Part shown: piece after piece, positions 1 through 64,000 of the stretch
How positions within the stretch are numbered: the stretch's first letter is position 1
How the letters are laid out: each line of letters opens with the position of its first letter
Source: a virus
Strand: one strand, 5' to 3'
UHGV virus genome: UHGV-0289908
Length of the DNA stretch: 64,000 nucleotides
Position numbers and translations under genes: made by a program
Notes under the pieces: model-generated
Database searches by the model: none
The model's input: the letters and a program-made list of their open reading frames with translations, nothing else
Told to the model about the DNA's origin: nothing

Positions 1-1136
1 GGGTTAGAATCAATTGACGAAAAAGTAAAGGTTATATAATCTACTTTTTTCCCAGCTTCACTTTTATTAGCTATAATAACTGGATTATTTTCATCACTAG
101 AATTTAAAAAGGCACAATCTTTTGTTGTTCCATCTGTATATACAAATCTAAAACGTCCATTCATTACATTTTTTGAATATCCTTTACAAGATAATGTTAT
201 TTGTCCATCATAATCAATATAGACCTTTTTTGATAGCAGTGTTGATGGATTATCATAGTAGTACCCATTTGAATACTGTTCGGTAAAATCAAGAATATTG
301 ACCATATTCTTACCAGTAGTTTGTAAAACAGGCATTCTAACGCTCTGCATACCTTCAAAATAAGGAATGTCTACATTTGTGTAGTCACCAATTAAAATCA
401 TTACATCACTTACATCTATTACCCCAACATTATCATCAATATATAAATTTATCGCTTCTAAATCAATAGGGGTTTGATGACAAACATTAATATAATACTC
501 ACCTGTTGGATGAGAGTTATAGTTTCTTAATGTAGGGTATCTATCGCCAGTAGTAGTGGTGGCTGCATTTTGTTTAAAATGTGCTTTTAGATTACCAGTT
601 ATTCCATTTATTGTGTTTGTTTTTAATTTAAAAGTTATATATGTTCCACTAGGGATAGTATATGGAATTTTACAAGCATACGTTCTTGAACTACCATTAC
701 CAATTGTTGAATCTAATGTTTCATTTCTTTGTCCATTGTTCAAATTCACCAACGTATTACCTTTTAAAATCGCACTTTTAGCCACTCCATCAACTACATT
801 TACATTTTCATAGCCCTCATTGAGTTTTTGCATTGACTTCCCATTTGTCATGCTATTTCTTAAACTTGGTTCTGGTAAAATGTTTTGGTAGGTCTTCCCC
901 TTAATGACCACTTTTGACGATTCTCCGTCTACCACACTAGATGACACATTAACGTCACCCGCTCCTACCTTAAAACTTGTTTCTTCGTGAACAACCGTTG
1001 GTGTTGTTAAATCATTGTCTAAAACTTTTTGTAAGTCATTACCATCTGACAGGATGACACAGTTGGCACTGGTCTCTGGACTTGCTTCAATGGTCTTATC
1101 TCGGTCAGTATATAACTGTATTTTCTTACTTGCCAT
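1..1136 (-). CDS. Tail-module protein (putative distal tail/receptor-binding component). Its 3' end is truncated by the window edge.
   Basis: Open minus-strand frame from ATG at 1134-1136 (MASKKIQLYTDRDK...) with no stop before position 1. RBS GAGGGGTG lies 6 nt upstream. It is last in the fibre gene train and the beta-rich composition fits a structural protein. Confidence 0.5.
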   Translation of the reverse strand, partial: MASKKIQLYTDRDKTIEASPETSANCVILSDGNDLQKVLDNDLTTPTVVHEETSFKVGAGDVNVSSSVVDGESSKVVIKGKTYQNILPEPSLRNSMTNGKSMQKLNEGYENVNVVDGVAKSAILKGNTLVNLNNGQRNETLDSTIGNGSSRTYACKIPYTIPSGTYITFKLKTNTINGITGNLKAHFKQNAATTTTGDRYPTLRNYNSHPTGEYYINVCHQTPIDLEAINLYIDDNVGVIDVSDVMILIGDYTNVDIPYFEGMQSVRMPVLQTTGKNMVNILDFTEQYSNGYYYDNPSTLLSKKVYIDYDGQITLSCKGYSKNVMNGRFRFVYTDGTTKDCAFLNSSDENNPVIIANKSEAGKKVDYITFTFSSIDSN

Positions 1137-1141
1137 ATGTA

Positions 1142-1834
1142 TCACCCCTCAATAATTCTGTAAAATGGCATGTTGTTAATTTGGTCTTGCAGATTAATCG
1201 CTACTTGCTCTTGCATGGCTAGATTCTTCCAAGTTTGAAATTCGTCTGCTCGTGCAGTTTGAGCTTGATTAAAGGCATTGTTAAAATCCTGCGATTGTGA
1301 ATTAAATGCCTGTTCAAACTTTTTTTCAGTGGTACTCACTGCACTGTCCACTCGCTCATTTGCTTGCTCTGCTTTCAATAGAGCGCTTGTAAGATTCGAC
1401 AACTCATTTGAAGATTCAATGGTATCTGCATCATGAATAGAATCTCCTACGTTAATGATAAACAATGGGAAACTTAGTACCGACCCATCATTACCTGTTT
1501 TAACAACCTCACATTCAATACTTGGAGGTAAAGCCAATGCTTGACGTGTAAATGAGAAGTTTACCACTCCTGCGTCTGCGTCTAAGTCATGTCCTTCCAT
1601 CACTACAACCGTACCGTCCTTCTTACGAACATATAAGTCTACACGACTATTGTGTAACTTGACAGGATACAGCATATTCTTGGTTAATGATACTTGCATA
1701 ATACGACTCATGTGGTCTGCTTGCTTAAGCGTAATTGTTTTGGTTGTTCCCGTGTGTAAGTCTAAAACAACCTCAATCATTTCTTTGTCTATTTCTTCTT
1801 CCATGATTGCACGCATTTTATCTCTTAAACTCAT
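1142..1834 (-). CDS. Tail-associated hypothetical protein (N-terminal beta-rich domain, C-terminal Q/N-rich coiled coil); possible baseplate or fibre adaptor
   Basis: 230-aa ORF from the track. Its stop overlaps the RBS of the next gene. Position in the fibre module. Function not recognisable from sequence alone. Confidence 0.45.
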   Translation of the reverse strand: MSLRDKMRAIMEEEIDKEMIEVVLDLHTGTTKTITLKQADHMSRIMQVSLTKNMLYPVKLHNSRVDLYVRKKDGTVVVMEGHDLDADAGVVNFSFTRQALALPPSIECEVVKTGNDGSVLSFPLFIINVGDSIHDADTIESSNELSNLTSALLKAEQANERVDSAVSTTEKKFEQAFNSQSQDFNNAFNQAQTARADEFQTWKNLAMQEQVAINLQDQINNMPFYRIIEG

Positions 1835-1848
1835 TGTAGCACTCCTTT

Positions 1849-2367
1849 CTATTTGTTTTGTAGCTCTTCGATTGCATTGAGTAATAGGTCAATTTGTCGT
1901 TGTTGTTTACGAACAAACTTGCATAGCTCATCAATCTGTTTCTGTGTAGAAGTGTTCGACTCAGTGTCCAAAGAGCGACTAATGGTTTGCACATGTGTTA
2001 ATGCGTCACTCAGCTTTGACCCATCTTCCATAACAATACGACTGCTGTGAATCAACTTGTATCCACGACCATAGTAAGTTACTTCTACAATTTTTGCCCC
2101 TTGCGAATGATGAAAATAAACAACTCCCCCATTATAATCCACATGGTAAGAATCTTCCGTAAGTTTAGAACGGTGGTCTACTTCATGATAAAGTTTCCCC
2201 TCCATGTCAACCACTGACAGTCGATGAAAACTGTCTGGAATCTCATCTAATTGAATGTTAAAATAGACAGGAGATACTTGTTGAACCTCCTGTTTGTGGA
2301 TTGCGATAGGATTGCCATTGACATCTGTATTCCAATTCATTAAATATGGATTGATGTTTGTTAGCAT
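1849..2367 (-). CDS. Short paralogue of the N-terminal anchor domain of the 1312-aa tail-fibre protein, plus a coiled coil
   Basis: 172 aa. Residues 10-120 (NWNTDVNGNPIAIHKQ...VTYYGRGYKLIHSSRIVMEDG) align with residues 25-135 of the ORF at 11916..15854 (QWNRDENGNPISWHIP...VNYYGRGVILISDSRIFHRDG). RBS GGAAGTGA upstream. Confidence 0.6.
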   Translation of the reverse strand: MLTNINPYLMNWNTDVNGNPIAIHKQEVQQVSPVYFNIQLDEIPDSFHRLSVVDMEGKLYHEVDHRSKLTEDSYHVDYNGGVVYFHHSQGAKIVEVTYYGRGYKLIHSSRIVMEDGSKLSDALTHVQTISRSLDTESNTSTQKQIDELCKFVRKQQRQIDLLLNAIEELQNK

Positions 2368-2378
2368 ATAATCACTTC

Positions 2379-2546
2379 CTATTCATTTGTTTGCTGTGGT
2401 TTTTCGAATTTAGCTTTTAACTGGGTAAGCTCTTCTCGTACTTGCTCTAGTTCTGCCTTATATAAATTTTTGTCAATCGTTAATTGAGCAATCTCTTGTG
2501 ATAAAGACTGAATTGTTTTAATTAATACTTGCTCGTTCATGTTCAT
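2379..2546 (-). CDS. Small coiled-coil protein (55 aa), not in the ORF track
   Basis: GGAGG then a 6-nt spacer to ATG at 2546 (MNEQVLIKTIQSLSQEIAQLTIDKNLYKAELEQVREELTQLKAKFEKPQQTNE). It fills the gap between two genes in the same orientation. Confidence 0.4.
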   Translation of the reverse strand: MNMNEQVLIKTIQSLSQEIAQLTIDKNLYKAELEQVREELTQLKAKFEKPQQTNE

Positions 2547-2573
2547 CCTCCTTTTAATTTAAAACAAAGACCC

Positions 2574-2822
2574 TTATTGTTGGGTCTTTGCAAGATATTT
2601 ATTCATGACCTCGTCTGTCCAAACAGACTTTACAATATTCATGTAGTAGTCATCCAAAATTTCTTTTGCATAATCTAAGTATGCGGGATGAGGTTCTAAA
2701 CAACATCCCCAATTATCTTGACCAATTTCCATTCCATCTTTTAGATAGTGTGTGATGACGACCACATTAATGCGACCGTCATCTAATATTTCTAATTTTG
2801 TTTCTTTTTCCTCAGTAAACAT
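2574..2822 (-). CDS. Hypothetical protein (82 aa)
   Basis: ORF from the track. Its stop lies inside a hairpin (AAAGACCC..GGGTCTTT) followed by a T-rich run. No TM segment, so not a holin. Confidence 0.5.
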   Translation of the reverse strand: MFTEEKETKLEILDDGRINVVVITHYLKDGMEIGQDNWGCCLEPHPAYLDYAKEILDDYYMNIVKSVWTDEVMNKYLAKTQQ

Positions 2823-2844
2823 TTTACACTCTCCTTATATTTAT

Positions 2845-5800
2845 TTATCTCCATCTATAAATAGCACTAAAGTTTACGTCAACATTTCCTGTTCCCAAGT
2901 GCACACATTTTAACTGTTGCCAGCCAGAGTTACGAAGGGTGAAGTTTAGAACAATGTGACCTGCCCCACCTTCTACATATCCGTTAATTCCATAGGTTAA
3001 GCCATTCATTGCGTCAGTTACCCCTCCAAAGAATCCGATTGTTACAGGAGGGTAGTTCCATAAGCTCGATACAGGCAATCCCCCGATAGCAACCCCTCCA
3101 GAATGACCTCCTTTTGAAGCGATAACACGACCTTGAACAAAGACTAAATCTCCTAAATACACAGCTTGTCCTACTGCACTTGACGTTGTAAAGTTACCTG
3201 TGTCTGCATATAAGAACGGAGTAAAACTTTGTCGCCAATTATGAGGGACTGTTGCCCCATCATAAGATAGTCTGCTATCATCGTGCATGACAAGAAACTG
3301 ACCTCCTACCCCATTTTTCATAAATGAAGCATTTAAACTGTCATTGCGACCTATTTCTGTATATTGAGATAAATCGTCTCCTCGGGATATTCTTATGCGA
3401 CTTCGAGTACCTGCTGTGTCAATGCGAACATCTACGTCATTGGTTGAGTTAGGGTTGTGCAAATCAATATAACGACCGATTTCTATTGGAAGTGCATAAT
3501 TGGTTTGAAGAAATGAAGCTCCATACACTCCACCCTTACTTGTAATAGCACCTTGTGCAATGATTTCCCCATTGGCTCTAATATGTGTCCCTGCATTCAG
3601 TTCTCCTGTTGTAGACACTAGGTTGTCCATAATTACAGTTCTCAATGTATCTTTCGTATTGCACACCTTGATTTGGTGAGGTTCTACTGTTGCTACGCCT
3701 GTATTTACTTGGTACTCCCCGAGCTTTTCTAGTCTTATTCCTTCAATAGAAGTATGGATTCCTTGTGACCAACTATTGAGTGTTCCGTCATCGTAGCCAG
3801 ATTTTCCATGGAATCCATAACCATCTGCCCAATAGTATCCGTCCATTTTGGGATTATAGTCTGGAGAGGTGGCAAAGACAATATTTTTTGCATACAGCCC
3901 TTCCTTGTCCGCTCTAAATAGAGCGTCATTGGAAGCATTTAAAACAGAGATGTATCCATTACCGTTGGTGCTTCCTCCTGCAACAAAGTTAGTTCCTTTG
4001 AACGTACCAGAGGTAATTGTATCTGCCACGATTGTCCCAGTTGTAATCTTGCTACCATTAATTGTAGTTGACCCACCATTAATGATAGAAACAATACTAT
4101 TTGCACTTAAAACATCCGCATGTAACTTGTTGGCAGTGATTGAACCATCTACAATTAACTCTCCACCTGCCATACGAGTAACTTGAATATTACGAACCTT
4201 TAGTGTTCCACTAAAAGGTGTCCATCCCTCACATTGAATGAACACTCTAAATTTACGAGAAGCGGCAGGTAAGATTACAGAAGATGATACAGTCTTCGTC
4301 TCATTTGTTACCCTATCACTGTATAGATAATGTATAGCCTTGCCAGTGCCATCATAGGCAACAATTCCAATGGCTACCCCACGGTAAGATGAGTCAGTTC
4401 CTCCGTCGGTTGAAGCTCCCATCATAGTGGTTGAGATGTCTCCTTTTAATCTGAACGCTTCTCCACCATTGCAAGTGTAGTAGTCTGAAATATAGCTGTT
4501 TCTGGTGAGAGTACCTTTAACAAACCATTTTCCATCTGCTTCGGCTGACCCCGGTGTAAAACCATATTTTGTAGCGGTATTATCATTTAACTGTGCGTAG
4601 TTGGTGAAGTCTCCAATAGCCAACCTATCGGCAGTAATGCTTTTGGCTTTGATATATTCTCCGTTAATCCAAACCTTACCACCATCTAAGAAGATACCTT
4701 GTGTAGCCCCATTATTAGTTAACTTATTGAAGATATCTGCCTGTGTCTGACCGTTTACCTTGTCTTGAGCAATATTCCCTGCTTCCGTTGAAGTGGTATA
4801 GTCCATTGCTTTGCCCCAGTCGCTTGCTGTGTAGCTTCCCGAAGCTCTGGCAGTTTTACAGATTTTTAAATCTCCCGTACCAGAAAGATTTGTTACCCAT
4901 AAGTCTCCTACCTCATATGGAGTGGTAGGTGTTGAAGTAAACACACGCTTTTTAGACGTTGCTAAGTTTTTAGCATTCTCTGCGTCTGCGTCTGTCAATT
5001 TGACCCAACCCGTTCCAGAATAACGATACGTAACCTTGGTTGATGTATTGTACCAGATGTCTCCAGTATGAGCCGTTTTTAGCTCTGTGGTCGTCCAAGC
5101 AGTTGCAGGGTCGCTAGATTGTGCCCATGTTTCCACTTTTCCATCTACTTGCGTTTGTAGTCCATCAAGTGCGGTGTCAACTTCTTTTTTCAAGTCATTT
5201 GTCAATTTATCCGCATGTTCCTTAGTCTTTGTTGCCACAGAATCCAATATTGCTTGACGCTGTGTATAGTATGCGTTAAATTTAGCATTGAACTCCGAAG
5301 GAGTAATTGTGACGGTTGTTGAGCTTGATAGATTCAATGTTCCCACATATGTTTCTAACGCATTGTACGCACTGATAAAGTTTGTGGTTGAAATACTATA
5401 AACATTTGCTTGATTAATAATTGATGATTTCTCTAGTTTGATTTCTTCCCAGTCACGTAAAACTTGCTGTTTCTCAGAAGCAGTTAACTTACTATCACTT
5501 GCGATTTCATTTAGCTTTGTTGTTGCATTCTGTGCTTCGGTCTTCGCACTGTTCGCAGTGCTTTGAGCCGACTCTGCTACATTCTTTGCACTTTCCACAT
5601 CTGCCATTACATCCTCTGGAGCAGGCGACCAACCAGTCACTCTGTTCCCCTTGACAATAATCATTTCAGATACTGTAATAGAACCAACAAAGTTGTCCAT
5701 TCTAATTTGAAGTCCTGTAAACCCTTTTGTTTCATCGGTTGGGATGGTGACAGTATGGGTAATAGTTCCACCAGTATTTGAAGCAACATTGATGGTAGGA

Positions 5801-8800
5801 GACATAGCCAACCATTGTCCTGCTGTTTCACCCAGTGAGCCTTGAATCGTTCCATTTGTTTGTATTTTGAAAGTTCCTGTTGCTCCTTGGCTTACGCTAA
5901 AAGTAAATCCTGTTGTGACCTCTTCTCCTGCCAATCCTGCATAATGAGCACTTTTATTTACAAACTCGTAAATGCTTGTACATTGGCTTGTCGAGTTAGT
6001 CCCAGTGACGCTTACCTTGTTTGCTGTTCTCGCAAGCAAGTTTCGAGTCCCCACTTCTAGGTCTGCAACATCATATAACTTAGAAACGGTGAGGGTGTCA
6101 CTTACTCCACTAGCGTTTGTATTTAGTTTGAACGTGATTGATGTAATTGAGTCTGTAAATAATGAACTTGTCTTGCTTACCGTTAATACTCCATTACTAA
6201 TAGCCAATCCGTTCTGACCACTGACAACATTCACCCAAGTAGGAGTTCCACTTGATGAATAATTTGTACAATACTGCCAACTAGAATATGAACAGTTTTG
6301 TAATTGAGGTGTTAAAGTAATATTGTCTGGAAAGAATGTGATACCTCCATCTGTTGACTTGAATACTTGACTAGAAGCTAAAATATCTGCTATCTTAGCA
6401 TTTTGTCCTTTACGAGCCTTAGACCAAGAGAATATTTTGTTAAAAGTTTTTCCATCGACAATAACAGGGATGGTAACTGACCCATTTTCTGCTAATGAGC
6501 TACCTGTATTAGCTTGGAATGTTAATTTAGTTCCAGACTTAGTAATTGTCATACCAGAAGGATTTATAATTGTTCCAAAGGTAGGAGTTACAGATGTTGC
6601 TCCTTTGTAAGCAATGACATCACTTGTTGTCGAAACCGCAGTAGCAATACTTCCATCGTTTTCAGTCTGGAATGTATGTGTTTCATTGGTTAAGATAACG
6701 GTGTATGCGTCATCTCCATCTACTCCATCCGTTCCATCTTCCCCCACATATTTTTTCCATGTATAATCACCAAAAGTATTACTATCTGCTTCGGTGAAAT
6801 CAACATATGTTCCGATGTAAGTACCTACTGTTTCTCCATTGTTTGCAGTAAACGTCTTTCCATCATTTGAGTATTTGATGTGAAGATATGAAGTTCTACC
6901 ATCACTACCTTGAGCACCTTGAATACCACGCTCTCCATCTTCTCCCTTAATTTTACTCCAAGTGTATGAAGTGTTTGAAGAAGGAGCTGTTTGAGAGGTT
7001 GTTGAAGCTACCCCCATGTACTCTGTTGTGTCTGTCGGTGTGGTAGTCATTGGGTTACCGTTGGCATTTGCAGAATATCTTACATGGAAGTATGTCGTTA
7101 ATCCATCTTCCCCTTTGACACCTTGAATACCTTGAGCACCTTGAGCCCCAGTGTCTCCCTTCTGTCCTGTGATACATACAGGGTTGGTTGTCGTTGTTTT
7201 TTCATTAGAGTATTTTGTAACAGTGCGACTCCAGATATATTTTCCACTTTCCCAAGTTGGAGAAGTAGTTGTCCATCCACTTGTTGGAGCAGTTGTTGCA
7301 GAACTTGATTTGGCATATTCTACGTCAACAGATGTGATTGATACTCCGTCACTACCATCTGCCCCATCGTTTCCGTCTACTCCGTCATGCCCGTCTCTAC
7401 CTGTGACACATACTGGCGATGTTGTAGTCGTGTTATTGTTTGTATACGTAATAACAGAGCGTGTCCACACATACTTTCCAGACTCTGGTGTTGGGGCAGT
7501 ATCGCTCCATGACCCACCTGTTAAAGTAGTCTGAGAAGTTGAATGGTAGTATTGTTCCTTGATAGAAGATACTCCGACACCTTGTTCTCCCGAAGCTCCG
7601 TCTGAAACTTTTACAACTGTTAACTCATCATATTTGTTTCCAACTGTACAACGAATTGTAACAGATTTTACAGAGCTTGAGTTGAAGATTGTTGAGTTGT
7701 CATGTGGAAGCGTATAATAACTTTGGTTTCCATTTGTTGCGGAAGTGATTGTTGACCAAGCATCCTCTCCTGCACGTCTAAATTCCCAAACATACTTAGG
7801 GCTTGAGAATCCTTGAACCTGTGCTTGAATTTTAATTGAAGACGGAGTAGGTGCTCCTGTAAAGTTGTTAGTATACTTGAATACTTGTTCTCCACTTAGT
7901 GTCACTACCTCTGCATTTGTTCCGCTTTCACCTTGTTTTGAACAAGCCCAACTAAATACTTTGTTAAAAGTTTTTCCATCAATAGTAATTGGAATGATAA
8001 AAGTCCCATCGTCTGCTGTTAAGACTGTTGACTGAGAAACAGCAAAGGTAATGATGTTCCCAGATTTTGAAACGGCAATACCACTAGCACTATTGATTGT
8101 TCCGATTGTAAAGTCGGTACGAGTTGTGCGACCTTGGTACACAGACACCTCAGTTGTATATGTCTTTGATGACATAGGGAGTCTATCATTGAATGTTGGA
8201 ATAACTTGAGCTTCATTTGATAAGAAAACCGAATATGCGTTCTCTAGGTCTTCGATTGCGGGAGTCCAGTCTGTAGCCTTAGTTCCTCGTTCAAGTTTAA
8301 TCATACTAAATCGAATCGAACCTGCGTCTGCCACCGCCATTGAAACCTTGCAGTTATTTGGGTTGATGTCACTTGTCGTTAGCTTGCTTGTTGCTTCGAC
8401 TTTAAACCATTGTCCCACTGGAGAACTTTTTGGAATGTTGTTAACACAGATGTCAGAGAATGTGCTTCCATCTGTATGATAGCAACGTAGATATAATTGG
8501 TTATTATCTTGGTTTAAAGCGACATCCGAGTCAATGTAAATCCATCCAGATAATGTGTATGTGTCTCCTTGTTTAACAGAAGGTAAGACAACGTCCTTTT
8601 GAATTTGTTGACGTGCCGAATTTCCTGTTGTAGTTCTGCGTACACGGTAAGCCTTGTTATTCATATAACCGTCAACAACATTTGCCACAGAGAAACTTCC
8701 TAAGTTCCCTGTAGAGTCTGTTAATAAGTTTGTTCCTCCGATAACGACTCCTTCTACAACCGAGTTTGCATATTCTTTTGTTTTTGTTGCGATTGCGTCA

Positions 8801-10764
8801 AGGATGTTTTGACGTTGAGTATAATATGAATTAAAAGTGGAATTAAAAGTGTCCTTGTTAATATCTGTTGTAATACTAGATGATAGCGATAATCCACTAA
8901 TGTATGTATTTAAAGTGTTATATGCGTTCAGATAGTTTGTCGTTGAAACACCATAAACATTAGCCTGCTTAATGATAGAGTCTTTTTCGACCTTAATCTC
9001 TTCCCAGTCTCGTGAAACCTGTTGCTTTTCTAATGATGTTAATTTGCTGTCCGAAGCCATTTCGTTTAATTTTGCTTGAGCACTGTTGGCTTGAGCAAGA
9101 CCTTCTTGAGCATTCTTTTCCGCTTCTTCTGCCTTGTCAAGAATTTCCAACATGTCATCGTCATAGTCTTCGATAGCCTTTGTCCAGTCTGTAACCTTAG
9201 TTCCATCCTCTAACTGAGCCATAGTCATCCATACAGTAGAAGCTGACATTAGATGGAAGATGACCTGTCCAGAAACATTATTATCTCCTAGTTTAGATAC
9301 ATCAATGACATATCGTTCCCATGACGTTGTAATGTTCACAGTATTCTCATCTTGATATACCCCACCATATCCTAAACGAGCTCGTAACTTTACAGGTGAG
9401 CTTGCCTTTGCATAGAAGCTAAATAGTAGGTTGCGTCCTGCTCCTATTCCTTGAGCGTCTCCCAATACAGAAGTCCAGATAACATCTTGGTCACTTCCTG
9501 TATTGCTTGAAGAAGAGACCACCTTCAAAGTATTTTTATTCATGTATTTTGTACTTGTGTCGATAGAAACAGAGTGGATGTTTCCTCGTGTAGAAATAAG
9601 TGACTTCACCAAATCTTTGCTGAGGTCTGAATATTTTAAGAAGTTGCGTCCACCAACAACAACTCCATCTAAAGCACTGTCAGTATAGTCTTGTGATTGC
9701 TTCTTTGCTTCCTCTGCAACCTTGTTTAAGATTAACTGACGCTCTGTATAGTAATCGTTGAATTTTGCATTAAAAGTTACTGGAGCAATATTTGTATTAG
9801 TCGCAACATCTAAACCTAATGTTTCCACGTATGTGCTTAAAGCATTGTATACTGTATCATAATTAGCTGTACTAATGTTGTATGTCTGAGCCTGTTTATT
9901 GACAGATGGTTTTTCAACTTTAATCTCTTCCCATGTGCGAGAGATTTGTTGTTTCTCAGTAGGAGTCAAAATGTTGTCAGAAGCCATGTCGCTCAACTGC
10001 TTGTTGGCTTCACGTGCGTCTTCAATTCCTTGAAGAGCATTCTTTTCCGCTTCCTCTGCTTTCTCTCTTACGTTTTCAATTTCTTCTGTAATGTCTTCTG
10101 GAGATGGAGTCCAATCAGAAACCTTAGACCCTCTTTCTAATTGTAGGTTAGAAACCCATAACGTTGCACTTCCTTGTACAATTACACGGGCAGTTGCTTC
10201 TACTGTTCCTACTGGGATAGTTTGATTTTCTAATTTTAATTTAGTCCATTTTCCAACAGTTTTCTTGTCTCCATAAACCATGTAGCTCGTAACAAGACCA
10301 CCAAGAGCATTAAAGCATTGCAGTTCTAATGCAACGAAATCATACTCTTTCATTCCGTGTGTTGCAGGTAGGTAGATTTCTGCACTTGCAGAATAGCTTT
10401 CCCCAAACACTACTGGTTGAGGAGTTGGTGTTGCTCCAATTTTCATGGTTGAATCAGTGTTTGAGATTTTATATTTAATTGAGTTATTTGACCCATTTTT
10501 CATTCCTGTGTCAATGGCAGTGCCATCCACAAAAGTAAAATATGAATCTCCATATAGAGCAGTATTGCGTAAGATGTTGCGTCCTCCAATAGTTACTCCA
10601 TTTGTCTCCACCCAACTGCTTCCATTCCAAGTTTTTAACACTGGAGGTTCTACACTCGTGTCTAGCCAAACTTGGTCTGTCACTGGCGACGTGGGTGCAG
10701 TTGGGGAAGAAGTGATGTCATTGAAATCTTTGATAGTGATAAACCCACTTGATAAAATAGCCAT
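2845..10764 (-). CDS. Giant modular tail fibre / receptor-binding protein (2639 aa) with collagen-like Gly-X-Y tracts
   Basis: ORF from the track. N-terminus MAILSSGFITIKDFNDI is shared with the 352-aa ORF. Three tandem ~160-aa modules (residues ~215-375, ~517-680, ~1705-1850), each starting ..G.K..DW.P..ED. Gly-X-Y runs at residues ~1122-1140, 1199-1222, 1274-1290 and 1341-1352. Ig-like modules are shared with the 1312-aa ORF (FSWSKARKGQNAK / FTWNKTRKGQDAKS). Confidence 0.8.
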   Translation of the reverse strand: MAILSSGFITIKDFNDITSSPTAPTSPVTDQVWLDTSVEPPVLKTWNGSSWVETNGVTIGGRNILRNTALYGDSYFTFVDGTAIDTGMKNGSNNSIKYKISNTDSTMKIGATPTPQPVVFGESYSASAEIYLPATHGMKEYDFVALELQCFNALGGLVTSYMVYGDKKTVGKWTKLKLENQTIPVGTVEATARVIVQGSATLWVSNLQLERGSKVSDWTPSPEDITEEIENVREKAEEAEKNALQGIEDAREANKQLSDMASDNILTPTEKQQISRTWEEIKVEKPSVNKQAQTYNISTANYDTVYNALSTYVETLGLDVATNTNIAPVTFNAKFNDYYTERQLILNKVAEEAKKQSQDYTDSALDGVVVGGRNFLKYSDLSKDLVKSLISTRGNIHSVSIDTSTKYMNKNTLKVVSSSSNTGSDQDVIWTSVLGDAQGIGAGRNLLFSFYAKASSPVKLRARLGYGGVYQDENTVNITTSWERYVIDVSKLGDNNVSGQVIFHLMSASTVWMTMAQLEDGTKVTDWTKAIEDYDDDMLEILDKAEEAEKNAQEGLAQANSAQAKLNEMASDSKLTSLEKQQVSRDWEEIKVEKDSIIKQANVYGVSTTNYLNAYNTLNTYISGLSLSSSITTDINKDTFNSTFNSYYTQRQNILDAIATKTKEYANSVVEGVVIGGTNLLTDSTGNLGSFSVANVVDGYMNNKAYRVRRTTTGNSARQQIQKDVVLPSVKQGDTYTLSGWIYIDSDVALNQDNNQLYLRCYHTDGSTFSDICVNNIPKSSPVGQWFKVEATSKLTTSDINPNNCKVSMAVADAGSIRFSMIKLERGTKATDWTPAIEDLENAYSVFLSNEAQVIPTFNDRLPMSSKTYTTEVSVYQGRTTRTDFTIGTINSASGIAVSKSGNIITFAVSQSTVLTADDGTFIIPITIDGKTFNKVFSWACSKQGESGTNAEVVTLSGEQVFKYTNNFTGAPTPSSIKIQAQVQGFSSPKYVWEFRRAGEDAWSTITSATNGNQSYYTLPHDNSTIFNSSSVKSVTIRCTVGNKYDELTVVKVSDGASGEQGVGVSSIKEQYYHSTSQTTLTGGSWSDTAPTPESGKYVWTRSVITYTNNNTTTTSPVCVTGRDGHDGVDGNDGADGSDGVSITSVDVEYAKSSSATTAPTSGWTTTSPTWESGKYIWSRTVTKYSNEKTTTTNPVCITGQKGDTGAQGAQGIQGVKGEDGLTTYFHVRYSANANGNPMTTTPTDTTEYMGVASTTSQTAPSSNTSYTWSKIKGEDGERGIQGAQGSDGRTSYLHIKYSNDGKTFTANNGETVGTYIGTYVDFTEADSNTFGDYTWKKYVGEDGTDGVDGDDAYTVILTNETHTFQTENDGSIATAVSTTSDVIAYKGATSVTPTFGTIINPSGMTITKSGTKLTFQANTGSSLAENGSVTIPVIVDGKTFNKIFSWSKARKGQNAKIADILASSQVFKSTDGGITFFPDNITLTPQLQNCSYSSWQYCTNYSSSGTPTWVNVVSGQNGLAISNGVLTVSKTSSLFTDSITSITFKLNTNASGVSDTLTVSKLYDVADLEVGTRNLLARTANKVSVTGTNSTSQCTSIYEFVNKSAHYAGLAGEEVTTGFTFSVSQGATGTFKIQTNGTIQGSLGETAGQWLAMSPTINVASNTGGTITHTVTIPTDETKGFTGLQIRMDNFVGSITVSEMIIVKGNRVTGWSPAPEDVMADVESAKNVAESAQSTANSAKTEAQNATTKLNEIASDSKLTASEKQQVLRDWEEIKLEKSSIINQANVYSISTTNFISAYNALETYVGTLNLSSSTTVTITPSEFNAKFNAYYTQRQAILDSVATKTKEHADKLTNDLKKEVDTALDGLQTQVDGKVETWAQSSDPATAWTTTELKTAHTGDIWYNTSTKVTYRYSGTGWVKLTDADAENAKNLATSKKRVFTSTPTTPYEVGDLWVTNLSGTGDLKICKTARASGSYTASDWGKAMDYTTSTEAGNIAQDKVNGQTQADIFNKLTNNGATQGIFLDGGKVWINGEYIKAKSITADRLAIGDFTNYAQLNDNTATKYGFTPGSAEADGKWFVKGTLTRNSYISDYYTCNGGEAFRLKGDISTTMMGASTDGGTDSSYRGVAIGIVAYDGTGKAIHYLYSDRVTNETKTVSSSVILPAASRKFRVFIQCEGWTPFSGTLKVRNIQVTRMAGGELIVDGSITANKLHADVLSANSIVSIINGGSTTINGSKITTGTIVADTITSGTFKGTNFVAGGSTNGNGYISVLNASNDALFRADKEGLYAKNIVFATSPDYNPKMDGYYWADGYGFHGKSGYDDGTLNSWSQGIHTSIEGIRLEKLGEYQVNTGVATVEPHQIKVCNTKDTLRTVIMDNLVSTTGELNAGTHIRANGEIIAQGAITSKGGVYGASFLQTNYALPIEIGRYIDLHNPNSTNDVDVRIDTAGTRSRIRISRGDDLSQYTEIGRNDSLNASFMKNGVGGQFLVMHDDSRLSYDGATVPHNWRQSFTPFLYADTGNFTTSSAVGQAVYLGDLVFVQGRVIASKGGHSGGVAIGGLPVSSLWNYPPVTIGFFGGVTDAMNGLTYGINGYVEGGAGHIVLNFTLRNSGWQQLKCVHLGTGNVDVNFSAIYRWR

Positions 10765-10796
10765 ATATTTATCTCTCCTTGTACTTATTTAATAGA

Positions 10797-10826
10797 AAAG
10801 CCGACCCACTACAGGTCGGTCTTTGT
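10797..10826 (-). terminator. Intrinsic terminator between the 352-aa tail gene and the giant fibre gene
   Basis: Minus-strand RNA reads AGACCGACC-tgtagtg-GGTCGGC followed by TTTTCTATT. Confidence 0.55.
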
Positions 10827-10842
10827 ATATAAAATTATTATT

Positions 10843-11901
10843 TTATTTGCTTGAAACATCCACTTTGAAAGTGGCTTTTACATCTACGTCATCTCCTGTG
10901 ATAGAGAATGTTTTTGTAGTCTTGCTCCATGAGCTTTCTAACACTCCATTTTGGTTATATTTGTACCAACGATAGTTGTAAGCTGTTCCTGCCGAATCAA
11001 TTTCTACCCCTGCTTGGAATAAGCGAGCGGTTAATATTGAACTTCCTACCCCATTCTTGAACACATCTCCACCACTTGATTCAACCACTACTTGGATAGG
11101 GTCGCTTTGGTCAGAGATAGTAATAACATCCCAGTAGTACTGATTATATGTTGCAGAAGCTGAGTCAGTATCCTTGATTGAAGCCTTGAATACCCCATAG
11201 CTTGCTACTGCGTTAGGGTAGATTGTGATAGTGTTGGTTGTACATCCCGTGTATAAACCAGAAGTGTCGGCTAACTTCTTCCATCCAATTCCTCCACCTT
11301 GGTCTGTTGAAACAGAAGCGTCCATCATGTACCATTGGTAGGCTACATTAGTTGTATCAATAGTACTCCCTCGCCATAATTCAATTTTTCCAATTAATGA
11401 CGAAACTTCGTTGTTTTTAAATACGCTACCGTTTGGTGTTGTTGCAATCGCATCTGTAATACCGCTACCATTGATTACACGTGATAATGTTACAGACATT
11501 TTGTGTGTTAAAGACAATCCAGTTGTTGAATCTAAGAACACTACATCACAGCGATAATCTTGAGCAGGGATTCCCGCAAGGACGTTCGCCTTGATTGTTA
11601 AGATATGATTCTTAGTTCCGCTTAACCCATATTGAGCATTAGCGGTGATTGCTGATGTAGAACTCCCAATATACCACTTTACAGATTGTACCTCACTGGA
11701 AGCAATTAGGTCTCCTGCATTCCCCGCCTTGAATAACGATGGTGTAAGAACCATGTTTTGTGATGCCCAGTTTGGATTATATGTGTCATTATCTGGGTTG
11801 TACATTTGTGTCTTTGCTAAATTTGTATTGATTATCCCCGTCAACGTGACAGCGTCATTATAATCAATAATGGAAATTTGTCCCGAGCTTAAGATTGCCA
11901 T
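10843..11901 (-). CDS. Tail protein (352 aa) sharing the MAILSSG N-terminus with the giant fibre
   Basis: ORF from the track. MAILSSGQISIIDYNDAV versus MAILSSGFITIKDFNDIT of the 2639-aa protein. Confidence 0.65.
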   Translation of the reverse strand: MAILSSGQISIIDYNDAVTLTGIINTNLAKTQMYNPDNDTYNPNWASQNMVLTPSLFKAGNAGDLIASSEVQSVKWYIGSSTSAITANAQYGLSGTKNHILTIKANVLAGIPAQDYRCDVVFLDSTTGLSLTHKMSVTLSRVINGSGITDAIATTPNGSVFKNNEVSSLIGKIELWRGSTIDTTNVAYQWYMMDASVSTDQGGGIGWKKLADTSGLYTGCTTNTITIYPNAVASYGVFKASIKDTDSASATYNQYYWDVITISDQSDPIQVVVESSGGDVFKNGVGSSILTARLFQAGVEIDSAGTAYNYRWYKYNQNGVLESSWSKTTKTFSITGDDVDVKATFKVDVSSK

Positions 11902-11915
11902 AATATCTCCCCTTA

Positions 11916-14900
11916 TTACGCTAATAGCGATTGTCCATTTTCATCTACAAAATCAACATTGAAAGTTGCTCTTGCTTTTACATCTGCCGATGTGATATCT
12001 ACCGACACACTTCCGATTGCGTGTTGATTATTCCACACTGTGTCTCCAACGTGGTCACTTGATATACGTGTCCAAATGAAGCGAGTTGGGTCAACCTCAT
12101 TTGTTATTTCTTTATCCCAATTATAAAGCCTTACTGATAAGGTGGTGTTGATTGCTCCGTTTTTGAAAATAACTCCATTGCTCGAATGAATTTCAATTCG
12201 ATACATGTTTTTACTTTCTATTTGCTCAATTAGGTCATCAACTTCATTCTTGTTGTATACTTCATCCTTCGTTGGAATATTGGTTGAGTTACCTCCATCT
12301 CCTACTAAGTAGAAGGTGGCTGCTCTGACATGAACATTTCCTTCTGAGTCAATCTTGAAGGTTTCTGTTCCATCGTTGCGGATTGCTTTTAAGTTTCTTG
12401 TGTTAACATATTCCCCATTGATATACACTTTTCCGTCTTGTAAATATATACCCTGTGTTTCGCCATTATTTGTTAACTTGTTAAAAATATCTTCTTGGTT
12501 AAGAGCTTCGACCGCCCCTTGTGCCAAGTTTAGGGCAATATCTGCATTAGCCTGTTGAGCCACTTCGCTATAAACTTTTAAAGTTGCCCCATATGCAGAA
12601 ATTAAAGCATTAATCTCTTCTAACTCGGCTTCTGTCATAATCATGTCTGCGATGGCAGAGCTAATTTTATGAACAAGTTGGTCGTGAGCCGTATCCAATT
12701 CACTCTTAGCCTTTGATAGATTTGTACGAGAAGTTGCTCCCAATTTCGGATGTTCAATAAGCCCTTTGTATTGTCCATCAATATCTAACTTTTCTGTTTC
12801 TAATTGGGTTAGTTTGCTTCTTAAGTTTGTTAAGTTAATCGTTCCGATTAACCCAGACTTAAAATCCCCATTCATGGTTTCTTCCAAGCTGTCTAACGCA
12901 TTAGAAACTTGGTCTACCTCTTTACGAATTTCTTCTTTTGCTTCGTTGACAATAATGCCCGCCTGTGTCTCGGAAATAGATGTCAGTGCGTCACTCATGG
13001 CTTGATATAGAATTGATGATAGTTCATTAAACTCACTCAATGCAGAATGAAATGCTTCGAGGTCTTCTGGGACAATATGCTCAGATAGCATTAATAGCGA
13101 GAACATCTCAGACAACTCTTCAAATTTTAAACTGTATGACTCATATGCTGTTAATAAGGCGACAAGTATTGCTTCATTTGTCAGATAATGGTTGTTAACT
13201 ATGCTTATGTATTGAGCATTGACATCGTTAACCTCTCGTGTCAAACCATCAAACATGGCTGTTATTTTGGCTCGTTCAACTTCATCTAAGATACCGTCTT
13301 TTAATGCGTTATTTACATAAGAGTCTAATTCGTTGACCTGCCCAACAACATCTGTTATTTCTGCACGAACTTCTTCTTTTGCTTGGTTGGTTGACTGCTC
13401 TATTTTATTAACCACATCATCTACTGTTGGTACGTCTACTCCTTCAATAGATAATTGATTTACCTTTAGCGTAAATTGGTCTCCATCATAGTATAACCCT
13501 GCTGAGTTTTTCTCAAATGGATTACCGACCATTAAAGTCCCATCTGTATCTAGCAAGAAAGTGGTCTTATTATTTTGATACCCTGCGACCCCTATGGTTG
13601 TTCCATCGTTTAAAACGTCCTTACCGATTGCGACCCCTGTGATTAAATCGTTTTCTTGGTCATAACTCCCTGCGAATAGCTTAGGGGTTAAAATGAGATT
13701 TCCACGAACATCTGTTTTGGTATCGTTCCATTCTTGTACCCAATCAAGACCATCTGCGTCTTTTGTGACTGAAATCGGAATGGTTTGAATAATCATATAC
13801 CCCTTATATGTGACTGTTAATTGAATATCATTATTCAAAATAGATTCATCAAAAATACTGGCTACAGTTGGGGTGAATGTCTTTTTAGTAGAAGAGCCTT
13901 GAATGTGCCCATTTGCTACCCAGTAGTATGAGACATCGTCCATTACCTCTGTTCCATTTTCATATAGAGTTCCTATGAAAGTGGCACTTGCAGACGGTCT
14001 TGGGTCTCGATTGATTTGACTAAAAGTAAAACTTCTTGTCCCCTCTGTAATGTTTAAGATATAAGATTTTCCATCTGCTCCAGTTACTCCATCACTACCT
14101 TGCTTGGCTTTTGAAATAGTCCATGTTTTTGTGATGGTTATTCCTTCCACTGTAACATTAATATTTGCGATAGCGGTTGAGAAAGAATTATCCATAGACA
14201 GTAGCCTTACGGTATTGTTTGAGAAGGCAATATCACAACCCTCACACTGTCCCTTCGATAAAACTGGAGTGACCTCTTGATTTCCCTTGAAGACCATTAC
14301 ATTGGTTGTCGCCTTTGCAATTTCTGATTCATGAACATATCCGCTGTTGTCGATTGCAACAGTGTGACTTTCGTTGGTTAATACAACGGTAATTGCATCG
14401 TTTCCGTTTGACCCTGCTGCTAATTTGACAAGGGTGATTTCATCCTCATACCCTTCAAGTTCGCATTTAATAGTCACTTCTTTGCGACTTCCCCAGATAT
14501 TGACATCATTGTGTTGGAATGTTAGCTCTGTCCCGTTTTTACCCTCTAGTAAAGTCCATGTTGAGCCATTTTGAACATACCATTTAGGACTACCAGACAA
14601 CCCCACTGCCTTTGCGGAGATTGTTGAACGACTTGGTGATGGAATATCACTGTAGTCACTTGTTTCATATCGGAGAATTTGTCCTCCGACCAATGTTAAA
14701 GATTTAGCGTCCTGTCCTTTGCGGGTTTTATTCCATGTAAACGATTTATTGTAAGCCGAGCCATCAATGGTAACTACAACTAAGCAGCTACCAGATGACG
14801 GAAGAGAAGTTCCTTTTGCACTTGTAAATGTTACTCCTGTTGCTCCCACTTTATAGCGTAATCCTTGTGGAGCACCTTGAACTGATAGAGAGTAGTTAGT

Positions 14901-15854
14901 GTAGTCTATATTGGCTTTTGTCACTGTAATTTCACAATTAACAGTTTCTTCGTTTTCTACCTCTCCTGCACTGTTTGCTTCAAAGCTGTAGAAGGCATTT
15001 GTCATTTCTACTGAGTATTGACTAACACCGTCAAAAACCTTGGTAACTTCCAATTTACGCTGTGCTACCAATCCATCCCCACAATCAATGTTTACTACAG
15101 CACTAGCCTTGATAACATTAATATCTATTGAAGTTAATTTTACACGTTGTCCAACTATTCCAAAAGTACACCCATACTCCTGTTCAATAGATAGTACGGG
15201 AGCAATTTGTTTCGCTCCCTTGTAAACCAATACGTCTGTAAAAATAGACTGCACTTCGGACTTTGATACATCTCCGTCTTCTTTAGCTTTTACAACAAAT
15301 GCTTCACGAGACAGTGTGATAGTGTATCCATAGAATTGGGTTTCTGTAATAAAGTGTTCTAATCGGTCTGCTGTAGCTTCCCCTTGTTCCACTTTCTCGT
15401 CAATTTTTTGCATTGCTTCTACAAGACCACCCGCAGACTCTATCAAGTCTAAAGCGTCTTGACTTCGGTCTAAGATATTATCCCATGTGTCTGTAACATT
15501 CTCTCCGTCTCGGTGAAAGATACGACTATCGGAAATTAAGATGACCCCACGACCATAGTAGTTAACCATGACCATTTTCCCGTGTTGACTTTTATGAAAT
15601 TGTACAATTCCCACTCCATAGTCAACATAGAAATTATCTTCCCCAATATCTTGAACATTAAAAACCTCATGCAACTGGATATTATCCTCTGTAAGAATTT
15701 TAATGCGTTGAAATTGGTCGGGAACTTGTACTAATTGAATTACCCCATGCGTTGGAGAAATCTGTTGCGTTTCAGTTGGAATGTGCCAAGATATTGGGTT
15801 TCCATTCTCATCTCTATTCCATTGCATAATTAAAGAATTGTTATTTAATAGCAT
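11916..15854 (-). CDS. Large tail fibre / baseplate protein (1312 aa from the corrected start)
   Basis: Track ORF 11916..15896. The better start is the ATG at 15854, preceded by AAAGGGGAG (MLLNNNSLIMQWNRDENG). N-terminal anchor domain is paralogous to the 172-aa ORF. Long central coiled coil. Ig-like modules are shared with the giant fibre. Confidence 0.75.
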   Translation of the reverse strand: MLLNNNSLIMQWNRDENGNPISWHIPTETQQISPTHGVIQLVQVPDQFQRIKILTEDNIQLHEVFNVQDIGEDNFYVDYGVGIVQFHKSQHGKMVMVNYYGRGVILISDSRIFHRDGENVTDTWDNILDRSQDALDLIESAGGLVEAMQKIDEKVEQGEATADRLEHFITETQFYGYTITLSREAFVVKAKEDGDVSKSEVQSIFTDVLVYKGAKQIAPVLSIEQEYGCTFGIVGQRVKLTSIDINVIKASAVVNIDCGDGLVAQRKLEVTKVFDGVSQYSVEMTNAFYSFEANSAGEVENEETVNCEITVTKANIDYTNYSLSVQGAPQGLRYKVGATGVTFTSAKGTSLPSSGSCLVVVTIDGSAYNKSFTWNKTRKGQDAKSLTLVGGQILRYETSDYSDIPSPSRSTISAKAVGLSGSPKWYVQNGSTWTLLEGKNGTELTFQHNDVNIWGSRKEVTIKCELEGYEDEITLVKLAAGSNGNDAITVVLTNESHTVAIDNSGYVHESEIAKATTNVMVFKGNQEVTPVLSKGQCEGCDIAFSNNTVRLLSMDNSFSTAIANINVTVEGITITKTWTISKAKQGSDGVTGADGKSYILNITEGTRSFTFSQINRDPRPSASATFIGTLYENGTEVMDDVSYYWVANGHIQGSSTKKTFTPTVASIFDESILNNDIQLTVTYKGYMIIQTIPISVTKDADGLDWVQEWNDTKTDVRGNLILTPKLFAGSYDQENDLITGVAIGKDVLNDGTTIGVAGYQNNKTTFLLDTDGTLMVGNPFEKNSAGLYYDGDQFTLKVNQLSIEGVDVPTVDDVVNKIEQSTNQAKEEVRAEITDVVGQVNELDSYVNNALKDGILDEVERAKITAMFDGLTREVNDVNAQYISIVNNHYLTNEAILVALLTAYESYSLKFEELSEMFSLLMLSEHIVPEDLEAFHSALSEFNELSSILYQAMSDALTSISETQAGIIVNEAKEEIRKEVDQVSNALDSLEETMNGDFKSGLIGTINLTNLRSKLTQLETEKLDIDGQYKGLIEHPKLGATSRTNLSKAKSELDTAHDQLVHKISSAIADMIMTEAELEEINALISAYGATLKVYSEVAQQANADIALNLAQGAVEALNQEDIFNKLTNNGETQGIYLQDGKVYINGEYVNTRNLKAIRNDGTETFKIDSEGNVHVRAATFYLVGDGGNSTNIPTKDEVYNKNEVDDLIEQIESKNMYRIEIHSSNGVIFKNGAINTTLSVRLYNWDKEITNEVDPTRFIWTRISSDHVGDTVWNNQHAIGSVSVDITSADVKARATFNVDFVDENGQSLLA

Positions 15855-15932
15855 TTTGCTCCCCTTTCTACAACAAATAGACATAAGGGACAACACAATG
15901 TTTTGTGCTGTCTATATGTCTATTTGCGTTAA

Positions 15933-18900
15933 TTAAAAACTAACAAATCCACTAATGAATAGTGACATGTTTGCTCTCCCCAGTCCTTCTGGGTTAGAAG
16001 TTGTAGACTGACTTCGTACTTCAATAGTATGTGTTCCTCCATAACTTCCATTTGCGTCTTTTTGAATATATTGAGAAATATCCACATCTCTATCTCCTGT
16101 GACATTCTCTAATACTAAAACTCCATCAACGTAAATGTTGCTTCTCGCTAACTTCTCATATTCATAGATTCCGTGGACAATATCATGTTTGTGACTAGGT
16201 ATTGTCACGTCCACTAAATGAGAATGTCCAGATATGTCAATTTTATGAGAATGGGCAGGGATATTGTAGGTTACACTGTGATTGTGGCTAGGTATTGTTA
16301 CGTCTACTCTATGACTGTGACTTGGAATGTTGACCGACACAGAGTGACTGTGACTTGGGATGTTGACAGAAACCGAATGAGAATGGTTAGGAATAAATAC
16401 AGTATGAGTATGTGACCCCATATGTATATTTCCGTCATCTCCGTTTGCCGAACCACGAGGGGGAGAGGTCGGTCTTGTCCCTAATACGATTGTGCTTGAA
16501 GTGGTAGTTGCTTTTCCTCCTCCACCCCATGCAGAAGTTGGAGTTGCAGTAGCTCCCCCACCGCCATGAGAGGTTGCCGATGAAGACACCGATGGAGCTG
16601 TTGTCGATGATACGGTTTTTGATGTTGCTCCACCATCTTTAGTACTATTTGATATAGCTCCGCTTGTTTGAGCTGTTGTTCCTACAACCTCGGTAGACTT
16701 AACCGTTGCTCCCCTACTGTATGCTCGGAACTTCTCATTTTTAAAAATCAGTCGTGCTTCATCAAGACGTTGCAAACTCTTTGGTAAATAAAAACTTATT
16801 TTGAAAGGGTTTTGATAATCAAATGAGTCTCTTGCTTGAATCGGGAACACTTGGTAAATACCGTCTTCTGATAAAACGAGTTTGTTATTCCCATCTTTGG
16901 AATGTAATCGGAACACTGCTTTGCCATCCTCAATACCCAAGAAGATTCTCTCCTCTTGTTTGGCACTTGGGTCATATACAGAGAGACCATGAGGATTAAT
17001 CTCAAATGTGTTATCCTCGTTTCCGATTTGCATTTTTGCTCCCAAAATCATCTTCCCGATGATGGTCTCTGCCATAATTCCCGAAGAGTCGATTGCCAAC
17101 GTAGATGTTTTCCACTTATCCTGTGTAATTGAGATGAGTCCCGAACCGTAATAGATTTGTTTATTCTCATCTTCTGCATCTGATATATAGATACCTGCTT
17201 CTGAAATATCTATTTTATTGCTTGTGCCTTTTCCTCGAACTACTTGAGCAGCGGCGTCAAGACCCTCTGTCAACAACTTCTCTACTGCCACATTGTTAGA
17301 GGCACTATCCGCCCATGTGTCCTTCCAGAAGTTTGTCATTGTTGTCAACTGCGAAGTCTTTTTACTAATATCCCCAATGGTTTTTATGCTTGTTGCCTTT
17401 GGAGTCTTATTGTTTGTAAACTTCAAGTCCGTTACGCTTCCTTTGACTCCTTCGTTTGGTTTGAAGGTGAAGCCATACAACTGTAATTTTCCTTCGTCAT
17501 CTGTTAGGTCATTATGCTCCACATCTAGGGATAGTTTAATACCCAACTTAATGTGATTGTTCCATGCACCAGATGTTTTAATCTTTGATAGGAATTCATA
17601 TGTTGTAATCGAGAAGTCAATATATACTTTGTTCATGTCTGCAATAACTTCGAGAGCGTGTTGATATAATGAATATGCAAGAGTGTAATATTCGTTGGTG
17701 ATAGAGGATTCAATTAGATAGTCCTCAAGCTCCTCTAAGTCTTGGTCAGAGAATAGTTTTTCTCCATTGTATTCAGCATTTTCCTTTTGAATATCAATTC
17801 CAATTTTCGTCATGTCTGCGAACAAAGAGTCGCTTTTGTCTTTCAATTCTTGAACAGTGTTCATCATTGTTGCGATTTCCTGTTCTAATTGTTCTACGAG
17901 CTCACTTTGCTCCTTTTGTTTTTGAGGTTGGTCTCCCGCCTTAATGTAGGCTGTTAGAATAGCATTTTCTGCTTTAAATCTCCCCTGTAAAGAACTTAAT
18001 TCCCCTTGACGTTTTGTAATCATTTGGTCGTTTTTATTCTTTTCCAATTTAAGGGTTAAGAACTCTACGTTTTTAGCTCCCACAAGTTCATTGTATTTTA
18101 CAAGAGCCTGTGTTAAACTTCGAGACATGATATTATTTGTTATGTAATACGAAAAGTCCTCCACATATTCTGTACCAAGTGGGTTTTCTTCCGCAATGGA
18201 CACATTTGGACTCTCCACATATAGTCGAGTCGTAATGTCTGATAACTTATGGGTCTTTGTGATTTCACTAATTGCATTGTCGTATGACAGAGTGATTCCC
18301 GTGTCTTCTCCATAAGTATCCTTGTCATATACATTTAGTACTTGCTCATAACTGTCAAAAACACAGACACAGTTAAATGCTTCCTCGATTTGAGAAATTA
18401 AAGTTAGCCAAGAACAGCTCACAGCTTCAAAGTAGCGATACTTTGTTGTCAAGTGTTCACTCATAACTCCTGTTTCATATGCTAATTCAATTTTAGGGAA
18501 GAAGACCTTCAATTCATTTACATTCGCAAAACCAAACTTGTATTCCTTTGTTGTGTCGTTTACGAATGTTAAGGTGTATGTCATTCCATAGCGATAGTCT
18601 GAATCAGAAGTGTATCTAGCTTGAATATGTTTTACCCCATATGGAAGATTAACAAATGAGTGAGAGATGGTCTCCTTCTTTTGTAGCAGGTCTCCGTTGT
18701 AGCTTTCCATTTCTGGATAGGTGATAGTGAAGTTTAAAATATTATCTCCAACATCAATTACTTGAGCCTTCTCCCACATTGTTTTTTCTTTTTCAACCTT
18801 TTCGATTGTAAAATCCCAATGTAGCTCAAGAGACTCTGTTTCATTGTATAGTCCCAATTCTTTTCGAGCCATCTCATCCACATGTCCTACCGTGAAATTC

Positions 18901-19349
18901 GTTTGTTGCTCAAACCAGTTAAGCACCCCATCGGATATTTCTACTTTTTCATCATGTGGACGATATAGTTGTCGAGTTGCCCCTTCGGGAATAATAAAGT
19001 TCTTTTTCTCTAGTGTCTTCTCAAACGAGAAGGCGGTTAATGTTTTTACATTTTTATTTTTACTATTGACAACTTTAATATTGTCATCAATAATGAAACG
19101 ACTTAGTCCTCCATTCATGTTCATGATAATCTGCATTTTCCCTCGAACAATTTTATAAAGCTCAAAGTCAATTTCCTTATTCATGTACGTGATTTTTGAA
19201 GGAATCTCAATCGTCATTTGGGTAGGTACTCCACTGCTATAAACAACAGACTGTACATATTCATTAGGGATGATTCCCCACTCTTCATGTCTGTTCTTCA
19301 TAAGAGTAAAAGAGTATTCGTTGTCAAATAGACTGACTGGACGATACAT
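15933..19349 (-). CDS. Tail-associated (Tal-like) distal tail tip protein (1138 aa) with a C-terminal His-rich 11-aa repeat needle
   Basis: Placed immediately after the Dit-like gene. A long N-terminal domain is followed by an S/T/G-rich linker. Seven tandem repeats of the type NIPSHSHSVSV, each carrying an HxH pair, occupy residues ~975-1058 and are encoded by 33-bp DNA repeats at 16170-16425. Confidence 0.65.
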   Translation of the reverse strand: MYRPVSLFDNEYSFTLMKNRHEEWGIIPNEYVQSVVYSSGVPTQMTIEIPSKITYMNKEIDFELYKIVRGKMQIIMNMNGGLSRFIIDDNIKVVNSKNKNVKTLTAFSFEKTLEKKNFIIPEGATRQLYRPHDEKVEISDGVLNWFEQQTNFTVGHVDEMARKELGLYNETESLELHWDFTIEKVEKEKTMWEKAQVIDVGDNILNFTITYPEMESYNGDLLQKKETISHSFVNLPYGVKHIQARYTSDSDYRYGMTYTLTFVNDTTKEYKFGFANVNELKVFFPKIELAYETGVMSEHLTTKYRYFEAVSCSWLTLISQIEEAFNCVCVFDSYEQVLNVYDKDTYGEDTGITLSYDNAISEITKTHKLSDITTRLYVESPNVSIAEENPLGTEYVEDFSYYITNNIMSRSLTQALVKYNELVGAKNVEFLTLKLEKNKNDQMITKRQGELSSLQGRFKAENAILTAYIKAGDQPQKQKEQSELVEQLEQEIATMMNTVQELKDKSDSLFADMTKIGIDIQKENAEYNGEKLFSDQDLEELEDYLIESSITNEYYTLAYSLYQHALEVIADMNKVYIDFSITTYEFLSKIKTSGAWNNHIKLGIKLSLDVEHNDLTDDEGKLQLYGFTFKPNEGVKGSVTDLKFTNNKTPKATSIKTIGDISKKTSQLTTMTNFWKDTWADSASNNVAVEKLLTEGLDAAAQVVRGKGTSNKIDISEAGIYISDAEDENKQIYYGSGLISITQDKWKTSTLAIDSSGIMAETIIGKMILGAKMQIGNEDNTFEINPHGLSVYDPSAKQEERIFLGIEDGKAVFRLHSKDGNNKLVLSEDGIYQVFPIQARDSFDYQNPFKISFYLPKSLQRLDEARLIFKNEKFRAYSRGATVKSTEVVGTTAQTSGAISNSTKDGGATSKTVSSTTAPSVSSSATSHGGGGATATPTSAWGGGGKATTTSSTIVLGTRPTSPPRGSANGDDGNIHMGSHTHTVFIPNHSHSVSVNIPSHSHSVSVNIPSHSHRVDVTIPSHNHSVTYNIPAHSHKIDISGHSHLVDVTIPSHKHDIVHGIYEYEKLARSNIYVDGVLVLENVTGDRDVDISQYIQKDANGSYGGTHTIEVRSQSTTSNPEGLGRANMSLFISGFVSF

Positions 19350-19361
19350 CTAATTCCCCCT

Positions 19362-20147
19362 TTAGTTTTGAATTGCTATTTTGTTTTGGAAGTATATGTC
19401 GATTTCACATTCTCCAGTAACCTTAATGACATTTCGACCATAGCCTAGTCGCAGCCACTTTTTATTGAAATGAGGCTGTAGATTTAAGTTTGGATTATTG
19501 TCGCAAACTATCTGTTTCATTCCTTCGTTGTAGCATGAAACAGTTGTGCCACGTGGTATATTGGTAAAGCTCATTGTCTCTCCCAAAGTCTCATTTCGAA
19601 TAGTAATATCTCCCGTTGTATCTTTATAGAACCATACATCTGGATACACATAATGTTCAACATTGGATTTATTGTAAATTTCAAACTCCCATGATTCTTT
19701 TATCATGGCTCTGTGATGAGCAACAGTTGAATAACTGCACCCACTAGATAATCTCATCTTTAAGGTGATATATCCTGTTCGCTGTGCGAAACGAACGTCT
19801 GACATTTCTGTAAAAAGAGCATAATATAACACGTCTCGATTTTGGTGAGATATAAAAATCTTGTATTCTTCTGGTTTCATCAACCAGTTATTTAAGAAGA
19901 AGATGTCCTCTTCTGTAATTGGTAAAGCCTTATGCTTTGTAGCTTTTATGATATTGATTTCAAAAGTCAATTCATTATATTTAACACCTTGAAAACTCTT
20001 TGCGAAGTTGTTACTATCCTCTTCCTTGATTGTTCGGTTAGTCCCCAACATGGAAGTGTCTTTACTATCTAGCGATACAATGTAGTACCCTAGGTCTTCT
20101 GCATTGATACCATCAAAGGTGAAACCAATATTTCTAAATTGAGCCAT
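19362..20147 (-). CDS. Distal tail protein (Dit-like), 261 aa
   Basis: Size, and position directly after the tape measure and before Tal. RBS AAGGAGGTG. Confidence 0.55.
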   Translation of the reverse strand: MAQFRNIGFTFDGINAEDLGYYIVSLDSKDTSMLGTNRTIKEEDSNNFAKSFQGVKYNELTFEINIIKATKHKALPITEEDIFFLNNWLMKPEEYKIFISHQNRDVLYYALFTEMSDVRFAQRTGYITLKMRLSSGCSYSTVAHHRAMIKESWEFEIYNKSNVEHYVYPDVWFYKDTTGDITIRNETLGETMSFTNIPRGTTVSCYNEGMKQIVCDNNPNLNLQPHFNKKWLRLGYGRNVIKVTGECEIDIYFQNKIAIQN

Positions 20148-20162
20148 ATACCCACCTCCTTA

Positions 20163-20190
20163 TAAAATAAAAGAGGGGATGACCCCCTCT
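20163..20190 (-). terminator. Hairpin plus U-tract overlapping the TMP stop codon
   Basis: Minus-strand RNA reads AGAGGGG-gtcat-CCCCTCT TTTATTTTAT. The RBS of the next gene follows about 10 nt later. Confidence 0.5.
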
Positions 20191-23100
20191 AACGTTTCAT
20201 TAATTCGCTTGCAATTTCTTCGATAAGTTCTTCCTTGGCAGTGCTAATCATTGACTCAAGTTTCGGTAAAACATCCTCTGTAACATTTCCTTGAACCTCT
20301 ACCAGTGACCCAATAGAAATGTCAAGTTTTTGTCCAGTGTTTCCTCCACTGGTTGTCGTTAATGTTGCATTTAAAGTTTCCTCTAGGTTTTTCAATAGTG
20401 TGTTTTGGTCAACTGTAGAAACCCCAACACTTGTGATTCCCATTCCTGCCATTAGCTCTTGAGCAACACGTAGATTCTCAATTAACTCTTCACGCAGTGT
20501 ATTTCCGATTGCGTATAACCCATCTCCCGTTTCATTTAACCAGTCAGTCATAAGAGTATCTAACTGAATAATTTCGTCTCCAATGGTTACGAATCCGTCC
20601 ACTAAAGCCTTGTTCACCAAGTCTGCGATATTCTGAGCGTCTAATGCTTCCTCTAATTCTTGCTCTGCCTTCTCCATCTCTTCGTCAAAACGATTATTAC
20701 CGTTTTCTTTTTCCTTGTCCCTAATCATGTCGTCGATGACTTTTTGTTGGGCTTCGTACTCTTCACGAAGTTGTTGAAGTTTCAACTTCCCTGCCAAGCT
20801 AGTGTCTCGGCTCATGCTGTTGATAGCCTGTTGGATTTCATCGAGCTTTCTTTGCTGTTCTGTTAGCGAGTCTTCCCAGTCTTCTTCATCAAACTGCTTA
20901 TTGTAAGCGTCCTTCTGTTTTTGTAATTCTGTCTTAACAGCTTCTGTACGCTTCTGTAGTTCGTTTTGAATTGCCGAGGTAATATCCTTTTGAATATCTG
21001 TCACCTGTTGTGCCATAGCTTTTTCGGCTTCACGAATTGCAGTTGTATATTCTTCCCACTCTACCTCTAAATCTGGCAATGTGTTTCGAATGATATCGTC
21101 GTACTGCTTGATTAAATCAATCAGTTCCTCTGCTTCGTCAAGGACTTCGTCACGATACTCTCCGACGTAATCGTTGGCAACAACTTTGAATTTATCCATA
21201 AGCTCTTTGTAGTTTGCAACAGTTCCATCGGCATTGAATTCCACACCTTTTTCAGATAGTTTCTTTGCCAATTCTTCTGCTTCCTCTTGAAGCTCTGAGC
21301 TCTGTTGACGTAAAAGGTCTTGCTTCTCTTTCATGAGAGCAATCTCTTCTTCCATCAATCTCACTCGTTCAGAAGCATTTGCATTCTCTTGTTTAGCTTG
21401 ATTTAGGGCTAACTTTTTGTCCACGTCATTAATTAATCCATTGATTTCATAGTATCGGTCTCCAAGTGCTTCGACAAGTTTTAAAGTCTTCTCGTGCTCC
21501 TTGTTGACATCTTCGATTTCTTTGATTAATTGTTCAATGGCGAGTTCAGTTGACGGCAATGAATCATTAGTAAGAGTGGTGTATGCGTCAATGATGTCCA
21601 CAATAGAATTTACGTATGCGATTTGAGCTTCTTTTGCGTCTCCAGACAAACTATTGGCATAGTTTTGCAATTCTTTTAGACGAGAAGAGTAGTTTGTTAA
21701 ATTTCCATCTCCGTCGAAGCTGAATCCTGCTGTGCTAAGAAGGTTCTTGTGGTCTAACATATCATTGCGTTGCTCTAATTGTAGCTTTTTCGTAGCTTCC
21801 AGTTTTTCGTTCAACAGCTTGATTTCTTCCTCATGTAGCTTCTTAGTGGTTGCTACATTGGTTGCCATCTTTTGTAATTGTCGATTCATTTCAAGAGCAT
21901 TATTCACGTCGTCGATAGCGTCGTTTAGCTCATAATATCGGTCAATCACAAGGTCTAAGTCTTCAACGATTTTCTCAGTACTACTACTGCTTGAACTTCC
22001 ACTGCTAGGCTTTGTATTAAGTCCACTAGAACCCAATGAACCACCTTTGTATGTACCTGCACCAGTTCCCTTGAAGGTTGTTTTAATATCAGAGAATAAA
22101 TTGCCCGAATTTAGACTATTGGTTATTCTGTCTAGTTCTCTTAACTGGGCATTTAACTTATTCCATTCTGCCATATCTTTTGCACTAACATTCCCTAAGT
22201 CTTGATACATACCAGCAGACTTATCTATTGCAGTGCTTAATTGTTTTAGGTTGTTTTGGATTTCTTTCTTCTTTGCATTATAGAAACTTGCCCACATTTT
22301 GGCTAATTCCTCTATTGTTCCTGCTTCTGCACCACCTTGCCAATTTAAGAACTCGTTAATAAGTTCACTATCTGCACTTCTGTATCCGTCTTTTTCATTG
22401 ACGTATTGACTGTACATTTTTAACATACTTTGAAGTTTTTGGGCTTCTGTCATATTCTCTGCTTCTGCTAATGAAGTGGCACTACTGTAATCAACGTCTC
22501 GAAGACCACCCTTAGATTCAACATATTGAGCAAAGTCATCGTATTGAATTCCTAGACTTTCTGCTCCTAATGAGATTAACTTGTTCTCAATTGCACGTTG
22601 ATATTGTAGGAAGTTTTCCGAGTTTTTCATTTTCTCATTCCAGAACTCTGCGTCATTTGCAAGAATTTCTTCTTGAGCAGTGCGGTGTACATCCACTTGA
22701 TTCATGACCATTCCATATAAATTATCCATTTCAGAAATCTTGTCATTTAAGAATTCTTGTACGTATGCGGTGTCTTGAATGTGACCTGCCAACTCTGGGT
22801 ATGCTTCAATTAACTGCTCCGCAACGTCTGGAGTATAGTTTTCCATGTCTTTCATTGTTTCTAAGAAGTTCTTTGCTTGTGCTTGTGCCTTCCCCAATTC
22901 AATAGTGGCTTTATCTCCTAACACCCCTAACAGGTCTGATACATTCTCAACTACTCCCTCGTATTGTGGGAATGCTCCTAAGAAACGTTGAACCACTGTT
23001 GCTTGAGCTTCTGCATCTCCTCCGAGCTCTTGAATAGTTCCTCGAATGTCTGAAATAGTGTCAGCATATTTTAATTGTTCATTGCTTAAGTTGCTGAAAG

Positions 23101-26100
23101 TGTTTGTTAAAGCACTGATTTTGTCATCAACTGTCTGTACCGCCTTTGCAGCTTCGGTCTCTCCGCTGACCACTTTATCAACTTCTGTAGCGAACTTTTC
23201 GAAATTTTTAGCATATTCTTCTAGTGAAACCATCTGCTTGTCTGTTTCCCAACCTGCGTCTAACATTGTCTGGACATTTCCATTCCAATCCAACAGGAAT
23301 AGATAGTGTTCTTGGAACGCTTCCTTTTGAGCGGAAAGGATTTCTTTTAATTTGTCAACCGACAGGTTTTGCCCATTGAACACTCCCATGCCATCTACAG
23401 CATTTGCAATAGCCTTCTCCAATTCTTTGATGTTGCTATCGTTGAGATTTAATTGGTTCAAATACCACTCGTTTGTTCCTTTTAAATCTGATTGTTTATC
23501 TAATTCCTTGTCTAATGCTTTTGCATTTTCAAGAGCCTTTTCTTTATTAATTTGTTTAATTAATCCAAGTTGCTCTTGATAGCTTAGATTTTCATTTTCT
23601 AAAATACTTGCGTACTCATTGTCATATCCAATAAGCTCTTGTTTCAAAGTATTGATTTGACTAGATAATTCAGCTTTTTCCTCTTGTGAAGTATTAATAT
23701 CATTATACTTCTTAATCATTTCATCTAACTTGCTAATTGTCTCTTTAATGTTCCCATTTAATCGACTTTGAATATCAGAAGATAGATTTGAAATGTTTTC
23801 CGTTGCTTCTTTTGCACGACCCGCATAGTCGGTGTAATTTTTAAACCCCTCAATTAATTTCCCTATAACAGTCACCACTGCACTGATTGCAATGGACAAT
23901 CCCATAGACATTGCAGCCTGCAAGGCTACAGTCTTCACTGTGGTTGCAACTAATTGAATTTGACTTGCTTTTAATGTAGTATTAAATCCTTGCAATTTAG
24001 CAGTAAGGTAAGATGTGTCTTTCCCCATTGCCTGCAATTTTTGTATCTTTGTAGTAGTGAGGTCAATGTATGTTTTTTGAGTGTCAATAACTTTCTGATA
24101 TTTGGCAGACTGCAACTGTAGCTCAGTAGTCATACTCTTCATTTGAGGTATCATGCCCATGATATTGTCACGTACAAGTTTTCCTGCGTTATTGAAAGAC
24201 AAGAATCCCATAGTTGATGTTGCTATAACGGTTGGTAGTGCCCCAAACTTATCAATCACTGTTGTTACTCCATTGATGGTTCCAGTGAATCCATCAATCA
24301 TAGACTTGAATCCGTCTGTATTGATAAAAGTTTGAAACAGCTCTTGTTGTGCAGACTTTAAGGTGTTTAATTTCCCTTGTAGGCTATCTGCATAGATACC
24401 ATTCATCTCCATTAATGTTCCTTGAGCGTCATAGGCATTGTTAACGAGCCCTAATGCAGTATCATAACTGTCCATCATACCAATGAAGATATCCATTTGG
24501 TTTTTACCTGCTAATTGCTCTGCCATGTAATATTTGGTACTGTCTGATAGGTTTTTCCACTTTCCTCCAAGTTCGTCCATGATGCTACTAAAACTTTTTA
24601 ATTCTCCAGAGTTGGTGTCACGAATCGTGATACCTAACTGTTTTAAGGCTTTTTCACCCTTTGCAAACTCTAATTCAATGCCCTCTGTAGACTCTCCAAG
24701 CTCTTCTAATGCTTGTTTCTGTTGCATTACACGAGCAGTGATAGTACGCATACCACGACCTAGTTTATCGGCAGACTGTCCAGTTGCAACCATGGCATTA
24801 CCCAACTGTCCAACGAACCATTCCATGTCTACTCCTGCGGCTTTCATAGTAGAACCTGCTACCCCGATACCGTTAACTAAACCTTGTAGACCTTCTTGGA
24901 AGTCCATGTCCATATTGGCAGACACTTTAGAAAGAACGTCTCCAAGGTACTCTGTTACCTCTGCTGCGTTTCTTCCCTCTGCGTCTAACATCTGATATGA
25001 GTTGGCAATAGACATGATAGACTTAGTTACGTCTGTCGCCTGCATACCAGAGATGTTCATTAATGCAGTTGATGGAGCTAACTTAGCCATTACTGCTTCG
25101 ATAGTGGTACTGTCGTTGGCGAATGTTTGAGCAATCTTTAATACATCACTAGATACCGCTCCCATTTCTTTTGACATGGTATTCACTTTGTCTAGCATTG
25201 TATTAAACTGGTTCTTCGTTAATGACTCCATGGTCATGCTCATATTGGTAAATGCTTGGTCTACCTCTTTGATATGAGTAATACCTTTTTTTAACTCATT
25301 CCATAGTCGGCGAATAATCATAGCTCCAGAGACATACGTTGCTAAGTATTTAAAACTTTGACCCAATTCTCCAACTGCCGTGCTCGTTTGTTTTAACTTG
25401 TTGGCTTGAATGTTAGAGTTGATTTCTTTCCACTGTAGCTTTAAATCAGAGATTTGACTTCTCACATCTTTCAATGAAGTCCCATTTAATTGTTTTAACT
25501 TCTGTTGGAATTTCTCAACGGCAACTAAATCTTGAGATGTGATGTATTTGCTATTCTTGTTTAAAGAGTTCTTAACGTCAACCCCCATACTCTTCTGAGT
25601 TCTAGCAATTAATTTTTCAACCTCCGCTTGTTCTTTTTGTGAAGCTGTTAATTGTTTTGCTTTAGAAACCTCAATCTGATTTTCTAAGTCTAATTGTTTT
25701 TGTAGTAGAGTGTTTTCGGTTTGTTGAGTCATTAGACCTTTTTGTTCAATTTCAGCCCTCTTCTGAAATACCGCCAAAGACTGTTCTTCCAGTTGCTTTT
25801 CTAAAACAGCTCTTGCATTGTCGTCGTCCCCGATTTGTTCAAGCTGTTTCTTTGTGGCAAGTCTTCGACTATCTAAGGCAATAAGTTCGTCATTTAGAGT
25901 TTTTTGCTCCGCCTTTTGTTGTGCCGCTCTTAACTCTAAGGCTTGAATTTCTTTAAGTTGAGTTATTTGCTCATTTAACTTGTTGTCACTCAGTCCTCCT
26001 CGGTTAATCGCACCTTGAGCACTATTTCGCAATGATGTTGCAACCGCTTTCTTTTTCTCAAGTACCACTAGGTCTTGCTCGTTTGCATTGACCGATTGCA

Positions 26101-26749
26101 TATTATATTTGTGAATAAGCTCTAAAGACTTTTGAAGTTTTGCATAAGCAGATGTTCTTTTCTTGTCGAGCTTTTCTTCCTCTTTTGTAAGAAGTCTTGC
26201 ATTTTCTAGCTTTTGTTTTTCAATGGTAGAGTTTTGAAGACTACTGTTTGTCAGTCCTTTTGCTTTCAGAGCCTTCTCTTTTTCTCGAATAAGTTTCTGA
26301 GTCTCTTTGACTTCACTAGCGATAGACTCTTGTTTTTTCTTTGAAACCGACACACTCTCAGCTTGCAATTTTCCAACTTTTTCATAAAGTTGTCGGATTT
26401 CCTCATAGCGTGCTTTTTGTACTTTTAACGCTTCTGTGGCAATCTTTGTTTGTTCGACCTGCATTGTTCCATCTTCAAGAACCTTATGTTGGACTGTCAT
26501 AATCTGTCCATATTGATTCATTAATTGAGTGGTCATACTGGTCAATTCATTGTTTTTCCCCATCTTGAAAGATTGGTTGACAAATTTATTAAACTCTTTC
26601 GCCATGTCGTCGAAGTTAATTTTTAATCCTCCAACCTCCATGGTTGTTTTCTTACCAATATCATTGACTGCCTTTTGGACATTCCTAATGGATTGTGCTT
26701 GGTCAACTTCAAGCGTCATATTGACACTTAACGGCTTGTTTCCATCCAT
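20189..26749 (-). CDS. Tail tape measure protein (2186 aa)
   Basis: Very long, highly alpha-helical, coiled-coil, Q/K/E-rich protein between the chaperone genes and Dit. This is the classic TMP position and composition. Confidence 0.85.
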   Translation of the reverse strand: MDGNKPLSVNMTLEVDQAQSIRNVQKAVNDIGKKTTMEVGGLKINFDDMAKEFNKFVNQSFKMGKNNELTSMTTQLMNQYGQIMTVQHKVLEDGTMQVEQTKIATEALKVQKARYEEIRQLYEKVGKLQAESVSVSKKKQESIASEVKETQKLIREKEKALKAKGLTNSSLQNSTIEKQKLENARLLTKEEEKLDKKRTSAYAKLQKSLELIHKYNMQSVNANEQDLVVLEKKKAVATSLRNSAQGAINRGGLSDNKLNEQITQLKEIQALELRAAQQKAEQKTLNDELIALDSRRLATKKQLEQIGDDDNARAVLEKQLEEQSLAVFQKRAEIEQKGLMTQQTENTLLQKQLDLENQIEVSKAKQLTASQKEQAEVEKLIARTQKSMGVDVKNSLNKNSKYITSQDLVAVEKFQQKLKQLNGTSLKDVRSQISDLKLQWKEINSNIQANKLKQTSTAVGELGQSFKYLATYVSGAMIIRRLWNELKKGITHIKEVDQAFTNMSMTMESLTKNQFNTMLDKVNTMSKEMGAVSSDVLKIAQTFANDSTTIEAVMAKLAPSTALMNISGMQATDVTKSIMSIANSYQMLDAEGRNAAEVTEYLGDVLSKVSANMDMDFQEGLQGLVNGIGVAGSTMKAAGVDMEWFVGQLGNAMVATGQSADKLGRGMRTITARVMQQKQALEELGESTEGIELEFAKGEKALKQLGITIRDTNSGELKSFSSIMDELGGKWKNLSDSTKYYMAEQLAGKNQMDIFIGMMDSYDTALGLVNNAYDAQGTLMEMNGIYADSLQGKLNTLKSAQQELFQTFINTDGFKSMIDGFTGTINGVTTVIDKFGALPTVIATSTMGFLSFNNAGKLVRDNIMGMIPQMKSMTTELQLQSAKYQKVIDTQKTYIDLTTTKIQKLQAMGKDTSYLTAKLQGFNTTLKASQIQLVATTVKTVALQAAMSMGLSIAISAVVTVIGKLIEGFKNYTDYAGRAKEATENISNLSSDIQSRLNGNIKETISKLDEMIKKYNDINTSQEEKAELSSQINTLKQELIGYDNEYASILENENLSYQEQLGLIKQINKEKALENAKALDKELDKQSDLKGTNEWYLNQLNLNDSNIKELEKAIANAVDGMGVFNGQNLSVDKLKEILSAQKEAFQEHYLFLLDWNGNVQTMLDAGWETDKQMVSLEEYAKNFEKFATEVDKVVSGETEAAKAVQTVDDKISALTNTFSNLSNEQLKYADTISDIRGTIQELGGDAEAQATVVQRFLGAFPQYEGVVENVSDLLGVLGDKATIELGKAQAQAKNFLETMKDMENYTPDVAEQLIEAYPELAGHIQDTAYVQEFLNDKISEMDNLYGMVMNQVDVHRTAQEEILANDAEFWNEKMKNSENFLQYQRAIENKLISLGAESLGIQYDDFAQYVESKGGLRDVDYSSATSLAEAENMTEAQKLQSMLKMYSQYVNEKDGYRSADSELINEFLNWQGGAEAGTIEELAKMWASFYNAKKKEIQNNLKQLSTAIDKSAGMYQDLGNVSAKDMAEWNKLNAQLRELDRITNSLNSGNLFSDIKTTFKGTGAGTYKGGSLGSSGLNTKPSSGSSSSSSTEKIVEDLDLVIDRYYELNDAIDDVNNALEMNRQLQKMATNVATTKKLHEEEIKLLNEKLEATKKLQLEQRNDMLDHKNLLSTAGFSFDGDGNLTNYSSRLKELQNYANSLSGDAKEAQIAYVNSIVDIIDAYTTLTNDSLPSTELAIEQLIKEIEDVNKEHEKTLKLVEALGDRYYEINGLINDVDKKLALNQAKQENANASERVRLMEEEIALMKEKQDLLRQQSSELQEEAEELAKKLSEKGVEFNADGTVANYKELMDKFKVVANDYVGEYRDEVLDEAEELIDLIKQYDDIIRNTLPDLEVEWEEYTTAIREAEKAMAQQVTDIQKDITSAIQNELQKRTEAVKTELQKQKDAYNKQFDEEDWEDSLTEQQRKLDEIQQAINSMSRDTSLAGKLKLQQLREEYEAQQKVIDDMIRDKEKENGNNRFDEEMEKAEQELEEALDAQNIADLVNKALVDGFVTIGDEIIQLDTLMTDWLNETGDGLYAIGNTLREELIENLRVAQELMAGMGITSVGVSTVDQNTLLKNLEETLNATLTTTSGGNTGQKLDISIGSLVEVQGNVTEDVLPKLESMISTAKEELIEEIASELMKR

Positions 26750-26795
26750 GTTTTATCACTTCCTTATCTCGTTTTAGGAGTAACTGCACCGCTAA

Positions 26796-26816
26796 AACTC
26801 CCGAATAATTCGGGAT
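26796..26816 (-). terminator. Intrinsic terminator in the 200-bp gap upstream of the TMP gene
   Basis: Minus-strand RNA reads CATCCCGAA-tta-TTCGGGAG TTTTAG. Confidence 0.45.
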
Positions 26817-26862
26817 GTTTTTTGCGATAAAATCTCGATTTTACAGTATTTTTCTAAAAAAA

Positions 26863-26905
26863 GAGATAAGAAAGCTCTAAAACAAAGCTACCTTATCTCT
26901 CCTTA
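26863..26905 (-). terminator. Second hairpin plus U7 in the same gap
   Basis: Minus-strand RNA reads GAGATAAG-(21 nt)-CTTATCTC TTTTTTTAG. Confidence 0.45.
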
Positions 26906-26947
26906 TGTTTGTGTTCTTTTAACTTCATGTTTTACACCTCTTCAAAT

Positions 26948-27391
26948 TTAGTGTATACTCATTTTAAAATCAACTTTAATCCCATGCTGTGCGAACTTCT
27001 CTGTTATCACTGTTGGGAGCTCTCTGCGTAAAACTTCACGAGTTGCTTCATAAAAATCTCGCTTCATTGGCATGGTAGGTGTTCCATTGACAATCATTAC
27101 ATCAAGGAAATATCCATCTGCTCGACCACTTGGTTCTGTGATGTTTTTGACAGATATCTCAATCGTATTGCCATATACGTCTATTGTCGAATCGAAATTG
27201 GTAGGGTCTGCAAGACCACCTTTCTCATATCTTCGTTCATATCGCTTTGGAACGTAGACATTGTAGACTTCTCTATCAATGACCTCTAACATCGTAGGGA
27301 TAATCTCATCGTCTATAATCTCTTGCATTACCTGTTCCGCACTCTTTTGAATATACTTGAACAGGGCATTGAGATTGTTAAACTTAGGCAT
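26948..27391 (-). CDS. Hypothetical tail-assembly-associated protein (147 aa)
   Basis: ORF from the track. Its ATG overlaps the stop of the upstream gene (TAATG). Confidence 0.5.
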   Translation of the reverse strand: MPKFNNLNALFKYIQKSAEQVMQEIIDDEIIPTMLEVIDREVYNVYVPKRYERRYEKGGLADPTNFDSTIDVYGNTIEISVKNITEPSGRADGYFLDVMIVNGTPTMPMKRDFYEATREVLRRELPTVITEKFAQHGIKVDFKMSIH

Positions 27392-27960
27392 TATTTAACA
27401 CCCAATTCTGCTAATTGAGCTTGAAGCTCTGCAATCTTTGCTTCTTTCTCTGCTCGTGCTTTAGCTTCCATGTCTTCCACAATATCTTTGGCAATCATTT
27501 CAGTTGCATGTGGGTTGGATTGTAGGGTTCGTTGTGTTGCAATAAATGTTTCAAAAATAGACATTAAGATTTTGTCCACCTCAATCTTAATTGCAACAAA
27601 TACATCATTAGGATTTGCGACTACTGATTCAATTAATTCTTTATCTTCTAAGTCGATTTCTAAATCTGTAAACATTACAAATAACTGCATAATTAAATCA
27701 GCTTCTGTAATATTGATACTAACTGCCCCATCTTCGACAACAATGTTATCTTTTAATTTTTCCAACATTGCTTGTTTATCTTCTAAAGTAGCAGAGTACA
27801 CTTTTGTTAAACGGTCTTTATCTGTTGTTTCAATAATAGATTGAAACTCAGATGGGTTGAAGTATTTAATTGCGTCTCCAACAGAATCTTCAATAATTAA
27901 GCATTTAATTTGACGCTCTCCATCGTCTTTACGCATTTTTAGTGATTGTAATTTTGCCAT
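27391..27960 (-). CDS. Putative tail assembly chaperone (acidic, 189 aa)
   Basis: Acidic helical protein sitting between the major tail protein and TMP. This is the typical gpG-like position. Confidence 0.5.
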   Translation of the reverse strand: MAKLQSLKMRKDDGERQIKCLIIEDSVGDAIKYFNPSEFQSIIETTDKDRLTKVYSATLEDKQAMLEKLKDNIVVEDGAVSINITEADLIMQLFVMFTDLEIDLEDKELIESVVANPNDVFVAIKIEVDKILMSIFETFIATQRTLQSNPHATEMIAKDIVEDMEAKARAEKEAKIAELQAQLAELGVK

Positions 27961-28057
27961 TTTTATTCCCCTTTCATTTTCATATCCCTATTTAATCACA
28001 CGAATAGTTGTCATGTGATTAAATAGAGAAGGGTGAGAACACCCTCCTTCTCAACAA

Positions 28058-28951
28058 CTATCCTTGGTTTACAGGAACGTAAGCTAAGAATCCTAAGTTA
28101 TCGTGGTCGCTGTGTTTTAACACTGTGAAGCTAGTTGCGATAGCTGATTCTGATTTTTCTGCTGTTGCTTCATCAGCGAAGTCAGTAGAGAATGAAGCAC
28201 GGTAGAATTTCCATACTTTTTCACATACAACTTTTTGAGCCGCATTTGATTGAGGACGAGTGATAGTGATTGATACGTCACGTCCAGAGCTTGAAGCAGG
28301 GATATCCACTTTTTCAGCTTGAACAGAGTATTTGTAAGAACCAACTAATACAGTATCTCCTTCTTCTGCTCCCTCGGTAATTGTTAATTTTTTACTAGAT
28401 AATGACGCTTCAATAACTTCGCCAGTCTTTTTGTTGTAAACAACTGGAGCTCCACCTACTGGAGTTTGGTCTAAGTCAATAGCCTTTTCTGCTCCCACTC
28501 GGTAGTTTTTAGGGAATGCTTCTAACTCAACAGTAGCAGTCTCTAAAGTTCCACCTAATTTTAACGCTAACCAGTCACGCTTAGCTTGAATGTCAGTAAC
28601 TTCAACAGTGATTTCGCTGTCCCCAACAATTTCTAACCATTGAGTGTTGTCACGACCTGCTCGCACTGGAGTTTTTGTTGCAGTTTTGTTAACGTTTGTT
28701 GACTTTAATGAACCAGAGAACATTTCTAAACCAGTTTCTAAATCTGTTACATGAATCTCTCCGATAGTCATGTCGTATAGTTCTTCTGTTAAGAACTTAT
28801 TTGCTTTTGCCATCGTATTACCTCCTGTTCGTGGTTCTACACTTACGACTTGAGGAGTGTCCTCATTAACCACGAATTGTTCTTCTATTTCTAACTGTGC
28901 CATCATAGGAATGGCACGGTCGTAAGTTGCTCGCTTTTTCTTCTTTGCCAT
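28058..28951 (-). CDS. Major tail protein (297 aa)
   Basis: Position upstream of the chaperone genes. Beta-rich. A strong hairpin terminator lies directly downstream at 27990-28050. Confidence 0.6.
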   Translation of the reverse strand: MAKKKKRATYDRAIPMMAQLEIEEQFVVNEDTPQVVSVEPRTGGNTMAKANKFLTEELYDMTIGEIHVTDLETGLEMFSGSLKSTNVNKTATKTPVRAGRDNTQWLEIVGDSEITVEVTDIQAKRDWLALKLGGTLETATVELEAFPKNYRVGAEKAIDLDQTPVGGAPVVYNKKTGEVIEASLSSKKLTITEGAEEGDTVLVGSYKYSVQAEKVDIPASSSGRDVSITITRPQSNAAQKVVCEKVWKFYRASFSTDFADEATAEKSESAIATSFTVLKHSDHDNLGFLAYVPVNQG

Positions 28952-28952
28952 A

Positions 28953-29714
28953 TTATCCTCCTAATGCCCTTTGTAAGTCTGCGTCGGCTTTCTTGTCTGC
29001 CTTAACAAAGAACTTATCCCATGCGTTTGGATTTGATAATGTTTCCAATGCCTTGTAAGTATTAATATTATCAACCTTTGCTCCCTGTGCTCGATAAGGA
29101 TGGATTGATTCATTGAAGTCAATTCTCTGAAACATCTCATTGTCACAGCGTAGTTGATAGTATGTATAGTCCTTCATTTGAGAAGGTAGGATTTGTTTTT
29201 TGTTGCACACATAGACCAACATGGATTGAAAGTCAAACTCTCCTCCAGACTTATTTCGAACCTTTACTGCTTTGTCGATTAACTTTTGAGTATACTCATC
29301 CTCCACAATCAATGGTTCAAACATTAGGTTTTGACGCATAATAACTTCACGAATTGCGTCATAGTTGTGTTGATTGACAACTCCTGTGTCTTCAATTACA
29401 ACTCCCCAATGACCTCTATCATCCATTTCCAGAGTTGACTTTCGTTTGGTGACAAGTTCAAACATTCTTTCGAAGTTTTTTATTGCCTTGCAGTCAGTGT
29501 CTTGTTTTTCCAAAACCTCTGTTGCGATAATGGATATAACTAATTCAAACAGCTTCATTTTCTTTTGGGGTTTGAGTCGATAATTAATAAAGTTGTAGCC
29601 ATATAATAAATACTTGCTTCCTACTTCATTAAACTCTTCCCAATCAAGAACGCTAATGGGGAATAACTCTATGCCGTCAACTATTTCGCTTTTGCCTAAG
29701 TAGTCTTTAATCAT
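28953..29714 (-). CDS. Head-tail joining / tail completion protein
   Basis: ORF from the track, in the neck module between the capsid and the major tail protein. Overlaps its neighbours. Confidence 0.4.
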   Translation of the reverse strand: MIKDYLGKSEIVDGIELFPISVLDWEEFNEVGSKYLLYGYNFINYRLKPQKKMKLFELVISIIATEVLEKQDTDCKAIKNFERMFELVTKRKSTLEMDDRGHWGVVIEDTGVVNQHNYDAIREVIMRQNLMFEPLIVEDEYTQKLIDKAVKVRNKSGGEFDFQSMLVYVCNKKQILPSQMKDYTYYQLRCDNEMFQRIDFNESIHPYRAQGAKVDNINTYKALETLSNPNAWDKFFVKADKKADADLQRALGG

Positions 29715-30393
29715 ATCGAGATTCCCCGCCTAGTTCATCTTCATCTACATGACCACCTAATACGATTACATAAAATGGGATAGTCATCCCCATGTATCCA
29801 GATGTTCCAACACGTAAATCGGTCACATCTCCTGCAAGATGAATAGTACAATCTCCCGTGAACTCTCGTGCCTCTCCCTCAACAGATTTTTCATCCAAGA
29901 GGTCTACGATTTCGCAGGCGATTGAATTAGCTCGTTCTTCATATAAGCTATCTAATTGGTTGAATTCAATCGGGTAGATAATGTCAATGTTAAAGAAGTG
30001 TTTTCCAACAATATTGTCTACTCCATAACTTAGTCGTCCACTGACCATGTTTGGATTAAACGTGCTTTTATGACAATGAACATAGATACTAACCTGTCTA
30101 TCAGATAATACCTCACCGCTGAAAGCATAGTCGTATAAAATACGCTTGTCAGCAGTTTCGCTTACATTGTCATTGGTAGTGGGGAATCTTAAACTGTCTA
30201 CTAGGTCTGGTTGTTTGACCTTATCCCCATTGTATCCCACCCCTCTATTTAACAAAGGAGTGCGTGTATAGTATCGAGACAGTCGCTTAATCTTTTGCGA
30301 ATTATCAATAAGCTCCATCATGTAGAGCTTAAGTGGGACAATTCGTTTCAGTTTCGCACTTTTCTTCCCCATGTATTTGTTATTTCCATTCAT
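29707..30393 (-). CDS. Head-tail joining protein
   Basis: ORF from the track. Neck module. Confidence 0.4.
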   Translation of the reverse strand: MNGNNKYMGKKSAKLKRIVPLKLYMMELIDNSQKIKRLSRYYTRTPLLNRGVGYNGDKVKQPDLVDSLRFPTTNDNVSETADKRILYDYAFSGEVLSDRQVSIYVHCHKSTFNPNMVSGRLSYGVDNIVGKHFFNIDIIYPIEFNQLDSLYEERANSIACEIVDLLDEKSVEGEAREFTGDCTIHLAGDVTDLRVGTSGYMGMTIPFYVIVLGGHVDEDELGGESRYD

Positions 30394-30403
30394 AAGAATC
30401 CCC

Positions 30404-31294
30404 CTAACAAATCATGATATCTTTTTCATATGCGATTCCTGTTTCATCTGTAGCGGTTAAAGTGACCCATCCTCGCTTTGTCCCTCGCAATTCTACAGAG
30501 GTTTCCGTCACAGATGTAGTTGTTGCAATGCTTGAATCATCAACACTCCAAATCACAGGTTTATCTATTGTGTATGTGCGAGATTCATGAAGTCTAATTC
30601 TCTCGTCTCCAATGATTTCAGAAGGAGTGGCATTTTCAATGGCTTCTTCGTATGCGTTCCATGCAATGTTATTCGCAAAATCGTCCATAGGCATTGCTTC
30701 ATCCCTTTGAGCGACACAAGTTAGCATGTTTGGATAAACTAAGTCGTCTAACTCGGTAATCTTGTATATGTATTTATTTGCGAACATAACACGCTGTCCA
30801 ATGAACATTTTGTCGGTGACTGCATTGCGTTGAATATAAATCTTAGTCTTAGAGTCCAATTCATAAAATTTGTCTTGGTCTAAAATACCCTTTGAACCAT
30901 ATGTTGTAGAGTTTGTATAACAAGGAATAGGGTAGTCCACTCCTCGGAAATTCAATTCTCGATTACATAGGTAGCAGTCTGCTTTTGGCAAAACCACGTC
31001 TGTATTTACCTCTTTGACAATGTAGGTCTTGTCATTGTATAAGATGTATGAACCTGTTTTTGCGGTTGTGTTTGGACGTAATAAAATATACTTCTGTAAT
31101 TCGCTAGTCCCACTTCGGACAATAATGTCAATGTCTCTAGGCTCTTCCCCATCCTCTTTTAAAGTTGCGGGGAAGTAACCTTGAGCCGAAACAAAGTTTC
31201 GATTTATTGTTTTCTTTGCGGTTATTTCTCGGGTTGCGTGCACACTGGCTTCGCTCCCCAACATTCTTTTTTTGTAAAGCTCCAGATAAGACAT
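30404..31294 (-). CDS. Neck/connector protein with a C-terminal Ig-like (Big_2-like) domain
   Basis: ORF from the track. C-terminal ~60 aa (TIDKPVIWSVDDSSIATTTSVTETSVELRGTKRGWVTLTATDETG) resembles bacterial Ig-like domains. Confidence 0.4.
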   Translation of the reverse strand: MSYLELYKKRMLGSEASVHATREITAKKTINRNFVSAQGYFPATLKEDGEEPRDIDIIVRSGTSELQKYILLRPNTTAKTGSYILYNDKTYIVKEVNTDVVLPKADCYLCNRELNFRGVDYPIPCYTNSTTYGSKGILDQDKFYELDSKTKIYIQRNAVTDKMFIGQRVMFANKYIYKITELDDLVYPNMLTCVAQRDEAMPMDDFANNIAWNAYEEAIENATPSEIIGDERIRLHESRTYTIDKPVIWSVDDSSIATTTSVTETSVELRGTKRGWVTLTATDETGIAYEKDIMIC

Positions 31295-31716
31295 TACTCC
31301 TCATCCTCCTCGGGATATGTAAGAGCATAGTCATAATCCGTAACTAGGTTATTGTACTCAATCTCTGAATCATTTTTTAATGCACGCATTTCCGCCAATA
31401 GTCCAGAGTTACTAAAAGTTGTAGTATCCTTTGACGCAAGCTGAGTCTCCAAAAACTCATAGTTGTAAATCTTAGGTGATAACCAGTAAATCATCATTCC
31501 ATGGGCAAGAATGAGGGCTTCTGTATCATTTAATTCACGAGTAAACTCTTGTGTCTCTTTATCGAACTGTACCTTCTTAATAACTCGTGTGCGTGCAAGT
31601 ACCATTCGAACCTTAATTCCTAACTCCAGTTTAAGTTCATCAAGACTATACTCAATGTACTTTGCTTCTGAAAGAAGGTTAAGGAACATATCAATGACAT
31701 CATCAAACGTATTCAT
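31294..31716 (-). CDS. Head-tail adaptor-like protein (140 aa)
   Basis: ORF from the track. Start/stop overlap with the downstream gene. Confidence 0.4.
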   Translation of the reverse strand: MNTFDDVIDMFLNLLSEAKYIEYSLDELKLELGIKVRMVLARTRVIKKVQFDKETQEFTRELNDTEALILAHGMMIYWLSPKIYNYEFLETQLASKDTTTFSNSGLLAEMRALKNDSEIEYNNLVTDYDYALTYPEEDEE

Positions 31717-31751
31717 TAAATCACCCCTCTATAACGAGGGGCAACCCCTCG

Positions 31752-32390
31752 CTAGTAATCAAAGTCTTTGCTTAATAATTCTTCGAATTTACGAATGACC
31801 AAAATATCTCGTAATTCTTTATTTTCTACTTTTTCGTCAATTAAACGTGCCAAAGTTCCTTTGAATCCTTTTGTTAGCTGATTAACGTCTGCTTCAATTT
31901 GGTCTAAAGGCAGAGTAACGAAAGTATCAATGTCTTGAACTCGTTCAATTAGGTCATACATATCTTTTAATCCCATTGCTTCCACTACTTCTGGGTCATC
32001 AATTAACAACCATGGAGTACGTAAGAATTTGTGAGATTGATTATCCATAGTTAAGATTTCATCTACTGTTAAGTATAAGTCGTCCCCTGTGTCTAGCCAC
32101 TTGTGGACTTCACCTGTCTTCTTGTTCTTGAAGATGACACGCTTGTTGCATGAAGTAACACGCACTTCACGGTCTTTTACTTCTTTTGATTTTAACCAAC
32201 GCTTGTCAAATACCACTGGTTGCTCTTCCACTTCCTTCGCTTGTGTAAGCGGAGTTTGTTGTGCTAATAACACTTGTAACTGAGCAATCATTTCTGGTGT
32301 TAATTGACTTAAATCGAATGCAGGTGTTTCCACCGCTTGTGCAGTCTTCTTTGTTGTAGACTTGCGAGTTGTGGTTGTTTTAGTAGTCAT
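31752..32390 (-). CDS. Hypothetical protein (212 aa) with a Thr/Lys-rich N-terminus
   Basis: ORF from the track. Confidence 0.45.
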   Translation of the reverse strand: MTTKTTTTRKSTTKKTAQAVETPAFDLSQLTPEMIAQLQVLLAQQTPLTQAKEVEEQPVVFDKRWLKSKEVKDREVRVTSCNKRVIFKNKKTGEVHKWLDTGDDLYLTVDEILTMDNQSHKFLRTPWLLIDDPEVVEAMGLKDMYDLIERVQDIDTFVTLPLDQIEADVNQLTKGFKGTLARLIDEKVENKELRDILVIRKFEELLSKDFDY

Positions 32391-32584
32391 TAATATCTCC
32401 CCTTAACATCTTTCACAATAAATTCTTTGTTGTGCCAACGTTTTAACATATCTTCAAATTTCTCGTCTCGTTGGAAGACGATTGCTACCTTGGTGTTGTT
32501 CCCAAATCCAATTCCCACTACTTTACACCCATGCTTAACAAAAGTGTCTGCTTGTGGAATGTTAAAAATCTTTACTGTATTCAT
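32390..32584 (-). CDS. Hypothetical protein (64 aa)
   Basis: ORF from the track. Confidence 0.35.
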   Translation of the reverse strand: MNTVKIFNIPQADTFVKHGCKVVGIGFGNNTKVAIVFQRDEKFEDMLKRWHNKEFIVKDVKGRY

Positions 32585-32681
32585 TTTTTAAAAACTCCTT
32601 AAAATCACTTATTAAAATTTTCTACTCATTCATTAGAAAAAGACTAGAGAGTGTTGACTCCCTAGTCTCTGTGTGCTATAA

Positions 32682-33692
32682 TTAAGCTAAAGTGATTTTA
32701 CCAATAGCTTTGTCTAAGATTACAGATACACCCGCTTGGAATGTATAAGTGTATTCCATAGACATGTCATGGTTTTGGTAACCAGAAGTTTCATTGATTA
32801 ATCCAGAAGTTACAGCCATCTTAACTGGTTTAGTGTCTCCTGCGATTAAGTAGATTTCGTCGTTAGACATTAAGAAATCGAATGTTCCTTGTTTATGAAC
32901 TTGTTCTAACTCGATACAACGGTATCCATTCCATAATGAAACGTATCCTTTTTGATTACGTTCATTTTTCATAGCGTCAGAAGCAGGTAAAGCTACTTTC
33001 CCTTGTAATTTGTTTAACGCAATTTTAGTACCTACGAAAGTTACTTCTCCTGCGTCTGCTTCGATGTGAGCACATACTTCTAAGATTTCTGCTTCATCGA
33101 ATGAACCAGATACTGTCCATTGTTCTGGTAAGCGGTTTAATAATGCTTCGAAAGTAGTGTACGAGATTTCACGTAATTTACGGTCAACAGCTTCTTGTAA
33201 TAAGTTTACTAATGTTACGAAGTCGCAACGAGACGCTAAAACACGCTCTAAATATTCATAAACTTTAATACCGAAGTCACGCATTTCAACAGAGAATGAT
33301 TGACCAACGTCGATACGTTGACGTTTTAAGTCGAAGTGGCTACCAGAGAATTCAGCCGCTACTAATTGATGACGTGGTTCTACGTAGAATTCGTTAATGT
33401 CTCCTGCGTCGATAGTTTTTGTTTCTACGAATTGGTCAAAGAATTCGTTTTTGTAAGTCCCTTTAATGATTCCTTCTGTGATTACGTTTTCGATGATTTC
33501 GAATACTTTCACATTTGTTACAGGGTTACGCATAGCTTTACGGAAAGACATTACATCAAATTTAGTCATTCCTAAAACATCTAACATTTCTTGACGAATC
33601 ATTTCGTCACGCTCTGCTTTCGTCTTTGCAGAGAATTGTGTAGGTAAATCATTGTTGTAGTTATCAATGATTAATTTTGCAATTTCATTCAT
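32682..33692 (-). CDS. Major capsid protein (336 aa)
   Basis: Size and position after the portal/scaffold genes. Strong RBS AAGGAGGA. Confidence 0.6.
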   Translation of the reverse strand: MNEIAKLIIDNYNNDLPTQFSAKTKAERDEMIRQEMLDVLGMTKFDVMSFRKAMRNPVTNVKVFEIIENVITEGIIKGTYKNEFFDQFVETKTIDAGDINEFYVEPRHQLVAAEFSGSHFDLKRQRIDVGQSFSVEMRDFGIKVYEYLERVLASRCDFVTLVNLLQEAVDRKLREISYTTFEALLNRLPEQWTVSGSFDEAEILEVCAHIEADAGEVTFVGTKIALNKLQGKVALPASDAMKNERNQKGYVSLWNGYRCIELEQVHKQGTFDFLMSNDEIYLIAGDTKPVKMAVTSGLINETSGYQNHDMSMEYTYTFQAGVSVILDKAIGKITLA

Positions 33693-33739
33693 AAAAATAA
33701 ATCCTCCTTGGGTATGTGTTGGTTAAGACTTAATTGAAA

Positions 33740-34468
33740 TTAGTTATATTTAACTTCAACCATTACCATTTTGTGTGCAACTGGGAATGCAGAGAAGTCG
33801 TCTGCTAATAAAGTTACTGATTGGAATGCGTCACGAACTCCAGTAACTTCTAAGTACATAACATCTGATTCTGGAGCAGAAGCTGTGTATTCATAGTGAG
33901 TTGCTTCATTTACCATTTTGAATTTGTCTCCAACTTTGATTTGGTCTGCACTACGTCCAGTGAAGTAGTCTTGAGATAATTCGAACTCATCATGTAATTC
34001 TAATGGAATAACTGGTACTGCTTTACCTGCACGGTTGCGGAAGATTCCTAATGCGTAATCAGTTTTCTTAGCTTGAGAGTAGTTAATCTCTGGCTTCATT
34101 ACTAACATAGGTTTTACCTTACCTGCAATTAAATCAGTTGTAGGGATTTTCGCTTCACGAATCTCAGTTTCCCCTTCTTTTAATCCTCCAACGAACACTA
34201 ATGCCCCATTTGGCACTTCAACGTTTAATACTGCTGAGTGTAAACGTCCACCAGTGTTTGTCGCTTTAATTTTGCTTGTGTTACAAACTAAATACTTGTT
34301 TGACATGTCTTTACCTCCGTCTGCTTGTGGCTCTACTGTTCTAGCGTAAGTTTTTGCCACTTTTGTTTTCTTTTCTTCTGTTTGAGTTTCTACCTGTTCC
34401 ACTGCAACAACTTCTTCAACAAGAGTTGCCACTGGTTCAGATACTGATTTTTTGCGAGCCATTGACAC
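33740..34468 (-). CDS. Capsid-module protein (scaffold or decoration candidate), 242 aa
   Basis: ORF from the track. Acidic N-terminus followed by a beta-rich domain. Lies directly upstream of the major capsid gene. Confidence 0.4.
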   Translation of the reverse strand: MSMARKKSVSEPVATLVEEVVAVEQVETQTEEKKTKVAKTYARTVEPQADGGKDMSNKYLVCNTSKIKATNTGGRLHSAVLNVEVPNGALVFVGGLKEGETEIREAKIPTTDLIAGKVKPMLVMKPEINYSQAKKTDYALGIFRNRAGKAVPVIPLELHDEFELSQDYFTGRSADQIKVGDKFKMVNEATHYEYTASAPESDVMYLEVTGVRDAFQSVTLLADDFSAFPVAHKMVMVEVKYN

Positions 34469-34474
34469 TCCTCC

Positions 34475-35791
34475 TTATTTGAAGTATTTGTCGAAGCGTC
34501 CTCCATAGTAGCTCTTTGTCTCTGTTGGTGTCGCTCCTACTGCTAACTTAGCAGTTCCTTGTTTTTTAGGCTTGTTTGACATACTAAAGTTTTTCTTCCC
34601 TAAAAGAGCGAATAATTTTAATTCTAAGTCTTCAAGAGAGTATTCACGAGCTTTTTCTCGTAACTCAGCATATCCTTCGTACCCTTCTAAAGCAGTAAAT
34701 TGAGCAAATAATGCTTCCTCTGCTTCATTGCGTCGCTCTGCTAAAACCTCTGCTTCGAAGTCTGCTAATCGTGCATTTTCCTCACGCATAGTTTCTAGTT
34801 CACGAGTTGCATTTGCAAGAGCCATTTCTAACTCTTCAATACGAGCTTGGTAGTCCGCTTCTGGGGCTTCCTCTGCAACTTCCTCAGTTGCTTCATTTTC
34901 CTCAGTAACTTCTTCCACTTCTTCTTCAACCTCGGCAGTCTCTTCTTCTTGTGCTTCAACTTCCTCAGTTTCTTCCTCTGTAGCTTCAAAATCTTCTGAT
35001 TGTTGGTTTTCTTCAACAACTTCTGTTTCTTCTGCTACTTCTGGGTTTTCGTTGTTTTCTTCGAACTCCTCAGTCACCTCAGTTTCTGGAGTGACAGCAG
35101 GCACTTCGTTTTCAACAACTTCGTTATTATCTAATACCTGTGACATGGTTTCACCTCCTAATTCTTCGACTGTGTATTGTTTGAATTTGTTAATCATTTC
35201 TTCGTATAGGTTATTGGCTTCATTTGCCGAGTATCCAATCGTTGCTTTTGCAGACTCGAAACATGGCTCTACCCCCAATAGGCATAGGGCTTGGAATCGT
35301 GCCTTCTTAATATCAAATACTCCGTTGTCGAGCCAATCACCATCCTCAATGGCAATCTCCATTGACTGACCAACATGTTTTTCAAACACTTCATCTAAAA
35401 TTGGATAACGACCTCGCCATAAGTAGGCATAGCAACTTAAATATTTATTCACAGTCATTCCGTCTTTTTCAAGAATATCTTCAAAGAAGAATGGAGTAGT
35501 AGGGTCTACAAATCCATAAGGAATGGTCGTTTGAATCACTTTAAAACCATCGTCTGAAATCTCTAGTTTCCCACCGTGACCTTTGAAGGTCTTATTCTCT
35601 TCGTCAATTTCTCCAATAACAGGAACACCATAAATTGTTTGAGCTAAATCCATTAATACTGGTTCGTCAATTTTAGACCAGTTGCGGTTTTCGCCTTCAT
35701 AGCATACATTGACTTTGACACGCATAAACTCTGGATTGACACGCTCAAAGTTTGTCATAGTCGTATTGAATTTTAACGTCTGTCCTTTCAC
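34475..35791 (-). CDS. Head morphogenesis protein, 438 aa: an N-terminal globular domain plus a highly acidic C-terminal coiled coil (protease/scaffold-like or SPP1 gp7-like)
   Basis: ORF from the track. Residues ~215-320 are more than 50% Glu/Asp/Thr repeats (EETEVVEENQQSEDFEATEEETEEVEAQEEE). Sits between the portal and capsid genes. Confidence 0.4.
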   Translation of the reverse strand: MKGQTLKFNTTMTNFERVNPEFMRVKVNVCYEGENRNWSKIDEPVLMDLAQTIYGVPVIGEIDEENKTFKGHGGKLEISDDGFKVIQTTIPYGFVDPTTPFFFEDILEKDGMTVNKYLSCYAYLWRGRYPILDEVFEKHVGQSMEIAIEDGDWLDNGVFDIKKARFQALCLLGVEPCFESAKATIGYSANEANNLYEEMINKFKQYTVEELGGETMSQVLDNNEVVENEVPAVTPETEVTEEFEENNENPEVAEETEVVEENQQSEDFEATEEETEEVEAQEEETAEVEEEVEEVTEENEATEEVAEEAPEADYQARIEELEMALANATRELETMREENARLADFEAEVLAERRNEAEEALFAQFTALEGYEGYAELREKAREYSLEDLELKLFALLGKKNFSMSNKPKKQGTAKLAVGATPTETKSYYGGRFDKYFK

Positions 35792-35820
35792 TCACACACC
35801 TCCTTTCGAATATGGTCAAA

Positions 35821-35997
35821 TTAAAAAGTCAAGGTGTTTGTTACATTTGCCTTGACTTTTGCATTGCTGAATTTTAACTCTTTTGAGTTTGCAAAAACAT
35901 ATTTGACAGCAGATTCAAGAGGAACTTCACGAATTAATCGGTATCCGCTTTCAATTAGAGCGTCACGGTCAGATTCTGTATATACTTCAATAAACAA
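35821..35997 (-). CDS. Possible small TTG-start ORF (58 aa) in the portal/morphogenesis gap
   Basis: Open frame xFIEVYTESDRDALIESGYRLIREVPLESAVKYVFANSKELKFSNAKVKANVTNTLTF with GAGGG 8 nt upstream. Non-ATG start. Confidence 0.25.
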   Translation of the reverse strand: MFIEVYTESDRDALIESGYRLIREVPLESAVKYVFANSKELKFSNAKVKANVTNTLTF

Positions 35998-36002
35998 AGT
36001 AA

Positions 36003-37556
36003 CTACCCTCTTTCGTTTCCGTCATTTTCACGGGTTGATTCTCCCGTAGCTGACAAGTCTTCGTCTGCTACCTCTGGTCTTCCATCTTTGTCGTCTGTTA
36101 CCTCTCCATCTCCACTTTGAGTGTATGATGAGTTTAATGGAATCCAGTTGTTGTGTAATTCTAGGATATCGTTTTCTAAGAATGTTAATCCACTAATCTC
36201 TAATGGACTGCTTTGCCCAACGACTGCCGCCATTTGCATTTTTGTTGGTAACCCTAAAGTTGCGGCACTGGTTAATTGAGAAATGACTTCCTCTTTGTTA
36301 TATCCTGTCACATCTAATAGTTTGATTTTAAACATTCCATTGAAGCGACGTTTGAATTTACGGTTTAACCAACGCTCTAATGAGCGGTTAAGTTGGAACA
36401 AGATTGCTTCGTCAGTCTTGATAGAGTATTTTGTAGAAGTAGAGTTGTCTCCACCATTAAATAACATGTCTGTAACACCAATGGTATCATAGAAGTTTTG
36501 CACTGCGTCTTTAACTTTATTCTTGTTATTGTTCGCATCACGGAAACTGATATCTTTTACTGGTAATGGAGTAACAAATGTTCCAATGCTCTCATCAATA
36601 GATTGACGAGCCATGTTGTAGAATTGTAAAGCGGTTGACGCTTTAACTTCAAAGTTGTCTGGCTTCTCTGATTTTCCACTCATACGAGGGATTTCAAATG
36701 CTAATAAGCGATAGTTATTTTGTTCCGTGCTTACTTTCTCCAAGTTTTTATAGTCTTGGATATCAACGACATCTAAAGCCGCTGAAACATAGTAAGGGTA
36801 ACAATAAGGTAAATCCTCTTGTAATTTAAAACAGATAGACTTGTCTGACGGAACTTCTTGCCATTGATACAATGAACTGTCAGACTTGTACTTTGTATAT
36901 CCACTGCGGAAGAATGATGGCACAATCGTTTCATACGTGTTTAATAAAGTTTCTTCGTCATCATCGTTGTCGAAGAATGAGAAGTCAAACTCAAAATTGT
37001 AGCAAGCATCCTCTACAGATGAAATACGACAATAGTCTGGGTTTAATTGTTTAATGTAATATGAACTGTTTTTCTCGTCTTCGTACTCAATTCCATAGAA
37101 AACATCTTCTCGGAAGCAAGTTCTCTTGACTTTAACAAATTCATGTGGTATACTTAACATATCGAGATAAGCAACTGCTTTATGATAGTTCTTAGCAATA
37201 TTCTCACGATTCGTTTCAAACTTATCTACTTGAGCAGGAACAATGATGGGGCAATCAATTCCGATACTCGGTAAATAGTTAACAATACGCTTATACATAA
37301 AGCTAGTGTTTTCCAAATAGCGAGATAGTTCTCGAAGTTGTTTTTCATAATCTTGAGGAGAAGACAGATACGAAGTGATTGCGTCTCGGTCATACTCTCC
37401 GACTTTGCTAATGATTGAGTCACTTACTCGTCGGTCGTGGCGAAGTCCAAGATTCATAGACTTCATTGCACGAGCAAATTCCATCATGAACAATTCTTGT
37501 TCGGCTTGTTCTTGAGCCTGTTCTTGAAGAATTTTCTCAGTCATATCAGTAGACAT
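36003..37556 (-). CDS. Portal protein (517 aa)
   Basis: Immediately downstream of the large terminase. Size and the acidic C-terminal tail (GDGEVTDDKDGRPEVADEDL) are typical of siphovirus portals. Confidence 0.65.
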   Translation of the reverse strand: MSTDMTEKILQEQAQEQAEQELFMMEFARAMKSMNLGLRHDRRVSDSIISKVGEYDRDAITSYLSSPQDYEKQLRELSRYLENTSFMYKRIVNYLPSIGIDCPIIVPAQVDKFETNRENIAKNYHKAVAYLDMLSIPHEFVKVKRTCFREDVFYGIEYEDEKNSSYYIKQLNPDYCRISSVEDACYNFEFDFSFFDNDDDEETLLNTYETIVPSFFRSGYTKYKSDSSLYQWQEVPSDKSICFKLQEDLPYCYPYYVSAALDVVDIQDYKNLEKVSTEQNNYRLLAFEIPRMSGKSEKPDNFEVKASTALQFYNMARQSIDESIGTFVTPLPVKDISFRDANNNKNKVKDAVQNFYDTIGVTDMLFNGGDNSTSTKYSIKTDEAILFQLNRSLERWLNRKFKRRFNGMFKIKLLDVTGYNKEEVISQLTSAATLGLPTKMQMAAVVGQSSPLEISGLTFLENDILELHNNWIPLNSSYTQSGDGEVTDDKDGRPEVADEDLSATGESTRENDGNERG

Positions 37557-37570
37557 CTGTCCACCTCCTG

Positions 37571-40500
37571 TTATCTAATCTTAGGGCTAGAGAAGCAGTA
37601 TAGAGAAGCAATGTTAAAGTCTTCTTCCTCTTCTTTTGCCTTATTTTCGTGTGTCATAATATACCAAATCATATAGACAAGTGCCGAGTAACGGTCTTTG
37701 TCAATCGACTTGGAATTACGTTTTACCGTCAGCTTCCCTCCATTTAGCTGTTCAAGACTTAAGTTAGCTATCTCTTCGATAAGTAGCTCTGTCTGAACAT
37801 GAGGGAGCACTGTGCTCTTTAAGAAGTCTTGGTCTGAGTTGGCAACTACGTTCTGGTCTACTTTCTCAAGTAGCTGTAGCGTTCCATTCTCAACTAAGTT
37901 CATAAAGTTAACAATAATGTCAGTATTCAGACCTTGAGCCTGTAAAGCCCAAACACATTTTAATGCTTCTGCTTCGTCTGACTCATGTTCTGTATTGATT
38001 GTGTCGAACGCAATTAACTCTTCACCTGTTATCGGGTCAATGTGAAGTTTCATTATCTCGTCAAGTAGTCCTACGCCTAATCCGTTAATATCTATGACAA
38101 CGGTTACAGCTTTGTATAGCTTCTGTAGTCGCTTAACTGCAATGGCTTGCCCAGTGAAGTTTGTGCCGTTAGGCAGGTTGACAATGTTGACAATCTGAAT
38201 ATGATTAACCTTGTCTTTTTTATCTCGTTTAACCTTACCTACTACAATAGAGGTCTGGTTGTTGTTCGTCTTTGTAGAGCGAGCCACATCGACTCCAATA
38301 TAGTATTCGCTCTTCCCGTCAGACTTTAGCTCTGCCTTTGGAAGAGTTCGGATGTTGAATAGCTTATTTAAGTCGATGATACATGAGTCGGACGAGCCCA
38401 CCCAACGGGATTCGTAGTTAGTTGCGAAGAATGTCGGAGATAGTTTCTCCTTCTTGGCAAGTAACTGTGAACGTGTCTCTCCACGTCCATACTCGCAGGC
38501 AAGCTCCCAAGAGCTACCCAATACAATTTTACCTTTTAACTCTGCCATCTCTTTGACCATTGCTAAACAACGCTCATACTCAGTGTTCTTGAAGTATGCT
38601 GTTGTTAAGAAGTGGATTTGACCATTCATTTCACAAGGGTCTACTTGCGGATTGTAACCAATAGTACGACGAGGTACGTTGACGATTGGTTCAAGGGCAT
38701 CAGAGAAGACGAAGTCGTTAAGTAAGGCAGCCTCTTCCATCATCAAACGATGGCGACGCTTACCCTTACTTGACTGTGCATTGGCAAGAGTGCTGATAGT
38801 ACTTCCACTTGTGAAGTGAATCTCGGCATTATCTTTTGAGAATTGTGGCTTACCTACAATCTCCGCTCCGATAAGAGGGAAGAATCGCACAATCTCACTG
38901 TGTTTCTCTTCAACTAATCCTGCGGCTGCTTGCATGGTCTGAGCCGACATAGATAGGTTGATATTTGGATAGAGAATAGCTGTTACATAGAGTGCTAACA
39001 ACTCTGTAAATGTATTGTGACTAACTAATCCATTTGACACAAATGAATGAGTGTTGTCTAATGACAAGTCATACACATGAGCCTTAGAATCTTTAATGGT
39101 CTTAATCTTTGAATAGAAGTAATTTTCACACTGCAAAGATTTAAAATGCTCACAGTGTTTTGCTTCATGAAAGCGTTCATGATTTAACATTTGGTTTAAT
39201 TTTTTATAAGTGAATAAACCACCTTTGTTTGCCACTTGATATAGAGGATGACTTGATTTATTAACATTCTCCCCTATTGATTCATAGAACTCTCTAATCT
39301 TAGACTGCTGATTTGGAATAATGTCTTTTATGGTTCTTCCTTGATACTCTTTGCAGCGTTGTTCTAACAATTCTTGTTTTCTTTGACAAGAGAATCCTAT
39401 TTCATCTCTGAATTTTAGTATGTTACTTCCCGTGATGGTAATAATGTAAGATTTCGTTTGATACTGTTTGCTTATCTTTGTTCGTCTGTTTGAAATAATT
39501 CCCAAGTTCAACAATAGTGTTTGAACCTGTTTAGACATTTTTTCAGAAGCTGTGCAGAATGAAACAGCTCTGCTCTCCACTCCACCGTCTGTATCAAATA
39601 ATCCTTGCAAACATTTCACCACATATTTTTTCGGTGCTTCTAAAATAATGTTGGGGATAACCTTGGTAAAGGCATCTGACTGCGACAAACCAAGTTGTCT
39701 AAAGTATTCACGAACATATTTGCCGTTGACGACATAATCTATGCCTGTTTTACGCTGTTTAACCTCTACTCCTATGACATTGTTCATAAAAGAGTGGTAG
39801 CGTTCCACCATATCTTGGTCTTTTGATGTAAAGAGGATGATGTTATCTCTTGTCAAGCAGCCATCTCCTAAAAGATAGCCAATTATCAGAGCTAAGTCCT
39901 CAGTTAATTCCGTCGGAGTGTTGCATTTGTTTTTTTCAATTTTCCATTTAGAGTCTCCACCAAAAGAATTTAACCACGAGTGCATATCAAAAGTCAATTT
40001 GGTTCTGCTACCCCAAACATTATCTCCTCGGCTTGTGATTAAATAATCTCCGACATGTAAATCCTCTGTTCGTTTCCAGTCAATATTTCCATCTGTTGTC
40101 ATAACTAGCACGGGGTGGTTTAACGAAGGTTCAATTTCAATACCTTCCTCGGTATATATTTTCTTTGTGTCCTTATATCCACTATACACCCCTGCAATGA
40201 CATTCTCCATCTGTTTATGACGATTGCTCACTGTCATTTGTTTAGGAATTATGTATGTTTCAACATTATCATCTTGATAATTAAAGTACGACCCAATCTC
40301 TTTAACTCCCTCGTTTGTTAAAATTAATGTATCGCCAGATACACATTTTCCATATCCACGTGGGAATACCCCGTAGACAGAAGCGAAACGGACTAGAACA
40401 CGAATGAACACTCGTTGGTCTAAGTCGAGTCGGATACCCCCTGTCTCGGGCGTAATTAGGTCGAGAAAGAGGTCGGGGAAAAAGCGAGCCCACGAAATGA

Positions 40501-40621
40501 ACTCTACCCATTTATCTAAATTCTGTTGAAATTTATCTCCATCTGGGTTAGAATAATATGGTATCCCAGTTTTTGGATTGATTACTTTTTCAATAATCTG
40601 CTTGGCTTCTTCTTTATTCAT
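37571..40621 (-). CDS. Terminase large subunit precursor (1016 aa) containing a 444-aa intein
   Basis: Exteins join to give the P-loop FPRGYGK|TFTELL (Walker A GxGKT). Nuclease-domain-like C-terminal half. 572 aa once the intein is removed. Confidence 0.8.
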   Translation of the reverse strand: MNKEEAKQIIEKVINPKTGIPYYSNPDGDKFQQNLDKWVEFISWARFFPDLFLDLITPETGGIRLDLDQRVFIRVLVRFASVYGVFPRGYGKCVSGDTLILTNEGVKEIGSYFNYQDDNVETYIIPKQMTVSNRHKQMENVIAGVYSGYKDTKKIYTEEGIEIEPSLNHPVLVMTTDGNIDWKRTEDLHVGDYLITSRGDNVWGSRTKLTFDMHSWLNSFGGDSKWKIEKNKCNTPTELTEDLALIIGYLLGDGCLTRDNIILFTSKDQDMVERYHSFMNNVIGVEVKQRKTGIDYVVNGKYVREYFRQLGLSQSDAFTKVIPNIILEAPKKYVVKCLQGLFDTDGGVESRAVSFCTASEKMSKQVQTLLLNLGIISNRRTKISKQYQTKSYIITITGSNILKFRDEIGFSCQRKQELLEQRCKEYQGRTIKDIIPNQQSKIREFYESIGENVNKSSHPLYQVANKGGLFTYKKLNQMLNHERFHEAKHCEHFKSLQCENYFYSKIKTIKDSKAHVYDLSLDNTHSFVSNGLVSHNTFTELLALYVTAILYPNINLSMSAQTMQAAAGLVEEKHSEIVRFFPLIGAEIVGKPQFSKDNAEIHFTSGSTISTLANAQSSKGKRRHRLMMEEAALLNDFVFSDALEPIVNVPRRTIGYNPQVDPCEMNGQIHFLTTAYFKNTEYERCLAMVKEMAELKGKIVLGSSWELACEYGRGETRSQLLAKKEKLSPTFFATNYESRWVGSSDSCIIDLNKLFNIRTLPKAELKSDGKSEYYIGVDVARSTKTNNNQTSIVVGKVKRDKKDKVNHIQIVNIVNLPNGTNFTGQAIAVKRLQKLYKAVTVVIDINGLGVGLLDEIMKLHIDPITGEELIAFDTINTEHESDEAEALKCVWALQAQGLNTDIIVNFMNLVENGTLQLLEKVDQNVVANSDQDFLKSTVLPHVQTELLIEEIANLSLEQLNGGKLTVKRNSKSIDKDRYSALVYMIWYIMTHENKAKEEEEDFNIASLYCFSSPKIR
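39014..40345 (-). mobile_element. Intein with a LAGLIDADG homing-endonuclease domain, inserted in the terminase P-loop
   Basis: Begins Cys (CVSGDTLILTNEG, block A) immediately after GYGK. Ends ..VSHN followed by Thr. LAGLIDADG blocks LLGDGCL and LFDTDGGV. Codon boundaries were verified on the DNA (TGT at 40343-40345, CAC AAT then ACA at 39011-39019). Confidence 0.8.
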
Positions 40622-41592
40622 TATAAGTCCTCACTTTCTGACTCTGTGTCTTGTGAGCGACTATAATCAGCTTTACGTTGTTCTAAGAAGTCATAAATTT
40701 CAGAATATTCGCAGTCTGGCAAGTTTTGCATTTTGCGAATGTAGTTGATATAACACCACAGAGTAAAGTCTACCTTATCCTGTGGTTTCTCAATGAACCG
40801 AGGTAGGATAGGGATAACATCAACCGCCTGTTCAACGGCACGTGTTAATTCTCCGAACCCACTAAGCCCCGATGTTAGGTCGTTCTTAGATAACTGACTC
40901 GGGTTGATACGAGCCGAAGTTGCCTGTTTCTGAGCTGCGTCTGCCCATTTTGACGCTTCTTTAAGGTCTCCTCTAGCAGTTGCAAACTCTTCTTTCACAC
41001 GGAAACGACAATATGTAATTAATGCTTCCGTATGTAGAGCTGTATACTCTGGATAGCTTGCTCGTAACTGATTGTATTTTCGGTCAATGGCAATAAGCTC
41101 TTCATCTGTATAACCGAATCCATAAGTCTCTGTAAACTTATAGCGTCGCTCTGGTGACAATTTGTATACATCTGTACGCTCCACTGCTTTGTCATTCATT
41201 AACTTTTCTTCACTTTCGGTAAACATACTATCATCCCAAGTGAAGTCTCGGTACTGGTGCATGGCAATGTCTTTCCAGTACTTCCCGATGATGGCACGTG
41301 GCTCATCATATTTGTTTGCATTTGTTACAAACACATGGTGAATATAAGGTCTGTCTAGTTGCTGTAATGTGCGTTTTAGATTGTCCATATCAATGGCACT
41401 CTTTTCTTCGTTAAGACACTTTTCAACTACACAAGCCTTACAGTATGGCATAAGCCCAGAAGCGGACTTAAAGCTCTTATAGAACTCTGTAGTACGCTTC
41501 TCAGTATTACATTCTGTGCATGTAATCTTTTTAATCTCTGGCTTTTCTTTTTTGGGCACTTTAATAGTACTTAAATCTTTTTTCCGAGACAT
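40621..41592 (-). CDS. Putative terminase small subunit / zinc-ribbon DNA-binding protein (323 aa)
   Basis: Directly upstream of TerL and overlapping it. N-terminal CxxC-x21-CxxC. Confidence 0.4.
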   Translation of the reverse strand: MSRKKDLSTIKVPKKEKPEIKKITCTECNTEKRTTEFYKSFKSASGLMPYCKACVVEKCLNEEKSAIDMDNLKRTLQQLDRPYIHHVFVTNANKYDEPRAIIGKYWKDIAMHQYRDFTWDDSMFTESEEKLMNDKAVERTDVYKLSPERRYKFTETYGFGYTDEELIAIDRKYNQLRASYPEYTALHTEALITYCRFRVKEEFATARGDLKEASKWADAAQKQATSARINPSQLSKNDLTSGLSGFGELTRAVEQAVDVIPILPRFIEKPQDKVDFTLWCYINYIRKMQNLPDCEYSEIYDFLEQRKADYSRSQDTESESEDL

Positions 41593-41642
41593 GATAGCTC
41601 CTCCTTCTTTAAGGAGCTATAGCCCAACTCGATAACTCCTTA

Positions 41643-42821
41643 CTATTTTAAAATAATTTCGTGCAACACTCGACTGCCATCTGCATAATATACAACAAGT
41701 GTTTGTGATGGGTCGTTATTATAACGTTGTCGGTTGGCGAATGTGTCACTACCACATAAGCAACCGTTAATTACAGTGTTGTAAACGGTTTGGAAGTTGT
41801 GGAAATGTCCTAGGTGGACATAGTCAACGTCCATGTTCAAATATTCAGAGAGATTCTTTACTGCATCTTGAGGTTTCTTGCAGTTGTGCCCATGCTCTAA
41901 TGCAACGACACGACCATTACCCAATGTGTAGACTTCAACTTCTTGGTCTACTCCACTCTTCTCGAACTCCATTCCAGTTCGAGCAGTAACTCCCCATTCA
42001 ATTAAGCGAGTAAAGTTTTCCTCATGTAAATGCTCTTTATAGTTGGCATTGATTCTGTCATGATTCCCTGTAACGCTGTGTAGGCGAATGTGTTCTACAC
42101 TAGGAGCTAGTGCTTCGATTGTTAAGCTGATTAGCTCACAAGCGAAACCAACCTGCTCCACAATGTCCATCTGTTGATAGATGCGTGTTGTCGTATGGAT
42201 TAACCCCGACAAAATGTCTCCACAGATGTCAATATTAAGCGTTTTCACGTTGTGCATTTTACAGTACTTGATTGTTTCTCCAACTAAGTGTTCAACTCGT
42301 TTCGTTGCTATCTCTTGATTGAAGTGATTGTGAGGGGTATCAATCCCTAACCCCAAGTGCCAGTCTGACAAGATTAGGCATGCTTCTACATCGCTGTCCA
42401 CCTTTTTGTGGACAATGTTTAAAGTAGGCTTTGCTTTCATTGCTTCAACAATGGCTTCTGCTAGTGCTTCCCAACGTGCTTCCCAACGTAAACGAGTGTT
42501 AATTTCTCGTTGAACATCTTGAAGTCGAACACGCTCTTTGAATAATTCTCTTTTCTTGGCTTCAATGTCTAACATTAAATCGCTACCCGCACTCTCTGAT
42601 TGTGCGTTTGCAACTAATTGAACCATTTCATCATCTAATTGTTCAAGTAGTGGTTTTACAATGTAGTATGCTTTTCTCCCATTGTCGCTTGAGCAGTCAT
42701 AGTCACAAATGGCTTTAGCCCATTCCGAGTAATCCATGTCATACTCTTTGCGATTGTCTGTGATACGTTTAACATACTGCCATTGTGTTTCATCTGTGCG
42801 TTTTCTTAAAATCTCGCTCAC
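41643..42821 (-). CDS. Calcineurin-like metallophosphoesterase (392 aa)
   Basis: Ordered motifs SDWHLG, DICGD, VTGNHD, LEHGH and GHFH fit the phosphoesterase signature (DxH .. GD .. GNHD/E .. H .. GH .. GxH). Confidence 0.7.
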   Translation of the reverse strand: MSEILRKRTDETQWQYVKRITDNRKEYDMDYSEWAKAICDYDCSSDNGRKAYYIVKPLLEQLDDEMVQLVANAQSESAGSDLMLDIEAKKRELFKERVRLQDVQREINTRLRWEARWEALAEAIVEAMKAKPTLNIVHKKVDSDVEACLILSDWHLGLGIDTPHNHFNQEIATKRVEHLVGETIKYCKMHNVKTLNIDICGDILSGLIHTTTRIYQQMDIVEQVGFACELISLTIEALAPSVEHIRLHSVTGNHDRINANYKEHLHEENFTRLIEWGVTARTGMEFEKSGVDQEVEVYTLGNGRVVALEHGHNCKKPQDAVKNLSEYLNMDVDYVHLGHFHNFQTVYNTVINGCLCGSDTFANRQRYNNDPSQTLVVYYADGSRVLHEIILK

Positions 42822-42839
42822 CTTAAAATCCTCCCAGAA

Positions 42840-43094
42840 TTATTTAGTAATAACTAAGGTTTTCATTGGTTCTCCTAAGCTATCATAGTTGTCAGAAGTA
42901 TAGTCTAATAAAATCTCTTCTACCATGTAGCAGTCGTAACCCATGTTTTCAAAATGCTTATATACTTCGTCCATATCAATATGTACTAAGTCATATAAGT
43001 CGTCCCCCATGAAATGTAACTCTGCACGGTCTTCGCCTTCTTTTAATAATTCTGTTCCTAATTCAATTAATGCTTCGGCAGTATATGCGTCCAT
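42840..43094 (-). CDS. Hypothetical acidic protein (84 aa)
   Basis: ORF from the track. Confidence 0.4.
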   Translation of the reverse strand: MDAYTAEALIELGTELLKEGEDRAELHFMGDDLYDLVHIDMDEVYKHFENMGYDCYMVEEILLDYTSDNYDSLGEPMKTLVITK

Positions 43095-43969
43095 TTAAAA
43101 TCACTCCTCTTAAAATCAAAGTCTCAAAACCATCTACCTTAAAGCAGATAAACAGTTTTGAGACTAGGAAGTCTCTATTGTGCAACACCTTGAGCTTCTT
43201 CTACCCTTAAGGCATTGTCTTATTGGTTTGGACAATCAAGCCCATTTCATGTATACTTCCAAGAAATCAATCTTGAAAGGCTAGTTGACGTTGCGTCTTC
43301 CGTTGAGCTTTATTTATTTTACCATTGTCACGCTCTATGACAACAAAGTGTGACTTGTTCCACTATTCTTTATTTTAAGCTAGTCTTAATGGCATAGACT
43401 AGAATCATTATAGGAAACAATGGGTAGTAACACAAACTTAATCGCCCTACCACCCATCCAAAACACTAGGTTTTATAGTTTACAATGGCTTCAACTTTTA
43501 ATTTGTTCCGACACTAGATAAATGTGAGTTGACAACACAATCGGGATTCTTCCCTCGCCAACATGGAGAACTTGTTCCATTAAGACTATTTCAAGTGTCA
43601 CACAATTACAACATAGCCCTCTGTGAGTAAGCACAAGTAGTGTGGTTATTGTAACTTAACGTGCCTGTGGATAATGACCTAGGACGGCTTGACAGTGGTT
43701 GCGACCCTCGTCTGACAAGTCTTACACTCCCTATGTCCAATAAACAACTACGCTAGCTTAATCGCCCGTAGGTTCTGCGTGTACAGTTAGAACACCTCAC
43801 GACTACAGTAGTTATATTTTCTGTCGCACTCTGCAAGCGACTGTCTAGCCCATATGTCTAGCATTAATGATGACAATAAGACTATGGATTGTCGCTATAC
43901 ACGTAGGTCATCACCCCTACGTATGCTCCCCTCTAGCCAAAAGCATGGTGGTCTAATGACCATGTTAAT

Positions 43970-44046
43970 TGGGGTTTCCTGTTGGATTCGAACCAACGAT
44001 AGCTCGGTTATGAGCCGAGAGCTTTGACCGACTAAGCTAAGGAAAC
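43970..44046 (-). tRNA. tRNA-Met (anticodon CAT; could be an initiator, elongator or lysidine-Ile type), CCA encoded
   Basis: Hand-folded reverse complement: acceptor GTTTCCT/AGGAAAC, D stem GCTT/AAGC, anticodon stem CTCGG/CCGAG with loop CTCATAA, T arm GTTGG-TTCGAAT-CCAAC, then C-CCA. Confidence 0.75.
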
Positions 44047-44424
44047 AAAATAAAAAGAATGACCCTCATGACAGCCACGTGGATAGCAGGAGAAAGAGTT
44101 TCAGCTCCCTTAGCCATTACTCGTGGATTTTTATGTAAGTTTAAAGTATCATCTTTCAGCTTTGTAGTATAAATAGCTTTGAAGTTTCAACTTTCAACTT
44201 TAAACCTTCAACTTTGAGCTTTTCCCATGTATAAGTATTTACCCTTGCTCCGACGACTCTCTGCGTCTAGCCGTAAATCTTCCATTTATCTGTATTGTTC
44301 TATAGATAAGCACTTTTGCCCAATATAAGTAGAAAGTAACGATTTATTAACCCAAAACCGTTGGAAAGGGGAATCTCTCTTTGTGCCACTTCGTCACAAG
44401 GGTCATATTATTTATCTAGTCAAA

Positions 44425-45057
44425 TTAGTCTTCAATTACAATCTTAGTGATTGCATTTGAGACTGTTAAAGCAGTGTCAATCTCTAACTCGAAGTCTAAG
44501 ATTTCTTGCTCACGTTTTTCGATTAAGTCACGTAACCCTAATGGGTCTACTAAATCCCAACCGTTTTTGTCACGATATGACTTTTCAAAAGAAGTGATGA
44601 ACTCATCCCTCTTGTTTGCTAAGTCTCCGCTTGCCATAGCCAACACTTGACGTTGGATATAGTCTTCGACTTTATCGTTCTCACGTGAAACTTTTGTTTC
44701 TGCATTGCGAAGAGCCTGCTTCATGCAAGCTAACACTTGTTTTTCGCTCTCAATGGTACGCTTGCGGTCAATGGCTGTCATCACTGAATAAGTAACTCCT
44801 GCAACCTCAATCATTGTTTGAGCGTTGGATGTCATGATGGCATGTTTTAATTGTTGCTGACGTTTTAATAAAGCGTCCGCAGAGTCCATGATTGTTTTAG
44901 CACGCACTGCAAAGTCTGCTACAGGTTCACGAGTTTCAGAAACTCTGTTCTCAGAATTCTTGCGTGTTCCAATGATACGGAAGTCTGATAATCGTTTGTC
45001 AATACGGCTCTCTAAGGTATTTAACTCGTTTAAAGCTCTTTGAACTGTCATTTCCAT
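44425..45057 (-). CDS. Hypothetical protein (210 aa)
   Basis: ORF from the track. Confidence 0.45.
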   Translation of the reverse strand: MEMTVQRALNELNTLESRIDKRLSDFRIIGTRKNSENRVSETREPVADFAVRAKTIMDSADALLKRQQQLKHAIMTSNAQTMIEVAGVTYSVMTAIDRKRTIESEKQVLACMKQALRNAETKVSRENDKVEDYIQRQVLAMASGDLANKRDEFITSFEKSYRDKNGWDLVDPLGLRDLIEKREQEILDFELEIDTALTVSNAITKIVIED

Positions 45058-45098
45058 ATGTATAACATCCCCTTTAAAATAAGTTTTTAAAATCGTTA

Positions 45099-45172
45099 TG
45101 GTGCTCCTACTCAGAATTGAACTGAGATTTCATCATTACCATTGATGTGTTCTGCCATTGAACTATAAGAGC
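45099..45172 (-). tRNA. tRNA-Thr (anticodon GGT), CCA encoded
   Basis: Reverse complement: acceptor GCTCTTA/TAGGAGC, D stem GTTC/GAAC, anticodon stem CATCA/TGATG with loop ATGGTAA, T arm CTCAG-TTCAATT-CTGAG, then A-CCA. Confidence 0.7.
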
Positions 45173-45218
45173 ATTTGTGGGAGGAATCCCACAGACTTTT
45201 ACCTGCATTCTTCCATTT

Positions 45219-45310
45219 TGGCGGACAGGGTGGAATTCGAATCCACGCACGACTAAAAGCCGTCTAATGCCTTAGCAGGGCACCCTCTTAAGCCACTTGA
45301 GTACCTATCC
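45219..45310 (-). tRNA. tRNA-Ser (anticodon GCT), class II with a long variable arm, CCA encoded
   Basis: Reverse complement: acceptor GGATAGG/CCTGTCC (one G-U pair), anticodon stem GTGCC/GGCAT with loop CTGCTAA, ~20-nt variable arm, T arm GTGGA-TTCGAAT-TCCAC, then G-CCA. Confidence 0.65.
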
Positions 45311-45417
45311 ATTTAGAGGGATGTAACACGCATGCCCATCCCTAGGTGTCGTCCGTAGACTTCCACCGCAATTCATATTTGACATTAAAGTCCTCGTAAG
45401 GGTTCTCTAACTGGTCG

Positions 45418-46524
45418 CTAGTAGTTCATTCCTTCAACAGAATAATTATACTCGTCTAAGAACGTATTCAAGTCATCAAGTGAAGATGGCACTGCCACTG
45501 CTCCACACTTGACCTGTTCCATTGCTTCGTCAACTTTTGTGATGGTATCTTCTGTTAAGTTTGGATTTTCCACTGGTAATCCAACACCATCCGCTTTGAT
45601 ATCCATTACAATCGTTTCTCCACCTTTGAAAGTGTTGTTTGCATGGTTTTCCACATGCTCATATGAAGCTCGTCCTAAATTCTTCATGGCAGATGTCAAG
45701 ATGACCGAACTACCATTGGAAATCAATCCTTCTGAATATTGGTCGATGTCAACTCCAACAATGTAAACGCTATCTCCAGACTCTGCTCGGCTCTTTGCTT
45801 CATTAATAGCTCCAACTCCGACTCCACCTGCTGCTTGCATGATAATGTCTGCTCCTTTATCATACATTGCTCCTGCAATAGCCTTTCCTGCGTCTACATC
45901 TGTGAATGTACCTTGATATAAATAGTCAATCACTTCAACATCTGTTCCGTAGATTGCATTGGCATAAGCCACACCTGCTACAAATCCCCATCCTAATTTT
46001 TGAACCGCAGGAACTTTCATTCCTCCAATGAATCCAACTTTGCCCGTTTGTGATTGTAAAGCTGACGCAACTCCCGTTAAGAAGCCTGCTTCATGTTCTG
46101 TGAAGAATACTGAGACGACATTGTCTCCAACTTCATAGTCCGACCCCACTAATGGAGTTCCATCAATCAATACAAAGTTGATGTCTGGGTAAATGGCTTG
46201 GGCTTGCCCTATGGCTTCTTCAAACTTGAATCCTGCCACAACAATGACCTCATTGCCTGCCATTACCAGATTATCAATGGCATTCATATAGTCTTGAGTT
46301 GACTCTCCGCTTGGTTGGATATATTGAATTTCTACGTTCTCATTATCTGCTTGATATTCCAATATTCCTTCCCAAGTCCCTTGGTTGAATGATTTGTCAT
46401 CAATAGTTCCAGAATCTGTAACCATCCCAACTTTTAATGTTGACTCAGATGGGGCAATCTCTTTTTTGCTACAACCGATTAGTGTGAATGCACACACTGC
46501 CAATAATAGTGTAAACTTTTTCAT
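45418..46524 (-). CDS. BMP-family (PnrA/TmpC/Med-like) nucleoside-binding lipoprotein, 368 aa from the corrected start
   Basis: Track ORF 45418..46569. A strong RBS GAGGAGGAAG lies 8 nt before the ATG at 46524. Signal peptide MKKFTLLLAVCAFTLIGC with lipobox LIGC. N-terminus KVGMVTDSGTIDDKSFNQGTWEGI matches the BMP-family signature. Confidence 0.75.
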   Translation of the reverse strand: MKKFTLLLAVCAFTLIGCSKKEIAPSESTLKVGMVTDSGTIDDKSFNQGTWEGILEYQADNENVEIQYIQPSGESTQDYMNAIDNLVMAGNEVIVVAGFKFEEAIGQAQAIYPDINFVLIDGTPLVGSDYEVGDNVVSVFFTEHEAGFLTGVASALQSQTGKVGFIGGMKVPAVQKLGWGFVAGVAYANAIYGTDVEVIDYLYQGTFTDVDAGKAIAGAMYDKGADIIMQAAGGVGVGAINEAKSRAESGDSVYIVGVDIDQYSEGLISNGSSVILTSAMKNLGRASYEHVENHANNTFKGGETIVMDIKADGVGLPVENPNLTEDTITKVDEAMEQVKCGAVAVPSSLDDLNTFLDEYNYSVEGMNY

Positions 46525-46543
46525 GGGTGTTCTTCCTCCTCGT

Positions 46544-46765
46544 TTACATAAAGCAGTCGTCAGTTGCAACTTCTTCGTCTAAATCTTTCTCAGCTTTTGC
46601 TTGGAATGATAATACTCCGTGTTTGTTATCAGCGTTTGCTAATAAATCTTGGATGAAGCAAACTCCTTCATCTTCTGTTTCGATTGTCATGTCGTCAACA
46701 TTTAAAGTCCCAGTGACTTTGATGGTATGAGTTTCGACAATCTTTTCTTGAATTGATTTTGCCAT
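46544..46765 (-). CDS. Hypothetical acidic protein (73 aa)
   Basis: ORF from the track. Overlaps only the spurious N-terminal extension of the lipoprotein ORF. Confidence 0.4.
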   Translation of the reverse strand: MAKSIQEKIVETHTIKVTGTLNVDDMTIETEDEGVCFIQDLLANADNKHGVLSFQAKAEKDLDEEVATDDCFM

Positions 46766-46785
46766 ATTTAAAATCCTCCTTAAAT

Positions 46786-47079
46786 CTAGTTCATCTTTTT
46801 AAAGCGTTCTGTAATGGTGGCTTTAAGCCCCGTATATGGGGGAGATGTTACTCGTTCGCCATTCAGAATGCGAGTCGCTTCTGGTTTGTTCTGCTTATTG
46901 AAGACTACTAGGTCTCCAAATTTAACTGAGTCATAATCTTCTAATGACTCTAAGATTACTCCCTGCACTGTGTCAATGACAAGTGAGGTTGCTTCTTGAG
47001 AGATGTCTAGTCGTCGTGACAATAAGCGAATGAACTCTTGCTTTGGCATTTTCTTAGGTTTCTTTTTCGCCTTTGGCAC
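46786..47079 (-). CDS. HU/IHF-like histone-like DNA-binding protein with a Lys-rich N-terminal tail (97 aa)
   Basis: Alignable to the HU fold: helix-helix N-terminal half, then ..VKFGDLVVFNKQNKPEATRILNGERVTSPPYTGLKATITERFK matching the GFGxFxV..arm..P motif. The N-terminal MPKAKKKPKKMPK tail is an add-on. Confidence 0.55.
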   Translation of the reverse strand: MPKAKKKPKKMPKQEFIRLLSRRLDISQEATSLVIDTVQGVILESLEDYDSVKFGDLVVFNKQNKPEATRILNGERVTSPPYTGLKATITERFKKMN

Positions 47080-47298
47080 TTAAAATCCTCCTTAAAATTT
47101 ATTTGTATGTCATGTTTGTTAAGTCTAATTAAAAAGAGCGACACTAGGTCGCCCATACATAAAAGGAAAAGAGAGAGAATGAAAAATGAAATGAAACATG
47201 GAGGGCGAGACACTTGTCCCTATATTCCCCTCCACGTAAAGAAAATGGACTAAAATCGCTAGAGCCCAAGTACTTCTTGGGCTCGAGGGCATTTTCTA

Positions 47299-48066
47299 TT
47301 ACTCTACTTTTTCATTTTTTCGGTTTTTTCGTGCTTTTTCTGCACTTACTCTTTTGTGCTCTCGTTGTTTCTCTTTGGTACATTCGGAGCAATATTTGGT
47401 TTTATTCCCCTTTATTATTACTCGCTTACCACACTCTTTGCAGTTGATGACTTTTGCTCCCTTATATGTACAATAATCCACAATAAAGTCTTCAAAAGAA
47501 GTAATTGTCATAGCGGGCTCACCTTCAAAATCAATATAATTAATTTTCATAGCACACTTTCCAGAGCGGACAGAGTTAAACACATACCCCAATTCCTCAA
47601 GTGTCCCAATCATCAGTTCTCGATTTACGGAGTTGCGATTCACTTTAATGTCCTTAAATAACTCGGAAGAGTTCTTTAACACTATCCACTCTCCGTTTCT
47701 TCCCTTGGCTTTATTGTCTATCTTTAATAGTACAAGTAATCCAAAAGCTAGACGCTCCAGTGCTTCATTTTTTAACATTCCGATTGCATTAAGTTCTGTT
47801 TGGGTAATGTGGATTTGTTCTACAGCGTTTAATTTAGAATCCTGTTTTGATTTGATGTCTCGTTTCAACTTCATCTTCCATGCTTTAGAGTTCCCCGTTG
47901 CTTCTTCCATGAATTCCATCATCTTATCCATTACCTCTTCTGGGGATAGTCCTAAGTGATAGAAGTATTTAATTAAAACAGATATCTCAGTAGACGGTTT
48001 GCTACTGAGCTGTTTAGTTTCTAAAATCTGTTCTGCGTATTTTTTCTCATTTGGAATAATTTTCAT
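47299..48066 (-). CDS. Hypothetical protein with a C-terminal zinc ribbon (CKECGKR..CSECTK), 255 aa
   Basis: ORF from the track. Immediately downstream of the RNAP-like gene. Confidence 0.45.
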   Translation of the reverse strand: MKIIPNEKKYAEQILETKQLSSKPSTEISVLIKYFYHLGLSPEEVMDKMMEFMEEATGNSKAWKMKLKRDIKSKQDSKLNAVEQIHITQTELNAIGMLKNEALERLAFGLLVLLKIDNKAKGRNGEWIVLKNSSELFKDIKVNRNSVNRELMIGTLEELGYVFNSVRSGKCAMKINYIDFEGEPAMTITSFEDFIVDYCTYKGAKVINCKECGKRVIIKGNKTKYCSECTKEKQREHKRVSAEKARKNRKNEKVE

Positions 48067-48067
48067 T

Positions 48068-50821
48068 CTACTCTTCCTCCTTGAAATGCTTTGACCGTTT
48101 TGTGTGCATAGTAAATGTCATTCCTTTAAATTCAAATTCCCCTGTTGCTGACTGAATTGGATATGAGATTTGCCCTTGGTTTCTTTTCAGTAAGTTTTTA
48201 ATAATCTGTTCTCCGCACACATTCCATACGACATATTTTGACTTGTTTGAAGAATAACAAATATCAATCATAATATTGCATAAAGTTTCCTCATTGGTGC
48301 ATACTACAAGCAGGTCATTTTTAAATCTCTCTGTTAAGCGATTTTCAATGTCTGCTCGTTCATTTGAGGACATCTTCTGTTTAACCGATGTCTGATAGAA
48401 CTTCTTAAGGTCGTCAATGTACTGCTCGTACAATGCAGCAACCTTCTTAGCCATACTACGTTTGTATTCAACATTAGGCGATTTCAGAATTTCTTTGTCG
48501 AACTCTGTCTTGCGTGTGTCGAGCTTGACTTGCTGAAACACCTCTTCAACGTGCCAACAGATTTTGTTCATCAGACAAGCTGTCTCGTCTATAGGAAGTT
48601 GCTTTTTGAAGAAGTGAAGAGATTTTTCTTCCTCTTCTGTTCTGTCTGTTGACGCAATGATTTCGTCCATTGACTTCTTGAACTTGCGTCGGCAACGAAT
48701 GTTCTCACTCTTCACATAATCCATGTAATCCTTGCGTAGCTTTGGATAGATGTAAGTGAAGAAATATGGTTTTTTATCTGCCACTAATTGACGATTAAAC
48801 TCTTTAAAAGCGACTACCTCTTCCGAGTCTGTGTCCGAAGGCATTAAAGGTTGATAGCTTATCCATGACTTAGGAATCCCACCAGAGGTTTCAATCCCTT
48901 TTGCTACGTCAATACTTTCTTGACTGTGTAGAATGGAAGACATAATTCGATAATCCAACTCTTCCCATTCTGGAGTCCCAAAGTCAAATCTCGCTTGAAT
49001 ACTTTGAATACATGTTGCCTTGTTTGTAATAACTCCAACATTCTCTGTCTTGCTTGCGAGCAATAACTTGTCAGAACGAATGTAGTCTTCTTCTGAACAC
49101 ATTTGCTTTTGAGCACTCTTTTGAAGGCAAATAACTGGCAAGGTGTCTCTTATCCCTTTCATAATGTATTCATTGTTTGTAATGAAAACGGTATCACCAT
49201 CACAGTCCATCCCCGATAGTCTAGGACATGTTGCGTCATAGGCATTTAGAACGTACAGCTCCCCAATGTGCTGATACCATTTTGCCATCTCTTCTGTGCA
49301 AACAATTTCAGCCTTACCAATGTTGTTATGAGAGACCATAGGTGCTCGGAACATCCCAACCTCTGACACTCCTTTGTCCACCCAGAATTTAGAATAAAAT
49401 TGTCCAGATTTTAATAACCCTTTCACTTCCATTCCAAACATGTTCTCTGCCAAACATATAGGGTCAATAGTTACCGTTTGGTAATTTCCTTGTACTTTGA
49501 TTTTCCCAATCTTGGTTTCGTCAATTCGTTTCTTTATCATGTTGTTGATAGATGTTCTAACATAAGGGTCGTTGATTAACTCTGGCTCAATCATAAGAGC
49601 ACTAGCGTAATCATATGTATTGATATCTGTATTTTCAGACATCCCAATTCCTTTTAAGTATGCTAAAGATTTTCTAGGGTCTAGCCCTTTTACCTCAATT
49701 ATCTCATCTATCGTCGGTTGAATAAGAGCATATATCTCTTCATCTGTTAAATCTAAAGACTGAATGAACTGATAGTTGGTATCTCGAACCTCGTCCAATA
49801 CCTTTGGAGTTTGCTTTGTGACACTAAATGTGTATTTGTTTTCTACACAACATCTATGATAGTGCTCCCATGAATCATAACTGTCCCACAACTTGAGCAT
49901 TGAGGTTGTGATTACTAGGTCAACATCATCAACATTCCACTCTTTATCCCAAACATCTACAATGACCTCTTTGTTCGCTTTCTCTTTTGCAAACATCTTA
50001 AAGTCGAACACTAGGGCTACTCCTTTTAAGAAAGAATTCCTAATAATAAAACCGCTCGGAGTGTAATCTAGGTGCAGGTCTTTAGCCCAAACCTTCGCAA
50101 ATTCGGGAGAGATAAAACCAGAGCCGTCGCTCGCATTTAGATTCATTTCATAATCTTCAATAACTCGCTTGTGTGGTCGTCCATCTGTTACTTCTCCTAA
50201 TTCGATAACGCTTGTTTTGAAATTCGTTTCCACATCGTGTACAATACAAACGTTAGGGGTGTCGGTTACTGGGTTACTAGCACTCATTGTTAAGCTACGA
50301 TAGGCACTTAATTTTGCAGGAACAAATTCTTTGTCATTACGACCATTGTCAATGCGTCTTTGTAATTCGTCTAAAATGGTTTCGTCCGCATAGAACACTT
50401 CTCCCTTTTTAATTGAAGCAGGAGTGGATAGGAAACGTTTGTATCGTGTTCCATTTATCACAAATCCTCGGTTAATTAAATCATAGTGTTTTGATTTATC
50501 AATCTTGACACACACAAGATACTTCAAGAACAATATTTTGTCCAACTCTTGTTTCAGCGAAACGTATCTTTTACTATTGGCTTTATTATGCCCTTCCTGT
50601 GTTAAGTGAAAAATCTCTCTTTTGAGTTGTTGAACACGCTCTTCTTCATATCCCGTCTTGGCAATGTCGTCAATACTTCTAATAACATACGAAGAAGCAA
50701 GTCCAACAATCCACCCTTCCTCTAATAGTTCGTCCATTTCAAGTTTTAAAGACATGTTAGAGTCAACAATCTCAGTGCTTGGAATTTTTATAATTTTTCT
50801 TATTGAATATAGGTTGCTCAC
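48068..50821 (-). CDS. Single-chain two-barrel (YonO/QDE-1-like) RNA polymerase homologue (917 aa)
   Basis: Beta-prime-type DPBB signature: FRAPMVSH at residues 491-498, then 40 residues later MDCDGD (DxDGD) at 538-543, compared with NRAPTLHR...NADFDGD of multisubunit beta-prime. An upstream beta-type barrel candidate RNSFLKGV (residues 261-268) compares with RHGNKGV. Confidence 0.6.
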   Translation of the reverse strand: MSNLYSIRKIIKIPSTEIVDSNMSLKLEMDELLEEGWIVGLASSYVIRSIDDIAKTGYEEERVQQLKREIFHLTQEGHNKANSKRYVSLKQELDKILFLKYLVCVKIDKSKHYDLINRGFVINGTRYKRFLSTPASIKKGEVFYADETILDELQRRIDNGRNDKEFVPAKLSAYRSLTMSASNPVTDTPNVCIVHDVETNFKTSVIELGEVTDGRPHKRVIEDYEMNLNASDGSGFISPEFAKVWAKDLHLDYTPSGFIIRNSFLKGVALVFDFKMFAKEKANKEVIVDVWDKEWNVDDVDLVITTSMLKLWDSYDSWEHYHRCCVENKYTFSVTKQTPKVLDEVRDTNYQFIQSLDLTDEEIYALIQPTIDEIIEVKGLDPRKSLAYLKGIGMSENTDINTYDYASALMIEPELINDPYVRTSINNMIKKRIDETKIGKIKVQGNYQTVTIDPICLAENMFGMEVKGLLKSGQFYSKFWVDKGVSEVGMFRAPMVSHNNIGKAEIVCTEEMAKWYQHIGELYVLNAYDATCPRLSGMDCDGDTVFITNNEYIMKGIRDTLPVICLQKSAQKQMCSEEDYIRSDKLLLASKTENVGVITNKATCIQSIQARFDFGTPEWEELDYRIMSSILHSQESIDVAKGIETSGGIPKSWISYQPLMPSDTDSEEVVAFKEFNRQLVADKKPYFFTYIYPKLRKDYMDYVKSENIRCRRKFKKSMDEIIASTDRTEEEEKSLHFFKKQLPIDETACLMNKICWHVEEVFQQVKLDTRKTEFDKEILKSPNVEYKRSMAKKVAALYEQYIDDLKKFYQTSVKQKMSSNERADIENRLTERFKNDLLVVCTNEETLCNIMIDICYSSNKSKYVVWNVCGEQIIKNLLKRNQGQISYPIQSATGEFEFKGMTFTMHTKRSKHFKEEE

Positions 50822-51645
50822 TATTTTTTCATCTCCTTTTTCACTCTCTCTTGTACTCCATTTGCCTTTTGATAATACCGCTGTGCCTGTTCTTTGAATT
50901 TGGAAGGAGATTGCTTTTTACGAGAATGAGGTTGACGCTTCTCAAGAAGTCTCATGCAATAACTCGACACATCTTCAATCTCGTTGTTAACAAACTCTTT
51001 TTTCAATGACTCTGCACGGTCGCTTATCAAAGCATTTAAGCATGAACACCATTCGGTGGCGAAGAGCTGTCCTTGATTAAGGATTAAGATACGCTCACTT
51101 ACGTGTTCAACGATTCTTTTGAGCTCTGCTTTTGCAGTACTTGGAATCAAAGGGTCAATCTGTGTTATCATGGTTTTAATCTCCTTATGTCCTAATTGTT
51201 CCTTGTTCGATTCCTCAATCATTCGTTTTATTTCACACAGTCCTATAAACAACTGTAATTGTCGTCGTATGTCTTTTTCGATTTGATTTTGGGTTCTTCG
51301 CTCTTCTGAAACTGAATGGTTGTTTCCTCCAAGTTGAACATTATAGCCCTTGTTGTTGTTGGTTGAGTCGTAATACTCTATCCAGAATTTTTCCTTTTCG
51401 TTTAATTCCGCAACTGTTAGTCCACGGTCAATTATTTCAACAATGAAGTTTTCCGCTCCGTATTTTCTAATGGAGTTTGCTAGGTATAGGTTTACTTTTG
51501 GAGAATTTGCGATTCTCTCCACTCCCACTCCTTTCCCACAATATCTTTTATTGAAGGTCTTTTGGGTTTGTCCTATGTACACTTTTCCGTTTACTTGATT
51601 TGTAACCTTGTATATAATCATGGTTTCCGTTTCAAGTGCTTTCAT
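50821..51645 (-). CDS. GIY-YIG homing endonuclease (about 274 aa from the corrected start)
   Basis: Track ORF 50821..51714. The likely start is the ATG at 51645, after AAGGAG. Motif MIIYKVTNQVNGKVYIGQT...NKRY...YGAENFIVEII...N matches the GIY-YIG catalytic core. The C-terminal half is helical (a likely DNA-binding module). Confidence 0.7.
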   Translation of the reverse strand: MKALETETMIIYKVTNQVNGKVYIGQTQKTFNKRYCGKGVGVERIANSPKVNLYLANSIRKYGAENFIVEIIDRGLTVAELNEKEKFWIEYYDSTNNNKGYNVQLGGNNHSVSEERRTQNQIEKDIRRQLQLFIGLCEIKRMIEESNKEQLGHKEIKTMITQIDPLIPSTAKAELKRIVEHVSERILILNQGQLFATEWCSCLNALISDRAESLKKEFVNNEIEDVSSYCMRLLEKRQPHSRKKQSPSKFKEQAQRYYQKANGVQERVKKEMKK

Positions 51646-51662
51646 CTCTCTACTCCTTTGTC

Positions 51663-51917
51663 TTATCCAATAAAAATAATTTTCACTTCTTCTCCTGTAA
51701 TACGACAGTAACAATCTGCTACTCGACCCGAATCACGGATGAAATCAACAATCGACTCTGTTAATTCTTCAACGTATTCAATCTTGTCTTTTTTTTCGTC
51801 CCCAAATCCTAAGAAGCGGTTCGGGGTAAAATACATACAACCATACCCCACTCTCGTTTGTACCTTGAACTCTTTTCCTACCATGGACGCTAAAACCATA
51901 CTGTCTAGCTTAGTCAT
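51663..51917 (-). CDS. Hypothetical protein (84 aa)
   Basis: ORF from the track. Confidence 0.4.
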   Translation of the reverse strand: MTKLDSMVLASMVGKEFKVQTRVGYGCMYFTPNRFLGFGDEKKDKIEYVEELTESIVDFIRDSGRVADCYCRITGEEVKIIFIG

Positions 51918-52037
51918 AAATATAAACCTCCTTTTGTCTTGTTTGTATTGGGAGAAACTTCCAGTTCACCCCTATACTTATATTATAACTTGATTGGTGT
52001 TTTTTATCAATTCGTTTTATAATATTTAAGCGAAAGA

Positions 52038-52838
52038 CTAAGCTCTTTCAGTGTTCTCAATAATGCTAACCGAGATTGCTCGAAGGTCTCCCTCAAACAC
52101 TCGTGCTACCACTTGATAAAACTCCCAAGTCATGTCCATATGCGAACAAATGTATTCCATACGATTGGTGTTTGACTTTACCTCTCCACGCTCAATGGCT
52201 CTTCGTAAACGGATATCAACATTCATGTGGTGAGCTAAGTCAAACTCCTTGTAAGCAAGGGCATAGCGTCCTTGATATCCACCACGTGCTCCGAAACGGA
52301 TGATTTGATTAATGCGTTGACGTAGTTCTGGTTTTGGTGAGTCTTGCGTTAATCCCATAATGATTTGCTTTTGATGTTCAATCTCTTTCATTTGGGTTTC
52401 AATTTTGACATTCTGTTGCTGAATGATAGCATCTTTCTTATTCAGTGTTTGTTGGGCAATCATAAGAGCCTTAGCCATAATGGTTGCTTCATCATCTTCT
52501 TGAGCTACAGGGATGTAACCACCTGTCGTGCGAATTTGCTTTAGGATTTTCTTAACTTCTTTCTTGAATGCCTTAGCGATTGGTTTACGTGATTGCATAA
52601 GAACTTCATACAATCCATCTTCGGTTAAGAACCAAGCTCTTTGCTTTCCTCCAAGGGTACAAACATTGTTTGTAACCTTTTCTTCTTCATCAACTTTACG
52701 CAACATTGTTGAAACATCACTGTGTTCAATCCATTCTGCCACATCTTTTGCTAGGAACAATGGAGCTTCCTTAGTCCCATACATTTTAAATTCTTTTTCG
52801 AGCACTACCTGCTCATGCACTACTGTTAATGCTGTCAT
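52038..52838 (-). CDS. Bro-N / KilA-C-like antirepressor-family protein (266 aa)
   Basis: N-terminal ~110 aa resemble Bro-N domains (FLAKDVAEWIEHS...WFLTEDGLYEVLMQSRKPIAKAFKKEV), followed by a coiled coil and a C-terminal domain. Confidence 0.5.
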   Translation of the reverse strand: MTALTVVHEQVVLEKEFKMYGTKEAPLFLAKDVAEWIEHSDVSTMLRKVDEEEKVTNNVCTLGGKQRAWFLTEDGLYEVLMQSRKPIAKAFKKEVKKILKQIRTTGGYIPVAQEDDEATIMAKALMIAQQTLNKKDAIIQQQNVKIETQMKEIEHQKQIIMGLTQDSPKPELRQRINQIIRFGARGGYQGRYALAYKEFDLAHHMNVDIRLRRAIERGEVKSNTNRMEYICSHMDMTWEFYQVVARVFEGDLRAISVSIIENTERA

Positions 52839-53057
52839 TTCATTCTTTCTCCTTTATGTATTTTTCAGACATGCCCTCAGAAGCCATATAAGGCGATTTA
52901 AGAAGGCTAAGTATAACGATGATTAATTTATCGACCGAAACGCTATCTCTTCTCAGAGAGCCTTAAAATGCGTCTCAGAGGTATTCTAGAGTTGCAAAAC
53001 TCCGTATTTGAAGTTCTCATCGACATATTTGATTATAGCATTATTTGTCACTATTTG

Positions 53058-54128
53058 TCAAGAGGTTTTTCGTTCTTTTAATTTTTCTTTTATTTTGGGT
53101 TCAAGATGGGTTTTTTGAGAGACATCTCCACAGGCTCTAAAAAGGACTTTCCCATCTTCTTTCCACTTTTTTGAGAGAATGCTCCGACTCGCTCTGTCCT
53201 TGTACCCTAACAAGGGCTTATCCTTTTCTACTTTCGATTGTTTGCGAGCAAATGTTTGTTCATTACTGGTTCGAGAGATGGCATTGATTCTGGAAGTCAA
53301 TGAGTCAATGGTAATTCCCAATTCTTGTTGTTGTTGATAACGTTCTTTTACCATTTCTTCATATCCTTCACTGATGGCTATTTCGTAACACTTGTAATAG
53401 AAACGAATTCCAATTTCCTTAAGACCTTCATTCACATTTCGGATATATTCTCCCCAACGTCCATCTGCAATAATGGCACTTTCCCCGCTACGTAAATCGT
53501 ACCCCATGTGTTTCATAGCACCGTGACGAACATTGATGATATTTGCCAAATCTCCCCCAGTTGCTTCATGGTACTCTCCTTGAGTATCACAGAAGACAAT
53601 GATATCCCGTTTAATTAAACGACCTTGACTTTCCATTCTTTTAAACATCGTTTGAATTCTGTCGTCAGCTTTATCATAAGTTCTTTCAAAGAAATATCGA
53701 GTGGCAATAGAAGAAGTACCCAATAACTTCTCTGTGATGTCTTGATTCTTATAGCAAATGTTAAAGTTGTGATTTACATAGCCCAAGGATTGAAATAGAT
53801 TGAGCTTCGTGATTCGTAACACCCTAGAATTCCCGTTAACCTGTTCAGCATTGGCTAATAGGTTAATCATGACTTCCTCGGATAAGTCCTGTAATTCAGA
53901 CCTACGGGTTCTAACAACAGGAGTTGCTTCACCAGTAACTTCGGTAATGATGTATTTATGACCTGCACGTGTCCATTTGCAATATTGCTCCAATGTTTTC
54001 ATTTGTGCTTTCCAACTGTCGCTTCCACCTTTGTAGATTGTCCATCCCATAATAGCACAAATCTCTTTATAGTTCTTAAATTCACGTCCGACCCAAAGTT
54101 CGGATTTATTAACCTTGTACTTACTCAT
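53058..54128 (-). CDS. Hypothetical protein (356 aa), first gene of the leftward gene train
   Basis: ORF from the track, downstream of the leftward promoter at 54273-54301. Confidence 0.5.
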   Translation of the reverse strand: MSKYKVNKSELWVGREFKNYKEICAIMGWTIYKGGSDSWKAQMKTLEQYCKWTRAGHKYIITEVTGEATPVVRTRRSELQDLSEEVMINLLANAEQVNGNSRVLRITKLNLFQSLGYVNHNFNICYKNQDITEKLLGTSSIATRYFFERTYDKADDRIQTMFKRMESQGRLIKRDIIVFCDTQGEYHEATGGDLANIINVRHGAMKHMGYDLRSGESAIIADGRWGEYIRNVNEGLKEIGIRFYYKCYEIAISEGYEEMVKERYQQQQELGITIDSLTSRINAISRTSNEQTFARKQSKVEKDKPLLGYKDRASRSILSKKWKEDGKVLFRACGDVSQKTHLEPKIKEKLKERKTS

Positions 54129-54142
54129 AAATGTACCCCTTT

Positions 54143-54180
54143 CTATGTTTCAAAAAAAGCCCCTATATTAACCCCCCTAA
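54143..54180 (-). promoter_or_regulatory. Leader hairpin plus U-tract (attenuator-like) between the leftward promoter and the first gene
   Basis: Minus-strand RNA reads CTATATTA-GGGGGGT-TAATATAG GGGCTTTTTT. Confidence 0.4.
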
Positions 54181-54272
54181 TATAGTTATTATATTATATA
54201 TTTAGGGGTTTTAAACAGGGGTATTTTTTTTGTTTCAGCTCTGACATCAGTTCGTCAAAACTCGACTTCCTT

Positions 54273-54301
54273 ATTTTATAATATTTAAGCACAGTTGTCA
54301 A
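54273..54301 (-). promoter_or_regulatory. Leftward sigma-A-type promoter
   Basis: On the minus strand: TTGACA (54301-54296), 17 nt, TAAAAT (54278-54273). Confidence 0.5.
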
Positions 54302-54774
54302 TAGTTTTTCGGTACAAAGTTTAACAACTTCGTACCTCACACATCCAAGCTCCGTCACTTCGTTCCTACCTTGTCTGTGGTTATTGACCATGAAATGAAG
54401 TATTATGACCCGTCCGAACTGTGAGGGACGAACAGTTTGGCGGTAAGGTCACAATACGAATGGAATGAGTATTGTGACCGCAAAATCTTTTTATCAATAA
54501 AATTTTTTATTTACCGACATTTTATTGTAATGGGTATGAGCCTTAATATAGGACGATTTAAGAAGGGGTTATTTAGGGTATGGTTAATTTTATATGGGGA
54601 TGTGTAACGTTGCTTAGAAAGGCTTATATTGCGTTATAGGGGTATTGTGAGCCATCTATATAATGATGAATGTGATATATGGGTATGGGGACAAATATAG
54701 AATATGGGGTATTTATACGGAAACACACCCCCTCCCCTTTCCATATATAGAAAATGGTGTTTTTCAATTTTTCA

Positions 54775-54870
54775 CGTTTTTGAGCTATTTTTACGCATTT
54801 TTAACGTTTTTTGCTTAAAATTTGCTATTTTTTGTCGTTTTTCAGTGTTTTTTGTCGTTTTTTGCAAAAT
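54775..54870. repeat. Phased T5-6 tracts at 10-11-bp periodicity (intrinsically bent DNA)
   Basis: cacgttttt gagctattttt acgcattttt aacgtttttt gcttaaaattt gctatttttt gtcgttttt cagtgtttttt gtcgtttttt. Confidence 0.6.
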
Positions 54871-55299
54871 CAAGGTATAGGAAATGGGCTATTTTGACGG
54901 TATTTGGTCAAAATATAGCGACAAGAGGTAAAAAAGTGACCAAAATTGAGTCTGAAACAACGGATTTATCGGGATTTTGTATGAATTGCCCTATATAAAG
55001 GTTGAGATTTGAGGATGATTGTTCCATTTAGAAGGGCTGATTTTGGGGTAAATTAATGGAAATCTCAACCGTTTTAGGATAGTCTGTGGAGCTCCTTATG
55101 CTCTGAGTGGCATGAGAGACTATAGTCCGTAGTTGTCTTTGGACTATTCGGGAGTTTCTTGAGAATAGGTAGAAATACCAGTGGGAGACGAGGAAGTTCT
55201 GGAGATGGATATTCTCTTGAGTTCTTCGGTAGAGACTCGATATCTTTTGTGATTAAAATGGGCAAAAGTATTGATGGCAGTAGTGTTTGGAGGTCTTTT

Positions 55300-55440
55300 G
55301 CAGGGGTTAGAGGGAGCTAGAGGGAGAGGTGAATCTGGAGCGGGAGAGCTGAATGATGTGAGTGGGAAGAGCTTGAGAGGGAGAGGTTTGAGGGGGAAGT
55401 GGTGTGGAAGAGGTGTGGAATGAGCCGTGTGGGAATGGAA
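55300..55440 (+). repeat. Polypurine (GA-rich) tract with multiple G3-5 runs
   Basis: About 140 bp that are roughly 80% purine on the plus strand (gagggagctagagggagaggtgaatctggagcgggagag...gagggggaagtgg). Confidence 0.6.
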
Positions 55441-55704
55441 CAGATACCCGAGTCTGTTCGCATTTTTCGACCTTTTTCGACGTAAACCGACCCCCCTGTA
55501 AGCGTTTTCCAATGACCTATAATGTAGCTTATGAGTCCCCCAATGTGTTCAAATTGTGTCTTTTTTCTGGTTCGACAGGATTCGACATTTTCCCCAATTA
55601 TTCGACATCACTATAAAAGGTATAGCCCAAACTATACCTTTTAGGTAAAACGTTATAACCTTTTTATCGTTCAACCTGTCTATACATGTTGATGAAACAC
55701 ACAA

Positions 55705-55960
55705 ATACTAAACTTTTCCCTTACTATCACTAAACACGACCCACGACCCCCAAAAAGTTTACCTATATTAAACAAAAAGTTTACCCACACTAAACCACAC
55801 AAATATTAAACTTTAGGTTTAAAAATATTAAACCACAAAATTACTAAACAAAAAGTTTAAAATCACTAAACACCCTTATGTTTAGTCACACTAAACACAA
55901 GTTTAAAAATACTAAACATGACCTAGTTTATAAATACTAAACCAATGTTTATAAATACTA
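55705..55960. repeat. ACTAAAC iteron array (about 10 copies) interleaved with AAGTTTA repeats
   Basis: aaatACTAAACtttt, tcACTAAACacg, cacACTAAACcac, attACTAAACaaaa, tcACTAAACaccc, gtttagtcacACTAAACac, aatACTAAACatg, aatACTAAACcaatg, aatACTAAACtcaag. Confidence 0.6.
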
Positions 55961-55968
55961 AACTCAAG

Positions 55969-56012
55969 TTATCCACAAGCTACCCACTTATCCACAACCA
56001 ACCTGTGGATAA
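55969..56012. promoter_or_regulatory. Cluster of three DnaA boxes (TTATCCACA, TTATCCACA, and TGTGGATAA inverted); candidate replication origin
   Basis: Exact 9-mers at 55969-55977, 55988-55996 and 56004-56012, directly following the iteron array and preceding an AT-rich stretch. Confidence 0.6.
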
Positions 56013-56379
56013 CTACAAGCACAAACGCCGATAAAAGTCAAGTAAAAACTTAATTAAATTTTTCACAATGAAACCGTTTTCCTGCAATGCACACTTTTGC
56101 CTATTTGTCAACCCCCTTAAATTACCCCATGTAACCGCTTTATTTCAGCTTTTAAGGGGGGTCGGGTATAATAACCCTCAGAGCGTCTTAAAACGAAAAA
56201 CAGGAATTTCGACACGATTCGACACGCTAAAACGCTTACAATTTTTCTCATGTTGAAATTTGTCGAATTTTGTCACCGACCTTACTTCGTGAAATACTTC
56301 ACAAATCGAACGTGTTCGGTTATGTCCAACTTGTGTTCGAGTTTGTGAAATAATTAATAATGACACACCCGACCCTGTG

Positions 56380-56423
56380 GTATACGTGCGTGCGTGCGTG
56401 CGTACACGTGCGTACACGTATGT
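56380..56423. repeat. Perfect 44-bp alternating purine-pyrimidine tract ((CG/TG)n), Z-DNA-prone
   Basis: gtatacgtgcgtgcgtgcgtgcgtacacgtgcgtacacgtatgt, with strict R-Y alternation checked base by base. Confidence 0.6.
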
Positions 56424-56487
56424 CCATATATAGACACGACCTCAAAAGTTTGTGAAATATTTAATTTAAAAGAACACAAAATGAACA

Positions 56488-56516
56488 CAACTTCACCCCG
56501 TGACCGTGGTAATATA
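56488..56516 (+). promoter_or_regulatory. Rightward promoter P0 (extended -10 TGgTAATAT, weak -35), followed by the conserved ATAAGTGTGCTnAGG start region
   Basis: -10 at 56510-56515. The transcript begins with a GUGCUGAGGGGCAC hairpin. Confidence 0.4.
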
Positions 56517-56604
56517 TAAGTGTGCTGAGGGGCACGGGTTGAGCCCCGACACAATTCGACAAATTATGTCGAAAATAAAAAATTAAATTTTTTTCGAAAA
56601 ACTG

Positions 56605-56633
56605 TTGACGGTAAAATCAACATGTGATAATAT
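56605..56633 (+). promoter_or_regulatory. Rightward promoter PA: TTGACG, 17 nt, TGaTAATAT. The -35 lies inside the palindrome TGTTGAC-N7-TCAACA.
   Basis: -35 at 56605-56610, -10 at 56628-56633, extended TG at 56625-56626. Confidence 0.6.
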
Positions 56634-56639
56634 ATAAGT

Positions 56640-56860
56640 GTGCTAAGGCACAGCATTCAGAATAGGCGTAGAAATTAAAGCCCGCATGTACTTTACGGGA
56701 AACACAAGACGTAAAGGTTGAAGTTAAAAACTCATAGCTAGGCTATGGCACTGGGGAATAATCGCCCCAGGTGAACTGATAGGCTGATAAGTTGGTTCAG
56801 ATTGACGTTCTTTAGTTCGGGGGTTGAAATTCTGAAAAACGAAAAAAATTTTTTAAAAAA
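56640..56860 (+). ncRNA. Candidate structured non-coding transcript downstream of PA (GC-enriched, many local hairpins)
   Basis: No ORF. Hairpins GCCCGCATGTACTTTACGGGAAAC, CATAGCTAGGCTATGG, CTGGGGAATAATCGCCCCAGG and GTTCGGGGGTTGAAATTCTGAA, ending in an A/T run before the next promoter. Confidence 0.3.
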
Positions 56861-56864
56861 ACTG

Positions 56865-56893
56865 TTGACTTCAAAATCAACAGGTGATATACT
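56865..56893 (+). promoter_or_regulatory. Rightward promoter PB: TTGACT, 17 nt, TGaTATACT. The -35 lies in the palindrome TGTTGACttcaaaaTCAACA.
   Basis: -35 at 56865-56870, -10 at 56888-56893. Confidence 0.55.
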
Positions 56894-57263
56894 TGATTTG
56901 TGTTGGTGAGTGTCCTAAGCAACTCGGAGGTCTAGGTGAAACCCCTCATTTGGGATATAGTGAATCGCACAGGGTCATTTCCCCGCGTGGTCACGGTTCT
57001 TTGAAAACATTATACAAAATCATAACGGGATAACCCGCAAGTCGCACGGGATAAGTAGCGAGACCCTAACATTAGAGTCGGATGGGCGAAAAAAGAGGGG
57101 CGATAATAGAGAGTAGTATAGCATAGTGGATTGAGTGATTGAACAGGTGCTAAGGCGGGCGAACGTTTGAAGCCGTTAGAGACTACCCGACCGCACACGT
57201 CACGAATACGGCAACATCCACAGGGACGACCAAAAAATCAAAAATCAAAAAGGACGTGATAAT

Positions 57264-58019
57264 ATGGAAACAATCAAATTTACTCGTAAAAAACAATTCT
57301 TAACATTTTTAAATGAAACGGTATCTACAAAATGTGACGAAATTCGACATCTAGAGTCTATTGTAGACAAAAAGTTTATTGAAACGGTTGGTTACCGATT
57401 AGGAATTGAGTACACTGAACAATACTCTTATGAGGCGATTTTCGCTGGATATGAGGGAGAAAAAGCAATCATCAATAATATCCAACGTTCTACCTTATGG
57501 GATATGTCATATCATGCCAATGGTTTAATGGCAAAAATGAATGAACAAATTGAATACTTGCAATTTGCTATTGAACACGGTAAAAAATTCGCAACTTATG
57601 GCGATTGTATTAAAGCATGGCATGAATTTAAAGATAACGGGACAATTCCGACAGAAATCGACACGGAAAAAGTCGAAAAAGCGGAATCATTTGATGACAA
57701 AACTTGTAAAAATCAAGTAGAATTTTTAAATGTGGTGCAAAAAGATTTACAAAACCACTCAAATCGACAAGCACGAAAAAAGCAACTTAACGAAGAAACG
57801 ATAAAAAACGACACGGAAAATGTGGAAAATGTAGAAAAAACAGAAGAAACAACACCATGTAAAAATTGTAAAACATGTGCAAATTGTTTCCACTGTGAGT
57901 TAGATGGGGAATATGGAGAATGTAAAAATAGGTCGTGCATAGTGAGGAGAAAAGATAGCTGTTCACTGTTCATGTATAAACTTGAGTCAAGCTCCCCAAC
58001 GGGTCACACTAAAACGTAA
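57264..58019 (+). CDS. Early protein (251 aa) with a C-terminal Cys-rich cluster (9 Cys in 35 aa)
   Basis: ORF from the track. The roughly 370-nt GC-rich leader runs from PB. Confidence 0.55.
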   Translation: METIKFTRKKQFLTFLNETVSTKCDEIRHLESIVDKKFIETVGYRLGIEYTEQYSYEAIFAGYEGEKAIINNIQRSTLWDMSYHANGLMAKMNEQIEYLQFAIEHGKKFATYGDCIKAWHEFKDNGTIPTEIDTEKVEKAESFDDKTCKNQVEFLNVVQKDLQNHSNRQARKKQLNEETIKNDTENVENVEKTEETTPCKNCKTCANCFHCELDGEYGECKNRSCIVRRKDSCSLFMYKLESSSPTGHTKT

Positions 58020-58084
58020 AAAATTAGTGTGACCACTGGAGGGCTTGACCCTGTAAAAATCAAAAAAAATTGGAGGAAATTAAA

Positions 58085-58351
58085 ATGCAAAAATATTATG
58101 TTACTATGAACGATACTTTTATGAGTGGATGGGGTTGTGCTGATGGAAAAATTAACAAATTAATCTTTGAATGTGATTCATACCATGAAGCGGAAATTGT
58201 AGCGGATAATGCTCGCTACCGTGGGGATATGAAATACATCAACATCAATCACAATAAACCACGATATAGCGGTACACGCTATCTAGTGCAGGAAAAAACA
58301 AAAACGGACTACCCGAATTGGTATGAGAAAAATTATTTCTATAAACACTAA
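58085..58351 (+). CDS. Hypothetical early protein (88 aa)
   Basis: ATG at 58085, 7 nt after GGAGG within TTGGAGGAAATTAAAATG. The track start at 58070 is a TTG lying inside the RBS. Confidence 0.55.
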   Translation: MQKYYVTMNDTFMSGWGCADGKINKLIFECDSYHEAEIVADNARYRGDMKYININHNKPRYSGTRYLVQEKTKTDYPNWYEKNYFYKH

Positions 58352-58468
58352 AAAATAGTCGTGTGGGCGACTTAAAAAAGGCACTTAAGCCCACAGCGTC
58401 CACCCGTTGCGGGTGGGGTGTGCACTTGAAAAAAGTGTGTAAAATATGAATTTTATGGAGGTATTACA

Positions 58469-58690
58469 ATGACTTATATTGTGAAATTTATCAATGCGAA
58501 AAAAGAAAATCCATGCGGTAGCGAGTGGACACGAATTATTAAAGATTTAAAAACAATTCGAGGGGTTGAAAATCGCATTACACGTGGGGTTAAACCTGTT
58601 GGAGCTGTCGGTTATAATATCTATCAAACGGCAAATATTTATGATGAAAAAAGTTATAGATTAATGCAAAAAGTTTATTTCACTAATTAG
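58469..58690 (+). CDS. Hypothetical early protein (73 aa)
   Basis: RBS GGAGG 8 nt upstream. Confidence 0.55.
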   Translation: MTYIVKFINAKKENPCGSEWTRIIKDLKTIRGVENRITRGVKPVGAVGYNIYQTANIYDEKSYRLMQKVYFTN

Positions 58691-58751
58691 TAGTAACACA
58701 AGACACAAAAAAATTTGTGTCCTGTATAGTGCTAATTAATAGCATGAAAAA
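58688..58751 (+). repeat. Repeated intergenic element, copy 1 (TAGTAGTAAC..GACACAAAAAAATTTGTGTC..TGCTAATTAATAGCA..GAAAAA)
   Basis: Near-identical to copy 2 at 59275-59337. Contains two hairpins. Confidence 0.6.
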
Positions 58752-58773
58752 TAAAAAATTGGAGGAAATTAAA

Positions 58774-59277
58774 ATGTTTACTATGGAAATTATCAACTAC
58801 ACAACTGATGAGGTTTATTATTTTGAGCGTTGGAGTGAAATCGAAGGAAAATTAGAGGAATTACAAGCTACTCACCCAACCCACGAAATTGGAGTATCAC
58901 ACTTTACAATATTTGGGGTGGAAATTCCATATACTAAGGAAAATGTAGAATTTATCAACTCACACGACGGCGAAGAAATTGAAGCGGTTATTACATACTA
59001 TACCAACGAATACGGTGTAGTCCCTATGGTAGAATTGCAAGACGTGGCGGACTATATGGAAAATAGAGCATGTGTGACCTATTATTTAGGGGACGACGAA
59101 ATCGAAGCGTTCGAAAATTATTGTGATGAGTTGGGAATGTTTAAGGATGTACCCGAACACGTGACACGATATATTGACTATGAAAAAATGTTGCGTGACT
59201 ATAAATTTGACGGTATGGGGGTTTACCGCTTATCATATGACCACCCGACACAATATCGCTATATGTTCTGTAATTAG
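58774..59277 (+). CDS. Hypothetical early protein (167 aa)
   Basis: ATG at 58774 after TTGGAGGAAATTAAAATG, which is identical to the RBS context of the 58085 gene. The track ORF is N-terminally extended. Confidence 0.55.
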   Translation: MFTMEIINYTTDEVYYFERWSEIEGKLEELQATHPTHEIGVSHFTIFGVEIPYTKENVEFINSHDGEEIEAVITYYTNEYGVVPMVELQDVADYMENRACVTYYLGDDEIEAFENYCDELGMFKDVPEHVTRYIDYEKMLRDYKFDGMGVYRLSYDHPTQYRYMFCN

Positions 59278-59337
59278 TAGTAACGCAAGACACAAAAAAA
59301 TTTGTGTCTTGAATAGTGCTAATTATAGCATGAAAAA
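59275..59337 (+). repeat. Repeated intergenic element, copy 2
   Basis: TAGTAGTAACgCAAGACACAAAAAAATTTGTGTCttGaATAGTGCTAATTATAGCATGAAAAAA. Confidence 0.6.
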
Positions 59338-59362
59338 ATATAAAAATATTGGAGGTTATCCT

Positions 59363-59440
59363 ATGAAAAGTTTAAACTATTTTATGTTTGGACTGATTAC
59401 CGTTTGGGTCGGTTGTAGTATTATTGTTACAGTTTTCTAA
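59363..59440 (+). CDS. 25-aa hydrophobic micropeptide (MKSLNYFMFGLITVWVGCSIIVTVF)
   Basis: RBS TTGGAGG 7 nt upstream. Single predicted TM helix. The track shows only an overlapping out-of-context 88-aa ORF. Confidence 0.4.
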   Translation: MKSLNYFMFGLITVWVGCSIIVTVF

Positions 59441-59499
59441 TTAAAAAAATATAAAATTGTGATTTTATTCACATATGCACACACTGGAGGATAAAAAAA

Positions 59500-59685
59500 A
59501 TGTTAGTAATTAAAATCATTGACACACTATCAAATATCATTACGGAAATTTTTTACATGGTCGCATGTGGCTTATATATGGCATGGCAATATCGAGCCCT
59601 TATATTTGCTTGTGGAATTGTTGCGACGGTGTTCTTTTTAGGATTATATGGGTACTGTTTACGAATTGAAGGAATTTTATTTTAA
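59500..59685 (+). CDS. Small membrane protein (61 aa, two hydrophobic segments)
   Basis: RBS CTGGAGGA upstream. Confidence 0.5.
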   Translation: MLVIKIIDTLSNIITEIFYMVACGLYMAWQYRALIFACGIVATVFFLGLYGYCLRIEGILF

Positions 59686-59692
59686 AAATATG

Positions 59693-59721
59693 TTGACAGT
59701 AAAATCAACATATGATAATAT
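59693..59721 (+). promoter_or_regulatory. Promoter PC: TTGACA, 17 nt, TGaTAATAT. The -35 lies in the palindrome TGTTGACagtaaaaTCAACA.
   Basis: -35 at 59693-59698, -10 at 59716-59721. Followed by ATAAGTGTCAAC. Confidence 0.55.
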
Positions 59722-59756
59722 AATAAGTGTCAACAACTTAAGGAGGTCATTAACTT

Positions 59757-59969
59757 ATGAATTTTAATAGAACATATTGCGGAAAAAAATTTAGTATTAC
59801 CATTGAATTGCCTTATGACGAGGGAAATTGCGGATATATTAAAGTAGAAAATCATCCTTTAGAAAATTTTGAATATTGGGAATCATTCACGTGGTATCCA
59901 TTCATTGAGACATTGGACGAACGTCTACAGGATGTTGAGGAAGAAATTAAAGAGTTTTTACCTAATTAG
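59757..59969 (+). CDS. Hypothetical early protein (70 aa)
   Basis: RBS AAGGAGG upstream. Confidence 0.55.
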   Translation: MNFNRTYCGKKFSITIELPYDEGNCGYIKVENHPLENFEYWESFTWYPFIETLDERLQDVEEEIKEFLPN

Positions 59970-60056
59970 TGTCATTTAAAAGGTATTAAAAAATAATACC
60001 TTTACTAATGCTACTAATAGCATGAAAAAAAAATAAAAAACTGGAGGAATTGAAAA

Positions 60057-60290
60057 ATGGTAGTATCTTTAAAAACTGTAATTAGAATCATGAATGAAAT
60101 TGAAAAGATGGAAAATTTAGACGGGGATAGTTTAGAGTATGCAACAGACATTGAGCAGGAAAATCGTTACATAATACGAGCTTATGACCCTAACACAAAT
60201 AGGACTTTATACGTGTACATTAGCAAGCCGAAAAATCGCTATACATACGAATATAAATTTGTAGACGGTGAAAATTTTAATCAATATTAA
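60057..60290 (+). CDS. Hypothetical early protein (77 aa)
   Basis: RBS CTGGAGGAATTGAAAAATG. Confidence 0.55.
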   Translation: MVVSLKTVIRIMNEIEKMENLDGDSLEYATDIEQENRYIIRAYDPNTNRTLYVYISKPKNRYTYEYKFVDGENFNQY

Positions 60291-60364
60291 TATTATTATA
60301 CCATGTGACCTATTTAAAATAGGTCGTATGAATATTGACATGATATGTCAAGTTAAAAAATGTG

Positions 60365-60393
60365 TTGACATTGAAAACAACATGTGGTAATAT
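60365..60393 (+). promoter_or_regulatory. Promoter PE: TTGACA, 17 nt, TGgTAATAT. It is preceded at 60335-60350 by the palindrome TTGACATgaTATGTCAA.
   Basis: -35 at 60365-60370, -10 at 60388-60393. Confidence 0.55.
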
Positions 60394-60429
60394 TTAAGTA
60401 TCGAAAAAATAATTTGGAGGAATTAATTT

Positions 60430-61053
60430 ATGAAAACTTTAGACGTGAAAAATTTATTTGTGGGAACTATGGATAATGAAACGGTTGTGACTTTAAACAT
60501 TAAACAGGTAGAATCTAATGGGGTGTATACGCTAGACGCACACTATTGTCAATCAGTAATCGAGCACGAAAAAATTTATGATGTTGAGAGTGAGCTGACC
60601 TCATTCATTGACAACGCTCGCTATGATAACAACTCTATGCGTGTGGTATTTGATTGGTTATATGACTATGATTGTGCCCTATCCGATTTAGCTTACAACA
60701 TTGCGTCGGAGTGCGAAGGTGATGTATACAAGACAAGGGAAATTCTTGAAGCAATGGACATTTATTGCGACCACGATTCATATGAGGAGGAAGCTATTGC
60801 AACAACAGAATGTAACGGGAAAAAATTCTACCTAATCGAGCAAGATAGTGAGGTCGCACCGTTTGATGGTACGAATGTATGGGGGACAAAATTAGCATAT
60901 CCCGTATTTATTCAACTATTCGCATTGATTGAGGTATACAACCACAAATACTATAGTGAATCACTTGCGGAGGAAATTAAACTAGCGGTTGAAAAATGCA
61001 ATGCAAATTTACAGGAACATTTTGAAGCCTTCATCCAACACATTGAACAATAA
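60430..61053 (+). CDS. Highly acidic early protein (207 aa); DNA-mimic / anti-restriction candidate
   Basis: ORF from the track. Very high Asp/Glu content throughout. RBS TTGGAGG. Confidence 0.5.
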   Translation: MKTLDVKNLFVGTMDNETVVTLNIKQVESNGVYTLDAHYCQSVIEHEKIYDVESELTSFIDNARYDNNSMRVVFDWLYDYDCALSDLAYNIASECEGDVYKTREILEAMDIYCDHDSYEEEAIATTECNGKKFYLIEQDSEVAPFDGTNVWGTKLAYPVFIQLFALIEVYNHKYYSESLAEEIKLAVEKCNANLQEHFEAFIQHIEQ

Positions 61054-61147
61054 TAGCTTGTGACACTATACCATATGTCCTATAGGTCATATAGGACATA
61101 TGAATATTGACACAAGTCAATGAAATAAAACTTATTGGAGGAATATT

Positions 61148-61570
61148 ATGATTAAAAACATAACTACAACATACGGAAAATTTGAATTGCGAGCGATTCA
61201 CGCTCAAGAAAAAAATGCACCGTGGGAAGATGGAAAAGATAGAACACACTGTCACTATATTATCCGTGTAAAGGATGTAGAGACAAAAAAATTCTTTGTG
61301 TTCGATTATTGGACATCATTAGCAAACCCAATTATCAATAGCAACGTGGAAATTTTAAAAGCCTTCGAATTATTTTTAGATGATTGTTTGATTGCTACTG
61401 ATACCGTGGAAAATTTCATCTATCGTAACGAATTTAAGTCAGAAAAGGAAGCACGTCGAATCTATGCAACATGTACTCGCTCACTAAGAAAAATGCAACG
61501 ACTATATGATGAGTCTATTGTAGATTTGGCGAACAACTTAAGTACTCATATTAATAATTTAACGGTTTAA
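61148..61570 (+). CDS. Hypothetical early protein (140 aa)
   Basis: RBS TTGGAGG. Upstream lie the TTGACAcaaGTCAA palindrome and a 13-bp inverted repeat. Confidence 0.55.
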   Translation: MIKNITTTYGKFELRAIHAQEKNAPWEDGKDRTHCHYIIRVKDVETKKFFVFDYWTSLANPIINSNVEILKAFELFLDDCLIATDTVENFIYRNEFKSEKEARRIYATCTRSLRKMQRLYDESIVDLANNLSTHINNLTV

Positions 61571-61632
61571 TACATAAGGGGACAACAGTCCCCACCCTAT
61601 CAATACTTATGAAAAATTTGGAGGTTTGTCAC

Positions 61633-61884
61633 ATGAAAAAAATTAAAATTCTATGCACTGTTGGATTATTGTCTGCACTGACCTTAATTGTTGGGTGCTC
61701 GAATCAAGAGACAGTGCACGATAGATTTGCATTAGGAAAAAACAATAGCCCCGTTACTGTTTGGTTAGAAAAAGGGGACGCTATCGAACGCAATGGGAAA
61801 CTCATCTTTTCAGCGACGGAAAGCACTGAGGTCGAGCTGATTGTTTATGGAAATTATAAAATTTTTACCCCAAACAAAAAATAA
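61633..61884 (+). CDS. Small lipoprotein (83 aa), a superinfection-exclusion-type candidate
   Basis: ATG at 61633 after GGAGG, then MKKIKILCTVGLLSALTLIVGCSNQ (signal peptide plus lipobox LIVGC). Confidence 0.5.
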   Translation: MKKIKILCTVGLLSALTLIVGCSNQETVHDRFALGKNNSPVTVWLEKGDAIERNGKLIFSATESTEVELIVYGNYKIFTPNKK

Positions 61885-61888
61885 AGTG

Positions 61889-61917
61889 TTGACTTTGTGG
61901 TCAATGTATGATAATAT
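61889..61917 (+). promoter_or_regulatory. Promoter PG: TTGACT, 17 nt, TGaTAATAT, with the palindrome TTGACtttgtgGTCAA
   Basis: -35 at 61889-61894, -10 at 61912-61917. Confidence 0.55.
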
Positions 61918-62011
61918 AAGAGTATAGTTTTAATCAGTCTACAACGATTGTTGTAGATTGAATTAAGACTGATAGTCTGAAAAATTCGAAAATACTGGAG
62001 GAATTAAAATT

Positions 62012-62311
62012 ATGACAACATTATTAACTATCAAGGATTTAAACTTAGGTGAGGAAAAAAAAATTCAAGAGATTGCCAGTAAGTTGGATTGGTCGGTGGA
62101 AAGTGTATTGGAGTGTGATGATTTTCACACGGAAAATTCAGCTCTTGATATGTTAGAATGGATTTATGAGGGCGACGGTGCTAACACGGTGTTATATGCA
62201 CTTGATGAAGCAAAAGTGATTGACCCTACTCTATCATTGCTTGAAAATTTATTGTTGAATCAAGAATCAGTGTTTAGCATTGATGGAGGGTACTTATTCT
62301 TTTATATCTAA
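62012..62311 (+). CDS. Hypothetical early protein (99 aa)
   Basis: RBS CTGGAGGAATTAAAATTATG. Confidence 0.55.
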   Translation: MTTLLTIKDLNLGEEKKIQEIASKLDWSVESVLECDDFHTENSALDMLEWIYEGDGANTVLYALDEAKVIDPTLSLLENLLLNQESVFSIDGGYLFFYI

Positions 62312-62401
62312 TCATTGTCTTAACTCAGTCTACAATCTCGATTGTAGATTGTATTAAGGCTATGAGCCTGTGAAATCTAAAATGAAAAGGTGGAAATTAA
62401 A

Positions 62402-62704
62402 ATGAAAGAAAAAATAATTGATTTTGGAAATTTATTAAATGAATTAAAAAAAGAAAGAGTAAAAATTGTATTTGTAAAAAACAGAGGTATTTTTTTAGAA
62501 GATAGTGAAAGCAATTTATACATAATAGAACTAAAAAAACATGGCTCATGTCTTGATAGGTTAATAGAAAAACGTGAAAAGGTTAAATTTTATATGCTAG
62601 ATAAAAACCTAAGTAAAAATATTAAAGATTGGGAAAAAGAGGTTTGGTCTTTAGGTGATGTTGAAGATTTTATGAAAAAATGTAAATTAATTAATAGTAA
62701 ATAA
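62402..62704 (+). CDS. Hypothetical protein (100 aa)
   Basis: ATG after AAAGGTGGAAATTAAAATG. The track start is a GTG inside the RBS. Confidence 0.5.
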   Translation: MKEKIIDFGNLLNELKKERVKIVFVKNRGIFLEDSESNLYIIELKKHGSCLDRLIEKREKVKFYMLDKNLSKNIKDWEKEVWSLGDVEDFMKKCKLINSK

Positions 62705-62741
62705 AATTGGAATTTGATTGAATTGAAAGGTGGAAATTGAA

Positions 62742-62882
62742 ATGGAAAACTTAGAAAAACTTAACAAATTACTTTCTTTATTGGAGCATAACATACGACA
62801 CCATGAAACACGTGGTGATTACAAATATTATGAAAAGTTGGAAGAAATTAAAGATGAAATCAGAGAATTAGTTAGTAAATAA
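62742..62882 (+). CDS. Small protein (46 aa), not in the ORF track
   Basis: GAAAGGTGGAAATTGAAATG context. Sequence MENLEKLNKLLSLLEHNIRHHETRGDYKYYEKLEEIKDEIRELVSK. Confidence 0.4.
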   Translation: MENLEKLNKLLSLLEHNIRHHETRGDYKYYEKLEEIKDEIRELVSK

Positions 62883-62918
62883 AAATCATGCTTTAAATCA
62901 AAAATGGAGGTAGAAAAA

Positions 62919-63095
62919 ATGTGGGCAATGGCAATTTCAGATTACACAAGTAAACGAACAGGTGAAGTGTGGGTCACAGAGGGCAAACAATACAAGGTCA
63001 TAAAGAAACACTCAAACACGAACGAATACACCATTAGAAACGACAATAATAAAATATGTGTAGTCCCACAGGAGATATTTACCGTTGTAAGATAG
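62919..63095 (+). CDS. Hypothetical protein (58 aa)
   Basis: ATG at 62919 after ATGGAGG. The track start is that RBS-internal ATG. Confidence 0.5.
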   Translation: MWAMAISDYTSKRTGEVWVTEGKQYKVIKKHSNTNEYTIRNDNNKICVVPQEIFTVVR

Positions 63096-63136
63096 TACTG
63101 ATGAAGTTAATTGCATATTGAAGGGTGGAAAACTAT

Positions 63137-63331
63137 ATGGCACTACAATGTTTCTTTACAAAAGAGCAACTTGAAAAAATGGATAATCGAGAACTATTAT
63201 TCGAGTACAGAACAATCATTCAAGAGGTTGAAGAGTACAAAGGAAGATTGAAAAATATTGACACTATGATGAAGTTGGTTGACTATAGACAATTAATAGG
63301 CGAGTTAATTCTTGAGCGTATGGATAAATAA
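63137..63331 (+). CDS. Hypothetical protein (64 aa)
   Basis: ATG after AAGGGTGGAAAACTAT. Confidence 0.5.
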   Translation: MALQCFFTKEQLEKMDNRELLFEYRTIIQEVEEYKGRLKNIDTMMKLVDYRQLIGELILERMDK

Positions 63332-63362
63332 TAACAGGAAAATTTGAAAGGTGGAAATTAAA

Positions 63363-63599
63363 ATGATTAAAGAAATTTTTGAAGGATTCATTCTTCCTCA
63401 ACTAGACGAACAATTAAACAGTGAGTGGTTAAATGAAGAACAGTATGAATATTTAGTTAGCAAGAGCGAGCTACTTGCGACACGCATGCAAGAGTTTTAT
63501 AAACACTATGAGAAAAATTCTATTGAACTTGAATCAGATGTCGAATTAGAGTATTTAGATAATTTATTCACAGAAGTTTTAAATACTAAAATAAATTAG
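63363..63599 (+). CDS. Hypothetical protein (78 aa)
   Basis: ATG after GAAAGGTGGAAATTAAAATG. Confidence 0.5.
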   Translation: MIKEIFEGFILPQLDEQLNSEWLNEEQYEYLVSKSELLATRMQEFYKHYEKNSIELESDVELEYLDNLFTEVLNTKIN

Positions 63600-63626
63600 A
63601 GCTTAAAAGTTTTGGAGGTTGGGCAC

Positions 63627-64000
63627 ATGAAAAAATTACAAAGATACACTAGCACTGACACAGGAATTAGTCGTTACTCTAATAGTGAGTACCTTATCAG
63701 TTGGGACGGCTCGAAGATAGTAGTCCTTCATCGACCCACAGGAGAAAAAATGCACGTATTTGTATCCAATGCAAACAAGATTGAAGCATTCGCAACACAT
63801 CCTTTCACTGGGGATGAATTCAAGTTGGAAATTCCTAATAAGGATATCAAAGAAGCGTGCCTTGAGATGGCGGCAGAAATTACAGAGTACTTGAAAAATC
63901 TAACTAATGCAAAATTAACCCCACTGAGTGGATTTAGTAGATACATGGTAAATACAGAGGGGAAAATCTTCAAGATTGTGTCAGAAGGATTGAGAGAGGT
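63627..64000 (+). CDS. Hypothetical protein, 3'-truncated by the window edge (weak NUMOD4-like GFSRYMVNTEGKIFKI motif)
   Basis: ATG at 63627 after TTTGGAGG. The frame stays open to the window end. The opposite-strand track ORF 63728..63973 is probably spurious. Confidence 0.45.
   Translation, partial: MKKLQRYTSTDTGISRYSNSEYLISWDGSKIVVLHRPTGEKMHVFVSNANKIEAFATHPFTGDEFKLEIPNKDIKEACLEMAAEITEYLKNLTNAKLTPLSGFSRYMVNTEGKIFKIVSEGLRE

Follow-up and report, generated by a model that had tools for sequence, protein, structure and literature searches.

A very long modular fibre, probably for host adhesion, encoded by an uncultured siphovirus-like phage

Introduction

Giant modular fibres decide which bacteria a phage infects, and module swapping is unusually easy to see at the locus described here. 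The window, i.e., the whole stretch of 64,000 nucleotides analyzed (virus genome UHGV-0289908), carries an ORF of 2,639 aa on the minus strand (2845..10764), which opens with ATG and had been read in an initial annotation as a recombination-prone tail fibre. What is this protein, of which parts is it made, and how has it diversified among related phages? We regard it, with a probability of roughly 0.7, as a very long, baseplate-attached host-adhesion fibre, probably trimeric, of an uncultured siphovirus-like phage. The source is most likely the human gut, and the phage lineage has genomes of ~130-155 kb.

Results

The fibre gene in the tail module

The genes preceding the fibre are, in order, the tape measure (2,186 aa), a DUF6558 tail protein, a 1,138-aa protein, neighbour B and a 352-aa protein (p352), and those following it are p82, p55, a 172-aa YomF_N protein and a 230-aa BppU_N protein. 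This order is kept in contigs of 94, 131.5 and 154 kb. The Dit-position gene lies three genes before the fibre, which is encoded separately. The fibre matched PHROG tail, tail-fibre and host-specificity families (E down to 1e-180) and tail-fibre structures in BFVD (E 1e-12), and a tblastn search matched tail-fibre/antireceptor genes in 685 phage records. Thus, the gene order, the PHROG families and the BFVD matches support the assignment to a fibre/adhesion protein of the tail module. By megablast, nothing among 50,697 phage records matched the fibre, and neither the whole fibre nor the 1,138-aa protein had a significant match among PDB sequences by phmmer. Pfam scans found no catalytic domain in the fibre, scanned whole and as ten separate modules, no C-terminal intramolecular chaperone (Peptidase_S74; PF13884), which many distant relatives have, and no gp27-like or Prophage_tail (PF06605) domain, although PF06605 is present in the more distant relatives P0018 and P0019.

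Promoter-like sites were no more frequent than expected by chance. Terminator-like hairpins lie on the minus strand between p352 and the fibre (10801-10819) and over the final codons of p82 (2564-2591), both being matches to a consensus only. The antisense ORFs of 105-127 aa within the fibre gene are likely spurious.

Table 1. Features of the fibre and adjoining genes (residue numbers are those of the fibre)
Feature	Residues	Position in window	Strand	Basis
N-terminal anchor domain, small beta domain	1-54	10603..10764	-	AF2 strands aa 17-53
CBM-like jelly-roll 1	55-212	10129..10602	-	Foldseek PDB and profile matches
Helical module 1 (repeat copy 1)	213-365	9670..10128	-	AF2 helices
CBM-like jelly-roll 2	366-521	9202..9669	-	Self-BLAST, motifs
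Helical module 2 (repeat copy 2)	522-668	8761..9201	-	Identity to modules 1 and 3
CBM-like jelly-roll 3, no helical module after it	669-838	8251..8760	-	Pfam CBM_4_9
Beta-domain pair a ('Ig1' + 'Ig2' families)	839-1053	7606..8250	-	Repeated, also in neighbour B
Collagen-like linkers and ~55-aa beta modules	1054-1352	6709..7605	-	Four Gly-X-Y runs
Beta-domain pair b	1353-1564	6073..6708	-	Self-BLAST, shared with neighbour B
CBM slot 4, swappable cassette	1565-1706	5647..6072	-	Three alleles
Helical module 3 (repeat copy 3)	1707-1860	5185..5646	-	Self-BLAST, motifs, Alanine_zipper score
'Mid' module, including conserved linker motif aa 1995-2047	1861-2050	4615..5184	-	Homologues
Distal jelly-roll 5, CBM-like	2051-2230	4075..4614	-	AF2 all-beta, pLDDT >90
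Distal stalk, beta-rich	2231-2430	3475..4074	-	Block-mean pLDDT 40-78 as monomer
C-terminal tip domain, candidate receptor-binding head	2431-2639	2848..3474	-	AF2 all-beta, pLDDT ~90
p82, 82-aa gene directly downstream of fibre, tip-domain partner		2574..2822	-	Co-occurrence
p352, 352-aa tail protein, conserved partner directly upstream of fibre		10843..11901	-	phrog_3267 'tail protein', E 1e-104
Neighbour B, 1,326-aa protein sharing domain families with fibre		11916..15896	-	Domain comparison

The anchor was modelled by AF2 with a pLDDT of ~80 across aa 21-50 and is ~30% identical to its counterpart in the short fibres P0092, P0093 and P0074. By direct reading, the N-terminus of p352 (LSSGQISIIDYND) resembles that of the fibre (ILSSGFITIKDFND). 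A 64%-identical counterpart of p352 lies directly upstream of a mini-fibre in an unrelated 47-kb contig (L005).

A repeated cassette of jelly-roll and helical module

The repeated unit is part of a cassette, in which a CBM4/BppA-like jelly-roll is followed by a four-helix module. Its three copies of ~150 aa lie where the initial annotation had placed them (aa ~205-372, 514-676 and 1699-1868; nt ~9650-10150, 8740-9220 and 5160-5670), all end in YYT(E/Q)RQ.IL, and are pairwise 44-53% identical in protein and ~68-70% in DNA, with protein values of 49% for modules 1 and 2 and 53% for modules 2 and 3. The motif G(S/T)K(V/A)(S/T)DWTP, given there as the start of the repeat, is present but occurs four times (aa 212, 521, 827 and 1706, the last reading GNRVTGWSP) and marks the end of the preceding jelly-roll instead. 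Similarly, the term 'tandem' suits copies 1 and 2 (927-nt spacing) but not copy 3, which lies 3.5 kb off. Since three helical units were found in all 17 metagenomic relatives, the duplications are old and fixed in the family rather than in progress.

Ongoing tandem expansion was rejected, as the copies are 74-79% identical to their positional counterparts in relatives versus 44-53% to their paralogues. We also rejected an assembly artefact, as the copies have diverged from one another (44-53% identity) and the layout recurs in the 17 metagenome-derived relatives; the four of them whose contigs were looked up came from four different samples.

A plain coiled coil does not describe the repeat. 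The AF2 model of module 1 has four helices (aa 222-261, 268-294, 300-314 and 328-366; 40, 27, 15 and 39 aa) with block-mean pLDDT values of 71-97, lowest in the first helix. Across the three units, helix 1 has a heptad power of 4.7-6.6 (6.6 in module 1) and helix 4 one of 0.6-1.6. With four helices, and heptads in the first only, the axial contribution of a unit should be far below 150 aa x 0.15 nm. The Pfam Alanine_zipper model (Lpp-like; PF11839) scored 22.8 bits at module 3, below its gathering score of 23.1, and PDB Lpp chains matched by profile at E 0.01-0.2. The helical module itself had no Pfam family match, only weak and unannotated similarities. It is widespread, occurring in 1,889 cluster representatives (E <= 1e-3) and as many as 11 times in one protein, and the locus flags it as a very common fibre module.

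As for the jelly-rolls, the AF2 model of aa 1-368 matched CBM16, CBM22, CBM4, CBM61 and CBM30 structures over jelly-roll 1 (Foldseek PDB); against CBM16, the rmsd was 3.3 Å and the TM to target 0.73 (E 1e-7). A profile of the same region retrieved 1gui (CBM4-2; E 4.9e-5) and 5e7t_B (Tuc2009 BppA; E 0.0035). Jelly-roll 3, scanned alone, matched CBM_4_9 (PF02018) with 26.9 bits (gathering score 25.9; E 7e-6), while jelly-rolls 1, 2, 4 and 5, scanned individually, had no Pfam match. Self-BLAST links jelly-rolls 1, 2 and 3 (aa 469-559 of jelly-roll 2 versus aa 163-250 of jelly-roll 1: 34% identity, E 3e-16), and jelly-roll 4 shares with them only the start and end motifs, which read VGGRNFL and GTKVTDWTK in jelly-roll 2 and IGGTNLL and GTKATDWTP in jelly-roll 3. 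The domain found at the slot-4 position in relatives resembles jelly-roll 3 (28-29% identity). A CBM fold by itself is no proof of carbohydrate binding, and we regard the jelly-rolls as putative sugar-binding modules.

Beta-domain pairs and collagen-like linkers

Two families of ~105-aa domains are paired in the fibre at aa 839-1053 and 1349-1563 (35-38% identity between the pairs by self-BLAST) and occur four times in neighbour B (aa 189-290, 291-394, 392-492 and 498-600). The initial annotation had noted this sharing, but its wording that a module is exchanged between the two proteins is too strong, as 24-43% identity between the domains of the fibre and those of neighbour B speaks against recent exchange. 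A motif of 44-53 aa is more similar between the two (fibre 1995-2047 versus neighbour B 1121-1173; 59-66% identity). Counted from its GTG start, neighbour B has 1,326 aa; the first ATG would give 1,312 aa, and its relatives, which have a Pfam YomF_N domain at the N-terminus, are called with 1,303 aa. The Ig-like fold given in the initial annotation was not confirmed by profile searches, as the two families had only non-significant matches in the PDB (NEAT domain, E 0.017; JAM Ig domain, E 0.22). Pfam scans of all alignment members gave no consistent family; the BNR/Asp-box matches in six of the 18 members concern a short loop motif and assign no fold.

The four alternations of beta modules and Gly-X-Y segments reported initially can be read directly from the sequence. 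Runs of 7, 8, 6 and 4 triplets (nt 7339-7401, 7096-7167, 6892-6945 and 6709-6744) are separated by beta-rich modules of ~50-58 aa. The shortest run alone is not significant, because a run of at least four triplets appeared in 148 of 2,000 shuffles of the protein. The Pfam Collagen model (PF01391) reached 24.4 bits, below its gathering score of 27.2; the runs are short, like the collagen-like linkers of streptococcal phages. In tblastn searches, the region matched antireceptor/host-specificity proteins of Streptococcus phages Dp-1, Abc2, P9851 and Sfi11 as well as Lactobacillus phage J-1 and others, with the Dp-1 antireceptor aligning over 94% of the region (35% identity, E 9e-27).

Collagen rises by ~0.29 nm per residue or ~0.86 nm per triplet, not by 0.3 nm per triplet as the earlier length estimate assumed, and the 75 Gly-X-Y residues would thus account for ~21 nm. 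A fibre of ~100 nm is nevertheless plausible; the sum of the modules suggests a length of roughly 80-130 nm. Since the collagen repeats and one heptad helix are the only features that point to its oligomeric state, we call the fibre probably trimeric.

The distal part, the tip and p82

Beyond helical module 3, the 'Mid' module recurs many times in P0018 and P0019, which are proteins of 4,300-4,400 aa carrying Pfam Prophage_tail. Jelly-roll 5 has a counterpart (~40% identity) in 650-aa proteins, and the distal stalk opens with the widely conserved linker GELIVDGSITA.K. The C-terminal model matched CBM22, CBM4, CBM16, CBM6 and tailspike lectin-like domains in the PDB (Foldseek, E 1e-4 to 1e-3); these matches are weak, and the output does not indicate which domain of the model was aligned. 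No relative of the C-terminal region was found by sequence in a profile search of the PDB.

The tip ends proteins of unrelated architectures at 48-74% identity, namely PF05895/DUF859 proteins (~720 aa), a BppU_N protein and mini-fibres of 783 and 942 aa. Two scans of 185,579 species-representative genomes, one with the single sequence and the other with the alignment, found no tip relatives. A p82 homologue (55-100% identity, with NWGCC[LM]EP conserved) directly follows the tip-ending gene in all eight loci with this tip (the window, L001, L003, L005, L006, L007, L008 and L009) and is absent from both loci with other tips (L002 and L004). This constant pairing is new here. p82 matched nothing in Pfam or, by phmmer, in the PDB, belongs to no described chaperone family, and hit one PHROG of unknown function weakly (E 0.0046); searches for it found one locus in IMG/VR and none in JGI metagenome contigs. 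Judging from gene position and co-occurrence, p82 may be a tip-specific assembly chaperone or an accessory adhesin. Neither this gene pair nor the jelly-roll CBMs in the repeated cassette had been noticed in the initial annotation.

Mosaic exchange among relatives

The initial view of a recombination-prone gene agrees with the mosaic nucleotide identity among relatives. L001 is 96-100% identical to the window at the nucleotide level in the flanking genes, fibre aa 1-54 and fibre aa ~1890 onward, whereas its shaft (aa ~55-1885) is 69-75% identical or unalignable to this fibre. L003 is reciprocal to L001, with 94-99% identity in the shaft and 76-82% in the tip. The anchor is 99-100% identical to those of L001 and L004 at the nucleotide level, and identity falls to ~72% in the shaft beyond. 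The proximal breakpoint (aa ~50-56) and the distal one (aa ~1865-1895, just past helical module 3) coincide with domain boundaries.

Smaller parts are exchanged as well. CBM slot 4 holds three alleles (151, 179 and 174 aa) that are mutually unalignable or at most 28% identical, and P0003 and P0004, with near-equal lengths and module identities to this fibre, carry different ones. The collagen cassette is missing in six of the 17 relatives, and jelly-roll 5 of P0002 has been swapped independently (64% identity versus 94-97% in its flanks). Altogether, the identity patterns strongly support recombination of the fibre gene, and independent variation is also seen in the tip, CBM slot 4 and the collagen cassette.

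Discussion

Proposed layout and mechanism

In the layout we propose, the conserved 54-residue N-terminal domain and probably also p352 would attach the fibre to the tail tip. The shaft (aa ~55-1885) is a series of modules: four BppA/CBM4-like jelly-rolls, of which three precede a four-helix spacer with a heptad first helix; two ~105-aa beta-domain pairs; and small beta modules interspersed with four collagen-like linkers. Distally, the fibre continues with the linker module, the fifth CBM-like jelly-roll, the beta-rich stalk and the all-beta tip of ~210 residues. The many putative sugar-binding modules, tripled by trimerization, may bind cell-wall polysaccharides multivalently and probably reversibly, while the tip may make the specific contact. 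Homologous recombination at conserved linkers would drive host-range evolution, the exchanged unit being the entire shaft, one of its cassettes (the collagen cassette or CBM slot 4), jelly-roll 5, or the tip, which moves jointly with the downstream p82. Two precedents are relevant to this scheme. In S. thermophilus phages DT1 and MD4, host specificity is switched when the counterpart gene is exchanged between them (Duplessis and Moineau 2001, as cited in PMC7533335), and, in mycobacteriophage Douge, host glycans are bound by the CBM-like N-terminal domain and by the tip domain of its central fibre (PMC13033339).

In our estimate, the chances are about even that the tip (~210-250 residues) and p82 form a mobile two-gene receptor-binding cassette on at least four unrelated scaffolds, with p82 as a new family of tip-specific chaperones or accessory adhesins for Gram-positive phage fibres, and that, separately, the ~150-aa four-helix unit may serve as a standard length-setting spacer between CBMs.

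Alternative readings

The fibre could instead be a single central tail fibre and not one among several lateral ones, functionally the detached equivalent of the C-terminal extension of streptococcal Tal, situated below the hub and taking part in cell-wall penetration. The N-terminal model aligns with Douge gp20 over 323 columns (Foldseek, E 4e-6), the collagen/3-beta/CBM design is that of the Tal extensions, matched Enterococcus phage genes are annotated 'putative central tail fiber', and in L005 a 355-aa gene and the mini-fibre come directly after Tal. However, the alignment with the Douge chain has a low TM (0.18) and may be due in large part to the CBM alone, neighbour B (1,326 aa) and p352 separate the fibre from the Tal-position gene, and the fibre has no detectable gp27-like/Prophage_tail domain. 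Furthermore, the downstream BppU_N protein and two further proteins of >1,000 aa make several attachment sites possible. We therefore hold the central position to be possible but doubtful. It is less likely still that the tip alone binds the receptor and that the jelly-roll, beta and helical modules are structural spacers, with shaft swaps being neutral or tuning the reach. The tip is indeed a portable element on many different N-terminal scaffolds, and the mini-fibres P0092 and P0093 combine the same anchor and tip with just one jelly-roll. On the other hand, host polysaccharide is bound by phage members (BppA and the Tal CBMs) of the CBM families to which the shaft modules belong. The three unrelated slot-4 alleles in otherwise similar fibres, and the replacement of an entire 5.5-kb shaft allele between phages 96-100% identical elsewhere, are patterns expected of a host-range determinant and unusual for a neutral spacer.

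Two further readings concern the activity and the place of the protein. An enzymatic, tailspike-like protein, whose distal region degrades capsule, teichoic acid or another surface polymer, is very unlikely. CBA120 TSP4, Dettilon and K2-2 TSP are among the Foldseek matches of the C-terminal model, but these span only ~140-170 columns, the size of tailspike lectin-like C-terminal domains, and Pfam scans of the fibre, whole and by module, found no catalytic domain anywhere. Some of the matched Enterococcus phage genes are annotated 'glycerophosphoryl diester phosphodiesterase'; nonetheless, they match query residues ~192-1869, including the helical repeat units, and the phosphodiesterase PHROG (phrog_2204) matches neighbour B and p352 rather than the fibre. 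That the protein decorates the head, neck or tail tube, or forms a whisker there, is hardly credible. A few PHROG matches are labelled 'minor head protein' or 'virion structural protein' (phrog_1775 and phrog_30133), and lactococcal 936 phages have CBM-bearing neck-passage structures (PMC6669499). Yet those PHROG matches are weaker than the ones to tail, tail-fibre and host-specificity families, and in every locus examined the gene is part of the distal tail module, preceded by the tape measure and the Dit-/Tal-position genes and followed by BppU_N. We thus retain the baseplate-attached adhesion fibre as the preferred reading.

Significance

The near-identical phages (96-100% at the nucleotide level) that differ in the whole shaft, a single CBM or the tip constitute a natural experiment. 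The breakpoints at domain borders provide a map for cutting and rejoining fibres in host-range engineering of gut phages, in which p82 probably must be moved along with the tip.

Comparison with known systems

The kind of protein is not new, as the design of collagen linkers, 3-beta domains and CBMs has already been described for the Tal extensions of Streptococcus thermophilus phages DT1, TP-778L, SW13 and 9851 ('collagen-like linker + 3-beta domain'; Goulet et al. 2022, PMC9437275; also Lavelle et al. 2020, PMC7533335). As in those extensions, short Gly-X-Y runs form collagen-like linkers alternating with three-stranded beta modules of ~60 aa, and BppA/CBM4-like CBMs occur along the fibre; the sequence similarity in the collagen/3-beta region is 27-37%. 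In contrast to the Tal extensions, the array here is a separate 2,639-aa gene that has its own 54-aa anchor in place of a gp27-like Tal N-terminus, adds three CBM + four-helix cassettes, a distal tip and an 82-aa partner gene, and belongs to a lineage of ~130-155 kb rather than to dairy phages of 35-40 kb.

Tuc2009 BppA (PDB 5E7T) shares the terminal strand motif (..E.G..AT.W/Y.P...E) with the jelly-roll profile, the match being marginal (E 0.0035). BppA is, however, an accessory baseplate protein of 286 aa with one CBM, which forms a tripod with BppU and BppL, whereas the fibre has four such CBMs and is nearly ten times longer.

Douge gp20 (PDB 8ZDP; PMC13033339) likewise has an N-terminal domain of carbohydrate-binding fold, an elongated trimer and a glycan-binding tip, the trimer and the binding being predictions for the fibre studied here. 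It is shorter (763-878 residues in the deposited entries), the accessible part of its description mentions no collagen segments, and it is 14% identical to the fibre in sequence (TM to target 0.18).

The tail-fibre proteins of large Bacillus and Enterococcus phages (Shanette, CP-51, JL, BSG01 'receptor binding protein' and iF6 'central tail fiber') also combine the helical repeat with a CBM as a cassette. They are 25-34% identical over 24-42% of the fibre, none covering at least 80% of the query, and differ in lacking the N-terminal 1,055-aa layout and the tip of this fibre family; several of them belong to myovirus-type genomes of ~140-155 kb.

Modular Anatomy of the Fibre

The fibre gene sits within a series of minus-strand structural genes of the window, and the order of the genes in this tail module was shared by three metagenomic contigs, one of 94 kb, SRR30557147_2067 of 131.5 kb and ERZ11466767 NODE_1 of 154 kb. 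Self-comparison of the fibre protein recovered three copies of a unit of ~150-165 aa (aa ~205-372, 514-676 and 1699-1868), which coincide with the three repeats listed in the initial annotation made from the sequence alone. Identity among the copies was 44-53% at the protein level and about 68-70% at the DNA level. The motif G(S/T)K(V/A)(S/T)DWTP, found four times in the fibre (aa 212, 521, 827 and 1706), had been taken as the start of the unit but is the last strand of the preceding ~150-aa domain. The repeat is a two-part cassette, in which a CBM jelly-roll is followed by a helical unit.

Genes of the window and modules of the fibre
Feature	Position	Strand	Remark
Large terminase	37571-40621	-	
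Portal	36003-37556	-	
Tape measure	20189-26749	-	2,186 aa
DUF6558 'phage tail protein'		-	261 aa; Dit position
1,138-aa protein		-	Tal position
Protein B	11916-15896	-	1,326 aa
352-aa tail protein	10843-11901	-	phrog_3267
Fibre	2845-10764	-	2,639 aa; ATG start
p82	2574-2822	-	82 aa; after fibre
55-aa ORF	2379-2546	-	after p82
172-aa protein	1849-2367	-	
BppU_N protein		-	230 aa; after 172-aa protein
297-aa ORF	50821-51714	-	adjoins 917-aa ORF of unknown function
tRNA genes	43970-45310	-	Met-CAT, Thr-GGT, Ser-GCT
N-terminal anchor	aa 1-54		
CBM 1 + helical unit 1	aa 55-365		
CBM 2 + helical unit 2	aa 366-668		
CBM 3	aa 669-838		without helical unit
Beta-domain pair a	aa 839-1053		
Collagen linkers/small beta modules	aa 1054-1352		four alternations
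Beta-domain pair b	aa 1353-1564		
CBM 4 + helical unit 3	aa 1565-1860		
'Mid' linker module	aa 1861-2050		
Fifth jelly-roll	aa 2051-2230		
Beta-rich stalk	aa 2231-2430		
Tip	aa 2431-2639		

The CBM-like domain of ~150 aa opens with [IV]G[GT][RT]N[ILF]L. CBM 3, when scanned by itself, exceeded the threshold of Pfam CBM_4_9 (26.9 vs 25.9 bits), and the profile of the CBM region matched both CBM4-2 of laminarinase 16A (1gui; E 4.9e-5) and BppA of lactococcal phage Tuc2009 (5e7t_B; E 0.0035), the terminal motif being included in the latter alignment. For aa 1-368, AlphaFold2 gave a model with a mean pLDDT of 80, which Foldseek superposed on CBM16, CBM22 and CBM4 at E 1e-7 with a TM to target of 0.73. 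The helical unit, which matched no Pfam family, had been counted as coiled coil, but the model resolves it into four helices, 40, 27, 15 and 39 residues in length, whose block-mean pLDDT was 71-97, with the lowest value in helix 1; it is thus not a single long coiled coil. Hydrophobic heptad periodicity was confined to helix 1 (power 4.7-6.6 vs 0.6-1.6 for helix 4), which also bore a near-threshold likeness to the Lpp alanine zipper. The HMMER search of 1.84 billion cluster representatives retrieved 1,889 proteins with the helical unit at E <= 1e-3, of which 151 reached E <= 1e-30; those among the matches listed were mostly >1,000 aa and carried up to 10-11 copies each. As the unit is so common and reaches such numbers, three copies are unremarkable. 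The whole CBM and helical cassette was also found again in distant large proteins.

Four Gly-X-Y runs of 7, 8, 6 and 4 triplets (nt 6709-7401) alternate with beta-rich modules of ~50-58 aa, as initially described. In tblastn, 447 phage records, including 261 streptococcal ones, contained antireceptor and host-specificity genes matching this region. A model of aa 2032-2639 had a mean pLDDT of 77. It showed all-beta folds with confidence for the fifth jelly-roll (block-mean pLDDT 83-96) and for the tip (74-95), and predicted the intervening stalk poorly as a monomer. This model matched CBMs and tailspike lectin-like domains in PDB weakly (E about 1e-4) and phage tail fibres in BFVD with E down to 1e-12. 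The proposed sharing of modules with the neighbouring protein B holds insofar as two families of ~105-aa beta-domains, here labelled Ig1 and Ig2 after a putative Ig-like fold, occur in both proteins, albeit at an identity of only 24-43%. The fibre has two Ig1-Ig2 pairs, compared with three Ig1 domains and a single Ig2 in B; a linker motif of 44-53 aa is also common to the two proteins (59-66% identity).

Exchange of Cassettes Between Related Loci

The exchange of cassettes is the strongest result of this analysis and emerged from the nucleotide-level comparison of the window with four related loci (L001-L004). In L001, a 131.5-kb contig, the Dit gene, the Tal-position gene, B and the genes for the 172-aa and 230-aa proteins were 96-99% identical to those of the window, the 352-aa gene was 93% identical, and the two ends of the fibre (aa 1-54 and from aa ~1890 onward) were 95-100% identical. 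The shaft between them (aa ~55-1885) was 69-75% identical or unalignable, lacked the collagen cassette and carried a different CBM 4. The two breakpoints fall at module borders, at nt ~10600-10620, where the anchor gives way to CBM 1, and at nt ~5075-5165, where helical unit 3 gives way to the mid module. In L003, the shaft was 94-99% identical, the tip 76-82%, and the genes for the 172-aa and 230-aa proteins 71% and 80%, respectively. L004 shared upstream genes at 96-99%, downstream genes at 71-79%, the shaft at 70-78%, and the mid module and fifth jelly-roll at 94-98%, with the tip partly at 80% and otherwise unalignable. The values for L002 were 72-88% in the flanks, 68-77% in the shaft where alignable, and 68-74% in the mid module and fifth jelly-roll, the tip being unalignable. 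In this 154-kb relative, a large gene of 1,956 aa and another of 2,738 aa follow each other at the fibre position (10001-24108), where the window has a single gene; a frameshift, a split gene or a second fibre could account for this.

Individual cassettes varied in the same discrete manner. The collagen cassette is either present, with 17-25 triplets and 3-beta modules, or reduced to 5-7 triplets with none. Three alleles (151, 179 and 174 aa), which cannot be aligned with one another or share no more than 28% identity, occupy the CBM 4 slot, and two relatives of the fibre, P0003 and P0004, bear different alleles despite near-equal lengths and module identities to the fibre. In another relative, P0002, the fifth jelly-roll alone diverged (64%) between flanks of 94-97%. 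Conserved linkers surround both the CBMs (..DLE[IV]G[GT][RK]NL.. and ..TDW[ST]P.PED..) and the fifth jelly-roll (WINGEYIKA.SITADRL.. and GELIVDGSITA.K..); such linkers bracketing variable cassettes may plausibly serve as substrates for homologous exchange.

The initial annotation regarded the gene as evolving and recombination-prone, with assembly artefacts as the alternative source of the repeats. The latter is contradicted by the divergence of the copies and by the same layout in 17 metagenome-derived relatives, four of which, whose contigs were looked up, came from four different samples. The 17 close relatives (1,956-3,345 aa) have the layout of the first 1,055 residues in common, and all but P0017 (1,956 aa; two units) possess three helical units. 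Repeat copies at corresponding positions of the fibre and its relatives were 74-79% identical, against 44-53% between paralogues. The duplications are therefore old, and the gene is not expanding in tandem at present. Recombination is borne out by the exchange of cassettes between loci.

The Tip, p82 and the 352-aa Protein

The last ~250 residues of the fibre also form the C-terminus of unrelated scaffolds (48-74% identity), namely ~720-aa PF05895/DUF859 proteins, a 655-aa BppU_N protein, and mini-fibres of 783 and 942 aa, which further share the anchor and first CBM of the fibre (about 30% identity). No relative of the tip was found in the 185,579 representative genomes scanned. The 47-kb contig L005 encodes Dit (Sipho_tail), Tal (Prophage_tail), a 355-aa protein 64% identical to the 352-aa protein of the window, and then a mini-fibre. 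Thus, the 352-aa protein and an anchored fibre make up a conserved unit.

The ORF of p82 begins 22 nt past the stop codon of the fibre. Its homologue lay directly downstream of the tip-ending gene in 8/8 loci (the window, L001, L003 and L005-L009), of which L009, from IMG/VR, came from a search with p82 itself, and no homologue was found in the two loci with other fibre tips. The homologues are 55-100% identical (E <= 1e-31 where loci were compared by BLASTP) and conserve NWGCC[LM]EP. Since p82 matched nothing in Pfam or PDB, and only one PHROG of unknown function weakly, and since the Peptidase_S74 intramolecular chaperone carried by many distant relatives was not found in the fibre, we infer that p82 may act in trans as a tip-specific chaperone or accessory adhesin. 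Unlike p82, the following 55-aa ORF is kept in loci with another tip (89% identity in L004, 43% in L002); its likeness to coiled-coil families in Pfam (ZapB, intermediate filament) was sub-threshold.

Compared with L002, the 352-aa protein was 96% identical at the protein level and 88% at the nucleotide level, against a nucleotide identity to the window of about 72-75% for the genes around it in L002, and therefore is either unusually constrained or itself exchanged. Its C-terminus (10843-11130, minus strand) is related to the last ~95 residues of B (11916-12300, minus strand; 27% identity, E 5e-8), and the PHROGs matched by both carry the labels tail fibre, minor tail protein or 'glycerophosphoryl diester phosphodiesterase'. 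The first ~135 residues of B have a paralogue that stands alone, the 172-aa protein (39-46% identity), and relatives of B and of the 172-aa protein carry Pfam YomF_N, which is named after a gene of the Bacillus SPbeta prophage.

Phage Type

No sheath gene was seen, and the portal shared 33-36% identity with its counterparts in large siphoviruses, among them Tsamsa, vB_BcoS-136, Sundance and KKP_3916. We therefore treat the phage as siphovirus-like. Portal matches were also present in 22 Lactococcus phage records. Megablast against 50,697 phage records yielded no match, and the closest annotated relatives of the neighbouring genes were from human faeces. With a rise of ~0.15 nm per residue, the tape measure would correspond to a tail roughly 330 nm long, a length that fits the large siphoviruses distantly related by portal.

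The terminase-position ORF (1,016 aa) matched terminase PHROGs partially, alongside helicase-like and unknown families, which suggests an insertion (an intein or a fused domain) or an unusual terminase. The 297-aa ORF matched PHROGs of GIY-YIG-type homing endonucleases, and the three tRNA genes are clustered among minus-strand genes. GC/AT skew and gene orientation switch at ~54000-56000 (minus strand to ~54.1 kb, plus strand after ~57 kb), and GC content falls to 32-34% over the final 6 kb of the window.

Proposed Function and Relation to Known Fibres

The collagen repeats and the heptad helix suggest that the fibre would trimerise. The 54-aa anchor would hang it from the tail tip, possibly via the 352-aa protein, which has a similar N-terminus. 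The initial length estimate used 0.3 nm per collagen triplet, but the rise of collagen is about 0.29 nm per residue. The modules would amount to about 21 nm for collagen, about 6-8 nm for each of the three helical units, which fold back on themselves, about 45 nm for the five jelly-rolls, four ~105-aa domains and four 3-beta modules if in line, and about 20-25 nm for the anchor, mid module, stalk and tip. As this rough arithmetic gives about 80-130 nm, the proposed length of about 100 nm is plausible.

Three times five CBM-like domains, together with the tip, would provide multivalent binding to cell-wall polysaccharides, and the exchange of cassettes would retarget the phage. There are precedents for this: work cited in PMC7533335 reports that host specificity was swapped along with the analogous gene between phages DT1 and MD4, and in mycobacteriophage Douge, host glycans are bound by CBM-like N-terminal and tip domains of the central fibre (PMC13033339). 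PMC9437275 and PMC7533335 describe a 'collagen-like linker + 3-beta domain' in the Tal extensions of Streptococcus thermophilus phages, which also bear an Ig-like domain and CBMs resembling BppA, and the collagen/small-beta region of the fibre has the same linker and 3-beta arrangement. The fibre belongs to a known family, the modular, CBM-decorated, collagen-containing adhesion fibres of phages of Gram-positive bacteria. To this family, the locus adds unusually clean comparative evidence that cassettes are exchanged at domain borders, as well as the pairing of the tip with p82.

Follow-up and report, generated by a model that had tools for sequence, protein, structure and literature searches.

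The window analyzed here, a stretch of 64,000 nucleotides from the virus genome UHGV-0289908, contains a long open reading frame in which an apparent large terminase subunit (TerL) is broken in the middle of its presumed ATP-binding loop. The locus raises the question of what the inserted segment is, whether it can be expected to leave the terminase by protein splicing, and how it came to reside in a gene on which DNA packaging would depend.

Interrupted Terminase Gene and Its Predicted Splice Product

The original prediction had placed a 444-aa insert within a 1016-aa terminase ORF at positions 39014-40345, and these coordinates turned out to be exact to the base. By translation, the precursor residues 93-536 correspond to 39014..40345 on the minus strand, forming 444 in-frame residues, and the gene is divided as listed below.

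37571..40621, minus strand: TerL precursor ORF of 1016 aa, stop codon included (ORF list)
40346..40621, minus strand: N-extein, residues 1-92, ending with the first six residues of the putative Walker A motif, PRGYGK (40346-40363)
39014..40345, minus strand: intein of 444 aa, from Cys1 to His443-Asn444 (translation, Pfam and the intein-minus allele)
37571..39013, minus strand: C-extein, with Thr+1 (39011-39013) as its first residue (translation), containing the putative Walker B motif RLMMEEA (38729-38749) and the RNaseH-like nuclease domain

Excision of the insert in silico yields a protein of 572 aa reading ...GVFPRGYGK|TFTELLALY..., in which the putative Walker A motif PRGYGK|T is whole again. 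The insertion point is located exactly between Lys92 and Thr93 of this motif (GYGK|C...HN|T), and Thr+1 would serve in splicing as the nucleophile and in the terminase as the Walker A Thr. The same point is uninterrupted in intein-less homologues, such as those of SPR (GGSKT) and P0001 (GYGKT). The latter is a natural 572-aa protein encoded by 14 independent public contigs and is 100% identical to the predicted splice product, by which the claim that removal of residues 93-536 restores the P-loop was confirmed in addition to the translation.

Identity of the Host Protein and Gene Neighborhood

The interrupted ORF encodes the YonF-like TerL of an SPbeta-like phage, composed of a T4 gp17-like ATPase and an RNaseH-like nuclease. 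Its spliced form matches phrog_2 'terminase large subunit' (E 1.3e-16) and shares 41% identity with the YonF-like proteins of SPbeta and SPR, which carry no insert at the intein site, and 48% with the terminase of Psychrobacillus phage Perkons. The search of the spliced TerL against Pfam gave sub-threshold matches only (Terminase_6N, E 0.15; Terminase_6C, E 0.18), and a family-wide scan was no better; the evidence for a terminase accordingly comes from PHROGs, synteny, fold and motif register. A match of the TerL family profile to the Walker A motif of the FANCM helicase among the PDB sequences was weak (E 0.29) and was not counted toward this identity.

As for the motif register, PRGYGKT and RLMMEEA are invariant or nearly so in 31 homologues, in which P87, R88, G89, K92 and T93 are all invariant. 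Alignment by hhalign placed the two motifs collinearly on SRQLGKT and MIYIDE of T4 gp17, albeit weakly (E 0.026), and it is on such weak similarities to solved terminases, this one and the Terminase_6N match, that the Walker A assignment is based. At the level of fold, the AlphaFold2 (AF2) model of TerL was matched by Foldseek to T4 gp17 (3cpe, E 1.3e-10; 2o0h, 1.8e-3), while its nuclease domain matched 5m1f, 3c6a and 6ey7, with a TMt of 0.74 for the G20c TerL nuclease, as well as the nucleases of RB49 gp17 and of the HCMV and HSV terminases. The model is only moderate (pLDDT 69), residues 300-550 reaching pLDDT 80-93 and the ATPase residues 186-299 being poorly predicted, so that the P-loop was not placed in three dimensions.

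The gene is flanked by the following two neighbors.

40621..41592, minus strand: YonG-like gene of 323 aa with an N-terminal zinc ribbon (phrog_3314, 6.9e-50; PF27269 YonG_N)
36003..37556, minus strand: portal protein gene, immediately downstream of terL (phrog_2739, 3.5e-100)

The stop of the YonG-like gene overlaps the start of terL, a YonJ-like gene is also present upstream, and homologues of YonD, YonB and YomU are found downstream. The YonG-like gene is a candidate for the small terminase subunit, and its homologue in Perkons, ORF210, has been proposed as TerS (PMC13245101). No further ORF resembling a terminase was seen beside the portal gene. The phage itself is SPbeta-like, roughly 130-155 kb in size, derived from the human gut and of Firmicutes type. 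A megablast search of 50,697 phage records with the complete terL region as query returned nothing, which indicated a phage without a close cultured relative, for which only protein-level searches worked; the spliced TerL found one relative each in the GTDB genomes and IMG/VR, with about 51-52% identity.

Anatomy and Predicted Structure of the Intein

Judged from its residues, the insert is a canonical class 1 intein with Cys1, block B SxxH, block F, a terminal HN and Thr+1, and its parts are arranged in the following order.

39956..40345, minus strand: N-terminal half of the HINT domain, intein residues 1-130, with block A (Cys1) and block B SLNH (S74-L-N-H77; 40106-40135)
39341..39955, minus strand: LAGLIDADG homing endonuclease domain, intein residues 131-335
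39860-39889, minus strand: LAGLIDADG motif 1, LIIGYLLGDG, with Asp161
39584-39613, minus strand: LAGLIDADG motif 2, CLQGLFDTDG, with Asp253
39131..39340, minus strand: helical region, intein residues 336-405, linking the endonuclease domain to the C-terminal splicing blocks
39014..39130, minus strand: C-terminal half of the HINT domain, intein residues 406-444, holding block F VYDLSLDNTHSF (VYD426LSLDNTH433SF) and block G NGLVSHN (H443, N444)

All of the motifs quoted beforehand as hallmarks of splicing and homing were located in the translation, where CVSGDTLILTNEG begins at intein residue 1, LLGDGCL at 158 and LFDTDGGV at 249, and the HN at 443-444 is followed by Thr. Beyond the terminal HN, block F was also found, together with its D426 and H433. 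The Pfam family Intein_splicing was detected on the precursor (E 2.4e-16, residues 100-536) and on the intein itself (E 4.7e-17, residues 8-444), which is far beyond chance. There are nine Cys in the intein, Cys1 included.

The AF2 model of the intein is confident (pLDDT 93.6, pTM 0.93). Its best Foldseek match was the TliVMA intein 7qss (E 6e-27, TM 0.70), followed by further matches to PI-PfuI (1dq3), PI-TkoII and PI-SceI, and the HINT fold of the mini-inteins 1am2, 4oz6 and 5o9j was matched as well. In motifs, Pfam domains and fold alike, the prediction of a splicing-type intein with a LAGLIDADG endonuclease in the TerL Walker A motif has thus held in all its structural points.

The domain between the HINT halves is predicted to be a two-motif LAGLIDADG endonuclease with a pseudo-dimeric alpha-beta-beta-alpha-beta-beta-alpha core. 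It was recognized by Pfam LAGLIDADG_3 over two stretches (E 3e-20 to 5.3e-20), and its core resembles I-DmoI, I-Tsp061I and I-WcaI in Foldseek (TMt 0.52-0.71, with about 0.7 for I-DmoI). Both catalytic Asp residues (D161 and D253, at motif position 8) are kept in the window's intein, which would be expected to cleave the intein-less terL site-specifically at the predicted target TTCCCACGTGGATATGGTAAG|ACTTTTACAGAACTTCTTGCA. Helices 347-407 were modeled in the helical region, which may participate in DNA binding.

Allelic Family and Purifying Selection

Thirty-three allelic inteins were collected, every one of which is located at ...RGxxK|C...HN|T/S of YonF-like TerL proteins, the +1 residue being Thr or Ser throughout. 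C1, H77, D426, H443 and N444 are shared by all 33 as invariant residues, 26/33 have H433, and position 74 of block B is Ser in 17 and Thr in 16 of them. Of the catalytic Asp residues, D161 is conserved in 27/33 and D253 in 26/33; in several members a catalytic Asp or the larger part of the endonuclease domain is gone, as illustrated by P0058 (268 aa), P0143 (289 aa) and P0141-P0151 (about 370-380 aa). The precursor recurs, unchanged or in variants of at least 99% identity, across a 25-member cluster in which two contigs, 153,891 and 154,609 bp long, stem from different samples. Outside the precursor's cluster at an identity of at least 90%, the nearest non-self intein is P0121, which is 79% identical.

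Purifying selection was observed on the splicing and endonuclease parts alike, with pN of 0.09-0.13 vs pS of 0.67-0.94. For the N-terminal HINT half in comparison with L012, pN was 0.09 and pS 0.68, while the endonuclease domain gave 0.12 vs a saturated 0.94. The helical region is the most variable part of the intein, with identities of 24-71% vs 79-83% in the HINT parts. When the intein was used as a tblastn query for a second copy in the window, one chance-level match was returned (E 2.1, ORF 53058-54128), and this ORF contains no intein or HINT domain in Pfam.

Intein-Minus Alleles and Co-conversion Tracts

The claim that the insert is a selfish homing element gained support from the comparison of closely related phages with and without it, whose sequences are ~99% identical over the 10 kb to either side of the intein. 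The DNA of the intein-minus allele equals that of the window minus exactly 1332 nt, plus 15 synonymous changes. All 15 are situated within -3..+63 nt of the insertion point, the rest of the 1719 nt being identical (L003, L004, L007, L009 and L010); the chance of their falling in one 67-nt span is about 3e-19. Sequencing or assembly noise was ruled out as their source by eight independent assemblies with an identical intein-minus tract and by the synonymous nature of every change. From the sequences compared, this cluster around the insertion point is read as a co-conversion tract, consisting of two portions.

38951..39013, minus strand: C-side co-conversion tract, with 13 synonymous differences from the intein-minus allele, +3 to +63
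40346..40349, minus strand: N-side co-conversion markers, at the third codon positions of Gly91 and Lys92

The Gly91-Lys92 codons are GGA AAA in the window and GGT AAG in the intein-minus alleles of the same background (L003-L010). The junction reads AAA|...|ACA in both intein-plus alleles (the window and L019), AAG|ACT in all intein-minus alleles of the close population (L003-L010, L020 and L021), and AAA|ACT in the distant intein-minus L014.

A second TerL background, L019, carries nearly the same intein, the two differing at 6/1332 nt in the intein and at 153/1719 nt in TerL (Fisher p 1e-31), so that the intein is about 20 times less diverged than its extein. The tract in this background is shorter (0..+3, under 12 nt). 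The finding of a near-identical intein in a second, diverged TerL allele with a shorter tract implied that the intein has moved at least twice. It also differs from the extein in GC content (35.4% vs 42.2%), and intein-free alleles with an identical extein were found in 14 contigs vs 5 intein-plus ones. The window itself comes from ERR414459, and SRR11413611 and SRR9333256 are examples of intein-minus samples.

The recombination at terL may have been a gain or a precise loss of the intein. At the 15 tract sites, the other intein-plus alleles are window-like vs minus-like at 8 vs 5 and 9 vs 2 sites, a moderate bias only, and Perkons goes the opposite way, with 3 window-like vs 8 minus-like sites; the immediate donor of the 67-nt tract was searched for and is absent from the databases searched. 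The terL alleles are mosaic, L019 matching L021 over its 5' part and L020 over its 3' part. Furthermore, in sibling phages terL contains two group I intron-like inserts in addition to this intein, while the terL of the window contains the intein only; the expected RNA splice junctions of these putative introns in L022/L023 are WAR|...PDLF and KGKRRH|RLMMEE. Judging from sibling phages with and without it, the intein appears to be spreading recently.

Proposed Mechanism and Alternative Explanations

Taken together, the element is very probably a bifunctional class 1 intein in the Walker A motif of a YonF-like TerL, which splices itself out of the protein and homes to intein-less alleles. Its anatomy, fold, conservation, purifying selection, exact intein-less counterpart and co-conversion tracts are observed, as is an intein younger than its host gene, whereas the chemistry of splicing, cleavage by the endonuclease and the need of packaging for splicing are expected from the features described. 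In the proposed pathway, a 1016-aa precursor would be translated with a broken P-loop, and Cys1 would undergo an N-S acyl shift to give a thioester that is attacked by Thr+1. Cyclization of Asn444, helped by His443 and His433, and a subsequent O-N shift would then release the 572-aa TerL with an intact ATP-binding loop; the loop would be intact only after splicing, so packaging would need splicing. The freed intein would act as a site-specific endonuclease on the intein-less terL of co-infecting or resident relatives, and repair of the break from the intein-plus copy would introduce the intein along with short stretches of flanking extein DNA.

The precursor as written would be unable to bind ATP, which is compatible with a dead, non-splicing remnant in a defective prophage or in a phage relying on another terminase, TerL itself being inactive. 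Such a reading is extremely unlikely, as every splicing residue of the window's intein is intact, those described above as invariant being so across the 33 relatives, and the HINT halves are under strong purifying selection; moreover, the precursor or its variants of at least 99% identity recur in the cluster of 25 from different samples, and the region beside the portal gene offers no second terminase-like ORF. It is somewhat easier to imagine that splicing is intact and the endonuclease inactive, the plus/minus and mosaic pattern having arisen from ordinary homologous recombination and vertical inheritance. The mosaic terL alleles (L019/L020/L021) point to frequent general recombination, by which co-infecting phages could exchange the intein without any endonuclease activity, and the losses of a catalytic Asp or of most of the endonuclease domain reveal that decay occurs in this family. 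Against this, the window's copy keeps both catalytic Asp residues in a confidently folded double LAGLIDADG core, its endonuclease part shows a pN of 0.12 vs saturated pS, and the exchanged flanks are tiny (67 nt; under 12 nt) and centered on the insertion point in two backgrounds, which is the pattern predicted by break repair at a homing site. Loss of the endonuclease activity is accordingly regarded as unlikely.

A regulatory role has to be weighed as well, in which the intein would be kept, besides its mobility, as a conditional switch whose splicing answers redox, temperature or another host cue and thereby gates packaging. The catalytic position in the P-loop would render the precursor fully inactive until spliced, regulatory roles of P-loop inteins have been proposed in the literature (PMC5050341), and the intein contains nine Cys residues, Cys1 among them. 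No sensor feature was seen in the sequence, however, and alleles without the intein but with an identical extein are no rarer than those with it (14 vs 5 contigs), which implied that the phage does well without the intein, while the population pattern matches a selfish element; a switch of this kind is thus considered very unlikely. In a further and rather improbable reading, the intein and the two group I intron-like elements of the siblings would serve as an inter-phage weapon and barrier, or conditional splicing would gate packaging. If the former were true, intein-less relatives in the same cell would have their essential terL cleaved by the endonuclease, the packaging gene of the rivals would be excluded or converted, and recombination boundaries would be set in the gut phage population; under either reading, how fit a phage is in the human gut would be determined in part by a selfish element.

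Implications of the Probable Bifunctional Intein

The annotation of the gene should be that of a terminase, rather than of the 'ribonucleoside-diphosphate reductase alpha chain' given by one source, with a predicted mature product of 572 aa. The list of P-loop-interrupted packaging ATPases is extended to a Firmicutes-type, SPbeta-like lineage of the human gut, and the intein with its roughly 40-bp target represents a candidate for a new LAGLIDADG specificity. The public metagenomes provide an unusually clean natural experiment, comprising isogenic phages with and without the intein, co-conversion tracts of two lengths, and siblings whose terL also carries two intron-like elements, and this material could be utilized to quantify how the intein homes and how it affects fitness among phages in nature. 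The understanding of how inteins work is unchanged by this locus.

Relationship to Known Systems

An intein at this P-loop site of TerL was already known, and the allelic intein of Perkons has been noted in print (PMC5050341; PMC13245101). The insertion between Lys and Thr of the P-loop in TerL has been described as a 'classic' intein site by Kelley, Lennon, Belfort and Novikova (2016, mBio; PMC5050341), according to whom TerL is the commonest intein host in mycobacteriophages. Five TerL inteins (sites b, c, e, f and g) were shown to splice, and those at b and c to cleave intein-less alleles, TerL1-a not being among the inteins assayed (PMC5050341). The mycobacteriophage TerL1-a inteins resemble the present one in that their host is the ATPase of the large terminase, whose active site needs splicing to form. 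They differ in belonging to actinophages with a Pfam terminase_1 protein and hosts among the Actinobacteria, instead of a YonF-like/T4 gp17-like protein of a Firmicutes-type gut phage, and no close sequence relationship was detected between the two.

The nearest cultured relative is phage Perkons (MT325768), whose terminase ORF209 contains a true allelic intein at the same site, GVFPRGFGK|C...SHN|T. This intein has the same architecture and nearly the same length (442 vs 444 aa), with 49% intein identity and 48% extein identity, and the gene order of YonG-like gene, TerL and portal is shared. The Perkons intein is, in contrast, about 50% diverged and comes from an Antarctic soil phage of Bacillaceae; the paper describing the phage gives a conserved-domain hit only (aa 101-557), without splice-site, homing or population analysis (PMC13245101).

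In structure, TliVMA (7qss), PI-PfuI (1dq3) and PI-SceI (1vde) likewise consist of a HINT domain interrupted by a double LAGLIDADG endonuclease (Foldseek E 6e-27 to 1e-12), and TliVMA is also located in the P-loop region of an ATPase, although the archaeal VMA/PolI-type inteins share only 12-21% sequence identity with that of the window and reside in other host proteins and another domain of life. Finally, the RNR gene of SPbeta-type phages is an essential gene that has gathered several self-splicing elements, as has the terL of the sibling phages, the host gene there being RNR instead of terminase and the terL of the window carrying the intein only.

The terminase intein and its insertion site

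The gene for the large terminase (TerL) and the insert that it carries occupy the following positions of the window.

37571-40621, minus strand: TerL precursor ORF in the ORF list, 1016 aa
39014-40345, minus strand: 444-aa insert, ORF residues 93-536, an exact match in translation

The original prediction of a LAGLIDADG intein that splits the TerL Walker A motif held in its exact coordinates and translation, and every motif string that it quoted was recovered in place: the intein starts at residue 1 with CVSGDTLILTNEG, carries LLGDGCL at 158 and LFDTDGGV at 249, and terminates in HN (443-444) followed by Thr. Pfam searches with the insert alone returned Intein_splicing (E 4.7e-17, residues 8-444) and two stretches of LAGLIDADG_3 (E 3e-20). 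Deletion of the insert in silico yielded a 572-aa protein with a restored P-loop, GVFPRGYGK/TFTELLALY, as had been proposed.

The spliced sequence matched PHROG 2 "terminase large subunit" (1.3e-16) and was 41% identical to YonF-type proteins of the SPbeta phage family, which carry no insert; with the terminase of the nearest cultured relative, Psychrobacillus phage Perkons, identity was 48%. The gene is flanked by a YonG-like gene on one side and the portal gene (phrog_2739, 3.5e-100) on the other, in a module of the YonJ/YonG/YonF/YonD/YonB/YomU type. Pfam terminase models gave sub-threshold matches only, and no terminase was found when the TerL sequence profile was compared with solved structures. 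The structural model of spliced TerL was moderate overall (pLDDT 69), and its C-terminal domain was predicted well; it matched T4 gp17 (3cpe, E 1.3e-10) and the gp17 ATPase domain, in addition to the G20c, RB49, HCMV and HSV terminase nucleases.

Seven residues (P87, R88, G89, K92, T93, E185 and E186) are invariant in 31 TerL homologues. The profile comparison with gp17, weak overall (E 0.026), placed DQR on YQR, PRGYGKT on SRQLGKT and RLMMEEA on MIYIDE, which in published T4 work are, respectively, the adenine-binding motif, Walker A and Walker B of gp17. This register puts the intein between the Walker A Lys and Thr, so that the Thr would also serve as +1 nucleophile in splicing. That the intein splices and cleaves DNA, and that packaging depends on its removal, is expected from the well-established biochemistry of inteins and terminases.

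TerL is the commonest intein host in mycobacteriophages, where seven insertion sites all fall within the ATPase domain; splicing was shown for five TerL inteins, and two cut partner alleles that lack the intein (Kelley et al. 2016, PMC5050341). A 2026 paper on Perkons placed an intein/homing-endonuclease domain at terminase aa 101-557 (PMC13245101); in our own alignment it is allelic to the window intein, at the same site and about 49% identical. Given these precedents, the window intein belongs to an already described kind: its site logic and architecture are known, while the terminase family and the phage lineage are new. Group I introns have been documented in Bacillus prophage terminase genes, and introns plus an intein accumulate in the ribonucleotide reductase (RNR) genes of SPbeta (PMC2504315).

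In JGI/IMG, the window's terminase and many homologues are labelled "ribonucleoside-diphosphate reductase alpha chain", a name also attached to intein-less homologues of ~576 aa; the label was probably passed on in error from RNR entries that contain an intein. The main value of the present analysis lies in a correct annotation and in natural phages with and without the intein, a clean system in which to study homing in the gut.

Empty alleles and probable homing

The window matches a 154,609-bp human gut metagenome contig (ERZ919609) at every base. The protein search also bore out the predicted splice product: a natural 572-aa protein, P0001, is 100% identical to it and is encoded by 14 contigs, up to 148 kb long, that come from other samples. 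Five of eight assemblies compared have an intein-less gene that differs from the window extein DNA by 15 substitutions. These are all synonymous and lie within -3 to +63 nt of the insertion point, with zero differences in the other 1652 nt; the probability that 15 randomly placed differences would all cluster within a 67-nt stretch is about 3e-19. To either side of terL, the 10-kb flanks are ~99% identical between the window and the intein-less phages.

In a second intein-plus allele (L019), 153 of 1719 extein nt and 6 of 1332 intein nt differ from the window (Fisher p 1e-31), so that the intein is far younger than the host gene; here the intein-linked flank markers reach only 0 to +3. The junction reads AAA/intein/ACA in both intein-plus alleles, AAG/ACT in all close-population intein-minus alleles (L003-L010, L020, L021) and AAA/ACT in the more distant intein-minus L014. 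For every intein-plus background there is a closely matching intein-minus counterpart, with 0, 1, 3 or 5 amino-acid differences, and the G+C content of the intein (35.4%) is lower than that of the extein (42.2%).

Taken together, the empty alleles, tracts, low intein divergence, junction codons and G+C content bear the hallmarks of homing by break repair, with co-conversion, in at least two events; in which direction the transfer ran and what part the endonuclease played are inferred. Comparison of the tract sites with more distant alleles favoured only moderately the reading that the tract travels with the intein. The earlier view of a selfish homing element is thereby much strengthened.

Intein family, selection and fold

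Thirty-three related inteins were gathered from a 5.8-billion-protein search, the Perkons phage record and P0058, a protein from the first search. All but one (32/33) occupy the same site in YonF-like terminases (...RGxxK/C....HN/T or S), and the remaining one (P0152) lies at the equivalent GTGK/C...HN/T of a PhoH-like P-loop ATPase. All 33 share Cys1, His77 (block B), Asp426 (block F), and His443 and Asn444 (block G); position 74 of block B is Ser or Thr, and His433 is kept in 26/33; block F/G residues beyond the terminal HN are thus present. The LAGLIDADG catalytic Asp residues, both found in the window intein, are retained in 27/33 (D161) and 26/33 (D253). Some relatives have lost one catalytic Asp or most of the endonuclease domain, as the homing cycle would predict.

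Compared with its two nearest non-identical relatives (79% and 74% identity; DNA in L012 and L013), the window intein shows 0.09-0.13 non-synonymous differences per site, and synonymous ones are saturated at 0.67-0.94, in the splicing and endonuclease parts alike; purifying selection has thus acted on both activities.

The AlphaFold2 intein model from the family alignment was confident (pLDDT 93.6, pTM 0.93). Its best solved-structure match was TliVMA (7qss, E 6e-27, TM 0.70), and the further top matches, PI-PfuI, PhoVMA, PI-TkoII and PI-SceI, are also endonuclease-containing inteins; the HINT part resembles mini-inteins, and the central part resembles I-DmoI and other LAGLIDADG enzymes.

Group I intron-like inserts in sibling terL genes

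Two sibling contigs (L022 and L023), whose terL is 98-99% identical to that of the window, harbor the same intein plus two inserts of ~375-380 nt that are absent from the window terL; in more distant relatives, both positions are likewise occupied by inserts.

L022 2672-3005 and 4761-5086; also in L023: group I intron-like inserts (Rfam Intron_gpI)
L012 5730-6045 and 8009-8203; also in L013: inserts in more distant relatives

One insert comes after WAR(F/W); the other separates KGKRRH from RLMMEE, directly before Walker B. The Intron_gpI matches scored 32 and 48.7 bits (E 1.5e-5 and 1.5e-10), below the gathering score of 50. The sibling terL would accordingly need its RNA to be spliced twice and its protein once, and the intein together with the two intron-like inserts marks terL as a hotspot of self-splicing elements among these phages. 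At about 7750-7880 of L012, ~60 nt from the end of exon 2 (…AGTGGTAGCACAATTTCAACATTAGCCAATGCCCAG…GGGTAAGCGAAGACACAGT) recur as a direct repeat, with a few changes, just before the second insert; the assembly may be at fault, or the insertion site may truly be duplicated.

Other genome features

Free-standing GIY-YIG homing-endonuclease-like genes vary in presence among sibling phages; the window lacks both the 362-aa and the 317-aa ORF listed here, and L003-type contigs cease matching it upstream of about 47234 (megablast).

L003-L006 (intein-minus contigs) 2167-3255: SegE-like ORF, 362 aa, upstream of the HU gene
L019 995-1948: GIY-YIG+NUMOD3 ORF, 317 aa, between the YonJ-like and YonG-like genes
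Window 50821-51714, minus strand: weak GIY-YIG ORF (E 7.6e-4)

The window also contains RNA elements, a lipoprotein gene and four very large ORFs.

58357-58423, plus strand: Pistol self-cleaving ribozyme RF02679, full-length match (60.8 bits, gathering 34.5; E 1.8e-8)
43973-44046, 45102-45172 and 45222-45310, all minus strand: three tRNA genes, upstream of the packaging module
43298-43348, minus strand: Rfam "6A RNA", borderline (42.5 bits, gathering 41.2)
45418-46569, minus strand: Bmp/PnrA-like ABC-transporter substrate-binding lipoprotein (PF02608, E 1.3e-68)
2845-10764, minus strand: ORF, 2639 aa
20189-26749, minus strand: ORF, 2186 aa
11916-15896, minus strand: ORF, 1326 aa
15933-19349, minus strand: ORF, 1138 aa

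Every sibling contig retains the lipoprotein gene, which may have an auxiliary role or act in host interaction. The four very large ORFs lie downstream within the structural module and presumably encode giant tape-measure, tail-fibre or baseplate proteins.

Follow-up and report, generated by a model that had tools for sequence, protein, structure and literature searches.

We found that the window, by which we mean the whole 64,000-nucleotide stretch of the virus genome UHGV-0289908 that was analysed, encodes a further member of the YonO family of RNA polymerases (RNAPs), a family that is already known and biochemically characterised (PMC5467207). The explanation that best accounts for the locus as a whole, and that we regard as very likely, is a YonO-type RNAP that transcribes the late gene cluster with the help of a probable partner factor. 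The original prediction of a YonO/QDE-1-like single-chain, two-barrel RNAP is supported by sequence homology, predicted fold and synteny.

The catalytic subunit is specified by an intact 917-aa open reading frame (ORF) at 48068..50821 on the minus strand with a GTG start, exactly as first called. Its motifs were also located correctly, as FRAPMVSH occupies residues 491-498 and MDCDGD residues 538-543, the second starting 40 residues past the end of the first as claimed, and the metal-loop aspartates are indeed D539, D541 and D543. The upstream element needs correction from R-x3-KGV to R-x4-KGV, since it reads RNSFLKGV (R261, K266-G267-V268). In a BLASTP alignment of residues 114-605 with YonO of SPbeta (27% identity over ~500 residues, 6e-35), these motifs align one-to-one with RLPWVKGL, LRSPHLFREH and FDNDGD of YonO, and because of this alignment they are, on sequence grounds, not chance matches. 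Residues R261, K266, G267, R492, A493, P494, D539, D541, D543 and D232 are invariant among 73 homologues of 38-84% identity. Two-barrel RNAPs share eight invariant residues: the beta-like barrel supplies two Arg/Lys and the beta-prime-like barrel the R-x-P, and the other four are Asp, among them those of the DxDxD loop (PMC2919709). All eight are kept here, with D232, R261 and K266 in the beta-like barrel and R492, P494 and D539/D541/D543 in the beta-prime-like barrel, and their spacings are 29, 5, 2 and 47 compared with 29, 5, 2 and 45 in QDE-1, where the equivalents are D709, R738, K743, R962, P964 and D1007/1009/1011 (PMC2919709). By this correspondence, the catalytic Mg2+ ions would be bound by D539/D541/D543 and D232, with R261, K266 and R492 as predicted substrate contacts.

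The rest of the protein had been described as unrecognisable and its family as one that escapes standard annotation, and neither description is correct. Indeed, ordinary BLAST detects the YonO family (tblastn/BLASTP matches to YonO from 2e-28 to 6e-35) and PHROG families span the entire polymerase. A profile built from the 73 homologues finds YonO at 5.9e-57 and aligns a further block at YonO 686-791, and the confident part of the YonO alignment ends near residue 605, save for one C-terminal block. Pfam, NCBIfam and PDB sequence searches returned no match for the polymerase, and the family is visible through PHROGs, BLAST and fold comparison only. No near-identical DNA was found in deposited phages, nor any nucleotide-level similarity to c-st, PMBT24 or BUCT082.

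The role of YonO was reportedly predicted in 2003. It was identified in 2017 as the DNA-dependent RNAP of the late genes of SPbeta, a Bacillus subtilis prophage (Forrest et al., PMC5467207), is strictly DNA-dependent and dependent on its Asp triad, and strongly prefers DNA templates. Transcription of 37 late SPbeta genes, from a single start site upstream of yonK, depends on it, and it is the only characterised prokaryotic member (PMC5467207).

The AF2 model of the window polymerase is confident over its full length (pLDDT 91.2, pTM 0.85), and its fold agrees with an active site formed by two DPBB domains. Comparison of this model with RNAP barrels by Foldseek, a check suggested along with the original prediction, gave RDR2 and QDE-1 as the best PDB matches (E 1e-17 to 1e-12, probability 1.0, TM 0.4-0.5). 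Weaker matches to phage P74-26 gp62 (5e-5) and RNAP beta-prime (~1e-3) came next, and matches in BFVD include 0305phi8-36 gp99 and crAss phi14:2 gp66 (8e-4).

The polymerase is followed by a partner gene of 255 aa (47299..48066, minus strand), whose ATG lies 1 nt past the polymerase stop codon and whose Shine-Dalgarno sequence, AAGGAGG, sits within the last polymerase codons. Its sequence contains a CxxC...CxxC ribbon, in agreement with the zinc-ribbon neighbour first proposed, and its model comprises an N-terminal helical domain, a winged helix (~100-176), the Zn ribbon (C209, C212, C226, C229) and a basic C-terminal helix. The partner gene is found directly 3' of the polymerase in effectively 75/75 evaluable genome loci, the commonest arrangement being a 4-nt overlap; it is also directly downstream in nine phage and metagenome loci, as in the window, and likewise in c-st, PMBT24 and BUCT082. 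This pairing spans hosts from Paenibacillus to Lachnospiraceae and polymerase identities down to 29%, and the partner family contains 1514 representative clusters. The 84-aa ORF upstream of the polymerase was considered as a third conserved member and rejected, as it is upstream in only 4 of the 88 loci with room for it.

The partner profile matches the C-termini of YonO (i-E 5e-9) and of the Perkons polymerase (2e-9), which were the only long-ORF matches among 11,977 six-frame segments (E ~2e-5). A separate partner gene is absent in both SPbeta and Perkons; the C-terminus of the window polymerase has no cysteine pairs, and the ribbon is encoded in the next ORF. Judging from these profile matches, the C-terminal module of the partner and the fused C-terminal parts of YonO and the Perkons enzyme are homologous. 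It should be noted that only ~40 residues align confidently between YonO and the partner and that CxxC-type ribbons are common, so part of this similarity could reflect a shared zinc-finger type. In the annotation of c-st, CST177 already bore the label 'YonO homolog (C-ter only)'. Because of the strict gene pairing and of the module fused in YonO and Perkons, the partner is probably a second polymerase subunit or an initiation factor. No sequence homology to initiation factors was detectable for the partner, and its winged-helix similarity is generic.

Conversely, the polymerase might act alone, the partner being an independent, co-transcribed DNA-binding regulator (repressor or activator) or a replication or packaging factor. 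Phage regulators are commonly winged-helix or zinc-ribbon proteins, the partner homologue of TR-TP1 has no ribbon, and YonO, published as a 'single-peptide' enzyme, elongates unaided in vitro (PMC5467207), although YonO alone is not known to initiate at promoters. In addition, the P_YonO/leader regions of BUCT082 and SPbeta are 94% identical despite different polymerase modules, and promoter choice could lie outside the polymerase-partner pair. An independent regulator would, however, have to account for a strict, overlapping pairing across such distant hosts and polymerases and for a C-terminal module that is part of the polymerase in SPbeta and Perkons, the very phages that lack the separate gene, and we consider it rather unlikely. 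If the partner is a subunit or factor of the polymerase, long-form YonO-type polymerases may, as a tentative proposal that goes further, be obligate two-subunit enzymes composed of a minimal catalytic chain with two barrels and a winged-helix/Zn-ribbon initiation factor that recognises late promoters, with the fused ribbon of YonO as a remnant of this factor. In prophages of Lachnospiraceae, Oscillospiraceae and Paenibacillus, the long form is the usual one.

Past the partner gene lies a gene for an HU/IHF-like DNA-binding protein of 97 aa (46786..47079, minus strand; phrog_379), the positional counterpart of SPbeta yonN. It matches Pfam Bac_DNA_binding (PF00216) at 4.1e-7, with 30.6 bits against a cutoff of 22.4, which confirms the HU-like neighbour. 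An HU-like gene also comes after the polymerase module in SPbeta, BUCT082, c-st, PMBT24, Perkons and TR-TP1, and a crude HMM detected one in at least 22/75 loci. It is a frequent, not obligatory, accessory, and its link to the polymerase is looser than that of the partner. The dedicated late-transcription system that had been proposed, with both neighbours as components, is plausible, and strict pairing and the YonO fusion strengthen it for the zinc-ribbon protein.

A hairpin with a 9-bp stem (GAGCCCAAG/CTTGGGCTC), read from the sequence at 47262..47284 (minus strand), lies 15 nt past the partner stop and is a candidate for the end of the polymerase-partner operon. Its T tract is weak, and it was missed by the automated terminator scan, which found a terminator-like hairpin with a T run at 47136..47154 (minus strand), between the partner and HU-like genes. 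In SPbeta, a stem-loop is annotated directly after yonO.

Three minus-strand sigma-70-type sites are located upstream of the polymerase operon. The first (51982..52010; TTGATA-17-TATAAT, 11/12) precedes the 84-aa ORF, a homing endonuclease, the polymerase and the partner genes, and the second (53032..53061; TTGACA-18-TG-TATAAT), upstream of a Bro-N/Ant gene, has the perfect consensus (12/12); both were identified as consensus matches only. The third (54273..54301; 11/12) is at the head of the minus-strand block and adjoins the strand switch. No minus-strand site of at least 11/12 was found in 1-40000, and it is in this sense only that the structural train is free of sigma-70 promoters, as had been stated. 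The polymerase gene had also been placed at the head of the late operon; the host RNAP instead probably reads it as an early or middle gene.

All family-matched ORFs (phage or Pfam) of at least 90 aa between 1142 and 54128 are on the minus strand, so that the predicted same-strand structural train downstream of the polymerase does exist, and their products include an exonuclease, terminase, portal, and virion and tail proteins. The start of the presumed polymerase-dependent late operon (36003..43094, minus strand; PHROGs and BLASTP) has an 84-aa ORF as its first gene and includes genes for a YonJ-like exonuclease (41643-42821; BLASTP vs YonJ 4e-23), a YonG-like protein (40621-41592; BLASTP vs YonG 3e-19), a large terminase with an intein (37571-40621) and a portal (36003-37556), the last two assigned through PHROGs, as were the virion and tail genes that continue on the same strand from the portal to ~1142. 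The succession of polymerase, HU-like gene, long ORF-poor gap, YonJ-like, YonG-like, terminase and portal genes is syntenic with SPbeta, and an SPbeta-like layout is also seen in relatives of 42-84% identity.

The ORF-poor region upstream of the first late genes (43095..44424, minus strand; 1.33 kb) contains a tRNA-Met, two conserved non-coding blocks, a '6A' Rfam motif and a 20-bp hairpin. By analogy with the yonN-yonK gap of SPbeta, it is here that the polymerase's own promoter and a long leader are most likely to lie. Placed with the published primers, the late start site of SPbeta falls at L001 ~9950-10135, about 1.2-1.4 kb ahead of yonK, and the SPbeta late transcript opens with a long non-coding stretch. 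No sequence similarity was found between the window gap and the late leader of SPbeta or BUCT082. A search for a shared promoter motif among 9-12 nt k-mers in the intergenic DNA past the polymerase-partner pair of 89 loci gave none that was recurrent; the best-shared occurred in at most 9/89 loci, probably close relatives. Likewise, the window's own minus-strand intergenic 12-mers (at most 1 mismatch) yielded just ribosome-binding sites and AT-rich strings. The conserved blocks (43485-43939) were rejected as a structured RNA, with no Rfam match at E<=1 and a folding z of +0.5 vs shuffles, and their exact core sequence occurs in only two IMG/VR contigs.

This non-coding region, with its tRNAs and conserved blocks, together with the long non-coding start of the SPbeta late transcript, would also suit an enzyme whose product is not late mRNA but a specialised RNA, for instance a primer for replication or a long non-coding transcript of the tRNA-containing gap. 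We find this improbable, as deletion of yonO silences 37 structural and lysis genes in SPbeta (PMC5467207) and the late-gene layout here matches that of SPbeta.

The name under which these genes are often deposited would imply yet another function. The records of PMBT24, TR-TP1 and Perkons label the polymerase 'RNA-dependent RNA polymerase', many homologues of 40-74% identity carry a precomputed match to the Pfam RdRP family PF05183, and the closest solved structures, those of RDR2 and QDE-1, are of RNA-dependent enzymes. An enzyme that copies or amplifies RNA, for example in RNA-based regulation or anti-defence, instead of transcribing DNA is nonetheless very improbable, since YonO prefers DNA and is needed for late mRNA synthesis (PMC5467207) and the gene occupies the yonO syntenic slot in a dsDNA phage. 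The labels go back to the name of the Pfam family, with no assay behind them; PF05183 does not match the window protein itself at E<=0.1, and the label is probably misleading for these phage genes. Finally, a chance resemblance of the motifs, or a gene that has decayed to an inactive relic, is hardly credible: nothing but the shortness of the motifs as first reported speaks for it, and it is contradicted by very small E-values, invariant catalytic residues, an intact ORF and a model that is confident along its full length.

Returning to a YonO-type RNAP with a partner factor, we propose that the host sigma-A RNAP would first read the polymerase-partner operon from the consensus promoters at ~52-54 kb and stop at the hairpins past the partner gene. 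The phage enzyme would then initiate in the ORF-poor region at ~43-44.4 kb, the ribbon of the partner docking on the polymerase while its winged helix and basic helix bind promoter DNA, and would read the ~43-kb minus-strand late cluster (exonuclease, terminase, portal, head and tail) into a very long transcript, or a few of them, in the manner of YonO in SPbeta. The HU-like protein may act by bending or coating the template.

No smaller relatives of cellular RNAPs are known than the YonO-type enzymes, which serve as a model for the ancestral two-barrel polymerase. A further divergent member, here from an uncultivated SPbeta-like phage, is unsurprising in itself; the comparative result is that most of the family comes as a polymerase gene strictly paired with that of a winged-helix/Zn-ribbon protein, and not as a single peptide, which makes the partner a concrete candidate for the missing promoter-recognition factor. 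If the pair were obligate, it would represent a 'core plus initiation factor' system reduced to its essentials, with a factor comparable to sigma or TFE/TFIIB, and would answer the 2017 question of how YonO-type enzymes find their promoters. Cultivable relatives are available in BUCT082, on B. subtilis, and PMBT24, on Enterocloster bolteae.

Among known systems, YonO shares with the window polymerase a homologous core with RxxxxKG, RxP and DxDGD, the genomic slot ahead of the HU-like gene and the YonJ/YonG/terminase/portal cluster and, probably, by analogy, the role of late-gene DNA-dependent RNAP. It differs in its length (839 aa vs 917 aa), in being mostly unalignable past residue 605, and in having its own C-terminal Zn ribbon and basic tail with no partner gene, whereas in the window this module ends a separate 255-aa protein that adds a helical domain and a winged helix, both absent from YonO. 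Although the window enzyme is not a single peptide in this sense, it represents a split, long-form architecture within the YonO family, which is no ground for exclusion. The same architecture of a polymerase and a 240-280-aa partner, usually then an HU-like gene, is found in Clostridium phage c-st (CST179/178 and CST177), Enterocloster phage PMBT24 and Bacillus phage BUCT082, whose polymerases have 29-38% identity over the full length to that of the window and whose records label the genes hypothetical or 'RdRP'. The c-st polymerase gene is interrupted within the DxDGD codons, and a search of this split gene for a group I intron gave no Rfam match at the gathering threshold. In BUCT082, a member of Spbetavirus, a window-type long polymerase and partner replace YonO.

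The more distant eukaryotic enzymes QDE-1 and RDR2 (PF05183) are likewise single chains with two barrels and the eight shared residues at nearly identical spacing, but have ~12-15% identity to the window polymerase in structural alignments; they copy RNA for silencing, whereas the enzyme of this dsDNA phage is, by analogy, most likely DNA-dependent. The phi14:2 virion RNAP gp66 and gp62 of Thermus phages P74-26/P23-45 are minimal two-barrel polymerases for their phages' own transcription, and their fold matches to the window polymerase (8e-4 and 5e-5) are weak but significant; they belong to other families, with no sequence homology and no common gene context. As gp66 forms one domain of a giant protein that is packaged in the virion, whereas the window polymerase is a stand-alone gene outside the virion module, and as its fold match is weak, identity as a crAss-type virion RNAP was rejected. 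Equivalents of the trigger loop, clamp and flap of multisubunit RNAP beta/beta-prime were not recognised in the window polymerase. As for the partner, initiation factors such as sigma and TFE/TFIIE-alpha provide an analogy only.

The polymerase gene lies at 48068..50821 and encodes 917 aa, as originally predicted; it is on the minus strand and starts with GTG. The two catalytic motifs named in that prediction are also in place: FRAPMVSH at residues 491-498 and MDCDGD at residues 538-543, the latter supplying the aspartates D539, D541, and D543. The predicted upstream element is present as RNSFLKGV, but its spacing is R261-x4-K266-G-V and not R-x3-KGV. Ten residues (D232, R261, K266, G267, R492, A493, P494, D539, D541, and D543) show no variation across 73 aligned relatives (38-84% identity). 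All eight residues that define two-barrel RNAPs, with QDE-1 as the reference (PMC2919709), were found in the protein, at spacings of 29, 5, 2, and 47 residues versus 29, 5, 2, and 45 in QDE-1. These motifs are more than a coincidence.

Searches of Pfam, NCBIfam, and PDB sequences with the polymerase gave no match, and the three PHROG families that cover the whole protein are of unassigned function in PHROG. A tblastn search against deposited phages returned 41 records, including SPbeta and its relatives, where the matched gene is yonO and is in some cases annotated as "DNA-directed RNA polymerase". Pairwise BLASTP against SPbeta YonO (6e-35, residues 114-605) pairs RNSFLKGV with RLPWVKGL, FRAPMVSH with LRSPHLFREH, and MDCDGD with FDNDGD. 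At E<=1e-5, at least 3161 relatives were found in the protein database; the closest genome matches are Lachnospiraceae MAGs (48% identity), and we take the phage host to be an uncultivated Firmicute. According to PMC2919709, Iyer et al. 2003 connected YonO-like proteins with the two-barrel superfamily, a link reviewed in 2010.

An AlphaFold2 model built from the 73-sequence alignment (pLDDT 91.2, pTM 0.85) matched, in a Foldseek search of the PDB, plant RDR2 and fungal QDE-1 best (E 1e-17 to 1e-12, probability 1.0, TM 0.4-0.5), followed by Thermus phage P74-26 gp62 (5e-5) and then bacterial RNAP beta-prime chains (~1e-3). Among predicted viral structures, phage proteins labelled RdRP and 0305phi8-36 gp99 were matched, as were, more weakly, crAss phi14:2 gp66 and poxvirus RNAP large subunits. 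Model and matches bear out the predicted double-psi beta-barrel fold, with no confident placement in an unrelated family. The identification of the gene as a bona fide YonO-type two-barrel RNA polymerase of an SPbeta-like phage is thus supported, and the enzyme is probably active.

The predicted zinc-ribbon neighbor is a 255-aa ORF (47299-48066) with a CxxC...CxxC ribbon, which begins 1 nt past the polymerase stop and has its Shine-Dalgarno within the last polymerase codons. A homolog of this partner was directly downstream of the polymerase in 9/9 fetched phage or metagenome loci of the long form, in which the two genes are separate. Species-representative genomes (Lachnospiraceae, Oscillospiraceae, Paenibacillus, Cohnella, Anaerovorax, and others) supplied 80 loci, of which 75 could be evaluated: the two genes were strictly adjacent in 71, and the other 4 also carry the partner gene, with a larger overlap because the ORF caller over-extends start codons. 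An overlap of 4 nt is the most frequent arrangement. The large partner family, for which there is no Pfam model, comprises 1514 representative clusters at E<=1e-3.

YonO ends in a ribbon and a basic tail, neither of which is found in the window polymerase. A profile of 80 partner sequences matched the C-termini of YonO (i-E 5e-9) and of the Psychrobacillus phage Perkons polymerase (2e-9); the same two C-termini (E 2.6e-5 and 1.4e-5, respectively) were the only significant long-ORF matches of a ribbon-only profile among 11,977 six-frame segments. SPbeta and Perkons have no separate partner gene, and an HU-like gene directly follows their polymerase. The annotators of the c-st record had noted the likeness of CST177 to the YonO C-terminus. 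Strict pairing combined with fusion is classic evidence and points to a functional, probably physical, partnership. We somewhat favor a promoter-specificity or initiation factor as the role of the partner, although only ~40 residues align confidently, CxxC ribbons of this type are common, and the TR-TP1 partner homolog has no ribbon.

The HU-like neighbor was also confirmed: the 97-aa ORF (46786-47079) scores above the Pfam HU/IHF cutoff (30.6 vs 22.4 bits). It is a looser companion of the polymerase than the partner, being found within 4 kb in at least 22/75 loci with a crude HMM. The same-strand structural train holds as well: every family-matching ORF from ~1.1 to 54.1 kb is on the minus strand, with PHROG matches to exonuclease, large terminase, portal, virion proteins, and tail proteins. 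Four of its ORFs are very large and encode 2639 aa (2845-10764), 1326 aa (11916-15896), 1138 aa (15933-19349; minor tail and virion protein PHROG matches), and 2186 aa (20189-26749). The large terminase (37571-40621, minus strand) reaches 1016 aa because of an inserted intein with a LAGLIDADG endonuclease (residues ~100-536). The terminase of the related locus L011 also carries such an intein; in L007, a phage contig that is 84% related, two group I introns lie in this region instead.

In SPbeta, the order is yonO, a stem-loop, yonN (HU-like), a 1.7-kb gap, yonK, yonJ (exonuclease), yonG, and yonF (terminase). The window copies this layout: polymerase and partner, hairpins, and the HU-like gene are followed by a 73-aa ORF, a Bmp lipoprotein gene, tRNAs, a 210-aa ORF, and a 1.33-kb ORF-poor gap, and then by an 84-aa ORF, exonuclease, a YonG-like protein, terminase, and portal. 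The exonuclease matches YonJ at 4e-23 and the YonG-like protein matches YonG at 3e-19 (BLASTP). Gene order is kept in relatives with 42-84% polymerase identity, whose genes match the Pfam YonJ, YonG, YonD, and YonB families. Between the HU-like and late genes, all on the minus strand, are tRNA-Met(CAT) (43970-44046), tRNA-Thr(GGT) (45099-45172), tRNA-Ser(GCT) (45219-45310), and the Bmp/PnrA-family substrate-binding lipoprotein gene (45418-46569; Pfam 1.3e-68). Related loci also have tRNA clusters at the equivalent place; the lipoprotein gene is likewise conserved in position in three of them (L005, L007, and L009) and therefore looks like a conserved "moron" gene.

Mobile endonuclease genes cluster near the polymerase gene. 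A GIY-YIG gene (50821-51714, minus strand) is wedged between the polymerase start and another 84-aa ORF upstream, and two flank the polymerase-partner pair on both sides in L011 (3390-4121 and 7659-8456). The c-st polymerase ORF is broken exactly within its DxDGD codons by ~370 bp (L004 7653-8022), and in Enterocloster CB-type phages the polymerase match is split in two over 3.4 kb. A Pistol self-cleaving ribozyme (RF02679, 60.8 bits, gathering 34.5) lies in the plus-strand early region at 58357-58423, and L007 has a second copy (2805-2868, minus strand).

YonO is a processive, strictly DNA-dependent RNAP whose activity is abolished by changing the Asp triad to Asn; without yonO, no infective SPbeta is produced (Forrest et al. 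2017, PMC5467207). It is required for 37 late (structural and lysis) genes in one operon with a start site upstream of yonK, and the authors left undecided whether YonO finds promoters alone or with other factors (PMC5467207). Our search of the literature after 2017 found nothing on YonO promoter finding or on long-form relatives. By matching the published primer-extension oligos to the SPbeta sequence (forward, L001 9922-9945; reverse, L001 ~10139-10165, with one extra T in the record), we placed the YonO-dependent start at L001 ~9950-10135, ~300-470 nt past yonN and 1.2-1.4 kb upstream of yonK. The SPbeta late transcript therefore begins with a long leader that is not translated. The Rfam DUF3800-VIII RNA motif occurs in the late leaders of SPbeta (L001 11021-11086), ~260 nt upstream of yonK, and of phage BUCT082 (L003 8632-8697), and probably belongs to the "unannotated non-coding RNA" of Forrest et al. 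In c-st, the HU-like gene has a RAGATH-18 motif just ahead of it (L004 11941-12001).

In position, the window gap (43095-44424) is the equivalent of the SPbeta start-site region. No similarity to the SPbeta leader was detected, nor any common promoter motif across loci or within the window. Two gap blocks (43485-43741 and 43864-43939, minus strand) are 76-92% identical to non-coding DNA in L009 (17080-17298, 17519-17587) and L011 (9836-10021, 10239-10314), loci whose polymerases are only ~50% identical (aa). Block order varies between loci, and the blocks are absent from the closer relative L007. No Rfam family was matched, folding is no better than in shuffles (z +0.5), and only 2 IMG/VR contigs contain the exact core. 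A "6A RNA" motif (43298-43348, minus strand), ~200-250 nt upstream of the first late ORF, is barely above the Rfam threshold (42.5 vs 41.2 bits), was not found in related loci, and overlaps a sigma-70-like site (TTGTCA-16-TGgTAAAAT, 43343-43316); the match may be a DNA promoter element, not RNA. A long hairpin (43120-43165, minus strand; 20 pairs by terminator scan, G-T allowed) and the T-rich stretch after it directly precede the 84-aa ORF ahead of the exonuclease gene.

The only coding-strand sigma-70-type sites at 11-12/12 consensus are three that lie ahead of the polymerase operon (54301, 53061, and 52010). The prediction that the train is free of sigma-70-like promoters thus holds for sites of this quality between 1 and 40 kb, where total site counts are close to those of shuffled sequence. 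This distribution, seen in consensus scans only, fits a scheme in which host RNAP would express the polymerase, which would then transcribe the late genes. At ~54.1-57.3 kb, GC/AT skew changes sign and coding passes from the minus to the plus strand, which looks like a divergent early-promoter region comparable to yonR/yonP in SPbeta.

Since the YonO-type kind is already known and biochemically characterized, the polymerase adds a member, not a kind. Of most interest to us is that the polymerase is strictly associated with a winged-helix/Zn-ribbon partner, part of which is fused in YonO; this goes beyond the literature found and is directly testable. The B. subtilis Spbetavirus BUCT082 carries a polymerase of the window type with a partner gene; this polymerase is 29.5% identical to that of the window over its full length and 25% to YonO. 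The late promoter/leader of BUCT082 shares 94% identity with its SPbeta counterpart over 1555 nt (L001 9847-11380 vs L003 7447-8996). The two phages thus differ in polymerase sub-type, fused in SPbeta and split in BUCT082, despite a common promoter region, which suggests that the polymerase unit has been exchanged as a module or that promoter recognition is tolerant of either form; specificity could also lie elsewhere than in the polymerase-partner pair. As the BUCT082 long-form polymerase sits beside an SPbeta-like promoter, the long-form enzyme occupies the functional slot of YonO.
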